NCBI GenBank assembly: GCA_039810485.1
Contig: JBDHXA010000004.1
Location: 11,198-75,197 of the forward strand
Direction of reading: 5' to 3'
Length of the DNA: 64,000 nucleotides
DNA from: Chlorobiota bacterium
GTDB taxonomy: Bacteria > Bacteroidota > Ignavibacteria > Kapaibacteriales > UBA961
The position numbers were made by a program, and so were the translations under genes. The notes beneath the pieces are model-generated. The model was given only the letters and a program-made list of their open reading frames with translations. It had not been told where the DNA came from and did not search any database. Each line of letters begins with the position of its first letter. Position 1 is the first letter of the stretch. Shown in pieces: positions 1 to 64,000 of the stretch.

Positions 1-29
1 AGTGCGCTACCGGGCTGCGCTACACGCCG
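1..29 (-). tRNA. tRNA 5' part, probably tRNA-Pro (truncated by window edge)
   Basis: Reverse complement reads CGGCGTGTAGCGCAGCCCGGTAGCGCACT, an acceptor stem plus D-arm typical of bacterial tRNA-Pro. The anticodon lies outside the window. Confidence 0.8.
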
Positions 30-41
30 TTTACGAAAACA

Positions 42-49
42 CAAAATTA
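42..49 (-). promoter_or_regulatory. Bacteroidota-type -7 promoter element (TAATTTTG) for the tRNA
   Basis: Minus strand TAATTTTG matches TAnnTTTG, 12 nt upstream of the tRNA 5' end. The same motif precedes tRNA-Ala and queE. Confidence 0.55.
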
Positions 50-350
50 CGGCTTTTTTGTTGATATTTTACAGAATTTCTTGCAACATTAAAGGAAGCA
101 TCCATGAGCCCACTCCGAAAAGTCAGTTACAAAATCACAGATTTTCGTGTGTAAAATTGCACTCTTGTAATAGTTTTCAAAAAAACTTAAAAAAAACGGT
201 AAAATATGCTGATACACGAATATTATACAAGGAGCAGGGCATCGTTTAAAAAAAAGAATAATGTGAGTAAATAAATGCAACTTTGATAATTTATGAAAAA
301 ATGTCTAAATGTATTTTTTATACTTAACGGCAGCATTATAATTTGCCTAG

Positions 351-380
351 TAAAAAGCCGTTCGATCGAACGGCTTTTTA
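351..380. terminator. Perfect 30-bp palindrome, probable bidirectional intrinsic terminator at the end of the cassette array
   Basis: TAAAAAGCCGTTCGATCGAACGGCTTTTTA, with a T-run after the stem on both strands. Confidence 0.7.
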
Positions 381-409
381 ATGATATTTTACTCAAACAA
401 CTATAGTTT

Positions 410-501
410 CTACGGCTGCACAACCGCCTTAGCTACACTGCGTTTGCCGCCAGATGCCGCTTCGACAAAATACACGCCTGCCGGCCAGCAGACTGTGGAA
501 A
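410..501 (-). repeat. T9SS CTD-tail repeat copy 1 (orphan gene-end remnant)
   Basis: Encodes STVCWPAGVYFVEAASGGKRSVAKAVVQP*. Near-identical DNA at 4931-5021, 9816-9895 and 14111-14182. Confidence 0.9.
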
Positions 502-519
502 AAATATCATCGTCGTCCC

Positions 520-550
520 TCGCGGCGGGCGCAACATACGCCCGCCGCGA
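520..550. other. GC-rich 12-bp hairpin just downstream of the lipoprotein stop
   Basis: TCGCGGCGGGCG-caacata-CGCCCGCCGCGA, with no adjacent U-tract. Confidence 0.6.
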
Positions 551-558
551 TACAAAGG

Positions 559-1563
559 TTATAACCAATGGATAGGAATGGAGGTTACCTCACCGTAAAT
601 TAACTTCGAGTTATACTGATACGTTGGAGGTTCTGGGCTGATAGGATTGAGAATATAGCGATAATAGATGCTCCAGATAGGTACTATGTGGATAAATAGG
701 TTCTTACCACTCTGTTTAACAATACTATTGATGTTGTGAATTGAAAACTCGTTGTAGTTTTTTGCCGCTGTCGAAACAACGTAATATTTCCTTGTGCCTT
801 GATCAGTGCCGTATCCTTTCGGGTTCCCCCAAAAACCAATCTTCTCCCATTCGTTATCGCTAATAATCGGCTCAACTGCTTTAGGTAGATTGTTTTGGTC
901 GAATGTGGCGTGTTGTGTAATACAAGCGTAGTAGCCCACATTCAGAAAATTCTTTGTATAACTAAACGGATGATCAACAGCAAATTCTATTTCCGCACCG
1001 AAGGTATAGACAGTATCTGCGCGGATTTCTTTTATTGTGTTGTGATCCCAAACAGTATCAACCATGATTTTCTCAATGCCCGACGCTTGAGCATTCTTAA
1101 CATAACATCGTGCTGGGGCTTCGTACAAATATATGAAATTATAGATTCCATCTTTCGCATATCCGGTTGTATCAGCTATGATAATGGATAAACGAGACGT
1201 ATCAAGACCGTTATTGTGTTGATTGTCAAGAATTACAGTTTCATAGCCGGTGCGAGTGACTTTAACGGTGAACACCCCTGAATCAACCGCTGTGATTGCG
1301 AAGTTTCCATCCTTGTCGGTCATCGCCGATAAACTCGTACCCACTATTTCTACATTAGTTCCGGACATATCACTCCAAACAATGGGAGGAATTTGTTTTT
1401 GCTTTTGCTCAAAATTGGCAATAAGCCGTACATTTCCAACATAAACACCCGTGCCGTTTGTTTGCGGATTGTTGGGTTTTGTGGGTATTGTTTCTTCTGT
1501 TTTACAAGAGTAAATGAAGAAACAGAGAGATGCAAACGCAAGTGTGGACGCTAAATGTTTCAT
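559..1563 (-). CDS. Lipoprotein with carboxypeptidase-regulatory-like (CarboxypepD_reg) domain; partner of fibre A
   Basis: Lipobox-like FFIYS-C; motif TDKDGNFAITAVDSGVFTVKVTRTGYET; AAGGA SD upstream; paralog of 9904-10875. Confidence 0.8.
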   Translation of the reverse strand: MKHLASTLAFASLCFFIYSCKTEETIPTKPNNPQTNGTGVYVGNVRLIANFEQKQKQIPPIVWSDMSGTNVEIVGTSLSAMTDKDGNFAITAVDSGVFTVKVTRTGYETVILDNQHNNGLDTSRLSIIIADTTGYAKDGIYNFIYLYEAPARCYVKNAQASGIEKIMVDTVWDHNTIKEIRADTVYTFGAEIEFAVDHPFSYTKNFLNVGYYACITQHATFDQNNLPKAVEPIISDNEWEKIGFWGNPKGYGTDQGTRKYYVVSTAAKNYNEFSIHNINSIVKQSGKNLFIHIVPIWSIYYRYILNPISPEPPTYQYNSKLIYGEVTSIPIHWL

Positions 1564-1580
1564 GGTTGTTTTCCTTTGGA

Positions 1581-4500
1581 TTAGTGGATGACAATGAATT
1601 TTTTGGAGGCAACGATTTTTCCGCTTGTAAATATTGAATAGACGTACACTCCTGTTTCAAAATCCTTTGCTGAAATAGAAATTTGTACGGGGCTACCTTT
1701 TATTAGCGAAATTCGTTGGAGTACGATGTTCTGTGATAAGGAAGAAATGAGTAACTCAGGCGAAGAACCAGCTACTTTTTCGGGGATATAATAGGTAATT
1801 GCAGTAACATCTGAGAATGGATTGGGGTTGTTTTGCTCAAGCAAAATATCTTGTTCACCATCGAGCGGGATTTGCTTTTCTGCTTCAAGCCGGGTTATTT
1901 TATCATGAAAGTTTGTTACAATAAGCGATAATGAATCATTTTGAGATTTTAGTTCATTAACGTGCCTATTCAATAAAGAGTCGCCATGTTTTTGCAAGTT
2001 GTCAAGTTCTTTTATAGAATTCACAAGGAGGTAAAACAAGCCGTTAGGATTAAAAGTCATTAAGGATTCCTTTTCGCACACAAATTCTGCTGGTTCGATC
2101 AACCATTTTTTTGCAGGTCGAAAGATTGAGCTGTCCTTTAAGATATAATGCCCATTCTCGTCCTTTTGAGTCGGGTCAGCTACCTTCATTACAATCGTGT
2201 CAACAGCATCAGTTTCATATCTCTTTTCTTCTTTAAGTAGAACTGTGCGCACTATTGTGTCTTCGCTAACCATATACGGTAAAATTTCTTGGATATTCTG
2301 GGCAATTATTCCGATTTCTATATTGTTAGTTGCTCCAATGCCCATTTTCCCATTGTAGCGAAACGTGACTGGCTTAATTCTCCGAATTTTCTCCAAACCA
2401 TCATTAAATGGTTCTACGTCTTTTTTGTAGCGTACATCCGAAGCAACACGCCATGTAGCTCCGCCCTGACTTTTTATTGCGTCGCCATAAACATTGAGGA
2501 GAATATTCGTGTTCATGTAGCCGTAATTCGGGTGAGTGCTATTATTGGGGGTTTCCGGTGTCACTGTACCAGTACCGCCAATGACTACTTTTTCTTGAAC
2601 TGATAGGTCTACATCATTTTCTGCTATTCCTTGTGGCGTATTCCATATAACCACCGTATTAGGATTATTGGAATTATTCACATCCGCCATAGTAACACTT
2701 AGCGCTTCTTGTGGCGAGGCGGTGCCGATGCCAACCCTGTTCTGCACCGCTAGATCGCATTCAACAATAGGGACAGCCTGTACTGCCTGTGTGATCCAAC
2801 TGCTGCCGATAATCGCGCCTTTGTAAGTAGTATTTAGTGCGAAAGTACCCTGTGGAGTGTTTGTTCCTATGCCTATTCGGCCAAAGTTCTCGTCGGCACT
2901 ACTACATCCGACAAACAGCGTGGGTATGGTCTTATCTGGTGTTCCGCCTGTATCATAGCCGATTGCGAGTGAAAGAGGTAAATCGTTGTGTATATTTGTT
3001 CCTATAGCTCCGGCAAAATACCCGCCATCTATAACTTTGACGCCGTAGCCGATACATAACGAACCGTTTGTTTCTGCCCAATTGTATAGCCCGAGCGCAG
3101 TAGCATTATCGTTGCTTGCCGTGTTATATCTGCCAATTACGCCTGAAAAATTTCCGCTTACGGTATTTTGTCCGCCAATAGCGAATGAATGTGAACCAGA
3201 TACGGTATTGCCGTTGCCGATTGCAGCCGAGTTGGAATTTGATGCCTCATTGTGCGCTCCCATTGCTAGTGAATTTTCTGCCAATGCACGGCATTTGAAC
3301 CCATAAGCGTGTGCGGAATATCCGTCGGCTCGATTAGTATAACCGATGGCGACTGCATCTTCGCCTATGGCGCGATTCGCGTGCCCAATAGTTACCGCCC
3401 CATGCGTTGCCGAATGTGAAAGATTGTTCATGCCGATAGCGATATCATGCTCATTACGTGCGCGGGAGTTATAACCAAAAGCAAATGAATTATATCCGAT
3501 GTGCCCGTGATTCCAGCCGGTTGTTTTATCGAAACTCGGCTCGGGGTCGTTTGCGCCGTCTCCGCCGCCACCGGGATAGGTTGCAGCGATTACCCCCGCC
3601 CGAAACGCCGCCTTTTCGGGTATCCACATCAAGCGTGTTCCTGCGCCGCTTGTCGGGGTTGCACCCGTCGTGCCATCGAAAAGAACTGACCCGTCCGTTA
3701 CTTGAAAACGCGCCGTAGGACCCTCGTTATTCACGCCCACATTGCCGTTGCCCAAAAACGACATACGCGAAATGGGTACTTCTAAACCAGCAGGACTTTC
3801 ATACACAGTCGAACTTAGCTGACTCACACCGCTGCGAATATGGAACGAACCCGGATAGCCGTTCCATGCCTCAAGCCACCATGCACGGGCGGGAATTTGC
3901 TCGCAGGTAAGCGGCACCGGCGGATCGCCGAATTGGTATGTGCCTGTGGCGGCATAAAACCGAATAGAAGGATTTGCGGTATAGCCCGTTGTACCCGGCG
4001 GCGCGTTGTTGCTGAACGAGATTTTGGGGTACTCGCAGTTCCACGAGTCGAAGTTAATATCGAACTTTCCATACGGCGAGTGCGTCCCGACGCCTACTTG
4101 ACCGCTTGGCAAAATAGTAAAGCGTTCAATGTCCTGAAGGTCGCCGGGCTGCAAACTTAAGGGATTAGCGGGCGGCGGTGTAGTGGCAAAGCGGATATAG
4201 CCAGTAGTACAACGATTGGCAACAATAATGTCACCCGCCTTGATGTCGGTTTGCAGCACAAGGTCTTTGACGGTGGTTTGGTACGAGCCGAAGAAATCGC
4301 GGCAATAGGAGTACATCGTGCGGTTGTAGCTTGAAGTAATGAGCGAAAGGTGCGCCATAAATTCAGGCGCGAAGGCATCATCGGCAGATGAATGCCAACT
4401 TAGCCGCAGCGTAGGGTCGGAAACATTGCCGATTGAGCCAACGCCATGGATGTTGAGCAATCGCCCTGGATTAGAAGCTGCGCCTATGCCAACATTGCCG

Positions 4501-4694
4501 ACTGCAGGCCATGGGTTTGAATTATTCTGTGCGCAAATCTCTGCAAACGGCGTTGCAAGCATCATAGCAACAACGATCATAACTGCCTTGCAGAAATACT
4601 TGTTACAACGAACAACTTGTCGAGAGAGAGAGAGAGAGAGTTTGCTTCCGGCTTCTCTCCCGTAGGGAGAGGTTCGGGATTGTCTGCGCCGCAT
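1581..4694 (-). CDS. Tail-fibre/adhesin-like protein A with peptidase S74 intramolecular chaperone and T9SS CTD (start uncertain: 4694, 4580, or 4731 after slippage)
   Basis: Signal peptide ending AEICA-Q; GNVGIG/GRIGIGTNTP repeats; YadA-like AIAIG/SFAIG repeats; SDVRYKKD...IGIIAQ...SIKEL S74 motif; coiled coil; LEQNNPNPF...GVYVYSI...KKFIVIH CTD. Confidence 0.85.
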   Translation of the reverse strand: MRRRQSRTSPYGREAGSKLSLSLSRQVVRCNKYFCKAVMIVVAMMLATPFAEICAQNNSNPWPAVGNVGIGAASNPGRLLNIHGVGSIGNVSDPTLRLSWHSSADDAFAPEFMAHLSLITSSYNRTMYSYCRDFFGSYQTTVKDLVLQTDIKAGDIIVANRCTTGYIRFATTPPPANPLSLQPGDLQDIERFTILPSGQVGVGTHSPYGKFDINFDSWNCEYPKISFSNNAPPGTTGYTANPSIRFYAATGTYQFGDPPVPLTCEQIPARAWWLEAWNGYPGSFHIRSGVSQLSSTVYESPAGLEVPISRMSFLGNGNVGVNNEGPTARFQVTDGSVLFDGTTGATPTSGAGTRLMWIPEKAAFRAGVIAATYPGGGGDGANDPEPSFDKTTGWNHGHIGYNSFAFGYNSRARNEHDIAIGMNNLSHSATHGAVTIGHANRAIGEDAVAIGYTNRADGYSAHAYGFKCRALAENSLAMGAHNEASNSNSAAIGNGNTVSGSHSFAIGGQNTVSGNFSGVIGRYNTASNDNATALGLYNWAETNGSLCIGYGVKVIDGGYFAGAIGTNIHNDLPLSLAIGYDTGGTPDKTIPTLFVGCSSADENFGRIGIGTNTPQGTFALNTTYKGAIIGSSWITQAVQAVPIVECDLAVQNRVGIGTASPQEALSVTMADVNNSNNPNTVVIWNTPQGIAENDVDLSVQEKVVIGGTGTVTPETPNNSTHPNYGYMNTNILLNVYGDAIKSQGGATWRVASDVRYKKDVEPFNDGLEKIRRIKPVTFRYNGKMGIGATNNIEIGIIAQNIQEILPYMVSEDTIVRTVLLKEEKRYETDAVDTIVMKVADPTQKDENGHYILKDSSIFRPAKKWLIEPAEFVCEKESLMTFNPNGLFYLLVNSIKELDNLQKHGDSLLNRHVNELKSQNDSLSLIVTNFHDKITRLEAEKQIPLDGEQDILLEQNNPNPFSDVTAITYYIPEKVAGSSPELLISSLSQNIVLQRISLIKGSPVQISISAKDFETGVYVYSIFTSGKIVASKKFIVIH

Positions 4695-5010
4695 GGCTGT
4701 GAATGCGGCAGTTTAGAGTGCGTGTACGCATAGTGTGCCTCCGAAATAGGATGAAAAAAAATAAATGTATAATACGGCTTTTGTTTCGGCACTGTTAAGT
4801 TTTGTTCTGCGGCTAATTTATAGAGAAATTCTAAATTTACCAAATTCTGTCTTGATTTTTTTTCATCATTATAGTAGCACTAATTATTGGAAAACGTATC
4901 ACAGTTCTTACGATTTTTCTGGGCAATATGCTACCGAAGTACAACCGCCTTAGCTACACTGCGTTTGCCGCCAGATGCCGCTTCGACAAAATACACGCCT
5001 GCCGGCCAGC
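3604..5010. repeat. About 1.4 kb direct repeat shared with 8472-9895 (leader plus 5' third of fibre gene)
   Basis: Near-identical DNA at an offset of 4868 in the coding part. The shadow ORFs 3824-4072/8692-8940 and 3840-4160/8708-9028 have identical translations. Confidence 0.95.
4622..4640 (-). repeat. (CT)9C microsatellite in the leader of fibre A
   Basis: G(AG)9 on the + strand, between the SD-led ATG at 4731 and the signal-peptide codons. Confidence 0.95.
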
Positions 5011-6514
5011 AGACTGTGGAAATTTCGCTGCCAGTGCCTGAATAGAGCAATCTGCCGAATACGTCGCGCACAGTAACAACGGCATTGACAGCGCAATGAA
5101 CTGTAAAAGATTCCGAGGTGGGATTTGGAAAGAGAGACAGTTCGGAATAAGTGGCAGGTATTTCGGCTGAAAGGGTTATCGGAATGCCTTTCAGACCGGT
5201 AGGATTAAAGATGACGCCTGCATGAGATCCGTGCTGACCGAAGGCAATCCAGATATTGTCGTTGCAATCTGCCACAAGACCCGTAATGATATCATCAAGC
5301 GGAGCGTTTGAAGTATTGTACTCCGTCCATTGTGTGCCGTCGTACTGAAAAAGCTTGCCTACAGAGCCGACCCAGATATTGTTTTTGCTGTCGACTTCCA
5401 CTGCCGAAACGACGGAGAGAGAAGGAAAATCAACCGAAGTCCACACCGAGCCATCAAATACCGAAGCGTGAACGGGTTTTGAGCCGTGTATGCACCATAC
5501 TTTGCCTTGACGATCGCAGAATATTCCCCAAAACCAGTCATTGCCAAAGGATGATTTCGGAAAAATTTCCGATGTAGCACCATTAAGACGCAAAACGCAT
5601 CTGTAATTATTTGTTGCTATTAGCGTCCAGATAGAGCCGGCGGAGTCAATGCAGATTTTCGGCATTTCATCTAATCTTTCTTCTTCGCTGTTTTTAGCCG
5701 AATACATCTTCTGCCATTGTCCTCCAGAAAAACGATATATTGCGACATTATTGCTGTCGTCTACTGCTTTAAGAGCAGGCAAAAGTCCGTTGCTGTCAAG
5801 AGCAAAATCAATCTGATTACCGTGGAGATTAAGACCAGTTTGAGATGACCAAACAGTTGTCAAATTATTTTTGAAGCGATATATGCTGCCGTTGCTGCTC
5901 GCCCACAATGTTCCTTCCTTGCCGAGTTTGTATCGTGCAAAACCGTGATCATCATAAAAGCCGGGCGCATATAATGTTTGCGAGTTCCATTCGCCTTTTT
6001 CAAAGGTGTTGAGCCGGAGTTTACCCCCATTAAGCTGCTCAATACCAATAACGGCGCCACTATTTCCGCGAATTATTCTATTGCCCCATCGGTCTGCGTC
6101 GGAGTTAACAACCTTCCACTTCCAAACAGGATTGTTAGAGATATGGAGAATGCATTGAGCCGTGCTTATGAGTTGGCCGTTTGTGCCGGTAACGATAATA
6201 ATGTATGTGCCGGTATCGGTCGTGGATTGAGGATATTTTGTAAATGTTATTGGAGTATATGGTTGGTTAATTGCGCCGAAGTCAGCATTCAGCGATGTGC
6301 TTCCGTTGGGGTACGTCGTTTGTTTTGTAAGAAACACCGTTGCATCAAAACCGCCGGAGGTTTGTACCGATACGGTAAATGTTGCGCTGTCTCCGACTGC
6401 AATTGTTTCTTCATTCGGAGTAATTGAGAGAGTAAATGATTGCGCAGAACTGCCTGAAATTGAGGCAAATGCAACCGAGATGGCGGCAGCGAGGAATACA
6501 AGTGTTGTTTTCAT
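4931..6514 (-). CDS. Secreted beta-propeller protein (two-component-regulator-propeller-like repeats) with N-terminal Ig-like domain and T9SS CTD; partner of fibre B
   Basis: Signal peptide SSA-Q; repeats such as IDSAGSIW, VDSKNNIWVG, FDGSVW and YDGTQW; C-terminal LFPNPT...PAGVYFVEAASGGKRSVAKAVVLR; GGAG SD. Confidence 0.8.
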   Translation of the reverse strand: MKTTLVFLAAAISVAFASISGSSAQSFTLSITPNEETIAVGDSATFTVSVQTSGGFDATVFLTKQTTYPNGSTSLNADFGAINQPYTPITFTKYPQSTTDTGTYIIIVTGTNGQLISTAQCILHISNNPVWKWKVVNSDADRWGNRIIRGNSGAVIGIEQLNGGKLRLNTFEKGEWNSQTLYAPGFYDDHGFARYKLGKEGTLWASSNGSIYRFKNNLTTVWSSQTGLNLHGNQIDFALDSNGLLPALKAVDDSNNVAIYRFSGGQWQKMYSAKNSEEERLDEMPKICIDSAGSIWTLIATNNYRCVLRLNGATSEIFPKSSFGNDWFWGIFCDRQGKVWCIHGSKPVHASVFDGSVWTSVDFPSLSVVSAVEVDSKNNIWVGSVGKLFQYDGTQWTEYNTSNAPLDDIITGLVADCNDNIWIAFGQHGSHAGVIFNPTGLKGIPITLSAEIPATYSELSLFPNPTSESFTVHCAVNAVVTVRDVFGRLLYSGTGSEISTVCWPAGVYFVEAASGGKRSVAKAVVLR

Positions 6515-6532
6515 GATTGTGTTCTCCCTGTG

Positions 6533-9448
6533 TTATTTGATGACAATGAATTTTTTGGAGGCGAAAACTTTGCTGTTGATGCTAATCGAATAGACGAATA
6601 CGCCTGTATAGAGATTAGCTGACGAAATAGTTATTTGAGTGGGAATACCCTTTGTCAGAATATAGTGTTGCAGCACAGGAGATTGAGTGGTAGGGGCAAT
6701 GAGCAATTCTGCATCGCCCTGCACACTGTCGGGAATGTAGTAAGTAATAGTTGTTGATTCAGCGAAAGGATTCGGATTATTTTGCTCCAAAATTATATCG
6801 GCGGCATCGCTGACGGCAATTTGATTCTGTGCTTCAAGTCGGGCAAGCCGCTCTTCATGGTTTTTCAGGATTACGCGCAGAGAGTCATTACTTGATGACA
6901 ATGCCTCATGCTTTGCGGTATGAGTATCATATTTTTCTTGTAATGTGCTGATTTCAATTTGTTGTAGCGAGTCGGTTGCTGCAAGTGTAGCGACTTTCGT
7001 TGCCAGTAAGGCAACTTTTTCTTGCAATGCGAAGGTCTCTGCAATCCGCGTCGAATCCAACTCCTTGATGGAGTTAATGATGGTGTATGTTAAGGCACTA
7101 GGATTATAGATGAGTATCGGTGATGACTCTGTGGCAAATTCAGCAGGTTCGATCACCCACTTTTTTATGGGCCGAAAAGTTACTGTGTCTCTGTATATGT
7201 AATGCCCATGCTCGTCCTTTACAGTAGTATCTGCAATTTGCCTCACGGTCTTCTCGACAGTATCAATTTGGTAGCGCCGTTCCATTTTGGTACGAACAAC
7301 ATGAAGTAGTGTATCCGCCCGCACTGTATATGGGAAAATTTCTTGCATATCTTGTGCAATAACCCCAATGCTCTCCTTATCATCATTGAATCCGAGTCTT
7401 TCATTGTATCTGAAACGAACGGGGTTTATTCGTTTGAGTAAATCCAAGCCATCCCGATATGGATGAATATCTTTTTTGTAGCGTGCATCAGAAGGAATAT
7501 CCCATGTTGCTGTTCCTGAGTTGCCGAGTTTCACTGCATCTCCCCAAACCTGAAGTAAACTAGTTTGTCCGGATCGTGCGCCATTGATATAACTTGGCGC
7601 GAGCGGAGTACCTGTTCCGCCAATAACAACCGACTGTTCGATAATTACTCCTATCGGATTTCCCGTACCTCCAACAGCAGGAACCGCATTACTCCCTCCC
7701 CAACCAAAGCAAACTGTGCCATCGACGCCAAGGCTACAAGCGGGGGATGCTGTGCCAATTCCAACCTTTTTTTCTACTATGAGATTAGTATTAGCATCAC
7801 CGGGTGTTTGCGAGCCACTCCAACCAACTGCAATTGAGCCGTTTACTCCGAGAGTAGAAAGCGGATTAGTTGTACCTATTCCTACATTGCCAAATGAGCC
7901 ACTACTTCCATCTCCGCCGCTGATAAATAGAGTGGGTGTATCGCTGTTGAATCCGACCATTAGTGAATTCGAGATGCTATTGGTCAATCGTTTGCTAAAA
8001 GGATCAATAGAGGTTACCCCTATTCCAGTGCCTATAATCATTGCGCCGGGCTTAGTAGCATTTAAGAAAGCACCAATACCAACACTATGGTACTTATCAA
8101 AAAATCTCGTTCTTGTGGTATCCCCAGTGCGCACATATTCACCTATTGAATAGGACATAGAATTAAACACTTCTGATTGGTGTCCGAATGCTGCACTAGA
8201 CAACCCGCGAACATGGTTTCTCCAGCCGGTTACAAAAGCATCATTACCTGAAACAGTGTCTTCATGCCCGAATGCAAATGAGCAATGGCCAGCCCCTTGG
8301 TCATATCCATCACCGTTAATATATGAATAATGTCCAAAAGCTCCTGATGCCCCACCACGTGCGTAGGTGTTAAGCCCTATTGCAACAGAGTAAAGTCCAA
8401 TATTGGAATTATCCCAATAACCGGAAGCATCTGGAAGTGATATAGTATCGTCGTTCAATTTCCCTGCCCTGAACGCCGCCCTTTCCGGTATCCACATCAA
8501 GCGTGTTCCTGCGCCGCTTGTCGGGGTTGCGCCAACTGTGCCATCGAAAAGAACTGACCCGTCCGTTACTTGAAAACGCGCCGTAGGACTCTCGTTATTC
8601 ACGCCCACATTGCCGTTTCCCAAAAACGACATACGCGAAATGGGTACTTCTAAACCAGCAGGACTTTCATACACAGTCGAACTTAGCTGACTCACACCGC
8701 TGCGAATATGGAACGAACCCGGATAGCCGTTCCATGCCTCAAGCCACCATGCACGGGCGGGAATTTGCTCGCAGGTAAGCGGCACCGGCGGATCGCCGAA
8801 TTGGTATGTGCCTGTGGCGGCATAAAACCGAATAGAAGGATTTGCGGTATAGCCCGTTGTACCCGGCGGCGCGTTGTTGCTGAACGAGATTTTGGGGTAC
8901 TCGCAGTTCCACGAGTCGAAGTTAATATCGAACTTTCCATACGGCGAGTGCGTCCCGACGCCTACTTGACCGCTTGGCAAAATAGTAAAGCGTTCAATGT
9001 CCTGAAGGTCGCCGGGCTGCAAACTTAAGGGATTAGCGGGCGGCGGTGTAGTGGCAAAGCGGATATAGCCAGTAGTACAACGATTGGCAACAATAATGTC
9101 ACCCGCCTTGATGTCGGTTTGCAGCACAAGGTCTTTGACGGTGGTTTGGTACGAGCCGAAGAAATCGCGGCAATAGGAGTACATCGTGCGGTTGTAGCTT
9201 GAAGTAATGAGCGAAAGGTGCGCCATAAATTCAGGCGCGAAGGCATCATCGGCAGATGAATGCCAACTTAGCCGCAGCGTAGGGTCGGAAACATTGCCGA
9301 TTGAGCCAACGCCATGGATGTTGAGCAATCGCCCTGGATTAGAAGCTGCGCCTATGCCAACATTGCCGACTACAGGCCATGGGTTTGAATTATTCTGTGC
9401 ACAAATCTCTGCAAACGGCGTTGCAAACATCATAGCAACAACAATCAT
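6533..9448 (-). CDS. Tail-fibre/adhesin-like protein B with S74 chaperone and T9SS CTD
   Basis: First ~330 aa nearly identical to fibre A; SDARYKKD S74 motif; long coiled coil; LEQNNPNPF...KKFIVIK CTD. Confidence 0.85.
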   Translation of the reverse strand: MIVVAMMFATPFAEICAQNNSNPWPVVGNVGIGAASNPGRLLNIHGVGSIGNVSDPTLRLSWHSSADDAFAPEFMAHLSLITSSYNRTMYSYCRDFFGSYQTTVKDLVLQTDIKAGDIIVANRCTTGYIRFATTPPPANPLSLQPGDLQDIERFTILPSGQVGVGTHSPYGKFDINFDSWNCEYPKISFSNNAPPGTTGYTANPSIRFYAATGTYQFGDPPVPLTCEQIPARAWWLEAWNGYPGSFHIRSGVSQLSSTVYESPAGLEVPISRMSFLGNGNVGVNNESPTARFQVTDGSVLFDGTVGATPTSGAGTRLMWIPERAAFRAGKLNDDTISLPDASGYWDNSNIGLYSVAIGLNTYARGGASGAFGHYSYINGDGYDQGAGHCSFAFGHEDTVSGNDAFVTGWRNHVRGLSSAAFGHQSEVFNSMSYSIGEYVRTGDTTRTRFFDKYHSVGIGAFLNATKPGAMIIGTGIGVTSIDPFSKRLTNSISNSLMVGFNSDTPTLFISGGDGSSGSFGNVGIGTTNPLSTLGVNGSIAVGWSGSQTPGDANTNLIVEKKVGIGTASPACSLGVDGTVCFGWGGSNAVPAVGGTGNPIGVIIEQSVVIGGTGTPLAPSYINGARSGQTSLLQVWGDAVKLGNSGTATWDIPSDARYKKDIHPYRDGLDLLKRINPVRFRYNERLGFNDDKESIGVIAQDMQEIFPYTVRADTLLHVVRTKMERRYQIDTVEKTVRQIADTTVKDEHGHYIYRDTVTFRPIKKWVIEPAEFATESSPILIYNPSALTYTIINSIKELDSTRIAETFALQEKVALLATKVATLAATDSLQQIEISTLQEKYDTHTAKHEALSSSNDSLRVILKNHEERLARLEAQNQIAVSDAADIILEQNNPNPFAESTTITYYIPDSVQGDAELLIAPTTQSPVLQHYILTKGIPTQITISSANLYTGVFVYSISINSKVFASKKFIVIK

Positions 9449-9612
9449 AACTGCCTTGCAGAAATACTTGTTACAACGAATAACTTGTCGAGAGAGAGAG
9501 AGAGAGAGTGTGTGTGTGAGTGTGCTTCCGGCTTCTCTCCCGTAGGGAGAGGTTCGGGATTGTCTGCGCCGCGCGGCTGTGAACGCGGCAGCTTAGAGTG
9601 TGTGTTACGCAT
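9445..9612 (-). CDS. SD-led leader ORF (55 aa) spanning the microsatellite; its stop overlaps the fibre B ATG (ATGA)
   Basis: GGAGG-cacacg-ATG; MRNTHSKLPRSQPRGADNPEPLPTGEKPEAHSHTHSLSLSLDKLFVVTSISARQL*; identical copy at 13740-13907. Confidence 0.55.
   Translation of the reverse strand: MRNTHSKLPRSQPRGADNPEPLPTGEKPEAHSHTHSLSLSLDKLFVVTSISARQL
9490..9524 (-). repeat. Compound (CA)n/(CT)9 microsatellite in the leader of fibre B
   Basis: + strand G(AG)9 (TG)5 AG TGTG; 12 nt longer than the equivalent region of copy A. Confidence 0.95.
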
Positions 9613-9815
9613 CGTGTGCCTCCGAAATAGGATACAAAAAAACATAAATGTATAATACGGCTTTTGTTTTCGGCGCTGTTAAGTTTTGTTCTGTGGCTAA
9701 TTTATAGAGAAATTCTAAATTTACCAAATTCTGTCTTGATTTTTTTCTCATCATTATAGTAACACTAATTATTGGAAAACGTATCACAGTTCTTACGATT
9801 TTTCTGGGCAATACG

Positions 9816-9895
9816 CTACCGAAACACAACCGCCTTAGCTACACTGCGTTTGCCGCCAGATGCCGCTTCGACAAAATACACGCCTGCCGGCCAGC
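9816..9895 (-). repeat. T9SS CTD-tail repeat copy 3 (orphan remnant, 8 nt after the lipoprotein stop)
   Basis: Encodes WPAGVYFVEAASGGKRSVAKAVVFR* and is out of frame with the lipoprotein. Confidence 0.9.
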
Positions 9896-9903
9896 CCACC
9901 TTG

Positions 9904-10875
9904 TTATCGCCATTGAATTTGATATGATTGGGGCGCACCGATTATCCAGTCGATAATAATGCTTTCAGCTGGCCCTTTTGCGGCATCGCCACGCACTCTA
10001 CGTAAACCTCGCCAAATTGGAGTAAAGTGTAAATATAATGCAACTCCTTGCCGAAGAGACAAATTCCTTGCTTTGGCATACTCTTTTAGTGATAAGCCAA
10101 TCTTGAAGTATCGTTTTGTTTTATCCCCATTGTCAGGATATGAAGGATATTTATCTTCAAGACAGAAAAAGCCATTCGAATCATATTGCCATGAGCGTGA
10201 AAATAAAACCGTATTTGGAATTTTATTCGCGGATAACGTAGATTGTTCGTTGATGCAAGCCATGTATCCTACAGGTACTTCTTCACGACGATTGGTAAAG
10301 TATGACTCTATAGATGTGGTTATGTTGGCTGTAAAATCGTATAGAGTATCTCGTTTGCTCTCTGTTTTTACGCCGTGGTCATCTACCGAATCCACACGAA
10401 TAATCTCTTTAACAGTAGCTAGAGCACTAACTACCTGCACGGTTGGAGGTAATTCGGCAAGGCGCGGTATAAGAGATGTTGGAATACTTAGCAATGTATC
10501 GGAATATATAGGTCCCATTTGAAGAGTATCTTCTCCTTTAACAACTACCCTATACGCTGTCATAGTATCAAAGCCGGGCGCAGTAAATTGAATGGCGTAT
10601 TTGCCTGAGTCCAGATAGTTTAATTGCCATTTACCCATACTGTCGGTTGTGGTGGAAGCACCTGTTCCGAGAACTGTTACGAGTATTCCGCTATTATCGG
10701 AGTTCTCATATTTTTTGTCGAAAGTATAAAGTAATGCAGAACCTTTAAGAACACTTCTATCGGAAGTTTTCTTTATAGAATCAATTGGACTTGGTTTTGT
10801 TGGGATTGTGTCCTGTTGCATGCAACCAACAAAAATGACAATACTACTGACTGCAAGAAAAGCAAAGTTTTTCAT
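9904..10875 (-). CDS. Lipoprotein with carboxypeptidase-regulatory-like domain; partner of fibre C
   Basis: Lipobox IFVG-C; TTDSMGKWQLNYLDSGKYAIQFTAPGFDT; shares TIPTKP, RxDTxY.F, VGYxACI and LHxxPIW motifs with 559-1563; AGGAG SD. Confidence 0.8.
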   Translation of the reverse strand: MKNFAFLAVSSIVIFVGCMQQDTIPTKPSPIDSIKKTSDRSVLKGSALLYTFDKKYENSDNSGILVTVLGTGASTTTDSMGKWQLNYLDSGKYAIQFTAPGFDTMTAYRVVVKGEDTLQMGPIYSDTLLSIPTSLIPRLAELPPTVQVVSALATVKEIIRVDSVDDHGVKTESKRDTLYDFTANITTSIESYFTNRREEVPVGYMACINEQSTLSANKIPNTVLFSRSWQYDSNGFFCLEDKYPSYPDNGDKTKRYFKIGLSLKEYAKARNLSLRQGVALYLHFTPIWRGLRRVRGDAAKGPAESIIIDWIIGAPQSYQIQWR

Positions 10876-10890
10876 GATGTTCTCCTAAAA

Positions 10891-13743
10891 TTAACGTATG
10901 AGGATCATTTTTTTCGAAGCAAGGACTTTGCCGTTGGCAAGTACCGAGTAGACATATATGCCTATTGTCATATCTTGTGCAGAGATAACAACCTGTGAAG
11001 GAATGCCTTTGATGCAGTCGAACCGCTTGATAACCGATGATTGGTTGGAAGTAGCAACAACAATCTCGGCATTTCCTTGTACCTTTTCAGGTATAAAGTA
11101 TGTGATAGTCGAATTGCCGGCAAAGGGATTGGGAGTATTCTGCTCTAACAGAACATCTATTGCCTCATCAAGCGGCATTTGTTGCTGTGATTCGAGTCGA
11201 GCGACTCGCTGTTCTAATTTTTTCGCAACAAAATGCAGTGAATCTATAGTTTGCTGAAGGATATCTATAGCTGCCGATGCCTCTTTTTTTTGTGCAGTTA
11301 TAGCAGCATCAATTTCTTTAATGGCGTTGACCAAAACATACTTCAGGGCATTTGAGTTGTATGTGAGTATCGCGGCTGATTCAAGTCTGCTTTCGGCAGG
11401 CTCGGTCATCATTCTCTTAACAGGTCGCAGAACTATCGAATCTTTTGTGCCAAAATGACCTATCCCTTCACGCTTTGTGGCATCCTTTACTTGCACAACT
11501 ACTGTATCCACAGCATCAACTTCGTATCGCTTTTCATGCTTGGTAATTATTGTTCGAGAGAGGGTGTCTTCATTGATAGTGTAGGGAAGAATTCTCTGCA
11601 TTTCTTGTGCAAGAATCCCGACTTGTTTATCAAAACTTTCAAATCCAAATTCTCCGTTATATTTGAACCAAATCGGATTTATCATTCGGATTTTATCGAG
11701 GCCGTCTCGAAAAGGCGCAATATCTTTTTTATAACGCTCATCCGAAGCAATGACCCAGGTGTCGGTGCCGTCTGACTTAATAGCTCGACCATTGACATGT
11801 AGTAATAGGTCTTGTGGTCGCGTCGTATAAGTTTCGCTCGGATCTAGTAGAGAATTTCGCCCTATTACAACTTTCTCCTCCACCATGAGGTCGATGCTTG
11901 GATCGGCAATTGGACCAGTGGGATTATTCCAAATAATTACCCTGTTATCATCAGTAATTTGATCAGTAGAACTCCTACTCGTAACACTCAGCGCTTCATG
12001 AGGTGAATACGTTCCAATACCGACATTTTTTTCGGCAACGAGGGAGATTTTAGACGCATTAGGATGCGGATCATCTAATGCTTGTGAGCCGGACCATCCT
12101 ATGACTACATTACCGTTAACGCCAAGTGTATTTTCTGGATATAGTGTGCCTATTCCAACACGGGGGACCGGACGCGATGCTTGCCCGTGGTAGCTTGCAT
12201 TTGCATAAGAAATATATGCACCCCAAGCATCGTTCACACCCATCAAAATTGAGTTTTCGTTGTTATTTTCCAATGGACCGATACCCATGCACATAGAGTT
12301 TTCTGCATTTGCGGTACAGCCATATCCGAATGTGTAAGAGGTTGCTTTCTTTGAACTGTTAAATGCGCCTATTGCCATGGCATTTTTTGCAAAGGCATTG
12401 CATTCGCGCCCAAAAATTTGGGCGCACTGCCCGTATGCTCTGTTGCTATAACCCATCGCGAAGGCATCTTCCCCTGATGCGCGATTCGCGTGGCCGATAG
12501 CAACTGCGCCGTGTTTGTCGCCTGAATTTGATAAATTATTGAAGCCGAGAGCAATGTCGTAAGAACCGCTCGCTCTGGAGCTATACCCAAAAGCAAAGGA
12601 ATTAAAACCAATATAAGCATCATCCCAACTTTTTGTTTTATCAAAATTAGGTTCCGGGTCGTGGTTGCCGTCGCTTGCTGTTCCCACAATCCCCGCCCGA
12701 AACGCTGCCTTTTCCGGTATCCACATTAGGCGTGTTCCAGCACCTATTTCATCAAACTGCCAATCTGTGTTGTCAGGATCGTTATTCAGATCTTTCCATC
12801 TTTTCGGCGTAGAACCGGAAGCTCCCTCGAACAGCAATGCTCCATCAGTTACATGCAGCTTTGCAGACGGCCATTCCTGATTTATCCCCACATCGCCATT
12901 GCTCAGGATTTTCATGCGCGTTACCGGTTTTTCCGTGCCGATGCGGTTTGTATAGTCGCTGCTGTTTTCCGTAGAAACGCCCGCGCGGAAGCGTAGCGAG
13001 CTTACACCGGGAATATCATGATAGGCGCCGTTTTCCAGCCACCATGCCCAAGAACTGACATTAGGACAATCTAAATCACTGCCGCTGGCTCGGTATAAGC
13101 GAAGGGAGGGATCGGACGTCGAACTTGTCTTGCTAACATTAACGGCTGATGATAATGTTATTTTCGGCATATTGCAATTCCACCCCCGAAGATTGATGTC
13201 GAACATCCCAGCCGGTTGGGATGTATTTATTCCTATTTTACCTTCAGGCGTCATGGTAAAACGTTCTATGTTGGCTCCCGACGCCGGTTCGGTTGTGGCA
13301 AATCGCAAAAAGCCAGTTGAGCTGCGAGTGGTCAGAATCAAATCACCATAGCCGCCCGCTGCTATTGGCGGTTCTCCGGCTTGCAGAATCAAATCGCCAT
13401 TTGTTGCATTTTGCACGGGCAATGTATATCCTCCGCCTATAATAGGACGTATCAGAGAATAATCGTAACATCCGCCGTACATGATTGTGTTATCAGGCGT
13501 AAGCAACGAGAGATGGCCGGCATAGAGAAAACCTTCTGCATTTCCGCTGGCGCCATAGCTCAATCGAATTGTGGGGTCGCCGCCATTGGGATATATAATT
13601 GACGGGGCGGCATGCACGTTGAGCTTCTTCTGAGGATTGTTTGTTCCAATGCCAATGTATGCAGCAACCGGCCATGGAAATGTATTATTCTGTGCACAAA
13701 TCTCTGCAAACGGCGTTGCAAACATCATAGCAACAACAATCAT
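10891..13743 (-). CDS. Tail-fibre/adhesin-like protein C with S74 chaperone and T9SS CTD
   Basis: Same signal peptide as B but divergent N-terminal domain; YadA-like repeats; SDERYKKD S74 motif; LEQNTPNPF...KKMILIR CTD. Confidence 0.85.
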   Translation of the reverse strand: MIVVAMMFATPFAEICAQNNTFPWPVAAYIGIGTNNPQKKLNVHAAPSIIYPNGGDPTIRLSYGASGNAEGFLYAGHLSLLTPDNTIMYGGCYDYSLIRPIIGGGYTLPVQNATNGDLILQAGEPPIAAGGYGDLILTTRSSTGFLRFATTEPASGANIERFTMTPEGKIGINTSQPAGMFDINLRGWNCNMPKITLSSAVNVSKTSSTSDPSLRLYRASGSDLDCPNVSSWAWWLENGAYHDIPGVSSLRFRAGVSTENSSDYTNRIGTEKPVTRMKILSNGDVGINQEWPSAKLHVTDGALLFEGASGSTPKRWKDLNNDPDNTDWQFDEIGAGTRLMWIPEKAAFRAGIVGTASDGNHDPEPNFDKTKSWDDAYIGFNSFAFGYSSRASGSYDIALGFNNLSNSGDKHGAVAIGHANRASGEDAFAMGYSNRAYGQCAQIFGRECNAFAKNAMAIGAFNSSKKATSYTFGYGCTANAENSMCMGIGPLENNNENSILMGVNDAWGAYISYANASYHGQASRPVPRVGIGTLYPENTLGVNGNVVIGWSGSQALDDPHPNASKISLVAEKNVGIGTYSPHEALSVTSRSSTDQITDDNRVIIWNNPTGPIADPSIDLMVEEKVVIGRNSLLDPSETYTTRPQDLLLHVNGRAIKSDGTDTWVIASDERYKKDIAPFRDGLDKIRMINPIWFKYNGEFGFESFDKQVGILAQEMQRILPYTINEDTLSRTIITKHEKRYEVDAVDTVVVQVKDATKREGIGHFGTKDSIVLRPVKRMMTEPAESRLESAAILTYNSNALKYVLVNAIKEIDAAITAQKKEASAAIDILQQTIDSLHFVAKKLEQRVARLESQQQMPLDEAIDVLLEQNTPNPFAGNSTITYFIPEKVQGNAEIVVATSNQSSVIKRFDCIKGIPSQVVISAQDMTIGIYVYSVLANGKVLASKKMILIR

Positions 13744-13907
13744 AACTGCCTTGCAGAAATACTTGTTACAACGAATAACTTGTCGAGAGAGAGAGAGAGA
13801 GAGTGTGTGTGTGAGTGTGCTTCCGGCTTCTCTCCCGTAGGGAGAGGTTCGGGATTGTCTGCGCCGCGCGGCTGTGAACGCGGCAGCTTAGAGTGTGTGT
13901 TACGCAT
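13740..13907 (-). CDS. SD-led leader ORF (55 aa) overlapping the fibre C start
   Basis: Identical to 9445-9612, with the same ATGA overlap. Confidence 0.55.
   Translation of the reverse strand: MRNTHSKLPRSQPRGADNPEPLPTGEKPEAHSHTHSLSLSLDKLFVVTSISARQL
13785..13819 (-). repeat. Compound (CA)n/(CT)9 microsatellite in the leader of fibre C
   Basis: + strand G(AG)9 (TG)5 AG TGTG, identical to copy B. Confidence 0.95.
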
Positions 13908-14048
13908 CGTGTGCCTCCGAAATAGGATACAAAAAAACATAAATGTATAATACGGCTTTTGTTTTCGGTGCTGTTAAGTTTTATTCTGCGCTTAATTTAT
14001 AGAGAAATTCTAAATTTACCAAATTCTGTCTTGATTTTTTTCTCATCA

Positions 14049-14426
14049 TTATAGTAACACTAAATTATTGGAAAACGTATCATAGTTCTTACGATTTTTC
14101 TGGGCAATATGCTGCCGAAACACAACCGACTTAGCCACACTGCGTTTGCCGCCAGATGCCGCTTCGACAAAATACACGCCTGCGGACCGACCGCTGGTAG
14201 AAATTTTGCCACCCGCACCTGCGTAGAGCAGCTTGCCGAAAATGTCGCGAACGGCAATGGTTGCACCTGCGGGCGCGGAAACATCAAAACGCTCGCTGAC
14301 AGGGTTGGGCTTTATTAGTAAATCTGAATTTAGATTTTGATTTTCTTCTGGCGGATTCATCTGATATTCGGACTTATGATTTGCGGTAAATTCTAAAATA
14401 ATGAATAAACGAGCGCAGTCAATCAA
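14049..14426 (-). pseudogene. Orphan T9SS CTD (truncated gene remnant); CTD-tail copy 4
   Basis: IKPNPVSERFDVSAPAGATIAVRDIFGKLLYAG...SAGVYFVEAASGGKRSVAKSVVFR is homologous to the end of 4931-6514. No signal peptide, and the TAG of the other copies is CAG here, giving read-through. Confidence 0.7.
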
Positions 14427-14692
14427 TAAAAATATCTGCGCGGTTTGATAATGTCAGTCAATATTAATTTAGATTTTAAATGCTGATTTACCAGCATGAC
14501 AAATCTGTAGTCTTGCATGAGGAAGAAGCAACGGAATTTGACATGTCGTCGTTATGTTGTTGAAAGCATACACCAACTGTTTTCAAAAGAAAATTCAGTC
14601 ATAGTTTGTATGGTTTCTGCATAATCCTGAATTTTGCGAGTTCCATTTACAATATTCCTTTCATTCTGTAATATTCTATTCCAACGAACTCC

Positions 14693-17600
14693 ATGACAAG
14701 CAAATTATTGCGTCAAATTTTATTTGTTCTTATTGCGCTCTTTTTCTCAAACACTGCGTTTCTATCGGCGCAAAAAACTGTGCAGACGACAGCAATAGAC
14801 GGGTTGCGCGACAAAGTTGCATCATATTTCGCCATAACAAATGTTACATTAATCCCCGAACCAAATACAATCATTCAGAATGCCGTTGTCATTATTCGCA
14901 ACGGCATAATTGAGGCGGCAGGCGCAAATATTGCCATTCCGTCTGGAGTTTCTGTGCGCGATGGCAAAGGATTGTGGGTGTATGCTGCTTTTATCGAGCC
15001 GTATTCTGAATTGGGAATTGGTAAAAAAACTGTGCAAAAAACCGGTTTTTCTGCTGAATTCGATGACGATCAAATTGATCAGCCGCTGCCTGCGAATAGA
15101 GGTGCGCGCTATTGGAACGAGGCAATACATCCCGAAAATCGTGCCGCCGAATCGGCTTCATTCGACAATGAAACCGCTGAATCGCTTCTTAATGCCGGCT
15201 TTGCGCTAGCGCAAATCAACTCTTCCGACGGCATAATGCGCGGTTCGTCAGCAATTGTGTTTGCAAGAGCCGGGAACGCCAATCAAATCATTGCCAAAGC
15301 CGATGCAAGCCACGTTCTTTCTTTTCGCAAGGGAAGCTCGCGAAATTCATATCCAAGCTCGATGATGGGAAGTATTGCGCTCATTCGTCAGGCATTTTCA
15401 GATGCATTATGGTATTCGGCTGCGCAATTCGCCTATCACCAAAATCCTTTATTGGCAATTCCGGAAACAAATCTTTCGTTAGAAGCTCTTTCTCAGGCGA
15501 TAGCGGCTAAAAAACCATGGATTTTCCATACTAACAATGAAAACACTCTGCTTCGTGGAAGCAGAATTGCTCAAGAGTTCAATCTGCCCTTTGTGTATTT
15601 GGGAAGCGGTCGCGAATATCGCCGCCTTTCAAGCATAGCGCCGTTGAAACCGCGGATAATACTGCCGGTAAATTTTCCATCTGCGCCCGATGTGTCAACT
15701 CCGCAAAAAGCTTTAGATGTTTCATTAGCCGATCTCAAGTACTGGGATGCCGCGCCTGCCAATCCAATGCGGCTAGATTCTGTCGGCATACGATTTGCCT
15801 TCACTTCCTACGGACTTAAAGACAAAGCCGAATTTTTGAAAAATATTCGCAAAGCTGTGCAATATGGCCTCTCTCCTGCAAAAGCCCTTGCCTCTTTGAC
15901 GACGATTTCGGCTGAATTTTGTGGAATTAGCGACAATGCAGGAACTATTAAAGCCGGGAAATGGGCAAATCTATTAGTTGCCGACGGAGATATTTTCGAT
16001 GCCAAAACTACAATTCGATCTGTTTATGTAGCAGGCGAGGAAAACGTTGTGAATCGGATGCCGGAAAATGACGTAAGAGGTTATTGGACATATAATATCG
16101 AAAACATGCCTTCGCTTCGTGTAGCACTGACGGGAAAATCTTCCGCACCCGATGTTGAAATCAAAAAAGATACACTGAAACTTAATGCCAAATTTTCGAC
16201 AAATGAACGACAAATAGCGCTTTCTTTTACCGGCGATCCGCTCGGCATTGCTGGTGTCCTTCGACTATCCGGTTGGATGGATACTATTGCAGGGAAAGGA
16301 ATTGCACTATTTCCAGATGGAGCGCAGCGCCGTTGGACAGCAGTTCGAGACAGCGCTTATATATTCAATCCGGCCGTTGCGGACACACAAATTTTACATC
16401 CGGCATTCGGCATATTGCAGCCCGATGGACCTTATGGCTTCGAGCATATTCCGCAACAGAAAAGCGTGCTTTTTAAAAATGCCACAGTTTGGACAAGCGC
16501 GAAAGATGGCATACTCCAAAATACCGATGTTTTAATTTCCGACGGTAAAATTGCGGCAATTGGAAAAAAAATTGCTAAATCTGCAGACACTATAATTGAT
16601 GCGACAGGGCTTCATCTCACCGCTGGAATAGTAGACGAACATTCGCACATTGCCATCGAAGGCGGCGTAAATGAAGGGACTCATGCAATAACTCCGGAAG
16701 TTCGTATCGGCGATGTTATAGACCCTGACGACATGATTATTTACCGCCAGCTCTCGTCAGGCGTAACAAGCTCTCACACTTTGCACGGCTCGGCAAATCC
16801 CATTGGCGGACAAGTTCAATTTATAAAACTTCGCTGGGGCGCTGATTCCGAAGGATTGAAATTCAACGACGTTCCTCCCACAATTAAATTCGCATTAGGC
16901 GAAAATGTGAAACAATCTAATTGGGGCGAGCATTTTACAACACGCTATCCTCAAACGCGCATGGGAGTTAAAGAAATCATGGAAGATGCTTTTCGCGCCG
17001 CGCTCGAGTACGAAAAAGAACAAAAAGTCGGAAAGCGGAAAGATGGGCTGCCATTTCGACGCGATTATCAGCTTGATGCTTTGCTTGAAGTACTACATGG
17101 AAAGCGATTAGTGCATTGCCACTCGTATGTGCAAAGTGAAATCCTTATGTTGATTCGACTAGCCGAAGAATTTGGCTTCAAAATTCAAACGTTCACTCAT
17201 GTGCTCGAAGGGTATAAAGTTGCGCGAGAAATAGCTCTGCATGGAGCAAGTGCCTCTACATTTGCTGATTGGTGGGCATACAAATTTGAAGTTTATGATG
17301 CTATTCCGCAAAATGCCGCTATAATGCACGAACAAGGAGTGCTGACCTCTATTAACAGCGACGATGGCGAAATGGGCAGACGGCTAAATCAAGAAGCGGC
17401 TAAGTCAATAAAATATGGAGGTTTATCCGAAGATGAAGCTATTAAGCTATGCACGATAAATCCCGCCAAGCAAATGAAATCTGACTCACGCATCGGTTCA
17501 ATAGAAATAGGCAAAGATGCCGATCTTGCCCTATGGACAGGCAATCCTCTTTCTAATTTTTCTCGCGTAGAGCAAACTTATATTGAGGGACGAAAGTATT

Positions 17601-17788
17601 TTGACCGCAATACCGATGCTAAGCTCCGAGAGCGCGACTCCTTCATTCGCGCTTCGCTGGAGCAGCGCGCCATGGCCGTAGTCCAAACGGGATCTCCGGT
17701 CGCAAAACGCTCATCGCTTACTCCGAAACATGCATATAATTGCGAAGATAATGCAGATGAAATGAAGGGAAATTATTATGAGGAATAA
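14693..17788 (+). CDS. Exported amidohydrolase-family protein with two tandem amidohydrolase domains
   Basis: Signal peptide; second domain has GIVDEHSH metal motif, HCHSY, INSDD and TINPA...GSIEIGKDADL; first domain has FIEPYS in place of the His motif. Confidence 0.85.
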   Translation: MTSKLLRQILFVLIALFFSNTAFLSAQKTVQTTAIDGLRDKVASYFAITNVTLIPEPNTIIQNAVVIIRNGIIEAAGANIAIPSGVSVRDGKGLWVYAAFIEPYSELGIGKKTVQKTGFSAEFDDDQIDQPLPANRGARYWNEAIHPENRAAESASFDNETAESLLNAGFALAQINSSDGIMRGSSAIVFARAGNANQIIAKADASHVLSFRKGSSRNSYPSSMMGSIALIRQAFSDALWYSAAQFAYHQNPLLAIPETNLSLEALSQAIAAKKPWIFHTNNENTLLRGSRIAQEFNLPFVYLGSGREYRRLSSIAPLKPRIILPVNFPSAPDVSTPQKALDVSLADLKYWDAAPANPMRLDSVGIRFAFTSYGLKDKAEFLKNIRKAVQYGLSPAKALASLTTISAEFCGISDNAGTIKAGKWANLLVADGDIFDAKTTIRSVYVAGEENVVNRMPENDVRGYWTYNIENMPSLRVALTGKSSAPDVEIKKDTLKLNAKFSTNERQIALSFTGDPLGIAGVLRLSGWMDTIAGKGIALFPDGAQRRWTAVRDSAYIFNPAVADTQILHPAFGILQPDGPYGFEHIPQQKSVLFKNATVWTSAKDGILQNTDVLISDGKIAAIGKKIAKSADTIIDATGLHLTAGIVDEHSHIAIEGGVNEGTHAITPEVRIGDVIDPDDMIIYRQLSSGVTSSHTLHGSANPIGGQVQFIKLRWGADSEGLKFNDVPPTIKFALGENVKQSNWGEHFTTRYPQTRMGVKEIMEDAFRAALEYEKEQKVGKRKDGLPFRRDYQLDALLEVLHGKRLVHCHSYVQSEILMLIRLAEEFGFKIQTFTHVLEGYKVAREIALHGASASTFADWWAYKFEVYDAIPQNAAIMHEQGVLTSINSDDGEMGRRLNQEAAKSIKYGGLSEDEAIKLCTINPAKQMKSDSRIGSIEIGKDADLALWTGNPLSNFSRVEQTYIEGRKYFDRNTDAKLRERDSFIRASLEQRAMAVVQTGSPVAKRSSLTPKHAYNCEDNADEMKGNYYEE

Positions 17789-18013
17789 TATTCATCCATA
17801 GATTATTTTCGGCGCATCTTCATCAAACAACTTGATGCATTTGCAGAGATAACAACAAACTATCTACAACTACCGCATGATAGAACTGCTTATTCTTTGC
17901 GTTGCGGCTGCCAATGGGCTAATCAGCATAATTTAACTATATTTGCCGTTCTTTAACATTAAATTTTACCGCAATTATTGCCACTTTGCAAAGCAATTAT
18001 TGCTTACTGAAGA

Positions 18014-19030
18014 ATGGCTACGCCTAAACAGCAAGAAGAAATCGGGGTTGCAATGATTGTCCGAAACGCATCAGAGCATTTGGGACGAGCTCTCGACTCA
18101 ATTAGCAGCTTCGCAAAGCAAATAGTTGTTGTTGATACCGGCTCGAACGATAATACGCCTAAAATTGCCGTAGCATACGGCGCAGAAGTGCATTTTCACG
18201 CTTGGAACGATGATTTTTCTCAATCTCGAAATTATGCACTTCAAGCAATGCGAACAGAATGGATATTGCAGCTTGATGCTGATGAAGAAGTTGAGAATGG
18301 AAATTTCAGATCCGTTCATGACAGCATTTCACAAACTTCAATCGGCGGTGCAACAGTAAAAATCATTAATATTTTGCCAGATGGCACAAAGAGCACTCAC
18401 CATTTTACGCGCTTATTTCGCAAACATCGAAGCATTCGCTATGCCGGTCGAATACATGAGCAAATAGCACCGTCGATCATTGCATTGGGGTATGATATTG
18501 CAGAATCGCAGATTGTAATTACTCATCACGGCTATGCATCGGAAAAACGAGAGCGCGCTTTGAGAAATAGATGGCTGCTTGAAAAAGAATTGCTCGACAA
18601 CCCGAATGATATTTGGCTGCAATACCATTTAGGCATGAGTTTGTTTGCCGAAAAAAATTATAAAGAAACAGCAGAAATATTGACAAAAATAGGAAATTCA
18701 ACTGTATTGTCGCAAGAGCAAAGAGAATTGTCTAAAATACGCGCCGCACAAGCACTTATTGCTTTGGAATTCTATGATAAAGCTTTGAATATTATTGACT
18801 TTCGTAGCAATTCACCAGAACACGAAGGTTTGCGCTTATATGTTTTAGGTCTGCTTTTTGGCTTGCGCGGCGATCTTTCGCAAGCCGTTTCAACTCTTTT
18901 GCGACCGGAGATTAAAAATTCAGATTTAGTAAACCGAAGCGATGCTGACAGATTTGCAGCTCAATTTGCTTCCGTGATGAAACGTGGGAAATCGTCATTA
19001 CAACCGTATTCTCAGGCAACAAATCAATGA
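18014..19030 (+). CDS. Glycosyltransferase family 2 with C-terminal TPR-like helices
   Basis: MIVRN, VVVDTGSNDNT, WNDDFSQSRN, LDADE, GRIHEQ and HHGY motifs; TATATTTG promoter motif at about 17938. Confidence 0.85.
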   Translation: MATPKQQEEIGVAMIVRNASEHLGRALDSISSFAKQIVVVDTGSNDNTPKIAVAYGAEVHFHAWNDDFSQSRNYALQAMRTEWILQLDADEEVENGNFRSVHDSISQTSIGGATVKIINILPDGTKSTHHFTRLFRKHRSIRYAGRIHEQIAPSIIALGYDIAESQIVITHHGYASEKRERALRNRWLLEKELLDNPNDIWLQYHLGMSLFAEKNYKETAEILTKIGNSTVLSQEQRELSKIRAAQALIALEFYDKALNIIDFRSNSPEHEGLRLYVLGLLFGLRGDLSQAVSTLLRPEIKNSDLVNRSDADRFAAQFASVMKRGKSSLQPYSQATNQ

Positions 19031-19797
19031 TACTTGTCATTCCTGCAATAGATCTCGAACACGGGCAATGCGCCCGTTGTATATCGGGCGAACCAGGCAC
19101 CGAACATCTATATTCTCTAATATCAGAGCATCCGGCCGAATTAGCTCGTCTTTGGCGGCGTGAAAATGCAAAATCAATTCATATTACCGATCACGATGCA
19201 CTTCATGCCGAACACTCCGACTTCAATGCTTCTATTATCAAAGAGCTTGCCCGGTCGGTTGATATTCCTATTCAGCTTTACTCTTACTTTCCGAATGTAG
19301 AGCAGTGTCGCGTATGGTTGGAAAACGGAGTTTATCGAGTTATAATCTGTCAATTGGTTCTTAACGATCCGGAAGGCGTGAGAAAGTTGGTTGAAGATTA
19401 CACTTCAAGCCGCATTATTTTAGGCATTCGAGCAAAGAACAGAAAAGTAATTTTTACCGATACTCCTCGCGATATGAACGATATAGAACTGGCGCTGGCA
19501 GCAAAATCATTAGGCATTCAGCGTTTAGTATATACGGATGTTTCATGGGAAGGATCTCTATGCGGTCCCGACTACGATATTCTGACAGATATAGGGCTAT
19601 CATCGAAAATGCGCATCACCGAAGCAGGCGGCGTTGCAAAGCCCGAACAATTATGGAAATTACAAGAATTGCAAAAAGAAGGAATTGATTCGGTTATCAT
19701 CGGTCGGGCACTCTATGAGAATTGTTTTCCTTGCCAGCATATCTGGCGCGAAGTAGAAGCTGAACTTGAACCGGATATCGTGGAGCACGAATTGTGA
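19027..19797 (+). CDS. HisA-like (beta/alpha)8-barrel protein, divergent
   Basis: VIPAIDL, YTDVSWEG, EAGGV and IIGRALY match HisA, but the GGGIR motif is absent. Confidence 0.75.
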   Translation: MILVIPAIDLEHGQCARCISGEPGTEHLYSLISEHPAELARLWRRENAKSIHITDHDALHAEHSDFNASIIKELARSVDIPIQLYSYFPNVEQCRVWLENGVYRVIICQLVLNDPEGVRKLVEDYTSSRIILGIRAKNRKVIFTDTPRDMNDIELALAAKSLGIQRLVYTDVSWEGSLCGPDYDILTDIGLSSKMRITEAGGVAKPEQLWKLQELQKEGIDSVIIGRALYENCFPCQHIWREVEAELEPDIVEHEL

Positions 19798-20618
19798 AAA
19801 TCGCGGCAATGCCTTGCTCGCTTTTTTCTTGGCTGTTTTTTTTGATGTTTCTGCAGCCACTGCCGGCTTTATGCTTCGGCGACCTGCTTTTTAAACCATA
19901 CGCAGCAAACCCTTATGAAGGACGCGTTGGCGTGATGGGGCAGTTAGAAGTAAAAAAACTGCGTCTTGACATTGGTAACTCAATTGATTTAATGCGGTTT
20001 GCACAAGATTCCATCGTTTTTTCAATCGGAGCAGATTTTTTTACTTTTAGCCGGTTGCGCAGCGAGGGAAATTTAAAGTTTCCCGTAGAAACAGCTGATT
20101 ATTATTTTGGATTGAACGCAGCGGTTGTATTCCCGAAACAATTCGACTGGACGCCGTCGGCGCGATTGCGCTACGCTCATATTTCATCGCATTTGATTGA
20201 CGGTTTGGCAGATTCTGTCGGACATTTTAACGGCAATCTACCATTTGTTTATAGCCGCGAATTTATTGATGCAACATTTGCATTAGAAAAAAACGGATTG
20301 AGATTTTACTGCGGATTGAACTATGTTTATGCGCGCCTACCGCGCTCTGCATCGCCAATTATTCCGCAATTAGGATTTGACATGCGCTATCCAATTTCAA
20401 AAATATTTGAATTTCAAGGCGGTCTCGATGAGAAGATAGCAGGCGTTGACGGCATTTTTCTGCCAATGCACGCAGCGCAAGTCGGAGTTTTGTTAAAAAC
20501 ATCGCCGCAACGAGGAATTTCTGCCAATCTCTATTATTTTAGCGGACGCAGCATTCACGGCATGTTCTTTCTCGAACGTGATGAATATGTGGCGGCAGGA
20601 TTTCAAATACAATTTTAA
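19794..20618 (+). CDS. Probable outer-membrane beta-barrel protein (DUF1207-like)
   Basis: Signal peptide, RLRYAHISSHLIDG and YSREF motifs, terminal aromatic residue (GFQIQF). Confidence 0.55.
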   Translation: MKIAAMPCSLFSWLFFLMFLQPLPALCFGDLLFKPYAANPYEGRVGVMGQLEVKKLRLDIGNSIDLMRFAQDSIVFSIGADFFTFSRLRSEGNLKFPVETADYYFGLNAAVVFPKQFDWTPSARLRYAHISSHLIDGLADSVGHFNGNLPFVYSREFIDATFALEKNGLRFYCGLNYVYARLPRSASPIIPQLGFDMRYPISKIFEFQGGLDEKIAGVDGIFLPMHAAQVGVLLKTSPQRGISANLYYFSGRSIHGMFFLERDEYVAAGFQIQF

Positions 20619-20636
20619 TTGTGCCATAAATAAGAA

Positions 20637-22172
20637 ATGACAATTTTGGAAACAAGCACCATAGAGCGTTCTACTGCTGAATACGCCTCGAGATTTCCAC
20701 AATCATATTTTAGAAAACTCGCGACCGGTGAAACAGTTTCGCGAATCGGATTCGGCACATACCGCACTGCCATCGGCATTGAAGCACATGAGAATGCGTT
20801 GCGCAAAGCATTATTGTCTGGCATCAATCTTATTGACACTGCAAGCAATTACGCTTTTGGCGACAGTGAAATACTTATTGGCAGCACGCTTGAAGATTTA
20901 ATAGCCGAGGGAAGCGTTTCTGCGGATGAACTTGTAATAGTCACCAAATCGGGCTATATTCAAGGTGAAATTTTAGAAGAGGCAAAGCGCGGAGAGCTTG
21001 AAGGCAGGCGCATACCGGGCGTTGTAAAATTAGAGGAAAATGTTTGGCATAGCATTCATCCTTTTTTTATAGCAGAGCAGCTCAATCAATCGCTCGAGCG
21101 TCTCAACTTATTGCATATTAACGTCCTACTGCTTCATAATCCTGAATATTATTTGGCTTGGGCGCAGTCGGCCGGCAACACGCTCGAATCAGCGCGAGAA
21201 GAATTTTACAGAAAAATGCGATTGGCATTTGAATACTGTGAGAAAGCCGTTTCCAATGCTAAAATTTCATGGTATGGAATTTCATCAAATTCTCTTGGCT
21301 ATATGCCTGAGCATTACCAGTTCTGCGCGCTAGACAAATGTTATCGCATTGCTGAAGACATTGCAGGAAGCGACCATCATTTTCGATTTGCACAGCTTCC
21401 GCTGAATCTTTTGGAAACTGGCGCCGCAGTGCATAAAAATCAAGAGAATGGAGAGCTAACATGCCTTGAATTTGCGCAAAAATTCGGCATTTCTGTATTA
21501 GCCAACCGCCCATTGAATGCGCTTTCGGGCGGCTCAACATTAGTGCGACTTACAACACAAGCAACAACAAGCACCGCACCCGAGCCAAAACATATTGAGC
21601 ATCTGATTGAGCAGACAATTGATCATGAACGCATGCTTTTTTCAGAATTATTATCGGCTCTTGACATTCCGCAGAACGATTTATTTATTCTTCGCGGTTT
21701 GGCAGCAACCGGCGAAGCAACCAAAATACTATGGAAGTCATTGCCTTCATTTGCCGATTGGAGTACAGTTTTATTAGAGCAATTCGAGCCGCGAGCCAAT
21801 CAAGTAATTTCATATTTGCAACAAATAAACACAAGCGACATTTCTGAATGGCTGTTTGCATACATTCCATTGCTGCAAGAAATGTGGAACAACATTTCAA
21901 CATATTATACATCAAAGGACACTCCAGTTTCACTGGCAATAAAGCGCTCTGCAAACGCCGCTTTTGGTAAAGAATACGGGCTGCTGCCCATGACTCAGCT
22001 CGCACTTCAAACATCTATGAACTCGGAAGGCATATCGTCTACGCTAATGGGTGCTCGATCTGTTGCATATATAGATGATGCATTGACGGCGCTTGAATCC
22101 AAGCTTAAGCAATTGCATGCAAATGATTGGAAATCGTATCTTGCCGCAATTACGCAGTCAAATGGAAATTAA
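20637..22172 (+). CDS. Aldo/keto reductase family protein
   Basis: SRIGFGTYR, GINLIDTASNY, IVTKSGY, SLERL, LLHNPE and QLPLNLLE motifs. Confidence 0.85.
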   Translation: MTILETSTIERSTAEYASRFPQSYFRKLATGETVSRIGFGTYRTAIGIEAHENALRKALLSGINLIDTASNYAFGDSEILIGSTLEDLIAEGSVSADELVIVTKSGYIQGEILEEAKRGELEGRRIPGVVKLEENVWHSIHPFFIAEQLNQSLERLNLLHINVLLLHNPEYYLAWAQSAGNTLESAREEFYRKMRLAFEYCEKAVSNAKISWYGISSNSLGYMPEHYQFCALDKCYRIAEDIAGSDHHFRFAQLPLNLLETGAAVHKNQENGELTCLEFAQKFGISVLANRPLNALSGGSTLVRLTTQATTSTAPEPKHIEHLIEQTIDHERMLFSELLSALDIPQNDLFILRGLAATGEATKILWKSLPSFADWSTVLLEQFEPRANQVISYLQQINTSDISEWLFAYIPLLQEMWNNISTYYTSKDTPVSLAIKRSANAAFGKEYGLLPMTQLALQTSMNSEGISSTLMGARSVAYIDDALTALESKLKQLHANDWKSYLAAITQSNGN

Positions 22173-22404
22173 TAATTATTTATTTTAATTTCGCTCTCGC
22201 ATAAAAGCGGCAACGTGCATTTTTATCATTAATCATAGAAATATTATGCAGATTCTATTTAATCTGCTAATATAATTAAACATTTTATTGTTTGCGGATA
22301 TGATTCTAATTTTATTGATATCTTGAAATTATTTAACATCGCAACAAACAATTGTTTTGCAAGCCAAAACATAAATATATTTTTAGAAGTATTGAAAGAA
22401 TCTA

Positions 22405-23274
22405 ATGAATAGCATGACCGGATTCGCCAAAGCGGAAACTACTGAAAACAGCATTACGGCTACAGTGGAAATTCGCAGTGTCAACGGCAAATATCTTGAT
22501 GCGAGTATACGCTTGCCACGCTCTCTAGCAACCAAAGAAAATGAAGTACGCGATATTGTGCGCAAAATGATTTCACGAGGCAATCTTTCGTTGAATATAA
22601 ATGTAGAAGGATCAAAAAGCTCAGCACCAAAGTTTAACGAAGACATTGCAATAGAGCATTTTACAGCATTAAAAAATCTCGCAAAAAAACTAAAATTAAA
22701 AGAGCAGCCCGGGCTTGCCGACTTGCTCAGATTTTCGCAAGATTTATGGGAAAGTCCGGCTGACGACCGCACCGAACAATCATGGGAAATTGTAAAAAAA
22801 ACGCTTGAAACAGCTCTAAAAGAATTAGACATTGCGAGAAAAAATGAAGGAAGAGAATTAGCAAAAGATCTGAAATACAGAATAAAGCATATTGAGGATA
22901 TTACCGCAAAGATTGAAGAAAAAGCGGTGGAAAGAGCGCCGGAAGAGCGTGAAAAATTACGTCAAAGAATTGCGCAATTATTTGAAAGCGATGAAATTGA
23001 CGAGCAGCGTTTGCAAATGGAGATCGTGTTGCTCGCCGACAAGCTCGACATTTCAGAAGAATGTGTCCGTTTGCGCAGTCATATTAAATTTTATCATGAA
23101 TTACTGAAATCAAATGAGCCAAGTGGACGAAAAATGAATTTTTTGCTTCAAGAATTGCATCGCGAAACAAACACCATCGGCTCGAAGGCAAACGACGCCG
23201 AAATTTCGCACTATGTTGTTGAAATAAAAGAGGAATTGGAAAAGATCCGCGAACAAGTGCAAAATATCGAATAA
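22405..23274 (+). CDS. yicC: YicC/YloC family endoribonuclease
   Basis: MNSMTGF, EIRSVNGKYLD, KLDISEE, GRKMNFLLQELHRETNTIGSK and EKIREQVQNIE; adjacent to gmk. Confidence 0.92.
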   Translation: MNSMTGFAKAETTENSITATVEIRSVNGKYLDASIRLPRSLATKENEVRDIVRKMISRGNLSLNINVEGSKSSAPKFNEDIAIEHFTALKNLAKKLKLKEQPGLADLLRFSQDLWESPADDRTEQSWEIVKKTLETALKELDIARKNEGRELAKDLKYRIKHIEDITAKIEEKAVERAPEEREKLRQRIAQLFESDEIDEQRLQMEIVLLADKLDISEECVRLRSHIKFYHELLKSNEPSGRKMNFLLQELHRETNTIGSKANDAEISHYVVEIKEELEKIREQVQNIE

Positions 23275-23292
23275 ACAAATTAATTTCAACTT

Positions 23293-23847
23293 ATGTTCCG
23301 TAAAAATTTGCTTGTTCTTTCGGCTCCGAGCGGCGGCGGCAAGACCACCGTTGCGCGGCATTTGCTTGCTGTATTTCCTGAATTGCAATTTTCAATCTCT
23401 GCAACCACTCGTCCGATACGTTCAGGCGAGATTCATGGCAAGGATTATTTTTTCCTTAGTCGCGACGAGTTTTTACAAAAGATTGCAGAAGGCGATTTGT
23501 TGGAATATGAAGAGATTTTTGGCAATTTCTATGGCACTTTGCGATCAGAGGTGCAACGGTCATTAGACACGCATAGTCCGATGCTCTTTGATGTTGATGT
23601 AAAGGGCGCGATTTCTATTCGCAAAGCATTTCCACATGACTCGCTTTTGCTCTTTATAGCACCGCCCGACATGTTTGCGCTTGAGCAGCGCCTGCGCGCT
23701 CGCAGTACCGAAACCGACGAACAAATACGTCTGCGATTAGCTCGCGCCAAAATGGAAATGCGTTTTGCAGATGATTTTGACATGGTAATAGTTAATGACA
23801 ATTTACAGCAAGCTTTAGCAAAAGCAGAGCAATCAGTACAGCAGTAA
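23293..23847 (+). CDS. gmk: Guanylate kinase
   Basis: APSGGGKTT P-loop, SATTRPIRSGEIHGKDYFF, YGT and DVKGA. Confidence 0.95.
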   Translation: MFRKNLLVLSAPSGGGKTTVARHLLAVFPELQFSISATTRPIRSGEIHGKDYFFLSRDEFLQKIAEGDLLEYEEIFGNFYGTLRSEVQRSLDTHSPMLFDVDVKGAISIRKAFPHDSLLLFIAPPDMFALEQRLRARSTETDEQIRLRLARAKMEMRFADDFDMVIVNDNLQQALAKAEQSVQQ

Positions 23848-23999
23848 TTTTATTTGATTTTTCTACAAAAGATAAATTTTCCTTATTTAGGATTGGTAAA
23901 TTATATCAAACAAATTAATATCAGCATCTCTAAACATCAACAAAGCCGCAAGTATTCGGCACAGCTAAAATTATTATTTTCACACAATGAGGAACTACA

Positions 24000-25259
24000 A
24001 TGAAAATGAATTTAAATTTTACTTTTACTTTAATTACATTTCTATTTTTTGGCAATTTATATGTTTTTTCACAATGGACTAATATGAAAGCTCCAGAACT
24101 AACTTACTCGAAATTAGAGGTTTCTAACAATGGGAAAAATATTGCTGCCTTTGCTTTGGATATTGATTTAACTAATTTTAAAAATGCACCAAAGTATATT
24201 ATTTCGCATGATTACGGAGCAACATGGCAAACCGTTAGCCCTCCCGACACGGCTGGGTTGACAGATCCATTGCTTGCATCGCCTATTACTATGTTTTGGG
24301 ATGGCGACGACTTATTTATTCAAAACCTGAATAAAAGCAATCTATTGAGAAAGTCATCTGATTACGGTGCTACTTTTACTGTTGTGCACGACAAAATTCC
24401 TGCCCTACACTTAAATCTGCTTCGTTTGCCCAATGGCAAATGGTACTACGGCTACAACGGAGAACGATATGCCTCAACCGATAAAGGCATCACATGGTCT
24501 GATGACGGACCTAACAATTGCGGGCTTATGCATTATGCAATTGCAAATAATGGAAATATTGTAACGACGTCAAACAATGGAGTAAGCTACAGCTCAAACA
24601 ATGGTAACTCGTGGGAGCGGGCAACTTTTCCTTCCAACGACAGCTTTATTGATTCCGATAATTCAATTAGCAAAGCTCCCGACGGCTCTTTATATTTCCT
24701 AGCGAAAACCAATACTGTAATTTATAAATCTTCGGATAATGGAGTGTCTTGGCAGAAAGTAAATCCTAGCTTGTCTTTTGTTAATGCCATAGCTATTATT
24801 TGTTCTGGAACTGACATTATTTCTTTTAGCAAAAGCGGCGGCACTTTCAAAAGTACCGACGGTTGCAAAAATTTCTCAGAAATGACTCCAAACGCACCGA
24901 AATCTGGCTGTTTAGTGAATCAGGGCTATGCAATGACGGAGTCATCTTCAGATATTTTTATAGCCGGGCAATCAGCAATATATAAATATCGCAAATCTCC
25001 CGTTTCAGGAATAAACGATAAAACAGCAGACATTACAATTAATATCTCGCCAAATCCTGCTCAAGATTTTATAGAAATAGAAAATATTTCGCCTTCTGCC
25101 ATTTTTACATTATACAATAGTTTAGGCGGAACAATAGTTAACAATGAAAATATCACGGGCAATAAAATAGATGTCAGTAGATTGTCAAGCGGCGCGTACC
25201 TGATAAAGTTTCAAGATAATAATAATTTTTCGTTTAAAAATATAATGATAAGCAGATAA
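24000..25259 (+). CDS. Secreted BNR/Asp-box repeat beta-propeller protein with T9SS CTD
   Basis: Repeated SxDxGxTW/F motifs (SHDYGATW, SSDYGATF, STDKGITW, SSDNGVSW); ISPNPAQD...LSSGAYLIK CTD. Confidence 0.8.
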   Translation: MKMNLNFTFTLITFLFFGNLYVFSQWTNMKAPELTYSKLEVSNNGKNIAAFALDIDLTNFKNAPKYIISHDYGATWQTVSPPDTAGLTDPLLASPITMFWDGDDLFIQNLNKSNLLRKSSDYGATFTVVHDKIPALHLNLLRLPNGKWYYGYNGERYASTDKGITWSDDGPNNCGLMHYAIANNGNIVTTSNNGVSYSSNNGNSWERATFPSNDSFIDSDNSISKAPDGSLYFLAKTNTVIYKSSDNGVSWQKVNPSLSFVNAIAIICSGTDIISFSKSGGTFKSTDGCKNFSEMTPNAPKSGCLVNQGYAMTESSSDIFIAGQSAIYKYRKSPVSGINDKTADITINISPNPAQDFIEIENISPSAIFTLYNSLGGTIVNNENITGNKIDVSRLSSGAYLIKFQDNNNFSFKNIMISR

Positions 25260-25413
25260 GCGATATATCCACCTTGAAAAATAAATTGCAGCCCATAATT
25301 TCGAATAAGTATTGATTCATTTATCATTGCTTTTAACTATTGTTTAAATAGCGCTTAAATATTTATTTTCACTTTTTCGATAAACAACGTCAGCAACATA
25401 TTAAAGTTTAACT

Positions 25414-26817
25414 ATGAATACATATCGCATTGAGCATGATTTTCTTGGAGAAATGAATATTCCCGACAATTTCTACTATGGTGTGCAGACAATGCGGGCT
25501 ATAGATAATTTTCCGATTACCAATATTCCTATTTCAACAGTTCCACAGCTGATACGCGCCTTTGCTTATGTGAAAAAGGCGGCAGCTTTAGCCAATGCTG
25601 ATTTAGGCGTAATGTTGCAAAATATTGCCGATGCCATTAGCCAAGCATGCGATGCAATAGCCTGCGGAGAATTGGCGGATCAATTTCCCGTCGACCTAAT
25701 TCAAGGTGGAGCCGGAACTTCCACCAATATGAATATAAATGAAGTAATTGCGAATAAAGCATTGGAAATACTCGGATATCCAAAAGGGCGCTATGATATT
25801 GTGCATCCCAACAACCACGTTAATTTTTCTCAATCTACCAACGATGCATATCCAACAGCTTTTCGTCTTGCTCTACATTACAGCATCACAGAATTGATCG
25901 AAGAAATGAAGCAGCTCGTTGATGCATTTGCAGCAAAAGGCGAAGAATTTTCTGAGGTTTTGAAAATGGGACGCACTCAGCTGCAAGATGCTGTTCCTAT
26001 GACGCTTGGCGCAGAATTTACCGGTTTTGCAGTTACCATACGAGAAGATATTGCGCGGCTAACCGAAGCTCAAGCTCTTATTACCGAAATCAATCTTGGC
26101 GCAACAGCGATAGGCACTTCAATCAATGCGCCAAAGGGCTATCCTGAGTTGGCGACAAAGCACTTGGCAACAATCAGTGGAGTTTCGGTGCGACTTGCCG
26201 AGAATTTGGTGGAGGCAACAAGCGATACCGGCGCATATGTGCAGCTTTCCGGCGTTTTGAAGCGCATAGCAGTAAAAATCTCAAAAATTTGCAATGATTT
26301 GCGTTTGCTTTCATCGGGTCCGCGTGCGGGCTTAAATGAAATAAATTTGCCTAAACTGCAGCCCGGCTCATCCATTATGCCAGGCAAAGTCAATCCTGTG
26401 ATGCCAGAAGCGATAAATCAAATTGCGTATTACGTAATAGGCGCTGACGTTACCATTACTTTGGCAGCAGAGGCTGGGCAGCTCCAACTTAATGTTATGG
26501 AGCCTGTTATCGCATATTCACTTTTTAATTCAATTTCGATGATGCGCAATGGATTCCGCGCATTGCGCTCAAAATGCGTAGAAGGAATCACGGCAAATGC
26601 AGATATTTGTCGCAATTATGTGATGAACAGCATTGGCATTGTAACAGCACTCAATCCTATTTTGGGCTATGAAACTTGTGCAGCAATTGCCAAAGAAGCT
26701 CTCGAAACAGGACATTCGGTTTATTCTATTGTTCTGCAAAGACATCTCATGGATAAAGAAAAACTCGATGAAGTGCTTTCAACCGAAAATCTGATGCATC
26801 CCAAATTTTATGCATGA
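25414..26817 (+). CDS. aspA: Aspartate ammonia-lyase
   Basis: YYGVQTMRA, QGGAGTSTNMN, KMGRTQLQDAVP and GSSIMPGKVNP signature. Confidence 0.93.
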   Translation: MNTYRIEHDFLGEMNIPDNFYYGVQTMRAIDNFPITNIPISTVPQLIRAFAYVKKAAALANADLGVMLQNIADAISQACDAIACGELADQFPVDLIQGGAGTSTNMNINEVIANKALEILGYPKGRYDIVHPNNHVNFSQSTNDAYPTAFRLALHYSITELIEEMKQLVDAFAAKGEEFSEVLKMGRTQLQDAVPMTLGAEFTGFAVTIREDIARLTEAQALITEINLGATAIGTSINAPKGYPELATKHLATISGVSVRLAENLVEATSDTGAYVQLSGVLKRIAVKISKICNDLRLLSSGPRAGLNEINLPKLQPGSSIMPGKVNPVMPEAINQIAYYVIGADVTITLAAEAGQLQLNVMEPVIAYSLFNSISMMRNGFRALRSKCVEGITANADICRNYVMNSIGIVTALNPILGYETCAAIAKEALETGHSVYSIVLQRHLMDKEKLDEVLSTENLMHPKFYA

Positions 26818-26872
26818 TCGTGAGCGGCACATTCGATTGATTATTGATTAAAGCGAAAATTATTCCGTAATG

Positions 26873-27991
26873 TCAGTCAAACAAATGTCGCTGCACCCAA
26901 TCTGCTATGCGGCGCGTTGCTTCCTCGCTTGGCCAATGCGCACCTTTGAACGGGAAAAATACATGATTTACTTTATTATTTTCTAAAGTATTATGAAAAA
27001 GCTCGGCAGTTTGAAATGGTACTGTGGCGTCCTCGGTTCCGTGCGTAAGAAACAGTTCCACTCCATTTCTAAATAATTCTGGCAACCGCTCAATAACTTT
27101 ACCTTCGGGATACATGCTTGCACACATCATCACGACGCCTGCAAAACTTTCTGGATGGCGCGTTGCCACCACGCCGGCATAAAAACCTCCTTGAGAAAAA
27201 CCAATTATAACTGGCAGAGCGTTTTTTACAGGCAATGTTGCTCGCGCATCTTGAATCGCAGAAAAATACCAATCGGCAGAATGCGACACAATGTTTTCCT
27301 TTAACGAATCCGGCGCATTGAGATCTTCGCCGGCAGCAGATAATTTAAAGGCGAATGTTGAGGCAGATTCACGAAATTTTACATATGGCGCTTCGGGGCA
27401 TACAAAGATAACATTATTTAATTCCAATGACTTTGCCCATCGCAACATAATTGACGGCTCTTGCCCATTGCCATGCAAAATCAAAACGAGATAGTATTTT
27501 TTACGAGGATCGTAGCCGGCTGGATATAGTATTCTATACTTTCCTAAACGAGTTTGCGGAATAATTTTTTGCGGAAAATCATCGGCAATATCTGCATTTC
27601 GTCGAAACAGCTTCGTTGTCGAATCATATAATCGCTGCTTTTTCAAAATATTGAATAAAGAATCCGAAGTAAGTGCAGAAACGTCGCCACAGCCAATTTC
27701 ACCAGCATTAAATAGAATTTTCATAGCAGAATCTGCTTTGTTCAAGCGCGCATAGCATCGCGCTAAAACAACTGCGCTGCCAACATCGCGCGGCATTGCC
27801 TGCACCCATACTCGCAAAAAGTTAGCCGCGGTCTGATAATCTTTATTTTTAAGATATTCTTCAGCCCTTTCTCTATAGCTTCGCTTCTCGACCGGCACAT
27901 TATTTTGAGCTAATGCAGAGCCAAAACAGAATATTAAGCTTAAAAAGAGTATAATATTTTGGAAACAAACCTTTTTCTTCATAATTATCAA
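26873..27991 (-). CDS. Exported alpha/beta-hydrolase (phospholipase/carboxylesterase-like) with N-terminal TPR
   Basis: LHGNG, GFSQGG nucleophile elbow, HGTEDATVP and GAH catalytic triad; signal peptide. Confidence 0.8.
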   Translation of the reverse strand: MIIMKKKVCFQNIILFLSLIFCFGSALAQNNVPVEKRSYRERAEEYLKNKDYQTAANFLRVWVQAMPRDVGSAVVLARCYARLNKADSAMKILFNAGEIGCGDVSALTSDSLFNILKKQRLYDSTTKLFRRNADIADDFPQKIIPQTRLGKYRILYPAGYDPRKKYYLVLILHGNGQEPSIMLRWAKSLELNNVIFVCPEAPYVKFRESASTFAFKLSAAGEDLNAPDSLKENIVSHSADWYFSAIQDARATLPVKNALPVIIGFSQGGFYAGVVATRHPESFAGVVMMCASMYPEGKVIERLPELFRNGVELFLTHGTEDATVPFQTAELFHNTLENNKVNHVFFPFKGAHWPSEEATRRIADWVQRHLFD

Positions 27992-28178
27992 TGAAAGGAA
28001 TTAATGAGGCGCAAGTGCCAAAATATATTGTAATTATGCAAGCAACGATTCAAAATTATCAAAATTGACGGCTATCATAAATTTAAATGCTTTCATAATG
28101 TAACATTGCACGCTCCAAACACTTGAGCAAAGACATACTGATTTACTCAATTTAATCGTATAATAATCAAACCGCATC

Positions 28179-30191
28179 ATGCTTAAACAATACAATATCG
28201 TAATTTTGCATGAATACTGCTTGTTTCGCTTAATATTCCTTCTGATGACCATCGCCCGATATTTACCATTGTTTCGTATTCCATTGCTTTTCACCTTATT
28301 AGCCGCTCTATTCGCTTCAAGCGCAGATGCAGTGGCGCAAATGCTGTCAGCCAAAGAGAAATTAGCTTTTTTTGCGCGTGGCGGCATTAATTTTGTTTCG
28401 CATAACAGCGGATTTGGCACATTCGTCGGACCAGCTGATTGTGCTTCCTTGCAAGATGGCAAAGGAAGCGGTTTTTCAGGCACAATCGGCGTAGAATTGC
28501 CGTTGTTTTCCAAAAGTTTTCTCGGAATTGGCATTGGATTTACAAATTTCGGCGGCAAAAGCTCAGGAAATTCAGTGTTTAATTCTCGCGATACGACAAG
28601 CGGAGAGCTTACTCCCGTAACATTGCAAACAAATCTTACAGCCGCGATGCAGTATGCGGCTTTGCATCCAGAATTCAATACAATTCTTATTGAAAAATTA
28701 TTGGGCGGGCCTTTGCGGCTGAGTATCGGCACATCGGCTTTTATTCCTCTATCTGCTTCGTTCGACCAAACAGAAAACATAATTTCACCAGCAAATGCCG
28801 CATTCATTGCCAATGGCAACAGATTACAGCAGCGCACCATAGCAAAAGGAGATATCAAAACAATAAAAGTGTTGTTTGGTATATCGGCAGGAATTGAAAA
28901 TATGATTCCCCTATCGTCTCGCTTATATTGCACACAACAAATTGGCGCTGATTTTCCACTCAATAATGCAACGTCAGACACAGATTGGAAAATGCATGGC
29001 TTGCGCGCAGAAATAGGACTTCGCTATGCGCTTCACACAGAATCTACTCAGCCGATTATTTCTCCACCGCCTCCTCCACCGCCATTACCCTCGCCACCGA
29101 AGCACCGCGAACTATCGCCCGCTCTATCAATAACACTCAAAAAAGTTGATTTGAAGGGTAAAGAAGGACGCGAGTTAATAGCATCGCCTCCAATAGTGAA
29201 TGCAGTTTTTTTTGAGCAAAATTCTGCTGTGATTCCTTCTAAATACAGCCAGAAAGAGTTGTCGGGAGCCATACCGTCTGACGCTTTGGAATTTCACCGT
29301 TACATCATTCCTTACATAGCTAAAATTCTCAGCGACAATCCTCGCGGAAAAGTAGAATTATATGGTGCAACATCAGGCGACGATGAAAGCCGCGGCGTTG
29401 AATTGGCGCAGCAGAGAGCTGACGCAGTGCGTAATATACTGATATCATTGGGTATTGCCAAAGAGAGAATAAGCGTGGCTGCCGACGTCAATCCTGCCGT
29501 AAAAAGCTCGCAGGATTTGCCGGAAGGGCGCGAGGAAAATCGTCGAACTGACATTATTGTTAGGAATGTGCGCTTGCAAGAATATGTGTCGCGTCAGAAT
29601 TATGCCGACATATCAGGTGCGGCAACAATGGAAATAATTGCCGAGGATCTTGCATCCGACAGCATTATCACTGTAAAATCGCCATGCTTTTCCACGCCAC
29701 TAATTATTAATTCCGGAGGCACGTTTACAGTGCCTTTGCATTGCCGCACAACAGAAACTTCGGGCGCATATTCGCTGCAAGTTGAGGCAATATCGAAGAA
29801 TCTGTCTGCAACTGATTTCTATTTGTCTTCTCTTGGCAGCATTGAAAAAACAGGCGAAGATGTGTATGTCAATAATTTCGACGCCGTACTTCGCTTTAAT
29901 TACAACAGCGATGAACTTTCAGCCGAAAACAAAGAATTACTGCGTCAAATGATAGAAAAAATGCCGTCCGGAACAATCATTACTATTTACGGAAGCGCAG
30001 ATGCAATAGGCACTCAGCAGCGGAATATTCAGCTTGAGAAAAATCGCGCTTCAAATACCGAGCAGTTTATACGCTCTATTTCCGGCAATACATTTACCAT
30101 TCACACTGCCCAAGGAACAGATAAATTTCCTGAAAACACTCCCGAAGGCAGATTCCTTAACCGCAATATGCGCATACGCTTAGAAAAGTAA
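28179..30191 (+). CDS. OmpA-family protein (N-terminal barrel, poly-Pro linker, two OmpA-like C-terminal domains); true start probably the later Met (MTIARYL)
   Basis: VFFEQNSA...LAQQRADAV...GREENRRTDI and FNYNSDEL...GSADAIG...GRFLNR; PPPPPPP linker; TAATTTTG promoter motif at 28201 lies inside the annotated 5' end. Confidence 0.8.
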   Translation: MLKQYNIVILHEYCLFRLIFLLMTIARYLPLFRIPLLFTLLAALFASSADAVAQMLSAKEKLAFFARGGINFVSHNSGFGTFVGPADCASLQDGKGSGFSGTIGVELPLFSKSFLGIGIGFTNFGGKSSGNSVFNSRDTTSGELTPVTLQTNLTAAMQYAALHPEFNTILIEKLLGGPLRLSIGTSAFIPLSASFDQTENIISPANAAFIANGNRLQQRTIAKGDIKTIKVLFGISAGIENMIPLSSRLYCTQQIGADFPLNNATSDTDWKMHGLRAEIGLRYALHTESTQPIISPPPPPPPLPSPPKHRELSPALSITLKKVDLKGKEGRELIASPPIVNAVFFEQNSAVIPSKYSQKELSGAIPSDALEFHRYIIPYIAKILSDNPRGKVELYGATSGDDESRGVELAQQRADAVRNILISLGIAKERISVAADVNPAVKSSQDLPEGREENRRTDIIVRNVRLQEYVSRQNYADISGAATMEIIAEDLASDSIITVKSPCFSTPLIINSGGTFTVPLHCRTTETSGAYSLQVEAISKNLSATDFYLSSLGSIEKTGEDVYVNNFDAVLRFNYNSDELSAENKELLRQMIEKMPSGTIITIYGSADAIGTQQRNIQLEKNRASNTEQFIRSISGNTFTIHTAQGTDKFPENTPEGRFLNRNMRIRLEK

Positions 30192-30241
30192 TAATGGTGC
30201 TGCGGCTTTGCAGTTAAATACATATCGCAAATAATTAGAAT

Positions 30242-31288
30242 ATGGAAAGCAAATCAGTCAAGCCAGCAAAAGAAGTAAGCAGCGAATCTTACGGAGCTTT
30301 TGTTCGACGTCAATTTCGCAAACGGCTTTTAGGCGTTATTTCCCTTTACTTTCTCATTGCCGTAATGCTTGCGGCTGTGTTTGCCGACTTTCTTGCCAAT
30401 GACAAACCACTCATTGCTTCCTATAAAAACAAGCTTATTTTTCCTGTGCTACAGCAATATGCCGTTGCAGTCGGTATTTCATCATGGGGCGCTGAATTTG
30501 CCCTTGCTGATTGGAAATCTATGCATTATGAATGGTCGCTATTTCCTCCTATTCCCTATTTGCCCTCAAATACCGACCAAGACGCAGTTAATGCAAATAA
30601 AACAAATCCGACTGCTCAACATTGGCTTGGAACAGACGACATTGGGCGAGATGTTTTTTCAGGCGTCATCCACGGCGCTCGATATGCATTGGCTATTGGC
30701 GTTGTGGCAATGGGCATTGCTTTGCTCATCGGCGTACTTATGGGCAGTATGGCGGGTTTTTTCGGAGGCAAAACCGATATGCTGATATCGCGGCTTATAG
30801 AAGTTATCATTACATTTCCAACATTTTTCTTGATAATAACCGTAGTGGCAATGTTTCAACAAGGAAATATTTGGCTGATTATGGCTCTAATTGGATTAAC
30901 TAATTGGACAGAGGTGGCGCGACTCATTCGCGGCGAGTTTTTAAGGATTCGCAATCTCGACTTTGTTACTGCCGCAACGTCTCTTGGATATTCACGCAGT
31001 CGCGTTATTTTCCGTCATGTGCTTCCTAATGCGCTTGGTCCTGTTTTAGTGTCGGCTGCTTTTGGCGTTGCACAGGCAATTTTAATCGAGTCGGCTTTGA
31101 GTTTTTTAGGATTTGGCGTGCCGCCGACTGTGGTTACTTGGGGTTCAATTCTGCAGCGAGCATCCGGTTCAATAAGCGCTTGGTGGCTAGCTGTATTTCC
31201 GGGCTTAATGATATTTCTCACAGTATCTGCCTATAATCTGATAGGCGATGCTTTGCGCGATGCCACCGACCCGCGGCTTCGCGCATAA
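30242..31288 (+). CDS. Peptide ABC transporter permease (OppC/DppC family)
   Basis: HWLGTDDIGRDV, EAA-like loop FVTAATSLG, RHVLPN and LIGDALRDATDPR. Confidence 0.9.
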   Translation: MESKSVKPAKEVSSESYGAFVRRQFRKRLLGVISLYFLIAVMLAAVFADFLANDKPLIASYKNKLIFPVLQQYAVAVGISSWGAEFALADWKSMHYEWSLFPPIPYLPSNTDQDAVNANKTNPTAQHWLGTDDIGRDVFSGVIHGARYALAIGVVAMGIALLIGVLMGSMAGFFGGKTDMLISRLIEVIITFPTFFLIITVVAMFQQGNIWLIMALIGLTNWTEVARLIRGEFLRIRNLDFVTAATSLGYSRSRVIFRHVLPNALGPVLVSAAFGVAQAILIESALSFLGFGVPPTVVTWGSILQRASGSISAWWLAVFPGLMIFLTVSAYNLIGDALRDATDPRLRA

Positions 31289-31366
31289 TTTTTTTCTCAT
31301 ACATCTCATTCAATTTTGTTTTTGATGCGCAAGATAAACAAAACGAGAAATTCATATAACTAAAAG

Positions 31367-32275
31367 ATGGCTGATCTTATAGGCGCATATACGGGCTTGC
31401 AAACAAGCGCAAAGATCTTCTGAAAAAACTTGGCTATAAGAAGAAAAACGACGCTTATTCTCATCCTGATAGCAATTTCGTTTTTATAGGCGATTATATT
31501 GATCGCGGACTTCAAATTCGCGAAATATTGTATATTGTAAAAAATACTGTTGAAGCTGGCAATGTGATTGCTTTAATTGGAAATCACGAATACAATGCGA
31601 TCTATTTTCATCTTCATGCGGCAAATGGAGGACATTTGCGAAAGCATTACATCAAAAGTATAATTCAACATTACGAAACCATATGACAATTCCATAATCA
31701 TAAGCAAGAATATGATGATTTTCCGAATGGTTCAAAACACTATCTCTTTATTTGTAAACGCCTTCTTTCAGAGCAGTTCATTCATGTTGAAATAATGTAA
31801 ATATTGAATAATTAAGGAATATTTAAAATAATCTCGTCTGACAGACGAGATTATTTACAAGTCAGTCAAAGAGAATGCGCCAATAAATTCAGTGCTTGAC
31901 CCAGTGCTAAAAGGCTTAGAAATTTCATTGCCCGATGGAATAGAATTTTGCGATACAGACGCAGTTGTTCGCAATAATATTCACATTAAATTGTTGAATA
32001 ACCCTCGAAATATGACCTACAAATCTATTTGTGTCGAACCTTTTGAAAGTCTTCCTGATCTGATTGTTGATCAGTACAACGGCAAGTCAGATGACTTTTA
32101 TTCAATCAGCGATAAGATTGTTTTATTTGTTCATAATTGGCTAAGAGGCAGTCCGTCCTTTGTGCAGAAAAATTCTAACTGCTTGGATTACAGCACAGCA
32201 AAAAGCGGATATCTTGTCGCATATAGATTGGATGAAGAAACCGATCTGAATAGCAATAATTTTTTCTTCGTATAA
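31367..32275 (+). pseudogene. Degraded calcineurin-like metallophosphoesterase
   Basis: Fragments FIGDYIDRG (~31483-31510) and LIGNHEYNA (~31573-31600) plus C-terminal CLDYSTAKSGYLVAYR, broken by frameshifts and stops. Confidence 0.8.
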
Positions 32276-32322
32276 TTATATTATTTATCGCGATTAAATA
32301 AATCAGCAATACTGATGGTTCC

Positions 32323-32775
32323 ATGTTAGCACACAATATAGCACAATATGAAATATTCATGCTTAGGTGCATAGAATTAGCCATGATTGCCAAGAATAGA
32401 GGCGATGCTCCAGTCGGTGCTATTATAGCGATTGGGAGCGAAATTATAACCGAAGGAATAGAAGGCGGAAAGACTCATTGCGACATAACATTTCATGCAG
32501 AGATAGAAGCGATAAGAAAAGCAATAATTGCTTTAAATAGAAACGACTTGTCTGACTGCACACTAATCACGACACACGAACCATGCATTATGTGTTCATA
32601 TGTCATCAGACACTATAAAATAAAGACGGTAGCATTCGGAATAAAAGTGGATGAAATAGGCGGAACAAATCCGCGATGCCATGTTTTAACAGACGAAACC
32701 ATAAATATCTGGTCGCCTCCGCCGGAAATAATATGGGGAATTTTGGAAGATAAATGTGCTGTATTAAAAATGTGA
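32323..32775 (+). CDS. Nucleoside/tRNA adenosine deaminase family protein (TadA-like)
   Basis: PVGA, HAEIEA and EPCIMC zinc motifs. Confidence 0.85.
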   Translation: MLAHNIAQYEIFMLRCIELAMIAKNRGDAPVGAIIAIGSEIITEGIEGGKTHCDITFHAEIEAIRKAIIALNRNDLSDCTLITTHEPCIMCSYVIRHYKIKTVAFGIKVDEIGGTNPRCHVLTDETINIWSPPPEIIWGILEDKCAVLKM

Positions 32776-32831
32776 CCCATAATATTTTTCATTATTCTGT
32801 ATTGTTGTTGCTAAGTTAAATTCATATTTGT

Positions 32832-33548
32832 ATGACAGATAATCGCCATATTCTAGAGCATAAATTTGAAGACATAAAAGCAGTGCTTTTATCTGAACAT
32901 TTAACGCATAAAATAATTCAAACGTCTTTTCGAGATTATTCGGCACAGGCTGAAATATTCAACACAGATAATATTAAATTAGGTGCTTACACGTTGTATT
33001 ATTCGCCGAAACGAAATGAATTTAGCATAAAAGCATTTCAGAATTTGCCGGATTTTATCGCACAAAAAATACATAATTTTCTATTTGCCAAGCTGCAAGC
33101 CGCCTCTGAAAAAAAAACTAATGAAACAATACAATTTTCATCTCAGTTAAACGCTTATGTTGATGGCTCGTACCTAAACGGCATGGTTGGATATGGCGGC
33201 GTGATTATACAAAACGATGAAATTATTTTTGAAATAAGCGGCAGTGTAGACAAGCAGGAATATATGTCTGCGCGCCAAGTGGCTGGTGAATTATTCGCCG
33301 TAGGAAAAATATTGCAATGGTGCAGAAATAATTCAATAAAAAAAATAAATATATTTTACGACTATGCCGGCATTGAAGCTTGGGCTGTCGGCACTTGGAA
33401 AACTAACCAAGCGCTTACTCAAAATTATGCTCATTTTGTGCGTTCATGCGGTATTGACGTTCGTTGGCACAAAGTCGCCGCGCATACAGGGAATCGCTGG
33501 AATGACTATGCGGACAATTTAGCAAAGCAAGGTGCGGCATCGTCTTAA
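32832..33548 (+). CDS. Ribonuclease HI family protein with an unrecognised N-terminal domain
   Basis: AYVDGSY, RQVAGE, YDYAGI and KVAAHTGNRWNDYADNLAK. Confidence 0.85.
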   Translation: MTDNRHILEHKFEDIKAVLLSEHLTHKIIQTSFRDYSAQAEIFNTDNIKLGAYTLYYSPKRNEFSIKAFQNLPDFIAQKIHNFLFAKLQAASEKKTNETIQFSSQLNAYVDGSYLNGMVGYGGVIIQNDEIIFEISGSVDKQEYMSARQVAGELFAVGKILQWCRNNSIKKINIFYDYAGIEAWAVGTWKTNQALTQNYAHFVRSCGIDVRWHKVAAHTGNRWNDYADNLAKQGAASS

Positions 33549-33606
33549 AATATGAGCGGAATCAAATAAATTATCATCATTGTTTCATTATCATTATCAA
33601 TAAAGC

Positions 33607-33897
33607 ATGTCATCTGATAAAACCGATATTGTACGACATATTGCAGATTTAGCTCGGTTGGAATTTTCTGAGCATGAAATTGGCATTTTCTCCAAGCAAT
33701 TCGACGAAATGCTTTCATATATTAGCATAATCGAAAAACTCGACCTTGAAAATGTAGAGCCGCTTCTGCACGTAATACAAGCCGAAAACGTCTTTCGCGA
33801 AGACATTGCAAAGCCCTCGCTTTCTTCAACTGAGGCGCTTGCAAATGCCCCAAAACACGACAATGTGTTTTTCAAAGTTCCGAAAGTACTGAAATAG
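33607..33897 (+). CDS. gatC: Asp/Glu-tRNA amidotransferase subunit C
   Basis: HIADLARL, NVFRED, LANAP and FFKVPKV. Confidence 0.93.
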   Translation: MSSDKTDIVRHIADLARLEFSEHEIGIFSKQFDEMLSYISIIEKLDLENVEPLLHVIQAENVFREDIAKPSLSSTEALANAPKHDNVFFKVPKVLK

Positions 33898-33908
33898 CTT
33901 AGACGTCA

Positions 33909-35414
33909 ATGCGTTTTCCAGAACGTTCTTCCGGTGTTTTGCTTCATATATCTTCTCTTCCATCACAATACGGAATAGGAGATTTGGGCCCAAGTGCTTA
34001 TCATTTTGCATCAACGCTTTCCGAAGCCAAGCAACGTTATTGGCAAATGTTGCCTGTAACTCCCACCGATGCCGGAAGCGGATATTCTCCATATTCCAGT
34101 CCGTCGGCTTATGCAGGGAATGTCTTGTTTATCAGCCCTGAACTGCTTTTCAATCAAGGGTTTCTTTCAAAAAACGATCTGAAGTCCGCACCTTCTTTTA
34201 CAAAAGGAAAAGTTGATTATCCGCAAGTTACAGCATGGAAATCCGCTTTGTTTCAAATATCCTATGCAGCTTTTCAGAAACGTAGAACGCACAACAACGC
34301 TGAGTTCGAAAGCTTCTTTGAGGCGAATCGTAGTTGGTTGGAAGATTATTCTCTATTTTCTGCTTTAAAATCACACTTTAACGGCAAATCATGGAATTAC
34401 TGGCCTGCAGATTTGCGCTCGAAATCTGCTCATATACTTGATATTGTCCGCGTTAATTTACACGAACGAATTGAGTATGAAATCTTTCTTCAATTTGTTT
34501 TTTTCACACAATGGCAGGAGCTCAAGAAACGCTGCAATGCTCTAGACATTCAGCTTATCGGCGACATGCCAATTTATGTAAGCTACGACAGCGCAGATGT
34601 TTGGACTAATTCCAATTTATTTCAGCTCGACACAAGTCAGCATCCCGTCAACGTTTCTGGCGTTCCACCCGATTATTTCAGCAAAACAGGGCAGCGCTGG
34701 GGCAATCCGCTCTATGATTGGGAAACAATGCAGCTGGACAATTATTCATGGTGGCATCGCCGTTTGCAACAAACGCTTTCAATGTTTGATCTTGTGAGAA
34801 TTGACCACTTTCGCGGTTTATCGGCTTATTGGAGCATTCCGGCAAAAGATTCTACTGCCGAAAAAGGCGAATGGCGCATAGGGCCAGGCGCTCAATTTCT
34901 TCAGTCAATAGCGCGGAAATTTCCTTCTTTGCCATTGATTGCCGAGGATTTGGGCACAATTACGGCAGATGTGCGCGAGCTGCTAACAAATTTTGACTTG
35001 CCCGGCATGAAAGTATTGCAATTTGCTTTTGACGATGATATTTCTGAAAATGCTTATGCCCCGCATAATGTGGCTGAACATTGCGTGCTTTATACAGGAA
35101 CTCATGATAATAACACGGCTAATAGCTGGTATTCCAAAGAAACAACGGCAAAGCAGAAAGATCTTCTGCAATTATATATAGGAAGTGATGTTACGACAAG
35201 CAATATTCACCGCCACCTATTGCGATTAGCGCTTTGCTCACGCGCAAATCTAGTAATATTACCAATGCAGGATATTTGCGGTCTTGGCGAAGAATCGCGA
35301 ATGAATACGCCCGGCGTAGCAAAAGGAAATTGGACTTGGCGCTTAACAGATGAGGAATATGCCGATGAATGGGCATATTTACTTTCATTAACCGAAATCT
35401 TCGGAAGAACTTGA
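33909..35414 (+). CDS. malQ: 4-alpha-glucanotransferase (GH77)
   Basis: GVLLHISSLP, IGDMPIYV, GVPPDYFS, RIDHFRG, IAEDLG, YTGTHDNNT and RMNTPG. Confidence 0.95.
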   Translation: MRFPERSSGVLLHISSLPSQYGIGDLGPSAYHFASTLSEAKQRYWQMLPVTPTDAGSGYSPYSSPSAYAGNVLFISPELLFNQGFLSKNDLKSAPSFTKGKVDYPQVTAWKSALFQISYAAFQKRRTHNNAEFESFFEANRSWLEDYSLFSALKSHFNGKSWNYWPADLRSKSAHILDIVRVNLHERIEYEIFLQFVFFTQWQELKKRCNALDIQLIGDMPIYVSYDSADVWTNSNLFQLDTSQHPVNVSGVPPDYFSKTGQRWGNPLYDWETMQLDNYSWWHRRLQQTLSMFDLVRIDHFRGLSAYWSIPAKDSTAEKGEWRIGPGAQFLQSIARKFPSLPLIAEDLGTITADVRELLTNFDLPGMKVLQFAFDDDISENAYAPHNVAEHCVLYTGTHDNNTANSWYSKETTAKQKDLLQLYIGSDVTTSNIHRHLLRLALCSRANLVILPMQDICGLGEESRMNTPGVAKGNWTWRLTDEEYADEWAYLLSLTEIFGRT

Positions 35415-36455
35415 ATGGAATATGTTGATGTACTAATAGCTGGAGCAGGAATTGCCGGCATGACATTAGCTCTAATGCTGCATAAAGAAGGGATATCATG
35501 CGCCATCGCAGACAAACATCATCCTCGAACGGCATCTCGAATTTCCGGCGGCGTTATAAATCCATTGCCGGGACGGCGTTTCTCTCCAAGTTGGAATATT
35601 AATATAGTCATGGATGAAGCAGATCTATTTTGGACTGATTGTGGTTTTCTCTTGGGACAAGAAGTTTTGTCAATGTTACCAATTTACCGATTTTTTCATG
35701 AAGGCAGTCAGAATTACTGGCAAAATCACAAGCAAGAAGCCGATAGATTTGTGATACGCGAATTTGATGATGAAGAAAACTTTGAAGGTCTTACAAAACA
35801 TGAAGGCGGTGTTGTAATTTCAGGACGTCGTGTAGATGTGCCGCTTTTTCTCATGTTAGCCGAGCAATATTTACGCAGTCAAAACATCACTTTTATTAAA
35901 AGCAGCGTACTGATTGAAAAATGCCATCACGAAGATCGCGTAATTTGGAACGATATATCTGCAAAGAAAGTAGTTTGGTGCGAGGGCTGGAGCTCGGCGA
36001 TCAACCCTCTTTGGTCGCATTTGCCATTTGTGCCAGCAAAAGGCGAAATTTTAACGATAAAAGCCGAAAACCTTCATTTGCCCGGCGTTGTTTCGAAAAA
36101 TATTTTCATTGCACCAACCGAAGAACAAAATATCTTTCGCTTCGGTTCAACGTATAAATGGAATTTTGCAGATGAAGAACCGACTGTAGAAGGATACGAA
36201 GAGCTCACGACTCACTTAAAGCAATGGCTTACAGCGCCTTTTGAAACTCTCGCTCATGATGCGGGGATACGCTCTGCGATGCGTGACATCAAGCCAATTG
36301 TCGGATGTCACACCACCATGCATAATCATATTATTTTCAACGGACTTGGCGCAAAAGCAACGCTTATGGCTCCGTTCTGTGCGCGACAATTGGCCAATCT
36401 GCTTATTCACGGCGCTGAATGTGACCGAGAAATTAGCATTTCACGATTTGGATAA
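35415..36455 (+). CDS. FAD-dependent oxidoreductase (DAO/glycine oxidase-like)
   Basis: IAGAGIAG Rossmann motif, PAKGE, AGIR and NGLGAK. Confidence 0.8.
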   Translation: MEYVDVLIAGAGIAGMTLALMLHKEGISCAIADKHHPRTASRISGGVINPLPGRRFSPSWNINIVMDEADLFWTDCGFLLGQEVLSMLPIYRFFHEGSQNYWQNHKQEADRFVIREFDDEENFEGLTKHEGGVVISGRRVDVPLFLMLAEQYLRSQNITFIKSSVLIEKCHHEDRVIWNDISAKKVVWCEGWSSAINPLWSHLPFVPAKGEILTIKAENLHLPGVVSKNIFIAPTEEQNIFRFGSTYKWNFADEEPTVEGYEELTTHLKQWLTAPFETLAHDAGIRSAMRDIKPIVGCHTTMHNHIIFNGLGAKATLMAPFCARQLANLLIHGAECDREISISRFG

Positions 36456-36511
36456 TGTTGATGCGATGATTTCCGCTATAATCAATCAATAGTATTTCTC
36501 CTACAGCTCTC

Positions 36512-38275
36512 CTATTTCCCGGAGAGTGGCGAAGTAATAAATGGCGGTTTGGGAAAATCACTTTCTAGTGGGCGTAATTCTCCGTCTTCAAATAAAATAT
36601 CAGGAACTACCATAGTCGCGCCTACATATTGATCGCCGCCGCTGATAAATGGCGAGATAACTGATGGAGCAAGATAATTATAACAGAACTGCTTTTTGCC
36701 GACAGCGATAATGTCCTTAAACGATTGCACAGAAAGCCCGGCAGCTTCGGCTCCTCGGACTAGTTCTTCTCTGCCATCTGGATACACTTTCGCAACTTCA
36801 AGAAGCGATATTTTTGCATCGCCTTGCGAATATGGATATTCTCCCTCCGTTTGCTGATAAAGCGAAGTGTATAGTATGTTTTGGTTTAGGACTTTTCGAA
36901 TGATAATGCCGAAAGACAGATCTCTATCTTTGCACAATTTCAACATTTTCCTTTTTAATTCTGAACGATCCATCTGTTTCTTTGGATCTGCCGAAAGCAC
37001 AAGAGAGCTAAGCATGGCCGAGCCGCCTCGTTGATGTCCGTTCGATTGCCGAATGCGTTTAGTAGGGATGCGCGAAGAAAGCAATGTTTTTAAATATCCT
37101 TTATCAATAAGCGTAACTTGCTGAGCATTAATTCCATCGTCGTCTAATGAATAATAGCCGAGCGCAGAAGTATGGCCAAAATCAGCCCGCAAAGGATCTG
37201 CCGTCAGTGAGAGAAAATCCGGCAAAGCGCGTCCGCCAATTTTATTCTGAAATGCAAAATAGCGTTCTTGATCTTGCATTCCTCTTTCTGTCAGCGGCGG
37301 ACGCTGCGCAACAAGATTTGGCGCAAATATTTGAGCAAAAACTTCGGCAGCGGCCTGCTCTTCATAGAGTATTGGTCCAGAATAGGCATCTGCCAAAACA
37401 GGAGCAACCAACAAGGAATTTAGCGTAGAAGCAATTGATTCTACTGCGCGAAGCAACGAGTCGCGTCCGGGAAGTTCGCGAAGATTCCGCGCATAGCATG
37501 AGTATGTTTCTGCAATCGGCATTCCATCATTTGCCTGCGCCGACGCAACCACTTCAATCCCAATATAAAATTTATTTTTACGAAACTCTCTTCCTTCTGA
37601 ATTTACAAAATAGACAGTTTCCGGCAGAAATTCTATGCTGACGGTTGAAGAAGAAATTTTAGGATAGCGCAGAAAAACGGACGAAAGATCATTGGCTGCC
37701 TTCTCATAATATTCGTCGTTAAATGCTGGAAAATCAGCGGTGTCTGCAACAATCGAAGGCGGCAAAAGTTTAAAATCAGGCGTTGTATCTGTACGTAAAC
37801 GATTTTTAACAGCGGCTTCTTTTTTAGCATAAAGCTCGGCTGCCTGCTTATATGCGGCATCGGAAGCAAGCCATAGATCGCGGCGCAGCGAAGCATAATC
37901 CGGCTCGGAGGCGACGCGACGGCTGCGGAAGGATTCTTCATCGTCGGCGCTGCCAAAAAGACCTAAGCCAATATCAAAAAAATTGGTGTTGTCAAATTCC
38001 GGTTTTCCAACTCTAACACCTACAGTCAAAGACGCAGTTTTATTGGCACGAGAGTAAAGCAAGCTGCCAAGCGTAGATTTAATTGCATGAGAATTTCGGA
38101 CTGTAAGACGATAGTCCATATAATAAGGACGCTGCAATGACTCTACCGAAAGCTTATTCATCGAACGGCTAAGCTCGTCTTTCATGGCGCGCTGTATATT
38201 ATCGGCTAAAGCTCCTGCTGATGCAACGCATAGCGTAAAAACTGCAAATATTACCGGACTTATTCTGATATTCAT
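36512..38275 (-). CDS. TldD/PmbA-related protein, exported
   Basis: VRVG...DNTNF, YSGPILYE, DDDG...LIDKGYLK, SNGH and signal peptide; no HExxxH. Confidence 0.75.
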   Translation of the reverse strand: MNIRISPVIFAVFTLCVASAGALADNIQRAMKDELSRSMNKLSVESLQRPYYMDYRLTVRNSHAIKSTLGSLLYSRANKTASLTVGVRVGKPEFDNTNFFDIGLGLFGSADDEESFRSRRVASEPDYASLRRDLWLASDAAYKQAAELYAKKEAAVKNRLRTDTTPDFKLLPPSIVADTADFPAFNDEYYEKAANDLSSVFLRYPKISSSTVSIEFLPETVYFVNSEGREFRKNKFYIGIEVVASAQANDGMPIAETYSCYARNLRELPGRDSLLRAVESIASTLNSLLVAPVLADAYSGPILYEEQAAAEVFAQIFAPNLVAQRPPLTERGMQDQERYFAFQNKIGGRALPDFLSLTADPLRADFGHTSALGYYSLDDDGINAQQVTLIDKGYLKTLLSSRIPTKRIRQSNGHQRGGSAMLSSLVLSADPKKQMDRSELKRKMLKLCKDRDLSFGIIIRKVLNQNILYTSLYQQTEGEYPYSQGDAKISLLEVAKVYPDGREELVRGAEAAGLSVQSFKDIIAVGKKQFCYNYLAPSVISPFISGGDQYVGATMVVPDILFEDGELRPLESDFPKPPFITSPLSGK

Positions 38276-38308
38276 AAATAGCGTCTATGCTTTCAAATAT
38301 GTGAATTT

Positions 38309-39127
38309 CTATTGCAAAACAATGCGTTTGCGCACATAGCGTTCCTTGCCAATGCGCACTTCCGACACATAATCACCCGGAGGCATGCGCCGCCCTAAGT
38401 CATCTCTCCCATTCCAAGTAATACGATACTTGCCAGGCATTTGCCGTCCGTCAAATATTGTAGCTATAATTTTTGCCTGCATCGAGTATACAACAATTTG
38501 CACTGGGGTTACGTAATCTATTGAATACTGCATCACTGGAGAGACATCTTCTTCAAAGCCAAAAAAAGCAGCAATTGACGATAGCGGAATTTGAATCCCG
38601 GCATTGGGGCTTTTATAGGGTGATAAATTAGGAACATATTGTGATTGCGCTATTCCATAAGCGTGCATCGTTCGCTCTTGACCGCTTGGCAGAAAATATT
38701 CAGCCGGCAAATCGAACATTTTTGCTGCAACTTGCCATGGCTGTTTTTCTGCATTTCTTTGTTCATTTTCCCAAGCTCGCGCATACATTTTTGCATGAAT
38801 TTGTGCAAGAGTGCCTGCCGGAATTCCTAATCGCATCAACTGTGCATAGGCGCTGTCCTGCTCATGAGTAAAAGCATAACCGTTCATTCCGGGCGCTGAA
38901 ATAATTTCTATTTTTGAGCTTGTATCTATGGCTAGCGTATCACCCGAAATAATTTGAGCAGGAGTAAATTGTCGGGGACGCACCAATATTGACCGAGAAG
39001 CAGAGGAAGAATCACCGCCATATATTGCCGCATTTGACGTTAATGCCGACAAAAAAAGACAATAAACAGCAATCAGCGATAATCGAACTATAATAAGTGA
39101 AAATAAAGGCTTCATATAAAAAGTCAA
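38309..39127 (-). CDS. Exported protein with C-terminal FlgD-Ig-like domain
   Basis: GKYRITWNGRDDLGRRMPPGDY motif; N-terminal signal peptide. Confidence 0.65.
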   Translation of the reverse strand: MTFYMKPLFSLIIVRLSLIAVYCLFLSALTSNAAIYGGDSSSASRSILVRPRQFTPAQIISGDTLAIDTSSKIEIISAPGMNGYAFTHEQDSAYAQLMRLGIPAGTLAQIHAKMYARAWENEQRNAEKQPWQVAAKMFDLPAEYFLPSGQERTMHAYGIAQSQYVPNLSPYKSPNAGIQIPLSSIAAFFGFEEDVSPVMQYSIDYVTPVQIVVYSMQAKIIATIFDGRQMPGKYRITWNGRDDLGRRMPPGDYVSEVRIGKERYVRKRIVLQ

Positions 39128-39185
39128 TATCTTACATCTGCCATATTCAATCGTTAGTTTGACGAATTAAGCATAAAGTTATGAC

Positions 39186-39225
39186 AAAAAAAGAGGCCGA
39201 CTGACAGAATAAAGTCGTCGACCTT
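39186..39225 (-). terminator. Probable intrinsic terminator after the S1 gene
   Basis: Minus strand GGTCGACGAC...GTCAGTCGGCC imperfect stem followed by a T-run. Confidence 0.5.
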
Positions 39226-39257
39226 GGAATAGAGCAATGTCTGCACTATCAGATATA

Positions 39258-40916
39258 TTAGCTTTCGCCTTTTAGGCCGCGTTGCTCGGCATCTGAGAGC
39301 AAATCAAAGAAAGTTACCGAGTTATCATTATCTGCGTGAAATGCCGCATCGGACTTTTCGCGATCGTTGCGGCGGGAACGCTCATTATTGTTGCGACGTG
39401 AAGGGCGATTATCGCTTTCTTCGACTGAAAGCTCCGCCTCAGTATAGACAGGCGCTAAGATAAGCGAAAAATTATCAGGATTAATATCAACAACGGTTAT
39501 TTCCAGCGTTTCGCCAGCTGTGTAATTTTTTGCCTTTCCTCCAACATTTTTCACTTTGCTGCGCGGTATAAAGCCGTCGAACTGGTCGTTTACACTTACA
39601 ATCAGACCATTTGCAGAGCTTTGGCGAACAGTGGCTTGAGTTGAAGTCCCAACCGGCAGCACATCGTTTATAGTATCCCAAGGATTGGGCGAGGTTTGCT
39701 TAAGCCCGAGAGCAATGCGTTTTGTTTCGGCAGACGAGCTAATCACAAGGACTTCTATTTCTTGCCCAACATTCAGTATCTCAGACGGGTGAGAAATGCG
39801 GCGTCCCCACGACAATTCAGCATTGCGAAGCAATCCTTCTATGCCCGGGCGCAATCCAATGTATGCCCCAAAATCTGCCAAGCGTCGCACAATTCCTTTG
39901 ACTCGAGTTCCGGGAGGAAAATCCTGCTCTACTCGCAGCCATGGAGATTCTTCAAGCTCGCGGCGGCTGAGGGATATGCGCTGATTATCTTTGTCAACAG
40001 AAAGTACTTTGGCCTTGACCAAATCACCTTTTTTAACAATTTGAGAAGGATCGTCGACCCGCACGTTTGACAAGCGTGAAATATGAATCAATCCTTCGAT
40101 CCCGTTGAGATCTACAAAAACTCCAAAAGGCGCTGTTGAGACAACTCTGCCTTCTACAATATCGCCATCTTTTATTGACGAAAAGAATTCGTCTGTCATC
40201 AATTTTCGACGGGATGCGACAATAGTTTTACGACCTTGTTCATCTTGTTGAATTTCATTGATATGCACGAGAACTGTTTGTCCAATGGCACTTTGCATTT
40301 CTGCTTCTGTTGGAGTTCTTTTTAATGAAAAATGCGATGCCGGCAAAAACAAGCGCAAATCTTTGTATTGCGCCCGCATACCGCCTTTGATGCGTTCGAG
40401 AATCGTAACTTCAACTGTTCCTCCTTCAGAATGAACTTTTTCTAACTCGGCAAATAAGCCGTCGAGCATTTCTTTATGCTGTCGGCGACGCTCGGCTTCT
40501 GCTGCTTTTTCAGCAGCTTTTGCAGCAGCTTTTTCGGCTGCGCGCTTATCTGCTTCGGCTTGTTCTTCGGGAGATAGAGCGGGACGATCTGGTACTGCGC
40601 TTGCTTCTGTTGAATTATCAACATTCTCCGAAACAAAAGTTTCCTTTTCTTCTGTCTCAGGAACGCTTGCTGCCACAGGAGCAGTATAAACTTGCAGCGA
40701 CTCTGCTTCAGTGCTGTTTTCAACAATAGGAGAAGCATTTGATTCCGCTTCACTTTCAGCATTGTCCGCCGAATTGCCTGCTGTTTCCTCATCTGCCAAT
40801 TTTGAAGAATTATCCGATATTTCGGCTGAATTAATTGATTCTGCGGCATTTTCCGCATTGTTTGAACTTCCCTCATCGGGATTCTGAAGTTGCTCTTGCT
40901 CGGTCATACGATACAA
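39258..40916 (-). CDS. Ribosomal protein S1-like protein (four S1 domains, long acidic N-terminal extension)
   Basis: FLPASH, FGVFVDLNGIEGLIHISRLS, FGAYIGLRPGIEGLL and DGFIPRS repeats. Confidence 0.8.
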   Translation of the reverse strand: MYRMTEQEQLQNPDEGSSNNAENAAESINSAEISDNSSKLADEETAGNSADNAESEAESNASPIVENSTEAESLQVYTAPVAASVPETEEKETFVSENVDNSTEASAVPDRPALSPEEQAEADKRAAEKAAAKAAEKAAEAERRRQHKEMLDGLFAELEKVHSEGGTVEVTILERIKGGMRAQYKDLRLFLPASHFSLKRTPTEAEMQSAIGQTVLVHINEIQQDEQGRKTIVASRRKLMTDEFFSSIKDGDIVEGRVVSTAPFGVFVDLNGIEGLIHISRLSNVRVDDPSQIVKKGDLVKAKVLSVDKDNQRISLSRRELEESPWLRVEQDFPPGTRVKGIVRRLADFGAYIGLRPGIEGLLRNAELSWGRRISHPSEILNVGQEIEVLVISSSAETKRIALGLKQTSPNPWDTINDVLPVGTSTQATVRQSSANGLIVSVNDQFDGFIPRSKVKNVGGKAKNYTAGETLEITVVDINPDNFSLILAPVYTEAELSVEESDNRPSRRNNNERSRRNDREKSDAAFHADNDNSVTFFDLLSDAEQRGLKGES

Positions 40917-41167
40917 AAAACTAAAAAATGTTAAGAAAGGCGCTTTCGCAACCTTATATTATTAAACGTCAATTTTGGCAATAGAAAGCCACATGACAAG
41001 AAACAAATTTAACAAAAAAAAGCGTCTTTCTTATGCAAGAAATTTATTTACCTATGTTTTATTGCAATTATTAGTCGGAAAAGCGCATTTTTATTTGACT
41101 TTTCAGGAATTTCTAAAGTAATGTTGTCAAAAATTCATCAAATCTTTGTAAGTTACAACTAGCATCC

Positions 41168-44100
41168 ATGAGTATCCAGCGATTTAGCGCACATTTTACG
41201 GTAGGGAAGTTTATGCGCAACAAACTATTTGCTTTAATAATATTTATTTTTTGTTCTGGGTTGCTTCATGGCCAATCTCTTACAAATAAAGGCAAAGATT
41301 TTTGGCTGACGTTTCTGCCGAATTATCATAATAACTTCAGCGATCAGAATCTCCGTCTTCGAGATAGTTTGCAAATCTACATTACTACCGACGTGCCTAC
41401 ATCCGGCAAAATCACCTATCGCAATCGCAGCGGCAATGCTTTCTCATCATCTTTTTCAATTACAAAATCAGGTGATATTACTATTTTTCGAACGACTGCG
41501 ATTGACTATGAATTAGAAGGATTAAACAGCCACGGAACATTGGTTGCCACAGGACAAAACGAGAAGCCGGCACCGCAAACTTTTCATATTACGGCAGACA
41601 ATGATATAGCGGTGTTTGCTCTAAGTCAAGCAGTAACAACCAGCGATGCCGCCATGATACTTCCAATTCAAGCTCTTGGCTTGAAATATACTGTTGTTGC
41701 ATACAATAGCGATGGGCGACTTGACTATCAGAATAGTTTAACAGGTCAAAGCACTCCCTCTCAATTTGCTGTAGTCGCAGTTGAAGATAATACGCATATT
41801 TCTATACGACCATCGGCTGCAACTGCAAGGAATGGCTTGGCTCAGCAAACTGTTGTCCTGCAGCAAGGAGAAGCATATTTAGTGCAGGCAAATATTTCTA
41901 CAAGTATTCTAAATGCTGACCTCACAGGCACTGAAGTAACATCTGATAAACCAGTTGCAGTATTTGGCGGTCAGCAGCGAGCCACCGTTCCCATCGAGCG
42001 TGTGGCATCGCTTTATTCTCGCGACATGCTTTTTGAGCAAATACCACCAATGGAATCTTGGGGCACGCTGCATATCATAAGCCCTTTGGCTCCGCCAGCG
42101 CAACAAACTGCAGTTGGCTATGATCTTTATCGCGTAGTTGCCGGATACGACAATACTGCGATTTTTATTAATGGCTCACAGTCCGGAATCTTGCGCAAAG
42201 GTCAGTTTTTGGATTTTCCATTAACAGCTCCGGCAATTGTTCGCACATCAAAACCAGTGATTGTAGCGGAGTATAAAAAAACGTCAGGCGATGCTAATTC
42301 TTCTTCTCGCATGGGAGATCCATTTATGGTAATTGTGCCGCCTCGCGAACAATATCTTTCAGCATATCATTGTGCAAATATTCAGGCGTATTTCCCGCTG
42401 AACGGCACAAATCTCCCTGATACAACAGTTTATTACGAACATTATCTATCAATAGTCATTCCTACTCGATCGCTTAATTCTATAAGAGTCGACGGAAATA
42501 CGGCTAACACATCTCAATTTGCTAAGGTTCCAACATCGTATAGCGCCGGTCTTTGCACAGATATGTCAGCTGGTTGGCTAAGAGTAGCTCACGGCGCCCA
42601 TAGCGTAATAGCGAATGAACCGTTTGCACTAACAATTTACGGTTATGGCATGGCAAATAGCTATGGATATACGGGTGGAATTTCTCTAGAAAAAGAAGTT
42701 GATGTAAAACCGGTGGCTGCCTCTGGCGGCGGCCATATTTGTTTGGGTGATTCTCTGCAATTGAATGCTTCAGGCGGTCGCGGCGGATACAGTTGGCAGC
42801 CGTCTTCTTCTCTCTCTTGTTCAAATTGTCCCAATCCAATAGCGCGTCCGCTTATTACTACGACATACAAGGTTACTTCATTTGATGCCGGCGACTGTCC
42901 TATTGCCGACTCTGTAACCGTATTTGTAACACAAGCAATCGCAGATGCTTCGCCAGACACTACTATATGCATAGGCAAAGCTGCTAAACTTCGCGCGAGC
43001 GGCGGAATAAAATATGAATGGCGCCCCGCCGCAGATTTGTCCTGCAATGACTGCCAAAATCCGACAGCAATACCATCTGCCACAACTAAGTATTTTGTAA
43101 CAGTTACAAATAGCAACGGATGCAGCGCTGTAGATTCTGTTATTGTAACTGTAAATATTCCCACTGCAGATGCGGGGCTTGATACGACAATTTGCGCCGG
43201 AAATTCTGTGCAGTTGCAAGCAAAAGGAGGCGTATCTTACACTTGGCGACCTTCTGCGGACTTATCATGCGCCAACTGTCCGAATCCTATTGCACAACCA
43301 ACACAAACTACAACTTATGTTGTAAGTGCACTAAATAACTACGGCTGTATTGCAGAAGATTCAGTTATTGTAACAATCAATCACTTAATTGTTGATGCAG
43401 GACGCGACACCATTATTTGCAAAGGCGACTCGGTCCAGCTTCAAGCTTCGAGTGGTGCTTCATATTCTTGGTTTCCTCCTATTGGGCTTTCATGCGTAAA
43501 TTGCCGAAATCCTATAGCGCGACCATTAAAAACAACAACATATTTTGTGCAAATAATAGATTCCATTGGTTGCTTTGCAGAGGATTCAGTAACAATCGCT
43601 GTTAGCGAACCGCACGTGATGCAAAAAATAACTGAAACAATATGCGCAGGTGATTCAATTCAACTTTCAGCAAGCGTCGGCAAATCATATCATTGGTCGC
43701 CTGCCGATGGTCTTTCATGCGTAGATTGCAAAAATCCCATAGCTTTCCCAAAATATACGACAACATATAGATTAACTATCGACAATGGACCCGGCTGCCC
43801 AACCTTGGGAGAATTTCGCGTACAAGTTCGAGAATGTTTGCCTGCAATGCTTGAATTTGAAAGCGTTGTTTCATGCGACTCACAAACTATGAGCATTAGT
43901 TTTGTCAATCGTGAAGACACAGCCGTACAATTCTTTGGGTTACGGAGTTATGATGCCGACTCACATTATTTTTCAGTCGTATACAACAGACATCTTCCAG
44001 CAGCAATAGAATCTGGCGACTCGGTTCAAATCTTCGTATCATTTAAACCAAAAGGCAATATATCGCTTATCACGCGCTGGCGATTTATTTCTTCAGCCGA

Positions 44101-44866
44101 CAGTTCTCGAGAGTGCATTATAAAAGGCTCTGGATATATTGTATCAGTTAATTTATCGCTTATACTTCCTGACACGGCATCTCCCGGAAGCCGTCCGTTT
44201 ATATCCTTGTATGGTGCCACTACTTCCTGGAAGCCGGCAGCCATTACTCATTTCAATGCGTTTATTACTTGGCATAGTGCGCACTTTGTCTTTGACCCCT
44301 CGCTCGACACCATTGCTTTGGGCGCAAAGATGCCGTCGGATTGGTCAGTAAGAAATTCAATTGTCGAAAAAGAGGATTCAACTATTCTTGCCATATATGG
44401 TAACGGCACCACAGCTATTAGTTATGATGGTGACATATTTCGCTTCACAATCGGCGTAATGCTTGGAGGCACAGAATATCCTGCATTACGGCTGGCTGCC
44501 GATTTTGGGCAGCGTTCCGAATGTATTGCTCCAATTGCCTTCGGAGATTCTTTGCGAATCTCTACTTGCGCTTTGCCAATACGTTATGTAACCGGCAGCG
44601 GAAAATCCTATTATTTGCGCACTTTTCCTTTGCCATCTTTAGGAAAATCAACAAAAATCGAATATGGTATTGGCATATCTGCCCAAGCAAAGATTGAGCT
44701 TTACTCATTGACCGGTCAGCTTATTGCAACTTTGGCATCCGCGCATCTTATTCCCGGAAATTATTCCATTGAACTTCCACATTCGTTTCTGTCGCCCGGC
44801 ATATATTATTGCCGAATTATATCTGGCGAATTTATGCAAACAACTCCCATAATTATTGCAGATTGA
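41168..44866 (+). CDS. Large secreted protein: IgGFc-binding-like N-terminal domain, five Cys-rich Ig-like repeats, CTD
   Basis: GKDFWLTF, SDKPVAVFGG, EQIPP, GDPFM and YGY...SYGYTGG motifs; five TIC.G....L.ASGG..Y.W.P...LSC..C.NP repeats; PGIYYCRI CTD. Start probably MRNKLF. Confidence 0.8.
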   Translation: MSIQRFSAHFTVGKFMRNKLFALIIFIFCSGLLHGQSLTNKGKDFWLTFLPNYHNNFSDQNLRLRDSLQIYITTDVPTSGKITYRNRSGNAFSSSFSITKSGDITIFRTTAIDYELEGLNSHGTLVATGQNEKPAPQTFHITADNDIAVFALSQAVTTSDAAMILPIQALGLKYTVVAYNSDGRLDYQNSLTGQSTPSQFAVVAVEDNTHISIRPSAATARNGLAQQTVVLQQGEAYLVQANISTSILNADLTGTEVTSDKPVAVFGGQQRATVPIERVASLYSRDMLFEQIPPMESWGTLHIISPLAPPAQQTAVGYDLYRVVAGYDNTAIFINGSQSGILRKGQFLDFPLTAPAIVRTSKPVIVAEYKKTSGDANSSSRMGDPFMVIVPPREQYLSAYHCANIQAYFPLNGTNLPDTTVYYEHYLSIVIPTRSLNSIRVDGNTANTSQFAKVPTSYSAGLCTDMSAGWLRVAHGAHSVIANEPFALTIYGYGMANSYGYTGGISLEKEVDVKPVAASGGGHICLGDSLQLNASGGRGGYSWQPSSSLSCSNCPNPIARPLITTTYKVTSFDAGDCPIADSVTVFVTQAIADASPDTTICIGKAAKLRASGGIKYEWRPAADLSCNDCQNPTAIPSATTKYFVTVTNSNGCSAVDSVIVTVNIPTADAGLDTTICAGNSVQLQAKGGVSYTWRPSADLSCANCPNPIAQPTQTTTYVVSALNNYGCIAEDSVIVTINHLIVDAGRDTIICKGDSVQLQASSGASYSWFPPIGLSCVNCRNPIARPLKTTTYFVQIIDSIGCFAEDSVTIAVSEPHVMQKITETICAGDSIQLSASVGKSYHWSPADGLSCVDCKNPIAFPKYTTTYRLTIDNGPGCPTLGEFRVQVRECLPAMLEFESVVSCDSQTMSISFVNREDTAVQFFGLRSYDADSHYFSVVYNRHLPAAIESGDSVQIFVSFKPKGNISLITRWRFISSADSSRECIIKGSGYIVSVNLSLILPDTASPGSRPFISLYGATTSWKPAAITHFNAFITWHSAHFVFDPSLDTIALGAKMPSDWSVRNSIVEKEDSTILAIYGNGTTAISYDGDIFRFTIGVMLGGTEYPALRLAADFGQRSECIAPIAFGDSLRISTCALPIRYVTGSGKSYYLRTFPLPSLGKSTKIEYGIGISAQAKIELYSLTGQLIATLASAHLIPGNYSIELPHSFLSPGIYYCRIISGEFMQTTPIIIAD

Positions 44867-45125
44867 AATAATTTACCCGTTTTTTTGTAAAATAGTTAAG
44901 ATGATTTAATCTTGAATGCGTTGCATTATCTCTACAAATCTACATACGTCGCAGATTTGATGACAACGCACCATGTTTGAATTGCCTATAATCCCAACTT
45001 CTGCGCTTTTCTATTGAATTATTGAAGTGTAAATTTTACATCATATCGCTTGGCATAATGTAACTTTATGCTGCAAATATGTTTTTTCTCCTTAATTTAG
45101 ACGCTGTCAGCCATTTACTTTTTTA

Positions 45126-48100
45126 TTGATGAAATTTTTACGCTGCATAGTTGTTTTTCTTGTCTTCGCTGCAACTTTTCAAGTTAAAGCAGAGGATGAA
45201 CGCATTCCATATACTATGAGAATAGGCGGCAGCGGAATGCAGCGCGTTTTGGATATTGCTGCAGATCCCGCAAACGGCGATATAATTGCCGTAGGCGTTA
45301 CCACTTCAGTCGATATGCCCGGAAGAGATGGAGCTTATCAGGCGACAAATGCCCTAAAAGAAAATGGCTTCGTCATGCGATTTAACGCAGATTGTACATT
45401 ATTAAAATTTACCGTATTGATTGGCGGCAGTGAATTTGACGAAATACGCGGAGTTGCTATATCATCTTCTGGCGACATACTGTTGACGGGCAGCACAATG
45501 TCGGGCGTTGGAATCGGCGGATTCCCGACGACAAAAGGTGCATTCGACACTCTTTCGCAGAAAAACGAGCAAGATGCTTTTTTCGCTATTTTATCCGGCG
45601 ATGGCAAGAATTTGCTGTATTCGTCTATGATTGGCGGTGAAAAGTCGGACCGAGCTTCTGACATTATTGCTCTTCGTCCAAATGTATTCGTTGTTTGCGG
45701 AGAAACTGAATCGCTAAGATTTCCGGGCGCAGATATTTCATATGAAAACAAAGGTTTGCAGGGATTTGTTGCAGTAATATATCGAGAAAACGTCGGCAAT
45801 GAATCATTCGCTGTTTCTTCTTATCTGATAGGTGGGCGAGAAAAGGACTACTGCACAAGCGTAGCGCGAATAAGCAATGAACAGTTTGCCGTAACAGGCG
45901 CAACTTCATCGTCAGATTTCCCTGTAACTGAAAGTTCGTCTAATATGGGAAAATATAAGGGAAAATTAGATGCATTTGCAGCTGTCTTTGAAATAAAACA
46001 AGAAATAAAACCAATTGCAGTTTGGCTGATAGGCGGCAAATCTGATGACATTGGCCGCGCGATTGCATATAATGGCGAGAATTATCTGGCAATTGCAGGC
46101 ACAACTGCTTCAGAAGATTTCATATTGGTTGATAAGCCAGAAATCATCAAATATGGCGGAAAAAACGACGCTTTTGCAACTATATGCGCAATTGACGGCA
46201 CGGTAAAGTTTTCTACGTATCTCGGTGGATCAGAGGCAGATACAGCTTCTTATGTAGGATTTTCCGAACATGGCGACATTATTGTTGCCGGATCTTCCGC
46301 TTCGTGGGATTTTCCTTTCTCTGGCTTGACTACTGAGTGGCTGGCTGACAGTTATTCAGGTCAAAACGACGGCTTTGTCTCAGTATTTTCACCATTTCGT
46401 CATCGCTTGTTGTATTCTTCGATGTTTGGCGGAACTAAAAATGATGCAACGACGGCTTTAGCTATAGGAGACCGAGGCAAAATTACCATAGCTGGCTCAA
46501 CTAACTCATCACGCTCTTCATTTAGCCCATCTACGATTAACAGCACAATTCCCAACAACTTTGATGATGGATTCTTAATTCATTGCGATTTGCGCCCCGA
46601 TTTATTTTCATATCAACAAAAAATACAATTTCCTGACACCTTTATTGGCGATGCGGTGACAGATACTGCCATCATTATTGCAACAGGCATAAATTTCATT
46701 GATTTTCAGCCGTTTATTGCAGGAGATCCAGAAGGAAATTTTACTTTGCAAAAGGATGGAGAGCATAAATTATCAGCGCGCGAAATTGATACGCTCATAG
46801 TTGTCTTTGCTCCCAAATCTTCCGGGATTAAAAATGCAACGTTGATGTTTGCGACTGGAAGCGAAAATTTGCGCCCTAAAATTGCATTAAGCGGAATTGG
46901 TAAAAATGCAATACTTTCTACAAATTTGCCGCTGATATTTGAACCAATTGAAGTAGGTTTGAAATCTGCGCCTAAAATAGTAAGAATTAAGAATCTACTA
47001 GCTAATGAGTGTCATATTGACAGCTTATTTCTAATTGGGCAAGATACTGACGCTTTTTCTATACAATATCCGCCTTCTCGCACAATACCGTCCGGTAAAT
47101 CTGTTGAAATACCAATAATATTCTCGCCGACAATTCGCGGCCAACATCAATGTAATTTATTGGTAAAAACAACAATTGGAAATATTAGAGGGCTGATTAA
47201 AGGGACGGGAATAGGCGCTGAGCTTATTGCTTCGGAAAAGAAATTAGCATTCGACACCACAAGCGTTGGGGCAAGCAATAACCGATACGTTGAAATTCAA
47301 AATATTGGAGAAAAATCGGCAAATTGCACATTGCAAATCTACGGTGACAACGAGGGAAATTTTAGCATGAATTCGCCTCAATATTTCAGGCTGGAGCCCA
47401 ATGAAAAAAAAACCGCGGAGTTGATTTTCAGGCCGCAAACTTTTGGAACTAAAAATGCTGTCTTTAAGATAGCAGGCGATAATTTCGAGAGTTTGCAGAT
47501 GCAATTATATGGAGTTGCCACATCCGGAACAGGGCTATGGCTTCAATTAGCGATAGACACAATATTTACTCGTATTGGACAGGAAATTAACATTCCAGTC
47601 AGAGTGCTGTCCTCAAGCGGATTTATGCTTAATAAAGAGCTGAAATACGAGGCTGAATTGCGCTATAACGGCTCAATCCTTGGATTTCGAGACTCGGCTT
47701 ACACAACCCGACTTTTAGAACCGTGGCGGACAATAACGCTTTATGGTTCATATACAATCAAAAGCAATTCAATCGAATCCGTTTTGTGCGAAGCGAAGCT
47801 GACTGCCGCGCTTGGCGATACAAATGCAACTTCTATAATTCTCGATAATTTGAAATTGTTTGACGGAAACGGTGTTTTACATGCCGGTTACTCGGTGCGC
47901 AATGGCAAAGTAGTGATAACCGATGCTGACAAAATAAACATTCCGACCGATGCAGCGCTCAAAATTAAAGCATATCCCATACCAGCAGTCAGTGCACTCA
48001 CTTTAGACATTATCTCACCGATATCCAAACCTGTGTTGACGATTTATTCAATTGCAGGAGAAATAATGTCCCGACAGCAGCTTGATATTGCTCCCAATAA

Positions 48101-48212
48101 ACTTCAAACAATCTCTCTATCAACAGAGCGATTTGGACGCGGCTGCTATATTGTTGTTCTTTCGTCGGATACTTCTTCTACAGCTGAACTCTGCTTTATC
48201 ATTACTCCTTAA
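45126..48212 (+). CDS. Secreted SBBP-type beta-propeller protein with Ig-like (ASH/choice-of-anchor-D-like) domains and T9SS CTD
   Basis: Repeated GxTxSxDFP and YSSxxGGxxxD motifs; F.P...G.K.A Ig repeats; YPIPA...GCYIV CTD. Confidence 0.75.
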   Translation: MMKFLRCIVVFLVFAATFQVKAEDERIPYTMRIGGSGMQRVLDIAADPANGDIIAVGVTTSVDMPGRDGAYQATNALKENGFVMRFNADCTLLKFTVLIGGSEFDEIRGVAISSSGDILLTGSTMSGVGIGGFPTTKGAFDTLSQKNEQDAFFAILSGDGKNLLYSSMIGGEKSDRASDIIALRPNVFVVCGETESLRFPGADISYENKGLQGFVAVIYRENVGNESFAVSSYLIGGREKDYCTSVARISNEQFAVTGATSSSDFPVTESSSNMGKYKGKLDAFAAVFEIKQEIKPIAVWLIGGKSDDIGRAIAYNGENYLAIAGTTASEDFILVDKPEIIKYGGKNDAFATICAIDGTVKFSTYLGGSEADTASYVGFSEHGDIIVAGSSASWDFPFSGLTTEWLADSYSGQNDGFVSVFSPFRHRLLYSSMFGGTKNDATTALAIGDRGKITIAGSTNSSRSSFSPSTINSTIPNNFDDGFLIHCDLRPDLFSYQQKIQFPDTFIGDAVTDTAIIIATGINFIDFQPFIAGDPEGNFTLQKDGEHKLSAREIDTLIVVFAPKSSGIKNATLMFATGSENLRPKIALSGIGKNAILSTNLPLIFEPIEVGLKSAPKIVRIKNLLANECHIDSLFLIGQDTDAFSIQYPPSRTIPSGKSVEIPIIFSPTIRGQHQCNLLVKTTIGNIRGLIKGTGIGAELIASEKKLAFDTTSVGASNNRYVEIQNIGEKSANCTLQIYGDNEGNFSMNSPQYFRLEPNEKKTAELIFRPQTFGTKNAVFKIAGDNFESLQMQLYGVATSGTGLWLQLAIDTIFTRIGQEINIPVRVLSSSGFMLNKELKYEAELRYNGSILGFRDSAYTTRLLEPWRTITLYGSYTIKSNSIESVLCEAKLTAALGDTNATSIILDNLKLFDGNGVLHAGYSVRNGKVVITDADKINIPTDAALKIKAYPIPAVSALTLDIISPISKPVLTIYSIAGEIMSRQQLDIAPNKLQTISLSTERFGRGCYIVVLSSDTSSTAELCFIITP

Positions 48213-48354
48213 AGCGCATTTCCTTAAAAAATACAGCAATGTGCAGCGGTTGGTTCTCGTCTTTACAGATTGCTATTCGTTAATTTAGTATCTTTATACA
48301 AATCAAGTCAAATACACGGCGCTCTGCCTTTAATAATACTTCAATCATAATCTT

Positions 48355-49137
48355 ATGAATTATCAAACTTTGCTAGTCGAAAAAAAATCAGGATATGCAA
48401 TTATTACACTTAACAGACCGGACAAATTAAACGCATTGAATGCTTTGCTGTTTGCCGAACTTGCCGAGGCCGTCGAGCATCTGCGAGATGATGACAAAAC
48501 AAATGTTTTGATTATAACAGGCAGCGGAGCGAAGGCATTTGCTGCGGGAGCGGATATTGCCGAGCTGCATGAGCAAACGGCTGAAACGGGAGCTGATTTT
48601 GCCCGCCGCGGACAAGAAGTTTTTCATGAAATTGAACATTTAGGAAAACCTGTGATAGCAGCTGTGAATGGGTTCGCTCTAGGCGGCGGCTGCGAGCTGG
48701 CTCTTGCATGCCATATTCGATTTTGCTCGACAAATGCCAAATTTGGGCAGCCGGAAGTTAATCTTGGAATTATACCGGGATATGGCGGAACTCAACGCCT
48801 CACGAAATTAGTTGGAACTGCAAAATCGGCAGAAATTATTTTATCGGGCAATGCCATTGGAGCTGAGGAAGCTGCAGCAATCGGATTGGTTAATTCCGTT
48901 CATATACCGGAAGAATTAATGCCGTTTGCTGAAAATTTTGCGCAAAAACTTGCAACGAAAGCGCCAACTGCTCTTCGAGCAGCACTAGCAACAATATTAT
49001 CGGCAGGCGAAACTGCATCCAAAAACGGCATGGAAACCGAGTCACGGCATTTCGGAGTGGTCTGCGGAACCGAAGATTTTGCAGAAGGAACATCAGCATT
49101 TTTAGAGAAACGCACTGCTGTCTTTACAGGAAAATGA
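48355..49137 (+). CDS. Enoyl-CoA hydratase/crotonase
   Basis: LNRPDKLNAL, AFAAGADI, AVNGFALGGGCELA and FGQPEVNLGIIPGYGGTQRL. Confidence 0.93.
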   Translation: MNYQTLLVEKKSGYAIITLNRPDKLNALNALLFAELAEAVEHLRDDDKTNVLIITGSGAKAFAAGADIAELHEQTAETGADFARRGQEVFHEIEHLGKPVIAAVNGFALGGGCELALACHIRFCSTNAKFGQPEVNLGIIPGYGGTQRLTKLVGTAKSAEIILSGNAIGAEEAAAIGLVNSVHIPEELMPFAENFAQKLATKAPTALRAALATILSAGETASKNGMETESRHFGVVCGTEDFAEGTSAFLEKRTAVFTGK

Positions 49138-50315
49138 CGCGACATTTACAAAATATAATTGTTGCTCCCTTTGTTCTATTTTTTGTTTGTTCTGCCGATG
49201 CCGCATTATATTACAGAGGCAACAAAACAAATGAAAAGCAATCAGAATTGCGTAAAGTTCAGCAGCAAATAGTGCAAACCACCAAGCAACTGCAAAACTT
49301 GCAGCGACGAGAAGTCAATCAATCTCAGTCGCTTGGTTCATTCCGAAAGAAGAAGCAGGCAATAGAGTTGCATCTGCTAAACCTCAGAGAACAAAAATCC
49401 GGCTTGGAAAATGCCTTGACATCGCTAATGCGAAGCGATTCTACTGTTATGACCTCAATGACGACAACTCGCCAGAATTTTGGCAAATATTTGCGCAAGT
49501 TATATATCGCATCATTATACGTGAGCGATGTTTCCACCGATGTTCAGCCTATTTATGCGCGTACAATTGCAGCTGTTATAAAAAAGCGTTTACGTGTCAT
49601 GAATGCAAAGCACGATTCTTTGTCGCGCAGGCACATTTCAATGCTACAGGAATCAATAGAGACATCAGATTTAATGCAGCAAAAGACAAATGAGAGCAAA
49701 ACCTTAGATAACACGATTCAGAAAACGCAAGCCACACTGCAAGAAATCAGAACTAATAAGGATCTGATGCAGCAAGAGCTAGTAGAAAAGCGTCGCTCGG
49801 CGGAAAAAATTCGGGCAATAGTGGTGCAGCTGACTGAGGATGAGCGGAAACGGGAGGAAGAACGAAAAGTAGCTGAACAAAAGAGCAAACAATCGAAAAT
49901 CGCGGCGCATCAGAAAAAGAATGTCAAAATAATGAGCGGACTTCACTGGCCAATAAACTCGCGTAAAATCTTTCGGAATTATGGTCAGTATAGAAATAAG
50001 CAAACAAATACTGTGATGGATAATCCCGGCATTGACATAGCTGCTTCTATTGGCACGAATGTAAGTGCCGCTGCTGCCGGAACAGTATCATTGGTGCACT
50101 GGCTTCCGGGCTATAATTCATTGCTTATTATAGATCATGAAAATGGATATAGAACAGTTTACGCCAATTTAGATAAGACAATTGCTATAAAAGGGCAAAA
50201 AGTGGCTGCCGGCGCCCCTATTGGTAGAACTGGCGAATCTGTAGCTGGAAAATTTTTACACTTTGAAGTGTGGCACGGCACGGATCGCGTCAATCCTGCA
50301 ACAATGTTAAAGTAA
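49134..50315 (+). CDS. EnvC-like murein hydrolase activator (coiled coil plus degenerate M23 domain)
   Basis: Long coiled coil; NPGIDI, IIDH...YRTVYANL and LHFEVW; zinc-binding His residues partly lost, as in EnvC. Confidence 0.8.
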   Translation: MTRHLQNIIVAPFVLFFVCSADAALYYRGNKTNEKQSELRKVQQQIVQTTKQLQNLQRREVNQSQSLGSFRKKKQAIELHLLNLREQKSGLENALTSLMRSDSTVMTSMTTTRQNFGKYLRKLYIASLYVSDVSTDVQPIYARTIAAVIKKRLRVMNAKHDSLSRRHISMLQESIETSDLMQQKTNESKTLDNTIQKTQATLQEIRTNKDLMQQELVEKRRSAEKIRAIVVQLTEDERKREEERKVAEQKSKQSKIAAHQKKNVKIMSGLHWPINSRKIFRNYGQYRNKQTNTVMDNPGIDIAASIGTNVSAAAAGTVSLVHWLPGYNSLLIIDHENGYRTVYANLDKTIAIKGQKVAAGAPIGRTGESVAGKFLHFEVWHGTDRVNPATMLK

Positions 50316-50454
50316 CATTTTGCTTTCCGTTAAATGCTTCATTATTGTAAAATACTGCTTAGAGAGTGATGCTCTTTTGCTGTTTCAATAGCAAATCAAT
50401 AATAGATTTTTTGAACAATTGAAGTTTTTTTAATCATCAATCACCTAACGTTAT

Positions 50455-52806
50455 ATGATATCTCAGTTCTTCATACATATTTTATTCGGTGGCATATTAG
50501 TGTCTTCTGGCACGTATTTTTTAGTATTGCGCGGTCGGCCTGACCTTATCGGGATTGCGCGGAATATATTTAGAGCAACTTCTATTGGCTTGGCTTTAAC
50601 GCTGATTATGCTCATAGCCAATGTGCTTTCTCATGATTTTGATTATACGTATGTATGGCGATATTCGTCGCGCGAACTTGGAGCATGGTTTCTTTTTGCC
50701 TCGGGCTATGCAGGTCAGGAAGGAAGTATTCTACTTTGGACCGTTTGGGTTGGCTTGATAGGCATTGCTTTGGTGCCTTATCTGCGCCGGCGCGAACTCG
50801 AGGCCGAAGTTATGGCAGTTTACACTTTGGCCATGGTTTTTATGACGCTGCTGCTTGTCGTTAAAAATCCTTTTAACTATTACTGGGATACTTTTGCTGC
50901 CAATGGATTGCCGGTTGGAATGAAGCCCTTGGACGGTCGCGGACTTAACCCATTATTGCAGAACATTTGGATTACTATACATCCTCCTATTCTTTTTACA
51001 GGATTTGCAGCAATGACAGTTCCATTCTCATTTGCCATTGCCGCATTAATCAGGCGCGATTATCAAAGCTGGATTCAAGTTGCTTTGCCATGGACGCTGT
51101 ATGCAACTGCAATTTTGGGATTTGGAATCATGCTCGGCGGATTTTGGGCTTACGAAACTCTTGGCTGGGGCGGATTTTGGGCATGGGATCCAGTAGAAAA
51201 TTCTTCGCTGATTCCTTGGCTTTCTGCTGTGGCACTTGTGCATACTATGCTGGTGCAAAAGCGAACAGGCGGCTTAGTCAAAACCAATGTGATACTCGCC
51301 ATGCTTTCTTTTATCCTTGTATTGTATTCTACATTTTTAACGCGTAGTGGCGTTCTTGGCGACACGTCCGTGCATTCATTTGTAGATCCCGGTATGTTTG
51401 CATTTATATTGCTCATACTTTTTATGGCGGTTTTTGTAGCAATTGGCATAGGCATGATAATTTATCGTCGGAAAGACATTTCAGCCGAAGCGGCTAATTT
51501 CTCGCCTGCATCACGCGAATTTGCGCTTACTATTGGCTCAGCTTTGGTGCTTGCAAGCGCTATTCTTGTATTTATCGGCACGAGCTGGCCGCTCATAGCC
51601 GATCTGACCGGGCTGCCCAAAGTTGCAATTGACCCTTCGTTTTATAATTCTACGCATTTGCCTTTAGCCGCTGCAGTTATGATTGTGAACGGCTTTGCTA
51701 TAGCGCTTCGATGGAAAGCAAAAAGTTTTAACGGCATTTGGAAAACTCTAATATTTTCAGGTTCGTTAGCAGCTGTTGCAACTTTGGCTATGTCATTTTT
51801 TGGCGTGCGCGACATAATGTTTGTGCTTCTTGGCTTTGGATCTTGGTTTGCATTATTTATGAATTTGGAGATTGGATTAACAGTAATTCGAGCAAAATTT
51901 ACTTCAATCGGCGCATATCTTTCCCATGCCGGCATTGCATTGTTAATGCTTGGAATAATGACCACTTCACGCTATTCCGTAACCGAGCATGCCATGCTTG
52001 TGAAAAATCAGCCAACGGATATTCTTGGGTATAAGCTTACATATCTGGGACGCGAGCAAATAGAAAAAGAATACACTGATAGAGAAAAATTTCGTTTTAC
52101 TGTAAAAGTTCAGCGCGGAAATGCTGAAGGCGAGGTTCATCCAATCATGTATTTTAGCGATTTTAATCAGCGCCAGTCGGCTTTCTTAGAGCCCGGAATA
52201 CATTGGACAGCTTCGAAAGATGTTTATATTTCGCCTAAAACATTTGAAGAGCTTGACGGTACGCCAATGCGCGCGCTAACAAAAGGACAAACATCGGAAT
52301 TTCCGACAGATACTTCCATGAAAATTGAATTTCTTTCCTTCGATATGTCGTCCATGAAAAATGGCTCGAAAGATGGAATAATTAGACCTGCCGCTGTTGT
52401 TCATGTGATAAATAACAATAGGACTGATACAATTACGCTTCATACGACAATAAACATGCAAACCATGGAGAGTGTTCCAGAACCGGTAAAAGTTCCCGGA
52501 ACATCACAAGAAATTTCATTTATGAAAATAATACCCGATCGTGAAAATTTAGATAAATCGCAAGCAACATTTGGATTTATAGACACAACAAAGCCCGCTC
52601 CAAAGCCGCGGGAAGTATTCACGGCAGAAATTACAATTAAGCCATATATCAGTTTGGTGTGGGCCGGAGTTATTGCAATGGTAGGGGGATTTTTTATTTC
52701 AATAATTCGATATGCCGGCCAGGCAAAACGTTCTGCAGAGCGTCGCAATGAAATAAAAAGTCAATTAATAACAAAAGAGCAGGTTGAAGAAAAAATAAAC
52801 GAATAA
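50455..52806 (+). CDS. ccmF: Cytochrome c biogenesis heme lyase CcmF
   Basis: GQEGS, GLNPLLQN, IHPP, WAYETLGWGGFWAWDPVEN WWD motif and TFLTRSG...SVHSF. Confidence 0.9.
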   Translation: MISQFFIHILFGGILVSSGTYFLVLRGRPDLIGIARNIFRATSIGLALTLIMLIANVLSHDFDYTYVWRYSSRELGAWFLFASGYAGQEGSILLWTVWVGLIGIALVPYLRRRELEAEVMAVYTLAMVFMTLLLVVKNPFNYYWDTFAANGLPVGMKPLDGRGLNPLLQNIWITIHPPILFTGFAAMTVPFSFAIAALIRRDYQSWIQVALPWTLYATAILGFGIMLGGFWAYETLGWGGFWAWDPVENSSLIPWLSAVALVHTMLVQKRTGGLVKTNVILAMLSFILVLYSTFLTRSGVLGDTSVHSFVDPGMFAFILLILFMAVFVAIGIGMIIYRRKDISAEAANFSPASREFALTIGSALVLASAILVFIGTSWPLIADLTGLPKVAIDPSFYNSTHLPLAAAVMIVNGFAIALRWKAKSFNGIWKTLIFSGSLAAVATLAMSFFGVRDIMFVLLGFGSWFALFMNLEIGLTVIRAKFTSIGAYLSHAGIALLMLGIMTTSRYSVTEHAMLVKNQPTDILGYKLTYLGREQIEKEYTDREKFRFTVKVQRGNAEGEVHPIMYFSDFNQRQSAFLEPGIHWTASKDVYISPKTFEELDGTPMRALTKGQTSEFPTDTSMKIEFLSFDMSSMKNGSKDGIIRPAAVVHVINNNRTDTITLHTTINMQTMESVPEPVKVPGTSQEISFMKIIPDRENLDKSQATFGFIDTTKPAPKPREVFTAEITIKPYISLVWAGVIAMVGGFFISIIRYAGQAKRSAERRNEIKSQLITKEQVEEKINE

Positions 52807-52953
52807 AAAACGAGATATTTCTTGTTGAATAAATGTAAATGTTAAATAAAAAATAAATGAATCCAACATATTAACTCATCTAATTTTATTTCCTAATATA
52901 GCTATTAATAGTTTGATGAAGGTTTTTTATTCTCAATAATAATTTGTGAAAAA

Positions 52954-55794
52954 ATGATTCAGAGAGCTAAATTGATTTTCCTTTTTTGGACTTTATTGAG
53001 CACTTCTGCTGCAGCGCAAAATTCTCACGTTCCCGAAGTGCAGCAGGGCGCTGTCATGGTGAGAATGCGCGCTGGATATTCGATTGACGAAATTAAGAAA
53101 ATATTGCCTGCAAGATCAATTCATGCGTTGCTGCTGCCTTCGCAATCGCTTACTTACAATCCAAAAGCCGCTCCACGAATGATGCAGGCAAGCGTTGAGC
53201 AAATCACAAGTTTGCGCTTGGCAGAAGAACCGGTTCTGCGCACATTCAGAGTTGAATATACAGGCCATGAATCGCCGTATCACGTCTGCAAGCGATTAGC
53301 TGCTATGTCTTCTGTTGAATTAGCCGAGCCAAAGTACATTGAAAAAGTTTTTTACGCGCCAAATGATCCGGATTTAGGCAGGCAAACATACTTGAAAGTC
53401 ATTAATGCATTCGATGCTTGGAGCATTTATTCCGGCGATTCAAATATCGTTGTTGGCATTTGCGATAATGGTGTTGACAAAAATCACGAAGATATAGCAG
53501 GCAACATCGCGCGAAATTGGGGAGAAATCCCCGGAAATGGAAAAGATGATGACGGCAATGGCTATACTGATGATTATGACGGAGTTAATCTGGCGTCATT
53601 TGTCGATGACGGCACAAAGCCCGGGGAAACATATATTAAAGACAGCCACGGAACAAGCGTTGCCGGACTAGCCGGTGCTACAATGAATAATTCCATTGGC
53701 ATAGCCGGCGTCGGGGGAAAATGTCGAATATTCCCTATCAAAGCAGGGCGATTCGGAAATAGCGGCGTTTATTACGGTTATGAAGGCATTGTCTATGCAG
53801 CTATACGCGGCTTTGCTGTGGTAAACTGCAGTTGGGGATCTGTGAATACATATTCGGCGTTGAACGAGTCGCTTGTCAATTTTGCCATTGCGAGAGGCAC
53901 TGTTGTGGTAGCTGCAGCTGGTAATGAACAGATTACTGCTCCTATGTATCCCGCCGGGTATTTTGGCGTATTAGGCGTCGGAGCTTCTGAATTTACTGAT
54001 AGAATAGCAAATTATTCTGCAATCGGAGCGCATGTGAAAGTAATAGCTCCCGGCGTATCAGTTTATACTACAGACAATGATAATAGATATGCAAATTTTG
54101 ACGGAACTTCGGCAGCTTCTCCAATTGCTGCCGGTTTTGTGGCGCTGATACGAGGAAAGCATCCTAACTTAGATCCTTTGCAAACTGTTGAGTTTGCAAG
54201 GTTATGCGGCGATGATATACGAGATCAAAACTCCTATTATGCTTCAATGCTTCCTCTGCGCATAAACGTGCTGAAAGCAATGCAGCGCGATCCATTTTCA
54301 ATGCCTGCAATTTCTTTTGTTGATAGTAAATTTACAGTCCGCGACACCATGAAGACGCGCTTTTCCTTTGGCGATACGGTAACAATGATTTTGCGTGTGA
54401 AAAATTATTTGGGAAAGGCCGCCAATATTCGATTTGAGTTTTCTCAGCCAGATGTATTTCAACCTCTTATATTGCTTGATTCAGTTGTGAAACTACATAC
54501 TTTGGACGGAAGCGCAACTGCCGAGGTAGGAGAATTTCGCTTCGTAGTCAACGATCGAATCTCCACGCCAGTTATGATGAGAATGGATGTCGAATCTGAC
54601 GAAAATTACCAAGATTTTTTTCTTTTTCCAATAACGCCTGCAAGCGATGTAACAATCTTTCAAAACGAAGGAATTGCAATTACTGCTGCCGATAACGGTT
54701 CTATCGGCTATGCCGGCGATAAAAGTTCGCTTCGAGGGAGAGGATTATTGATTAAACCGTATTCAAATATTCTTCCTGCGACTGCCTATTCCGGCTTTGC
54801 CACTGCGCTGATTGCAACTGCCGACAATCACAAAGTGATGGCAGCTTTGCCGGTTTGGTCGGATTTTGGCGCGCGGAAAAAACTAATAGAGCCAGAAGAA
54901 AACGTCTCGATTTTGGCGGATACTTGCGGGGATTTTCCTGTTCAGCGCATCGGAATCGAACTTCGAGCTAAATATTTGGTAAATAGCGGAACTTTGCCGG
55001 CTATAAAAATTCAGTTGACAGCAAAAAATGAAACCGACAAAGATATATCTCAGATTTCGCTCGGCTATTATTTCGATTGGGATATAGGCAGTTTGGGTGA
55101 AAACAACAGAGTACAATTATACCCTGAAGGAAACTCTGGATCGCCGGGAGCAACTGTTGCTGGCATCGCTTGGCGCGATGGTAATTATCCTTTTGTAGGC
55201 GTAGCATCGCAATCATTCGCATCTGGCGCTATACCTCAATTTGCAGGCATTGATGCAAGCGAGTTTTATGGCAATACTCAAGAGATTAAAGATCAATTGT
55301 TTAAAATGGTAGATTCAGAGACGTCAATGCAATTTTTAAATGCCGGTGATATTGCAATGTCGGCAGGCATGAAATTTCCTGGATTGCTTGCGCCGGGTGA
55401 ATCAAAAGAGTGTAGTATTTGCATTGCAGCTTCATTAGATAAAAATGTTATGCGTGAGGCACTGCAGCAATGTTTGCAAGGCAATGTAGTTTCGTCAGGT
55501 GACAAGTACGCTCTTGTAGAAAATAATGATGCCAGCTATTTTACTGTCAGCCCGCAACCTGTTGTAACAACGGCGTATTATCATGGAAAGCTACTTGCGA
55601 CGACAAGTCAGAATTGTGAAATGTATGTACTCGACAATTTAGGCCGCATCGTTGATAAGTTTAGCATAACAACTGATATAAATGGATATTTTTCAGGTAA
55701 TATTTATGTTTCTGATTTTCACTCCGGAATTTACAGATTGCTCATTATTTCCGGTCAGACGGCTATTTCCAAGCCAATATATATTGTTAGATGA
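52954..55794 (+). CDS. S8 (subtilisin-like) serine peptidase with T9SS CTD
   Basis: Catalytic triad motifs ICDNG, HGTSVAG and GTSAASP; AAAGN oxyanion motif; VSPQP...SGIY CTD. Confidence 0.9.
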   Translation: MIQRAKLIFLFWTLLSTSAAAQNSHVPEVQQGAVMVRMRAGYSIDEIKKILPARSIHALLLPSQSLTYNPKAAPRMMQASVEQITSLRLAEEPVLRTFRVEYTGHESPYHVCKRLAAMSSVELAEPKYIEKVFYAPNDPDLGRQTYLKVINAFDAWSIYSGDSNIVVGICDNGVDKNHEDIAGNIARNWGEIPGNGKDDDGNGYTDDYDGVNLASFVDDGTKPGETYIKDSHGTSVAGLAGATMNNSIGIAGVGGKCRIFPIKAGRFGNSGVYYGYEGIVYAAIRGFAVVNCSWGSVNTYSALNESLVNFAIARGTVVVAAAGNEQITAPMYPAGYFGVLGVGASEFTDRIANYSAIGAHVKVIAPGVSVYTTDNDNRYANFDGTSAASPIAAGFVALIRGKHPNLDPLQTVEFARLCGDDIRDQNSYYASMLPLRINVLKAMQRDPFSMPAISFVDSKFTVRDTMKTRFSFGDTVTMILRVKNYLGKAANIRFEFSQPDVFQPLILLDSVVKLHTLDGSATAEVGEFRFVVNDRISTPVMMRMDVESDENYQDFFLFPITPASDVTIFQNEGIAITAADNGSIGYAGDKSSLRGRGLLIKPYSNILPATAYSGFATALIATADNHKVMAALPVWSDFGARKKLIEPEENVSILADTCGDFPVQRIGIELRAKYLVNSGTLPAIKIQLTAKNETDKDISQISLGYYFDWDIGSLGENNRVQLYPEGNSGSPGATVAGIAWRDGNYPFVGVASQSFASGAIPQFAGIDASEFYGNTQEIKDQLFKMVDSETSMQFLNAGDIAMSAGMKFPGLLAPGESKECSICIAASLDKNVMREALQQCLQGNVVSSGDKYALVENNDASYFTVSPQPVVTTAYYHGKLLATTSQNCEMYVLDNLGRIVDKFSITTDINGYFSGNIYVSDFHSGIYRLLIISGQTAISKPIYIVR

Positions 55795-55857
55795 TATATT
55801 TTTGTAATAATGAGTGTATCTATATAATAATTATGACGCTTGCAATAATTGCGCTGT

Positions 55858-55905
55858 GCAAAATAAATAATGTCGCAAAATAAATAATGTCGCAAAATAA
55901 ATAAT
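55858..55905. repeat. 17-bp tandem repeat, about 2.8 copies
   Basis: GCAAAATAAATAATGTC twice, then GCAAAATAAATAAT, ending 14 nt before the ATG at 55920. Confidence 0.9.
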
Positions 55906-55919
55906 TTGCAGTTAATCCC

Positions 55920-57101
55920 ATGAAAAAAAAAGTTGCTATAAAGTTATATTTTGTTTTTTATATTGGAAGTTCAATATTATGCTCAGCGCAGAATTTTGGA
56001 GCTCGAATCGATAAGGGAATTATAGACAATGCTTCATTAAAAGAAGCATCGGGAATAGCTTCTAGTAGGCGGAATCCTGCTATTTTATGGTCACATAATG
56101 ATTCGGGCGATAAATCTCGACTGTTTGCTTTGACTACTTCAGCCAAATTAGCTGGAATTTACAATATTAAAAATGCAGAAAATCGTGATTGGGAAGATAT
56201 TTGCACCGGAATAATAGACAATGCGCCCTATATTTTTGTTGGCGATATTGGCGATAATGATGCAAAGTATGATATAAAAACAATTTACAAAATACCTGAA
56301 CCGTGGATAGACGAGAATCAAAATTTTATAAACGACGAAATTAAAGGCGCGGAAAAAATTCGCTTCCGATATCCTGACGGACAGCGCGATGCTGAGACGC
56401 TAATGTTCGACAATAAAACGAGCGATCTTTTTGTCGTATCCAAACGCGAAGATTCGGTTCATGTCTATAGGCTTGAATATCCGCAGTCAACAACGGAAAT
56501 TATTATTCCCGAACATGTTGCAACACTTCCTTATAAAATGGTCGTGTCGGGTGATATTTCGCCTAACGGCTCTGAAATTCTCTTGAAAAATTATCAAACT
56601 GTATATTATTTTCAGCGAGCCGATGGTGAAAGCGTAGCAGAAGCGCTTTTAAAGACGCCAAAGATTATTTCTCAATATATCACCGAGCCGCAAGGCGAAG
56701 GGATTTGCTTTGATGCATCCGGCGAGGGATTCTATACGATCAGCGAGGAATCTCCATTAAAACTGCCTGTGCATCTCTACTATTACCCGCGCCAGAGTAA
56801 TCGAGTGCAAGAAATGAACGGGGCCGGCGAATCTGCCGGCAATAGCATAGACACTGTTATTCCTTCGCATATTGACGGCTCTCTTGCCGTCAAATTTACA
56901 TTGGCGGCCCCCGCGACGGCCGAGTTTTTTCTCTATGACCTTTCGGGAAAATTTTCGCCTCTCATTGCATATCAAAATATGACCGCCGGAAAACATGAAG
57001 CGATAATTCCGGCGCCTGAATTGGCAGGAGGCACATACCGTCTTATGCTACGTACAGGAACGGATAATGAGACGTCTTTTGTGTTCAATACTTGGCGATG
57101 A
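55920..57101 (+). CDS. Secreted beta-propeller-like protein with CTD
   Basis: EASGIA, WSHNDSG, DWEDI, GDIGDN, DAETL and QGEGI motifs; GGTYRL CTD-like tail. Confidence 0.65.
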   Translation: MKKKVAIKLYFVFYIGSSILCSAQNFGARIDKGIIDNASLKEASGIASSRRNPAILWSHNDSGDKSRLFALTTSAKLAGIYNIKNAENRDWEDICTGIIDNAPYIFVGDIGDNDAKYDIKTIYKIPEPWIDENQNFINDEIKGAEKIRFRYPDGQRDAETLMFDNKTSDLFVVSKREDSVHVYRLEYPQSTTEIIIPEHVATLPYKMVVSGDISPNGSEILLKNYQTVYYFQRADGESVAEALLKTPKIISQYITEPQGEGICFDASGEGFYTISEESPLKLPVHLYYYPRQSNRVQEMNGAGESAGNSIDTVIPSHIDGSLAVKFTLAAPATAEFFLYDLSGKFSPLIAYQNMTAGKHEAIIPAPELAGGTYRLMLRTGTDNETSFVFNTWR

Positions 57102-57778
57102 AAGTACATTTTTCTTCACATGGATTTGATGTTTTGCTTGCTTTAGGCGGCGCTTTGCCACCTAAAGAGTTCTTTCAGAGAAGCAGTAATATTCCAGTTA
57201 TGGCTGCTGACGGAGCTGCATTTGCTCTCGCGAAGCATGGCGTAGATGTTCAAGCTATTGTTGGAGATTTTGACTCGCTGTCTTATAAATGCAGAGCTTT
57301 GCCGGAACTTGAACATGCGGTTTATATTACAGATAGAGGACAAGAAACAAATGACTTTGAAAAACTTTTGAACTATGCTATTAAACAAGGCAAGAAAAGT
57401 TTTTTGCTTTGCGGTTTCCAAGGAGGCGAGCTTGAGCATACATTGAATAATTGGAGCGTACTGATGAAAATTTCGGAAGAATATTCTGAAAATTTATTTT
57501 TTTGCATTTATGATAATGGCCGATATACGATGCCAATAAGAAAATCCATTGAAATATCACTTTATTCTGGGGAAATTATTTCGTTAATTCCGCAGCCGTT
57601 TGCACGGTTGACGACACATGGGCTTGCGTGGCAGCTTAGGAACGAAGAATTACGCTTGGGGCAGCGCGAAGGTGCGCGCAATCGCGTTGTGGACAGCAAT
57701 GTCAGTATTGAGTTGCATGAGGGCAGTTATCTTCTTTGCTGCAACGATCGGCTTCCGTTAGCTCCTTCATTTGAATAA
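57092..57778 (+). CDS. thiN: Thiamine pyrophosphokinase
   Basis: AADGA, VGDFDS, QETNDFEK, GGELEH and GLAWQL motifs. Confidence 0.85.
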   Translation: MAMKVHFSSHGFDVLLALGGALPPKEFFQRSSNIPVMAADGAAFALAKHGVDVQAIVGDFDSLSYKCRALPELEHAVYITDRGQETNDFEKLLNYAIKQGKKSFLLCGFQGGELEHTLNNWSVLMKISEEYSENLFFCIYDNGRYTMPIRKSIEISLYSGEIISLIPQPFARLTTHGLAWQLRNEELRLGQREGARNRVVDSNVSIELHEGSYLLCCNDRLPLAPSFE

Positions 57779-58014
57779 CCATTTTTTAGAATTAGATGAT
57801 TAAACGCGTTGTTAAATGGCAGCAACTCGAACAATGGAATAAAGCTATTCTAAAAAAGATCTAAAAGAGAGACAGAATATTTAACAATATTTTCATAGGT
57901 CTTGTGAGATGCCTTGTAAACAATAAAACATCATTTGAAAGCAAATCCAATCCATAGTTTTTTAAATCTTTCAATGTGTAAATTAGCAAATGTCAATTTG
58001 TATGCATTAGAACT

Positions 58015-58725
58015 ATGAAAATTGTAACATCGCTTCTTACCCTTTTTATAATAAGCTTTTGCTTCGAAGTTATTCATGCGCAGCAAACAGGCAGGGCGCC
58101 GGATATTCTTGTCAATGATACTAATATTGTGTTTATCTCGCCGCGCCCTCTTTTGGAAGATTCGCTTGTAACGATTCCAGCAAAGTATATTATAGGAATG
58201 AATATTTTTATTTCAGGCAACGGATATGGTGGCGGAGCATTCTATCAGCGCATTATTTCAAAATCAATGTTATTGTTTGCCGATTTGGGCATATCGGGTG
58301 CTCGCAATACCGATGAGCAAGAACTTTACGACCCATATTCGAATTCATATCTCGTTCCTGAGAAAATAAACCGCTTGTATTTATTGCCTCTAATGTTTGG
58401 AGTGCAATATCGAGTGCTTTCAGATGTATTCACAGATTCTTTCCGTCCTTTTGTGGGAATCGGCATCGGTCCAGCATGTATTATAGCTACTCCTTATAAG
58501 CGTGAATTTTTTAGCTCATTCGGCTATAGCACACTCTATGTTAAGCCCGGAGGATTTATTGGCATTGGCGCTAATATAGGAGGATTTGGACGCAATGTCA
58601 GCGGAATATCCATGCGCTATTATATAATACCTTTTGGAAATGGGGGGTTGGAAAGCATTAGAAATTTGCCAATAACTGATTTTGGCGGTATTTTCCTTGC
58701 ATTAAACATTGGCTGGGCATATTAA
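58015..58725 (+). CDS. Exported hypothetical protein, probable outer-membrane beta-barrel
   Basis: Signal peptide; amphipathic strands (RPFVGIGIG); aromatic C-terminus. Confidence 0.55.
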   Translation: MKIVTSLLTLFIISFCFEVIHAQQTGRAPDILVNDTNIVFISPRPLLEDSLVTIPAKYIIGMNIFISGNGYGGGAFYQRIISKSMLLFADLGISGARNTDEQELYDPYSNSYLVPEKINRLYLLPLMFGVQYRVLSDVFTDSFRPFVGIGIGPACIIATPYKREFFSSFGYSTLYVKPGGFIGIGANIGGFGRNVSGISMRYYIIPFGNGGLESIRNLPITDFGGIFLALNIGWAY

Positions 58726-58950
58726 TTTAACCGTCAAAATTGAGTAAAAAAATAATGTAGGATAAAATAAAATCATATTTAGAGTAGCAAAAAATTGGAA
58801 TAGCATATATTTTATTGTATATTTGAGTTGGCACCAAAGAAGTTCTTACGTGCATTACAGCAAATTGTGTAACAATAAACATATAATTCAAGTCCTTGTT
58901 GTATCAGGAGCATATTTGAAGGCATTTTTCTCACTGATTTAATTTTTCAA

Positions 58951-59523
58951 ATGCACAGTTTCAAGCAGACAACAACATATTCAGATGCTGAGCTATTTTC
59001 AATGCTTTCATCAAATCGTACAGAAGTGGCTCAAACCGGCCTCGCTACATTGTACGATCGATATTCACAGCGCATTTTTACATATTGTAGGAAAATTGTC
59101 GGAAATACGACGGTAGCCGAAGATCTGCTACAAGAGACATTTGCTCGTTTTTTTGAATCTGCGCGGCAATTGCGCTCGGCAGAAAATGTTGCTGGATATC
59201 TATTTGCTATTGCTCGCAATCAATGTCTAAACTATAAAACAAAGCGTCGTGAAGAATTGATTTTGCCTGAAGAAATAGAAATTATATCGCGAGATCGCCC
59301 TTATGAACAGCAGGAATTGTTAGAAATACTTGACCGCGCTCTCGATCTATTGCCTGACGATTATCGTGAAGCATTTATTCTGCGCGAATATAATGGAATG
59401 TCGTACAACGAAATAGCCGATGCTTTATGCGTTACTCTCGATATAGTGAAAGTTCGTCTGTTTCGCGCCAAGAAAAAACTGCGCGAAATTCTTGCTCCTT
59501 ACCTCATTGATTTGGATGTCTGA
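58951..59523 (+). CDS. ECF RNA polymerase sigma factor
   Basis: AEDLLQETF, YLFAIARN, LPDDYREAFILREYNGMSYNEIA and VKVRLFRAK. Confidence 0.93.
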   Translation: MHSFKQTTTYSDAELFSMLSSNRTEVAQTGLATLYDRYSQRIFTYCRKIVGNTTVAEDLLQETFARFFESARQLRSAENVAGYLFAIARNQCLNYKTKRREELILPEEIEIISRDRPYEQQELLEILDRALDLLPDDYREAFILREYNGMSYNEIADALCVTLDIVKVRLFRAKKKLREILAPYLIDLDV

Positions 59524-59545
59524 TGACTTAACATAAAAAATCGAA

Positions 59546-60790
59546 ATGAATACTTTCAACAATATGCAATCGCTAGAACATTTGTATGCCTTTATGGACG
59601 GCGAGTTAGATCCTGTCTTTGAGAAGCAATTATTCAGTGAACTAACTATTAATGAAGATCTTCGATCTGAGATGAAAGATTTGCTGTCAATGCGGGAAGC
59701 TGTACGCCGCGATGTTGTGGTGCCTTCATTATTTGTTAAAGACCGCTTATTGACAACTGTAGGACTTGCTGGGACGAGCGCAGCTATTACAACGGGAATG
59801 TGGCCGACTGTTCGCAATGCTTTTTCTGGCTGGGCCGCTCCTGTGCTGGGTGTTTTGGTAGGCGTTGGCGCTACCGCTCTTGCGCTTATTTCTTATCAAC
59901 CTATTAATGATTATCACACAAGCGCACAATCGCTTGCAGCTCAAACAGATATCCCTAATTTAACACTTGTTCTACCAAGAGAAAATTCTGCTCCAATTTT
60001 CTCAGCAAACCATCTCTCCAAAAGTTCGAAGCACTACTCTAATCTTCGGTCTGCCTCTGTTGCTTCGTTATCTTCGGAAAATGGCAGATTGTCAACAAAA
60101 GAAAACGATTTGTCTGAAAATAATGATATAAATTCTCAAGAAATTATCGAATCTGATCGTTCTGCAATTGCTTCTAATGTTAATGTAATAAGCGACCAGG
60201 TGTCTGTCGCTGATAACTCTGCTCAGCCAAAAACTTCAAAGATACATGCCGAGCGCGATAATGCAGCTATAAACGCTGATGACTCATGGCAAGGGGTCAG
60301 CATTAGAGCGCGTGGATTATTTAACCGCTCGTTCCCGGTGTCTAATATTAATGCCGAGTCGAATAGCTGGATAAACAATGCTGCTTTTGGCGCACTTTTT
60401 AAGTTTAATTCTTGTTTCGCTGCCGGAGTAGAAATTGGCATGGAGCGCTTTGCACAAGTGTTCGGAAGCGCTGAGGGCGCTTCGGAAGTTTGGTATGAAC
60501 AAAATCCGCAAATGTTATGGGCGGGAGCACTTGTACAATATAAGCTTCTTCAGCTTGACAGAAATATGGATGTACATCTCTATGGAGAAACCTTTGCTGG
60601 TGCTGCCGGAACTTTAGGGTTCCTTGGACGTCAAACGGTTGGTCTAAATGTAACGCCGACCCCTGCTCTCACAATTTCAGCCGGAGCTGAGGCTGCAATT
60701 TTGCCGTACAATTTTAAGGGAAATTGGTTTTCAACAGAAAAATTTGGATTCACGCTTGGCCTGTCGTTTACACCAGAAGGTCTTAGATAG
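59546..60790 (+). CDS. Putative anti-sigma factor with C-terminal beta-barrel-like domain
   Basis: N-terminal LYAFMDGEL anti-sigma motif, one TM segment, S/N-rich linker, amphipathic C-terminal strands; directly after the ECF gene. Confidence 0.7.
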   Translation: MNTFNNMQSLEHLYAFMDGELDPVFEKQLFSELTINEDLRSEMKDLLSMREAVRRDVVVPSLFVKDRLLTTVGLAGTSAAITTGMWPTVRNAFSGWAAPVLGVLVGVGATALALISYQPINDYHTSAQSLAAQTDIPNLTLVLPRENSAPIFSANHLSKSSKHYSNLRSASVASLSSENGRLSTKENDLSENNDINSQEIIESDRSAIASNVNVISDQVSVADNSAQPKTSKIHAERDNAAINADDSWQGVSIRARGLFNRSFPVSNINAESNSWINNAAFGALFKFNSCFAAGVEIGMERFAQVFGSAEGASEVWYEQNPQMLWAGALVQYKLLQLDRNMDVHLYGETFAGAAGTLGFLGRQTVGLNVTPTPALTISAGAEAAILPYNFKGNWFSTEKFGFTLGLSFTPEGLR

Positions 60791-60824
60791 TATTTTAAGA
60801 TGTTAGCAATTAAATTGATATCCT

Positions 60825-61430
60825 GTGGGCCAATACAGAAATAATATTGCAGTTGTGATGACGATTATGCTGGTGGCTGTCGTCATCGAATCTTGCACAT
60901 CTCCGCTTGACATCAATACATTGCGCTATAAAATAGGAGAGAGCAGACACTCTGTAAAGGCAAAATATTTTAATCTTACCTTTGAGGGAGATGATGTTCC
61001 GAATGTACAAGATGGATGCGATGTTTCATGGTATTCCGGCATTACGGACTCAATAACAATTGATACTGCGGAACGTGTTGCCCAGTTTCGTCTAAATATT
61101 CCAGATATCAAAGTAAATAATACGGTTATTGGCAAATATACTGAACTTCGAGGACTGAGTTTAAAATTTGATTCTTTGTTCTGCTCTAATATCAACAGAT
61201 CTATTGAAGGTAATTATACAGACCGGCAAGGAGCAGAATTAACTATCCTATCAGGTTGGCAAACTATAAAGCTGTCTGCTGACGGGAAAAAAACCAAAGT
61301 GATAATTTCAGCAACCGAATATAGAATGGCGCGCATGGTTCAGTTCAAAATTCTATCTTTAATCAAAGATACGATAAATTATATGCCAAGAGAATTGAAA
61401 TTTGCGGTAAAGGGAACAATAGTTTATTGA
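60825..61430 (+). CDS. Hypothetical lipoprotein
   Basis: Hydrophobic stretch followed by IES-C lipobox-like motif. Confidence 0.55.
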   Translation: MGQYRNNIAVVMTIMLVAVVIESCTSPLDINTLRYKIGESRHSVKAKYFNLTFEGDDVPNVQDGCDVSWYSGITDSITIDTAERVAQFRLNIPDIKVNNTVIGKYTELRGLSLKFDSLFCSNINRSIEGNYTDRQGAELTILSGWQTIKLSADGKKTKVIISATEYRMARMVQFKILSLIKDTINYMPRELKFAVKGTIVY

Positions 61431-61452
61431 ATTTCATAAAGAACATTTTACC

Positions 61453-61491
61453 AAAAAAGCGTCGAAAACCTTCTGATTTTCGACGCTTTTT
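61453..61491. terminator. Bidirectional intrinsic terminator between the lipoprotein gene and tRNA-Ala
   Basis: AAAAAGCGTCGAAAA-ccttctga-TTTTCGACGCTTTTT. Confidence 0.8.
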
Positions 61492-61566
61492 GGTGGACCC
61501 GATGAGGATCGAACTCACGACCTCTAGAGTGCGATTCTAGCGCTCTCCCAGCTGAGCTACGGGCCC
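61491..61566 (-). tRNA. tRNA-Ala(CGC)
   Basis: GGGCCCGTAGCTCAGCTGGGAGAGCGCTAGAATCGCACTCTAGAGGTCGTGAGTTCGATCCTCATCGGGTCCACCA; 76 nt, G3-U70 pair, anticodon CGC, encoded CCA. Confidence 0.95.
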
Positions 61567-61719
61567 ATCATATCTTCACAAAATTATAAAGATATCTTTT
61601 ACTTTGCAAAGATAACGATTCTAATTAGCGTAGATATTTTGAACTGTAATTGCTCTATTCGTATTTTTAAGCGAGCTCCTACAAAATTTCTTGGACGAAT
61701 TCAATGATTTGCCAGTATT

Positions 61720-61962
61720 TTACACTTGTGCAGCATTATATGCCGCTGTTTCATTTTTGGGTTCGAAGATTATTCCATTGTCGCCATCGTAGCTTTGTCT
61801 GTGATCTATTTCGCCGTTCCAAATTTCAATAGGTATACTTTTAAGGTAAGCGTCGCATTGCTTCCGATTGCGACTTCGCAAATAGCAGCAAAATTCGCAG
61901 AGATAGCTGTCTTCATTGTATGGATTGAAAGAATGCGAAAGTAATTTATCTGTTTTTTTCAT
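61720..61962 (-). CDS. Small Cys/His-containing hypothetical protein
   Basis: CEFC...CDAY...IP.EIW.G..DH...GDNGIIFEP; co-oriented just downstream of queE. Confidence 0.6.
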   Translation of the reverse strand: MKKTDKLLSHSFNPYNEDSYLCEFCCYLRSRNRKQCDAYLKSIPIEIWNGEIDHRQSYDGDNGIIFEPKNETAAYNAAQV

Positions 61963-61984
61963 GCTGGCAATAAGATTTAATTAA

Positions 61985-62683
61985 TTATACGCCTCGCGTA
62001 TTTGGATCCCAAATAAATTTATGCAATTGCAATTGCAGACGAATTGGAAGTTCGACTGCAAGTAGCCATTCAGCCAAATTCTTAGCTGAAACTAACCCAA
62101 ACGCAGGCGATAGCAATACTGAAGCAGTTTTGCTGACAATATCATAACGTCGAATAACATCAATAGCATAGTCGAAATCTTTGCGTGAAGAAACTACAAA
62201 TTTAATTTCGTCGGTTGGTCGCAATCTTTCCATGTTTGGCCAGTACATTAATGATGTCATGTTGGAATCGGGACATTTGATGTCAATTATGCGAATAATA
62301 CGCTCGTCGAGCAAAGAGGTATCAATGTGACCGGCTGTTTCTACTGCCACAGTATAACCGTTTTCACATAATCTCTGCATTAATGTGAATGTTCCAAATT
62401 GCTCCAACGGCTCGCCACCTGTAAATTCGATAAAGGCACAATGAAAATTGGAAATTCTATTTATAATTTCGCTGCCACTTATCTCAAGTTCCGGTTTGCG
62501 ATGATCAAGCGCATAAGGCGTATCACACCATGAACAGCGCAGCTTGCAACCCTGCATTCGCACAAATATGCAAGGCAATCCAGCGCGTAGTCCTTCGCCT
62601 TGAATTGAATAGAAAATTTCACTCAGTCGAAAAATTTCAGTTTCAGGATTCAATTTTAAAATATCATTAGTCGGCTGCTTCAT
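61985..62683 (-). CDS. queE: 7-carboxy-7-deazaguanine synthase (radical SAM)
   Basis: EIFYSIQGEG, FVRMQGCKLRCSWCDT, TGGEPL and QLQLHKFIW. Confidence 0.93.
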   Translation of the reverse strand: MKQPTNDILKLNPETEIFRLSEIFYSIQGEGLRAGLPCIFVRMQGCKLRCSWCDTPYALDHRKPELEISGSEIINRISNFHCAFIEFTGGEPLEQFGTFTLMQRLCENGYTVAVETAGHIDTSLLDERIIRIIDIKCPDSNMTSLMYWPNMERLRPTDEIKFVVSSRKDFDYAIDVIRRYDIVSKTASVLLSPAFGLVSAKNLAEWLLAVELPIRLQLQLHKFIWDPNTRGV

Positions 62684-62794
62684 TCGTAAAATAAATCATA
62701 AACAAAAGCAAAATTACGGAAATTTGGCAGCGACACTATGAATCCGTACATTCGCAGCCAATAAACTCGTGAAACATGTAATCTAAGAAAAATC

Positions 62795-63631
62795 ATGACC
62801 GATATAAAAAAAGAAATTGACTATCTTTCAACACTGTCAACATTTGAAATTCGGCAAGATGTTGCGACGATGAATATGCTCGATAAATTTATTGAAATGC
62901 TCAATAGTGGCATTATTCGCGCTGCTGAATGTGAAAATAATCATTGGCAAGTGAATCAGTGGATAAAACAAGTTATTTTACTGCTTTTTCGCATCGGCAA
63001 TCTTACAGATATGTCAACAAACGGTTTCCAATTTTTTGATAAAAACACCTTGCCCTTGCACGAATTTTCACTTTCAGATGGCGTGCGAATTGTGCCGGGC
63101 GGCTCAGCCATAAGAACCGGCTGCTACTTGGCAAACGGCGTAATTTGCATGCCGCCAATGTATATAAATATAGGTGCGTATATTGATGAAGGAACGATGA
63201 TAGATTCGCATGCATTAGTGGGTACATGTGCACAAATAGGCAAACGAGTACATCTAAGCGCAGCATCTCAAATTGGGGGCGTTCTCGAGCCGGTCGGCGC
63301 TCGTCCTGTTATTATCGAAGATGATGTGATGATAGGAGGCAATTGCGGAGTTTATGAGGGTGTGCTTGTTCGCAGGCGAGCAGTGCTTGGCTCCGGCGTT
63401 ATTCTCAACGGATCAACAGCAGTATATGATGCTGTCAATGAGCAAATCTTGCGATCTACACCGGAATTGCCTCTGGAGATACCAGAATCGGCAGTTGTCG
63501 TTCCGGGAAGCCGACCTCTTCTGACTGACTTTGGCATGCAACATGGTCTTGCGCTTGCAACGCCAATTATTATCAAGTATCGCGACAACAAAACAGATGC
63601 AAAGACGGCTCTTGAATCTGCCCTTCGTTAA
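62795..63631 (+). CDS. dapD: Tetrahydrodipicolinate N-succinyltransferase
   Basis: FFDK, RIVPGG, NIGAYIDEGTMIDSH, CAQIGKRVHLS and GGVLEP. Confidence 0.93.
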   Translation: MTDIKKEIDYLSTLSTFEIRQDVATMNMLDKFIEMLNSGIIRAAECENNHWQVNQWIKQVILLLFRIGNLTDMSTNGFQFFDKNTLPLHEFSLSDGVRIVPGGSAIRTGCYLANGVICMPPMYINIGAYIDEGTMIDSHALVGTCAQIGKRVHLSAASQIGGVLEPVGARPVIIEDDVMIGGNCGVYEGVLVRRRAVLGSGVILNGSTAVYDAVNEQILRSTPELPLEIPESAVVVPGSRPLLTDFGMQHGLALATPIIIKYRDNKTDAKTALESALR

Positions 63632-63658
63632 TAAATTATTTCTGTAATCAACAACACA

Positions 63659-64000
63659 ATGGAAAATCTCAACGGAACATATCGTATTCAGAGTGTTGAA
63701 GTTGCATCGTTGTCAGATGCTTACGAACTGCCGCTGTACGTTTACGACGCATCTGTCATGGAACGTCAGTATAATCGTCTTGTCACAGCATTCGCATCGT
63801 TGAATGTTAAAATTAAATATGCCTGCAAAGCTCTGCCTAACATAACCGTTATGAAACTGTTTCGGTCTTTGGGAGCTGGGTTAGACGCTGTATCAATTTA
63901 CGAAGTAGAACTTGGAATAATATCGGGCTACAATCCTTCTGACATTATCTTTACACCAAATTGCGTTTCATTTGCTGAAATATGCTCCGCTGTTGAAAAA
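63659..64000 (+). CDS. lysA: Diaminopimelate decarboxylase, N-terminal part (runs off the window)
   Basis: Manual translation MENLNGTYRIQ...PLYVYD...YACKAL...GLDAVSIYE...IIFT contains the PLP lysine motif; follows dapD. Confidence 0.88.
   Translation, partial: MENLNGTYRIQSVEVASLSDAYELPLYVYDASVMERQYNRLVTAFASLNVKIKYACKALPNITVMKLFRSLGAGLDAVSIYEVELGIISGYNPSDIIFTPNCVSFAEICSAVEK

Follow-up and report, generated by a model that had tools for sequence, protein, structure and literature searches.

A tandem array of three S74 fibre genes with repeat-tract leaders, a candidate contingency locus in an uncultured Kapaibacteriales bacterium

Results

Three head-to-tail units of leader, fibre gene and partner gene

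The locus was analysed within a window of 64 kb, by which we mean the whole stretch of DNA examined; its host is a Kapaibacteriales bacterium of activated sludge, uncultured and assigned to the Bacteroidota in the wide sense. An ORF list and repeat analysis place three head-to-tail units at 351-14426, each composed of a leader of 350-370 nt, a fibre gene of 950-1000 aa and then a partner gene, all encoded on the minus strand and listed in order of transcription in Table 1. The upstream end of the array is marked by a relic ORF without a signal peptide, whose stop codon is lost; the terminator at the other end is the strongest terminator-like site in 1-15000. The fib1 frame remains open as far upstream as a second ATG, at 4694, from which the product would measure 1037 aa. 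The array is flanked by housekeeping genes, no phage or recombinase genes were found near it in the 64 kb window, and genome-wide searches found no further copies of the leader or fibre sequences in the rest of the genome, confining the leader to the array. An initial annotation had described a tandem array of three cassettes bounded by CTD tails and closed by a fourth tail and a terminator, which the ORFs, a 92-nt repeat family and self-BLAST bear out; its leader of about 400 bp proved to be shorter.

Table 1. Features of the array, in order of transcription
Feature	Position	Strand	Description and evidence
Relic ORF	14049..14426	-	125 aa, par2-type T9SS tail only; Por_Secre_tail 27.3 bits (Pfam), translation
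Leader 3	13744..14111	-	(CT)9 tract 13785-13802; leader alignment, SSR scan, frame analysis
fib3	10891..13743	-	Fibre gene, 950 aa; S74 domain at residues 667-720, about 11584-11745
par3	9904..10875	-	Class A partner, 323 aa lipoprotein; PF13620 E 5e-8
Tail remnant directly 3' of par3	9816..9907	-	Repeat family D4; 97% identity over 80 nt to par2 tail
Leader 2	9449..9815	-	(CT)9 tract 9490-9507; leader alignment, SSR scan, frame analysis
fib2	6533..9448	-	Fibre gene, 971 aa; S74 domain at residues 653-709, about 7322-7492
par2	4931..6514	-	Class B partner, 527 aa; 3' end is third copy of 92-nt tail family
Leader 1	4581..4930	-	Putative promoter, conserved hairpin, (CA)n(CT)9 tract (4622-4639), upstream ATGs; leader alignment, SSR scan, frame analysis
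fib1	1581..4580	-	Fibre gene, 999 aa from conserved ATG; S74 domain about 2268-2441
par1	559..1563	-	Class A partner, 334 aa lipoprotein; PF13620 E 6e-8
Tail remnant 3' of par1	410..501	-	Non-coding, last ~30 codons of par2-type T9SS tail; family D4; 96% over 92 nt vs par2 tail
Palindromic intrinsic terminator	351..380		13-pair stem, 5 GC pairs, then T run; closes array

Fibre proteins with a phage-type chaperone and bacterial export features

All three fibres contain a Peptidase_S74 domain (PF13884) over the Pfam cut-off (fib1, E 1e-14; fib2, E 5e-15; fib3, E 6e-12), and in the alignment its catalytic site (Ser714, Asp715, Lys719) is invariant in 12 of 12 family members, upholding the earlier call of an S74 chaperone, which is of phage type with its catalytic residues present. 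The YadA head, also named in the initial annotation, was matched by Pfam in fib1 (E 7e-12) and fib3 (E 7e-10) but not in fib2, and no YadA membrane-anchor domain was found in the fibres by Pfam or NCBIfam. The fibre beta-helix has VGIGTxxPxxxL-type loops and is related to that of the Bdellovibrio MAT fibres; the proteins have N-terminal hydrophobic export sequences, and C-terminal to the S74 domain lie a coiled coil and then a seven-stranded beta-sandwich resembling a type A T9SS sorting domain. Against the PDB, a fibre profile matched the heads of trimeric autotransporters (CbpF at 7e-13; also BpaC, UspA1 and YadA, with E from 7e-13 to 7e-8), MYRF (7dc3, 9e-7), Bdellovibrio Bd2133 (8ond, 4e-6), 8oml (2e-5) and the phage tail fibre 8jov.

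Viral contigs share the S74 domain and portions of the fibre, with 22 partial relatives found among them, and in phages the genes 3' of fibre genes often encode assembly proteins, which is the position that the partner genes occupy here. Both observations would suit a phage or tailocin remnant, with the fibres as receptor-binding proteins and the partners as fibre-assembly chaperones. However, the 22 viral relatives are all incomplete and leave the C-terminal tail uncovered, the window holds no phage genes near the array, the fibres combine N-terminal export sequences with a C-terminal sorting-like domain, and the partners bear a lipobox or a T9SS tail; we consider such an origin highly improbable.

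The genome encodes a T9SS, with SprA and PorU over their cut-offs and a PorV-like gene adjoining PorU, and contains 111 Por_Secre_tail matches, those over the cut-off within the array being par2 and the relic ORF. The fibre tails all fall below the curated cut-offs of Pfam and NCBIfam: PF18962 matches seven of ten family tails over positions 3-75 of 75 (E 2e-4 to 4e-3), including fib1 at 18.7-19.3 bits against a cut-off of 27, and gives no match on the tails of fib2, fib3 and one relative. An AF2 model of the fibre tail has seven strands (pLDDT 87), for which Foldseek returned generic Ig-like folds only, none at E <= 0.001, and hhalign gave a probability of 18% between the fibre tail and par2-type tails. 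The fibres had been annotated as T9SS-secreted; the secretion system is indeed present, but their own tails are sub-threshold or unmatched, and T9SS sorting of the fibres is weakly indicated.

Two conserved partner classes

The partner genes, initially described as variable, fall into two conserved classes: class A, a lipoprotein (par1 and par3), and class B, a beta-propeller protein with a clear T9SS tail (par2). The class A lipobox Cys is invariant in all eight aligned sequences (par1, par3 and six homologues). Par1 joins a CarboxypepD_reg-like beta-sandwich to a beta-rich C-terminal domain; its AF2 model has a pLDDT of 66.8, and structure searches (Foldseek, Atlas) led to DUF3823 / transthyretin-like lipoproteins. 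Par2 comprises a signal peptide, an Ig-like domain, a Reg_prop beta-propeller and a type A T9SS tail (Por_Secre_tail, 29.1 bits, over the cut-off), and its profile matched the periplasmic propeller of HTCS (2e-26), PorZ (5m11, 5e-11) and T9SS CTDs (4e-7) in the PDB, with a PorZ equivalog score of 18.6 bits against a cut-off of 260. No PorP/SprF-like match was found for the partners in Pfam or NCBIfam. From their sequences, both kinds look surface-anchored.

A class A or B partner lies 3' of 11 of the 12 readable close-family fibres. Ten full-length class A homologues occur in 41 related genomes, where six follow a fibre gene, one follows a fibre remnant, two have no upstream fibre and one could not be placed either way; the linkage of partners to fibres is not universal.

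Mosaic units with two histories

The units are bounded by a 92-nt secretion-tail family (D4) of four copies with 83-100% identity, and the relic ORF is 82% identical to the par2 tail over 119 nt. Self-BLAST equates 3594-5010 with 8462-9895 (96.6% over 1434 bp) and 9351-9887 with 13646-14183 (95.7%). The leaders are near-identical, as first described (93% mean column identity in the alignment of all three), with leaders 3 and 2 reaching 98-100% in their 5' UTR part. Divergence of the fibre bodies likewise stands, but the first ~330 codons of fib1 and fib2 are 99-100% identical, and between-unit identity shifts sharply at about 3650-3594. Judged by these identities, the array consists of paralogous cassettes bounded by repeats, and shows clear mosaics produced by recombination.

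In a tree, N-domains cluster by genome and bodies cluster by cassette type across species; the fib3 body is sister to a sister-species fibre with a class A partner (support 100/99), and fibre body and partner are orthologous between the window genome and the sister species. Comparison of the non-coding tail remnants with the functional tail gives 95-97% identity within the genome of either species, and between the two species the remnants are barely alignable. This pattern indicates that gene conversion within a genome keeps the leader, fibre N-domain and non-coding tail remnants homogeneous, and that the unit has two histories: a 3' part, comprising the fibre body, the S74 and tail region and the partner, that is old and inherited as a block, and a 5' part, made up of the tail remnant, promoter region, tract and signal peptide, with the N-domain added in fib1 and fib2, that is near-identical through conversion. 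The cassette shuffling proposed in the initial annotation thus survives as gene conversion of the 5' module and tail remnants, but not as exchange of whole cassettes, body and partner being stable and orthologous; its expansion and contraction found no counterpart in copy-number change, depth being even (13-16) in the unique parts.

Three real units might also have been wrongly ordered or joined at these repeats of 0.5-1.4 kb. Public-run contigs end at the repeats without bridging them, the N-domain sequence shared at 3619-4503 has collapsed into one piece of about double depth (26 vs 13-16), and in the sister genome the equivalent locus is split over three contigs at exactly these repeats. 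On the other hand, the repeats are not identical (96.6% and 95.7%), so that an assembler can resolve them, the depth of the unique parts is near that of the flanks (16-19), a head-to-tail array is consistent with the tail remnants found at each junction, and a contig from another genus carries two fibre-partner units in tandem. We judge an artefact improbable; the unit order rests on one assembly and is unconfirmed.

Repeat tracts at the leader position

Every leader contains a (CT)9 tract, all three of the same length of 9 units, and these are the only dinucleotide tracts of at least 7 units found by an SSR scan of the 2,924,049 bases of the genome. This simple-sequence repeat, absent from the initial annotation, is the best clue to the purpose of the leader, whose RNA is not unusual in stability (z -0.68) and has no match in Rfam. 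Tracts occupy the leader position in nine of ten genes of the closest clade, with unrelated sequences at the shared place (CT, AT and two different heptamers). Across 77 related loci (728 kb), five of eight tracts fall within -400 to +150 of a fibre start, 76 such starts being in view; these five are all from the closest clade, and none was found at the other 71 fibre starts examined; repeat tracts at this position are a hallmark of the closest clade of fibre genes. Other tracts in the genome are found upstream of a gene for type I restriction specificity, which is a classic target of phase variation.

In relatives, the tract sits between start codon and signal peptide, which may or may not share a frame. 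An upstream ATG is in frame with the (CT)19 of the sister species; a single MAG carries three paralogues, unlinked but with a common leader, two of which read ATG, heptamer tract and signal peptide in frame while the third is put out of frame by 14 extra nt; and in a different genus no start codon stands between the tract and the signal peptide, the sole ATG being out of frame by a shift that one unit would correct. In the window's own units the switching mechanism is ambiguous. From an ATG at -114, the fib1 reading frame crosses the tract without a stop; fib2 and fib3 have an out-of-frame ATG at -164, a shift that loss of one CT unit would correct, and a conserved ATG directly before the hydrophobic core that could start translation at any tract length. 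A 55-codon upstream frame in leader 2 crosses the tract and ends at a TGA overlapping the fibre ATG, and the window species and the sister species do not share a conserved in-frame peptide ahead of the tract.

Could this be a plain tandem gene family without switching, made of duplicated fibre-partner pairs under constitutive or ordinary regulation, with leaders similar through recent duplication or conversion and tracts that are neutral low-complexity DNA of the 5' UTR? The equal length of the three tracts agrees with this, as do two near-identical sister-species assemblies (99.5%), both (CT)19 with no indel, and the conserved ATG before the signal-peptide core in the window's genus, which could make the tract irrelevant to translation. 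Public-run contigs aligned to the locus show no insertion or deletion, contigs being unable to reveal minority lengths, and none of the RNA runs contained the locus. Such a family is nevertheless hard to square with unrelated tracts at the same place in nine of ten closest-clade genes and at none of the other 71 fibre starts, with two other lineages in which the tract separates the only ATG from the signal peptide and paralogues differ by whole units that change the frame, and with window tracts that are the genome's only long dinucleotide tracts; we regard it as unlikely, though a serious candidate.

Discussion

The mosaic adhesive trimeric (MAT) fibres of Bdellovibrio bacteriovorus, encoded by 21 genes across the genome, include an S74 subgroup (e.g. 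Bd3182) and have an N-terminal domain of ~130 aa (PMC10769870). Like them, the window fibres are of bacterial rather than phage origin and predicted to be secreted and trimeric, with a signal peptide, a beta-helix with V-G-x-x-x-x-P-x-x-x-L capping loops, variable tips, a C-terminal S74 domain with SDxxxK, and a multi-gene repertoire (PMC10769870). The parts of that account drawn on here describe MAT fibres without a T9SS tail, repeat tract, shared leader or partner gene; unlike them, the window fibres have a coiled coil and a sorting-like domain after S74, and their genes form a tandem array with gene conversion instead of being dispersed (PMC10769870).

With phage S74 spikes and fibres (K1F endosialidase, T5 pb1) and with MYRF, the window fibres share PF13884 over the cut-off and the Ser/Lys dyad; unlike the phage proteins, they come from a chromosomal locus with no phage context, carry export signals at both protein ends and have only partial viral matches. 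In MYRF, a membrane anchor lies downstream of the cleavage site, so that cleavage frees the N-terminal part, and the tail of the window fibres also lies downstream of that site. YadA_head repeats in fib1 and fib3, and head matches by profile, recall the trimeric autotransporter adhesins (YadA, UspA1, BpaC, CbpF), from which the window fibres differ in that no YadA membrane-anchor domain was found and the predicted secretion route is another one.

The opa genes of Neisseria are dispersed surface adhesin genes for small beta-barrels, in which a coding tract in the signal-peptide region switches each copy and recombination between copies creates mosaics. The window likewise holds a predicted surface adhesin family with a tract near the signal peptide and mosaics from recombination between copies; in contrast, its proteins are unrelated, its genes are tandem, its switching is a prediction and its tract may sit in an upstream frame. 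SprB is a T9SS cargo with a cognate neighbouring SprF / PorP-like partner, resembled here by a large surface protein of T9SS type whose neighbouring partner gene is conserved, their binding being putative, and the class B partner has the propeller-plus-tail layout of PorZ (5m11, E 5e-11). Unlike SprF/PorP and PorZ themselves, the window partners are not PorP/SprF-like, and the class B protein lies far below the PorZ equivalog cut-off. In the invertible tail-fibre cassettes of phages Mu and P1, a constant 5' part of S is combined with a variable 3' part of S plus U; the window shares the constant 5' module and the alternative cassettes of distal fibre part and downstream partner gene, but has no invertase or inverted repeats, its cassettes are all complete genes on one strand, and its diversity comes from conversion and, probably, repeat slippage.

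The explanation that we favour, with a probability of about 0.58, is a contingency locus on the chromosome of this Kapaibacteriales bacterium, encoding a small repertoire of three trimeric fibre adhesins that are exported, vary in phase and undergo gene conversion. In such a locus, slipped-strand changes in the tract would bring an upstream start codon into or out of frame with the signal peptide or, alternatively, alter the coupling between the upstream frame and the fibre ATG, and each fibre would be switched on and off independently. Export would proceed by Sec first and then by T9SS; after folding, S74 cleavage would separate the fibre from its chaperone and sorting tail, and the co-inherited partner may hold or complete the fibre at the surface after cleavage. 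The cell, on this sequence evidence, can probably switch individual fibres on and off and, if this is true, a population would display different fibre combinations.

Organization of the fibre array

The array holds three fibre genes (fib1, fib2 and fib3), each with a partner gene directly downstream (par1, par2 and par3) and a leader upstream, the numbering running opposite to the order of transcription. A head-to-tail arrangement of this kind had been proposed in the initial annotation and is confirmed here, with corrections to the leader length, to the extent of sequence shared by fib1 and fib2, to the variability of the partners and to the standing of the fibre tails.

Features of the fibre array, listed in order of transcription (positions in the window)
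Feature	Position	Strand	Description
Relic ORF	14426-14049	minus	125 aa; Por_Secre_tail only; stop codon lost
Leader 3, fib3, par3		minus	fib3, 950 aa; par3, 323 aa
Tail remnant	between par3 and leader 2	minus	92-nt remnant of a Por_Secre_tail-type tail
Leader 2, fib2, par2		minus	fib2, 971 aa; par2, 527 aa, with an intact tail at its end
Leader 1, fib1, par1		minus	fib1, 999 aa counted from its conserved ATG, 1037 aa with the frame that is open upstream; par1, 334 aa
GC hairpin and fourth tail remnant	after par1 (remnant 501-410)	minus	
Terminator	351-380		array end; the sole strong terminator of the region

Self-BLAST pairs 3594-5010 with 8462-9895 (96.6% over 1434 bp) and 9351-9887 with 13646-14183 (95.7% identity), and an alignment of the three leaders has a mean column identity of 93%. 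When the leader was searched against the rest of the genome (2.92 Mb, 140 contigs) it was absent outside the array, and the fibres had no copy elsewhere either. The order of the units rests on one assembly, since public-run contigs end at the repeats and at the tracts. In these contigs, depth is 13-16 over the unique parts, 16-19 over the flanks and roughly double, at 26, over the shared N-domain piece, as expected for single-copy units.

The source of the window appears to be an activated-sludge metagenome. In two runs of one study there are contigs that match the leader's 3' part as far as 4774, beyond which their sequence is unrelated, and the match of another public-run contig is limited to 5665-5865 within par2; the community may thus contain a related strain, or another locus, that has the same part of the leader. 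The genes neighbouring the array are of a housekeeping kind (bshC, amidohydrolase, glycosyltransferase, guanylate kinase and fumarase), with no phage gene or recombinase in the array neighbourhood. GC content is 45.4% in the array and 40.5% in the genome. Just beyond the terminator and a dispersed repeat lies a tRNA-Pro(GGG) gene (window 1-29; 11152-11226 of its own contig, C4, minus strand). The dispersed repeat itself, about 110 nt long (window 104-214), has 76 BLAST matches in the genome, of which approximately 40 are at least 75 nt long with 71-78% identity; most of these longer copies sit right at contig termini, which makes the element the probable cause of many breaks in the assembly.

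Fibres with a predicted self-chaperone and a probable T9SS-like tail

All three fibres match the self-chaperone domain Peptidase_S74 (PF13884) well above the cut-off of 22 bits (fib1 54.9 bits, E = 1e-14; fib2 56.1 bits, 5e-15; fib3 46.2 bits, 6e-12), which bears out the earlier assignment. The S-D-x-x-x-K residues S714, D715 and K719 (numbering of the 999-aa form of fib1) are conserved without exception in an alignment of 12 family members. YadA_head was found by Pfam in fib1 and fib3; the Pfam and NCBIfam scans detected no YadA-type membrane anchor in any of the three fibres, the YadA-type matches being confined to head repeats. Against PDB sequences, the fibre family profile matched the heads of trimeric autotransporters (CbpF at 7e-13, also BpaC, UspA1 and YadA), MYRF (9e-7), phage fibres, and the Bdellovibrio MAT fibres Bd2133 (8ond, 4e-6) and 8oml (2e-5). 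Capping-loop motifs of the VGIGTxxPxxxL type are repeated along the fibres. The N-terminus reads M-IVVAMMFATPFAEICA-QNN, with a small-residue site after a hydrophobic core, and this start has no charged n-region, unless translation begins upstream.

The S74 domain is followed by a coiled coil and then by a stretch of around 80 residues beginning LEQNxPNPF. The initial annotation had taken T9SS tails to be a regular part of the cassettes. This holds for par2 and the relic ORF, both of which exceed the Pfam cut-off for Por_Secre_tail (29.1 and 27.3 bits), but at the same thresholds it does not hold for the fibres: in scans with PF18962 and TIGR04183 the fib1 tail reaches 18-19 bits against cut-offs of 23 and 27 (the latter for PF18962), and the tails of fib2 and fib3 have no Por_Secre_tail match. 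We consider the fibre tail to be probably T9SS-like. In favour of this, 7 of 10 family fibre tails match the whole Por_Secre_tail profile (E 2e-4 to 4e-3, all below cut-off), and the AF2 model of the tail has seven strands (pLDDT 87.2). Against it, Foldseek with this model returned generic Ig/FnIII-like folds only, none at E ≤ 0.001, and hhalign between fibre tails and par2-type tails gave a probability of 18%.

The host genome encodes a T9SS. SprA (675 bits, or 874 with an in-frame neighbour) and PorU (799 bits) both exceed their cut-offs, and a PorV-like gene adjoining PorU reaches 159.8 + 83.5 bits, a little short of 250. Six-frame searches of the same genome gave 111 Por_Secre_tail matches (E ≤ 0.01), the majority above the cut-off, a very large T9SS cargo set for a genome of 2.9 Mb. 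One clear T9SS tail (43.4 bits) belongs to a Sortilin/BNR-repeat protein at window 24000-25259. In the sister species, a related genome, a BNR-type tail protein is encoded directly upstream of a fibre leader; its orthology to the protein at 24000-25259 was considered and rejected on comparison.

Two partner classes are linked to the fibres

The partner genes had been described as variable. Partners do differ between the units, but they fall into two conserved classes. Class A comprises par1 and par3, homologous lipoproteins whose lipobox cysteine is shared by all 8 aligned sequences. Their CarboxypepD_reg-like sandwich is accompanied by a C-terminal domain that is rich in beta structure (AF2 pLDDT 66.8). 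Foldseek with the class A model gave beta-sandwich matches only (TM about 0.2), and Foldseek and Atlas weakly indicate DUF3823-type Bacteroides lipoproteins. Class B is represented by par2, which has a clear type A tail in addition to an Ig-like domain and a Reg_prop beta-propeller; a par2 profile matches an HTCS sensor propeller (2e-26), PorZ (5e-11) and solved T9SS tails (4e-7). Membership of the PorP/SprF family was not found for any partner in Pfam or NCBIfam, where par1 and par3 match CarboxypepD_reg only and par2 matches Reg_prop and Por_Secre_tail. Both conserved types look surface-anchored.

The linkage extends to relatives. Where the gene following a close-family fibre is readable, it is of class A in seven cases and of class B in three, with one weak class B match and one gene of neither class. 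Conversely counted, 41 genomes contain 10 full-length class A homologues, six of which follow a fibre gene and one a fibre remnant; two have no fibre upstream and the upstream gene of the last is uncertain. A complex prediction with three copies of the fib1 tip and par1 scored 0.01 and so lent binding no support, a result that counts neither for nor against it. At one locus in a relative of the same order (L136, contig G037:C13, ~1528-2877), a class A partner follows only the last ~110 fibre codons, which carry an internal stop; this locus is a decayed cassette.

Distribution among relatives

Full-length relatives are few and, where the source is named, come from Ignavibacteria, Kapaibacterium or 'Bacteroidetes' MAGs. 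Nineteen of 41 related genomes have a match at E ≤ 1e-10. A pattern scan using one genome per species returned 245 stretches, 219 of them relatives, the close ones in Kapaibacterium-type MAGs. Viral contigs gave 22 partial matches, none of them full length and none covering the C-terminal tail.

In the sister species (G001) the locus is split into three contigs, with breaks exactly at the repeats. Two of these begin at fibre residue ~209; the fibre is followed by a class A partner in one of them and by a par2 orthologue with 51% identity in the other. The third terminates in leader and N-domain. The array contigs of G001 have no flanking gene in common with the window contig. One other genus has two fibre + class A units in tandem on a single contig, and a fibre + class B pair elsewhere.

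Different histories of the leader-proximal block and the fibre body

The initial annotation had contrasted near-identical leaders with divergent fibre bodies. Sliding-window comparison upholds the first part, with leader identity of 87-100% across the three units, but the N-domains of fib1 and fib2 are themselves 99-100% identical, each being about 45% identical to that of fib3. A sharp break in identity occurs near 3650-3594. Downstream of it fib1 is nearer to fib3 (64-70% over 3612-3330), and the remaining sequence is 25-60% identical between units.

Phylogenetic trees divide along the same lines. The N-domain tree is ordered by genome: fib1 groups with fib2 (100/99), and the three fibres of another genus group together (97/95), whatever their partner class. 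The body tree is ordered by cassette type across species, joining fib3 to the sister-species fibre with a class A partner (100/99) and fib2 to the sister-species fibre with the par2 orthologue (100/99). In each of the two species, the non-coding tail remnants share 95-97% identity with the functional tail in the same genome (over 92 nt and 108 nt), and between the species the tails are alignable over at most 24 nt. Taken together, the identity break, the discordance between the N-domain and body trees, and the within-genome identity of the tail remnants are the signature of gene conversion, which keeps the inter-cassette block uniform within a genome, with the block of body, tail and partner being old.

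Repeat tracts at fibre starts

Each leader carries a (CA)n(CT)9 tract about 45 nt upstream of the conserved fibre ATG, the CA part being 12 nt shorter in leader 1. These are the only three dinucleotide tracts of at least 7 units in the whole genome. The leader also contains TTTG-N20-TAAATTAG, which we take to be a putative promoter by the Bacteroidota consensus. Ahead of fib2 and fib3, a 55-codon frame begins with an ATG at -164, runs through the tract and ends in a TGA overlapping the fibre ATG, so that the loss of one CT unit would join this frame to the fibre. The fib1 frame, by contrast, can be read across the tract without a stop, starting at an ATG at -114. Compared with the other two leaders, leader 1 has a 2-nt change at window 4694, which makes an ATG in frame through the tract, as well as deletions of 1 nt and 12 nt, and this leaves fib1 as the one fibre gene that is open ahead of the tract.

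Repeat tracts recur throughout the family, with copies in and out of frame. In the sister species, the corresponding place is occupied by (CT)19, in frame with an upstream ATG. In one MAG, three unlinked paralogues have a common leader consisting of an ATG, a heptamer tract and a signal peptide; two of the three are in frame, and the third, longer by 14 nt (two heptamers), is out of frame. Another genus has seven units of a different heptamer between the sole ATG and a signal peptide without a start codon of its own; here the ATG is out of frame, an offset that a single unit would put right. One further relative has (AT)7. Altogether, a tract is present in 9 of the 10 closest-clade genes with a readable 5' end and in none of the 71 other fibre starts examined, and five of the eight tracts in 728 kb are located at fibre starts; the genes in question are kin, so neither the 9 of 10 nor the five of eight consists of independent counts.

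From these sequence patterns we infer repeat-mediated phase variation of the fibres. An alternative is that the conserved ATG, which in the window's genus stands directly before the hydrophobic core, could render the tract irrelevant. The peptide encoded ahead of the tract is in a frame that is not conserved between the window and the sister species. Variation in tract length was not seen among the three window tracts, which are equal, nor between two sister-species assemblies that are 99.5% identical and both have (CT)19. Public-run contigs over the array contain no indels, although contigs mask minority variants, and a metagenome pattern scan for hairpin plus tract returned one contig, from the sister species, with equal tract length. 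The predicted fold of the leader RNA is not unusually stable (z -0.68 against shuffles), and no Rfam family reached threshold in 1-15000.

Elsewhere in the same genome there are longer-unit tracts: on contig C37, heptamers of 8 and 6 units (17524-17579 and 19385-19426) precede a type I restriction specificity gene and fall within the restriction-modification locus to which it belongs; on contig C3, heptamers of 8 + 6 units (61001-61099) precede a YceI gene, and an octamer of 9 units (43013-43084) separates convergent genes. These may be further phase-variable loci.

Discussion

In the mechanism that we favour, repeat slippage in each leader would switch the corresponding fibre gene on or off. 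The fibre would be exported by Sec, fold as a trimer on its S74 chaperone and be taken through the T9SS by its C-terminal tail; S74 self-cleavage would sever it from chaperone and tail, and the surface-anchored partner would retain or complete it. A more far-reaching reading, at a probability of roughly one in four, is an Opa-like contingency system in an environmental bacterium of the Bacteroidota lineage. Here each slippage-switched, self-cleaving fibre of phage type would leave by the T9SS still attached to its sorting tail, and once cleaved by S74 it would be captured at the cell surface by the lipid- or LPS-anchored partner, co-inherited with the fibre body. Gene conversion would hold the switch module uniform as the binding cassettes diverge.

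The opa genes of Neisseria, which have a coding repeat in the signal-peptide region, are the closest analogy known to us for the proposed switching. A 2025 study reportedly describes phase variation dependent on 5'-UTR repeats in Haemophilus.

For the fibres themselves, the nearest described system is that of the Bdellovibrio MAT fibres (PMC10769870). Common to both are a signal peptide (putative here), a capping-loop beta-helix, variable tips and S74, whereas the window genes are set apart by a sorting-like tail after S74, a tandem array, a common repeat-tract leader and partner genes. MAT fibres have a conserved beta-rich N-terminal domain of ~130 aa after the signal peptide, and the surface element to which this domain binds is stated as unknown (PMC10769870). 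Literature searches returned no paper on S74 combined with T9SS, nor on repeat-tract switching of such genes. We place the locus with known kinds, namely MAT-like fibres, T9SS cargo and contingency loci.

Genomes of Bacteroidota commonly encode fibres in which a phage self-cleaving chaperone is joined by a T9SS tail, and we found no study of them. To these the locus adds a likely on/off switch, its leader tracts recurring in the closest clade with copies in and out of frame; concerted evolution, in which the switch module is homogenised per genome and the binding cassettes are old; and two conserved partner types, surface-anchored in appearance. If the Opa-like reading is true, it would account for the position of the S74 cleavage site upstream of the T9SS signal, and the partner would be a candidate surface anchor for MAT-type fibres. 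If the three points on switch, evolution and partners are confirmed, the adhesive surface of uncultured sludge and freshwater bacteria would change stochastically, in the manner of host-adapted pathogens, and this would offer a handle on the order of S74 cleavage and T9SS sorting.

Follow-up and report, generated by a model that had tools for sequence, protein, structure and literature searches.

The window (the whole stretch of 64,000 nt that was analysed) comes from an uncultured sludge bacterium and contains three neighbouring paralogous fibre genes, A, B and C. All three lie on the minus strand, as do the other features of the array whose window coordinates are given below. Counted from a downstream Met, gene A (1581..4580, ATG 4580) encodes 999 aa, gene B (6533..9448, ATG 9448) 971 aa and gene C (10891..13743) 950 aa, while their likely true starts are at 4731, 9612 and 13907, respectively. 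Each fibre gene is closely followed by a partner gene. As originally predicted, A and C both have a lipoprotein next to them, namely L1 (559..1563, 17 nt downstream of A) and L2 (9904..10875, 15 nt downstream of C), each a predicted lipoprotein with a CarboxypepD_reg domain; the partner of B (4931..6514, 18 nt downstream) is a T9SS type A CTD protein with propeller-like repeats. Among homologous loci, a lipoprotein or a T9SS-tail protein was the next gene in 11 of the 13 checked by eye, the other two comprising one locus without downstream sequence and one without a close gene. An Atlas search with L2 returned matches limited to unnamed or CarboxypepD-like clusters.

The array is surrounded by housekeeping genes. 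A prophage locus was considered and rejected, as none of the 30 window ORFs scanned beyond 14693 was a phage gene; the other side of the contig was read by eye. The same 30 ORFs included no recombinase. Rfam gave no match at E 0.1 over positions 1-15000, and a promoter and terminator scan upstream of B produced no signal above chance.

Domain architecture and predicted export

Gene A encodes, in order, a signal peptide, an N-module with VGIGxxxPxxxL loops, the junction motif described below, a YadA-type beta-roll, an S74 domain, a coiled coil and a T9SS-like C-terminal domain (CTD). Gene C has its own divergent N-module, with 42% aa identity to that of A and B. The signal peptides of A, B and C end in AEICA-Q (read by eye), and a regular expression found five copies of the capping loop per protein. 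S74 (PF13884) scored above its cut-off in all three, with the catalytic Ser of the SDxRYKK motif encoded at 2439..2441 in A, 7490-7492 in B and 11743-11745 in C. Some 290-320 residues follow this serine, forming the coiled coil and then the T9SS-like CTD at the terminus. The CTD model TIGR04183 scored 18.2 bits in A, under its cut-off of 23, and did not match B or C; a PNPF...GxY...KK pattern is discernible in the C-termini of all three. SprA is present in the genome above its cut-off, and export of the fibres by the T9SS is likely.

The YadA_head Pfam model matched A, C and 64 of 88 aligned homologs, and gave no Pfam match in full-length B. No autotransporter C-terminal anchor was detected in A, B or C with Pfam and NCBIfam, and full-length trimeric autotransporter (TAA) models scored far under cut-off. 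A profile search with the fibres matched TAA heads, MYRF, phage tail fibres and Bdellovibrio Bd2133 (E 5e-7), and the S74 region and fibre repeats matched PHROG tail-fibre families. The N-module alone had no match in a PDB sequence search and only unnamed matches, at most 0.90, in the Atlas search. In a model of A residues 233-532 (pLDDT 84), the junction motif forms a hairpin of two strands; a variable loop comes next, and then a beta-roll of 14-residue repeats, which Foldseek matched to TAA heads. An AlphaFold model of full-length B built from 9 sequences was poor (pLDDT 44) and was excluded from the fold search. A metagenome scan yielded 8 loci, with L106 the sole close relative, and a first scan of genome contigs for homologs gave 44 stretches, of which none was confirmed.

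The housekeeping neighbours, signal peptides and T9SS-like tail argue that A, B and C are cellular surface fibres and not phage tail fibres. The original prediction drew a parallel with the module shuffling of phage tail fibres; the genes here encode proteins with signal peptides, in a region whose scanned ORFs are free of phage genes. Trimerisation would be expected from the combination of S74 and beta-roll. By analogy with the Bdellovibrio fibres discussed below, self-cleavage by S74 in this arrangement would shed the sorting domain.

A shared N-module and its boundary

The N-modules of A (3594..4580) and B (8462..9448) differ at 16 of 987 nt (98.4% identity), counted from the start codon through AAFRAG, and include an exact core of 753 nt (3751-4503 in A). 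The likeness extends upstream through the leader and promoter to approximately 5010 and 9895 at 93%. The near-identity that had been predicted between 3604-4620 and 8472-9488 was thus recovered with other limits, since the block ends at 3594/8462 and runs on well upstream. At 3594, the end of AAFRAG, ungapped nucleotide identity falls from about 92% to about 25%, in agreement with the predicted abrupt divergence, and the proteins are about 40% identical beyond this point. It had also been proposed that A resembles C more than B past the junction. In sliding windows of the aa alignment, this applies for about 120 codons (50-67% against 22-33%) but hardly to the part as a whole (45% against 40%), and a clade of A, C and a sister-species gene has support of just 59/92.

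The junction motif, GAGTRLMWIPxxAAFRAG, lies at 3594..3647 in A, where it is predicted to form a beta-hairpin on which the beta-roll head is based, and at 8462..8515 in B. In C, it was located at 12691..12744, which confirms the conserved copy expected near 12693-12745. At the protein level, the motif was found in 254 confirmed stretches, including Bacteroidota, Patescibacteria and DPANN, and seven of its residues are invariant in 88 aligned sequences. The motif and beta-roll also occur in large proteins of Patescibacteria and DPANN archaea (L038, L041, L062, L065, L071, L085, L089, L093 and others), lineages thought to attach to host cells. One fibre homolog (L145, G048:C76:75006-77141) carries an in-frame TGA soon after the junction motif and represents either a broken gene or a split form.

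A comparable arrangement was observed in a sister species (G001). Two of its fibre contigs start with the same 119 nt, which also close a third contig holding the N-terminus; the two are 96.7% identical over 394 nt and then diverge at AAFRAG. In other assemblies of this species, both fibre genes are full length, once on a single 50-kb contig, and have 323 of 330 N-part residues in common. Across these assemblies, the C-terminal parts are 100% identical; 15 sites in the N-terminal parts show a mixture of two alleles, possibly through conversion or assembly chimerism.

Since the host genome is a 140-contig assembly, one N-module could have been pasted into two genes by the assembler. A perfect core of 753 nt edged by clustered SNPs is the expected leftover of bubble-popping, and the mixed N alleles of the sister-species assemblies point the same way. 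In sequencing run X1, no contig spans the array, and the shared block forms one contig that mismatches both A and B at 2 core positions; the perfect core may therefore have been polished by assembly, and the gene order rests on the assembly. The depth of this block contig is 26, double that of the unique flanks (13-16), which indicates two real copies. Run X1 is source-like and may be the source sample, hence not independent, and run X2 covers the region just by short low-depth pieces. In addition, the 16 differences persist at the block edges, and independent sister-species assemblies hold both full-length genes with the shared module. An artefactual origin of the A/B identity is, on this evidence, highly improbable, and the collapse named in the original prediction as its possible undoing finds no support in the read depth.

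Accepting the block as real, we compared the two halves of the genes, taking N-part protein identities over the 150 residues before the motif. Identity in the N and C parts is 99% and 40% between A and B, and 97% and 38% between the sister-species paralogs. It is 77% and 70% between B and its G001 ortholog, and 46% and 48% between gene C and the sister C-like gene. Past the motif, the nearest relative of the second G001 gene is C (48%). In a quartet of A, B and the two G001 genes, 91 of 92 informative sites before the motif end group by species. After the motif, 173 sites are lineage-type (B with its ortholog), 57 are species-type and 41 group the third way (Fisher p 1e-44), and the switch from species to lineage grouping falls at codons 329-332. 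AU tests rejected the pairing of A with B in the C-terminal tree (p 2e-53) and of B with its ortholog in the N-terminal tree (p 5e-6); the separate trees that had been suggested as a check are thus incongruent. The pairing of gene C with the G001 C-like gene in the N-terminal tree was not rejected (p 0.07).

Wider trees, from which L150 was omitted, show that gene halves likewise pair differently in genus g4 (p 0.0003-0.006). The AAFRAG boundary was found solely in genus g1, which comprises the sister and host species. Among the three paralogs of G098, the homogenised stretch covers just 320-400 nt or so of leader (85-93% identity).

That an independent homogenisation in the sister species stops at the same point argues for recurrent concerted evolution instead of a single swap. 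The conversion or crossover originally proposed is retained insofar as the same N-module is joined to different C-terminal parts, but it is not one recent event. Nor is it probable that one ancient duplication or swap placed the N-module of B on a second gene before the species split and that purifying selection alone has maintained the likeness since. The module is 77% conserved in aa between species, as such a history would allow, and yet 61 of 64 and 52 of 54 four-fold sites are identical within the two species, against 20-21 of 48 between them, which is near saturation. Selection on the protein cannot explain this likeness; the ancient-swap account is largely refuted, and we consider it the least probable of all the alternatives weighed here. 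Under recurrent homogenisation, B would be the likely donor of the shared module: its two halves differ from those of its ortholog to a similar extent, so that the module appears to be its own. The recipient would be an A-type gene in the present genome and a C-type gene in G001.

The conversion likely ends at AAFRAG because no further homologous stretch lies between this point and the variable head. Alternatively, the motif DNA could be the crossover site of a recombinase in programmed site-specific shuffling, comparable to shufflons or invertible tail-fibre segments. The boundary does fall at the identical codon in two species, and motif DNA is 88% identical between A and C in surroundings of about 53%. 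Between the two species, though, just 3 of 10 silent (four-fold) sites of the motif are conserved, which argues against a special DNA crossover site, and the motif is kept as protein in loci of Bacteroidota, Patescibacteria and DPANN. No inverted repeats of at least 25 nt were found in 1-20000, and the scanned window ORFs, as noted, hold no recombinase. Programmed shuffling is accordingly rated as quite improbable, and the stop at AAFRAG is best read as the end of homology.

The homology upstream of the modules is organised in repeated units of about 540 nt, each comprising a CTD 3' tail, an intergenic region, a leader and a signal peptide, which are 93-96% alike across A, B and C. The unit of A (4581..5010) contains a T9SS-CTD 3' tail, the intergenic region and the leader; that of B (9449..9895) begins with an orphan CTD 3' tail (9816-9895), and that of C (13744..14327) contains an orphan whole-CTD remnant (14115-14327). 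Along its length, the unit is a patchwork, with mainly A=B distally, B=C from approximately 4790 to 4533, and then A=B again. The array ends with a fourth copy of the CTD 3' tail (419..499), located after lipoprotein L1; some 400 nt further on is the 5' end of a tRNA-Pro gene, which runs across the edge of the window. In three species (the host genome G000, G001 and G004), an orphan copy of the 3' CTD tail from the T9SS partner gene is found directly after lipoprotein genes (L022:3189-3310 in G001, L024:5599-5709 in G004). This recurrence suggests that head and partner may be exchanged as cassettes between two homology anchors.

Other traces of rearrangement were observed in the relatives. In G004, an orphan fibre C-terminal fragment and a lipoprotein gene (L024:140-1621) lie directly upstream of an intact fibre gene, as a trace of a deleted cassette. 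The flanks of the sister-species fibre genes are displaced, which indicates that the array was moved or rearranged: an esterase/OmpA/OppC block (L022:3470-7882) corresponds to window 26873-31288, 12 kb from the array in the host genome, and a T9SS gene (L023:350-3090) has its host counterpart on another contig (G000:C127). Furthermore, an integron-integrase-like recombinase followed by an AIPR-like gene (L022:8127-11194, read by eye) is located 5 kb from the G001 fibre gene.

Simple repeats in the leaders

A (CT)9 tract, a feature absent from the original prediction, is located in the leader of each fibre gene, at 4623..4640 in A, 9491..9508 in B and 13786..13803 in C. These are three of the four dinucleotide tracts of at least six units in the genome. 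Each tract lies 43 nt before the downstream Met, and each leader starts as GGAGG-N6-ATG. In A, the tract falls between the SD-led ATG 4731 (GGAGG 4738-4742) and the signal peptide. In B, it is preceded by (CA)5, the SD-led ATG is 9612, and the leader stop overlaps the downstream ATG; in C, the SD-led ATG is 13907. From these starts, A, B and C are each out of frame by one unit, while the (CT)19 tract of G001 is in frame. Both of two sister-species assemblies have (CT)19, and all three window tracts have 9 units, a constancy that counts against switching.

Similar repeats were found elsewhere in the order. Of 24 homologs with an intact 5' end, drawn non-randomly from the strongest hits in part of the 37 of 254 genomes with a match, 13 (from 9 genomes; families f1, f3 and f4) carry a non-triplet repeat between the SD-led ATG and the cleavage site. 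Loci with a missing 5' end (L021, L022, L025, L152, L158), a different family without CTD (L155-L157) and duplicate loci were left out of this tally. Seven repeat units were identified: CT, AT, CCGCAGA, ACTTCGG, ATTT, poly-G and poly-C. Nine of the repeat-bearing genes are off, three are on and one spans an assembly gap; the three G098 paralogs, with 7, 8 and 7 units, are on, off and on. The other 11 homologs comprise 2 borderline and 9 repeat-free cases, and all 6 of the repeat-free ones with a recognisable SD-ATG are in frame. For comparison, a frameshifting repeat was found in 3 of 1155 other long ORFs of the host genome and in 0 of 59 motif genes of distant taxa, an enrichment whose Fisher p of 1e-21 is overstated, as kin are not independent.

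These observations suggest that the (CT)9 tracts likely make A, B and C phase-variable. No variation of tract length within a population was seen in the run contigs, in which the repeats were skipped; reversible slipped-strand switching is a prediction. The mosaic could also be real and the repeats not be frame switches, with translation starting at the downstream Met and the tract tuning transcription, mRNA structure or coupling, or being neutral. The SD signal is little used in this genome (176 of 1150 first ATGs against 485 of 9585 internal ones), which leaves the downstream Met as a possible start. The overlap of the leader stop with the downstream ATG in both B and C fits this account, and reinitiation through coupling to that stop is possible in these two genes; A could start from the SD-less ATG 4694. 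A conserved hairpin immediately upstream of the tract and the choice of the downstream Met by gene callers are likewise compatible with it. It accounts poorly, however, for seven unrelated units, none a multiple of three, all placed between an SD-led ATG and the cleavage site, or for repeat-free homologs that are in frame throughout. Several homologs, such as those with G14 and (ATTT)15, have the tract within the hydrophobic signal region and no usable downstream start. A K or R occurs within the first 8 residues of 70 of 77 CTD-like proteins, and the downstream-Met start has none. We therefore regard repeats without a switching function as unlikely, although less so than the alternatives discussed above, and phase variation as the preferred explanation. 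As gene callers begin these genes at the downstream Met, a frameshifted state would be hidden in annotations.

The hairpin itself lies just upstream of the CT tract of B (window ~9535-9551), and likewise before the tracts of A and C. It is kept in the sister species (L023:3473-3487) with both sides of the outer pair changed, and it could tune translation or transcription.

Proposed mechanism and comparison with known systems

We assign a probability of roughly 70% to the overall reading that this locus is a chromosomal array of likely T9SS-exported trimeric adhesins, with recurrent recombination up to AAFRAG and (CT)n tracts that likely act as on/off switches. In the mechanism we propose, RecA-type gene conversion or unequal crossover would take place between the repeated upstream and N-module units, with B donating, so that promoter, leader and N-module would be repeatedly homogenised among the paralogs. 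Translation would begin at the SD-led ATG, repeat length would set the frame, and slipped-strand frameshifting at (CT)n would switch each gene on or off. The product would be exported by Sec and then by the T9SS; S74 would guide trimer folding, after which self-cleavage would remove the CTD and coiled coil together with the chaperone. The variable beta-roll and the distal helix may bind ligand, and the downstream partner would travel with its head as a cassette. The cell could thereby vary which predicted adhesive fibre is displayed.

Several elements of this reading have known counterparts. The mosaic adhesive trimers (MATs) of Bdellovibrio are described as surface-displayed trimers whose S74 self-cleaves at the serine of its SD motif and whose tips are swapped between paralogs; Bd2133 and Bd1334 have 75% in common, the N end being conserved and the C end swapped (PMC10769870). 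A beta-rich domain of ~130 aa, conserved and placed directly behind the signal peptide, is a further MAT feature. Like MATs (Caulton et al. 2024, PMC10769870), the proteins encoded by A, B and C are fibres of about 1000 aa with a signal peptide, an S74 SDxxxK motif and V-G-x-G/N-x-x-x-P-x-x-x-L loops, and they are mosaics of a conserved base and a variable distal end. Unlike MATs, they carry a coiled coil and a T9SS-like CTD after S74 as well as an internal YadA beta-roll, and their genes form a tandem array with partner genes, recurrent homogenisation at 97-99% and leader repeats. They do not qualify as MATs, as the protein does not end in S74 or an adhesive tip. A term search of the main text of the MAT paper (PMC10769870) returned no T9SS, type IX, phase variation, YadA or Bacteroid-.

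In Helicobacter pylori, CT repeats in the 5' coding region of babA, babB and babC set the genes in or out of frame, and 5' gene conversion makes chimeras and carries the repeat from one paralog to another (PMC4552749). The present array similarly combines adhesin-type paralogs, CT frameshift repeats and 5' gene conversion. It differs from the bab system, which concerns pathogen outer-membrane proteins at separate loci (PMC4552749), in that S74 fibres of environmental Bacteroidota are involved, conversion extends over some 330 codons as far as a structural boundary, and species differ in their repeat unit. With TAAs such as YadA, CbpF, BpaC and UspA1, the fibres share a left-handed beta-roll head. 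They fall outside this class, since the C-terminal beta-barrel anchor was not detected, and export would instead depend on the T9SS and folding on S74. S74, module shuffling and the division into constant proximal and variable distal parts are shared with phage tail fibres, which differ from these cellular genes with signal peptides amid housekeeping genes.

Mosaic fibres are thus already known from MATs and phages, and CT phase variation coupled to gene conversion from the bab genes. No description of the two together on an S74 fibre that has a T9SS-like tail came up in the literature searched, which excludes subscription journals and the supplementary tables of the MAT paper. A broader proposal is that Kapaibacteria possess an undescribed family of T9SS-exported, self-cleaving, MAT-like contingency-locus fibres, with at least seven convergent slipped-strand switches and with head and partner cassettes, which would recognise other cells in a predatory or epibiotic lifestyle. 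This proposal is tentative, and we consider it more doubtful than not. For T9SS biology, the arrangement raises the question of how export and anchoring would work for a trimer that removes its own sorting domain by cleavage. Repeated acquisition of switches, built from different units, by a single gene family of free-living uncultured bacteria would point to strong fluctuating selection, for example by phage, grazers or prey.

Simple repeats were also identified elsewhere in the host genome. A 7-nt repeat of 8 units (G000:C37:17523-17578) lies at the 5' end of an ORF resembling a type I restriction specificity subunit (by eye), and a second heptamer tract is present in the same restriction-like locus of C37, which could be a phase-variable restriction system. 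Other long simple repeats, including an 8-mer with 9 units, 7-mer arrays and G18 at a contig end, are located outside long ORFs (G000 C3:43014, C3:61004 and C13:44049).
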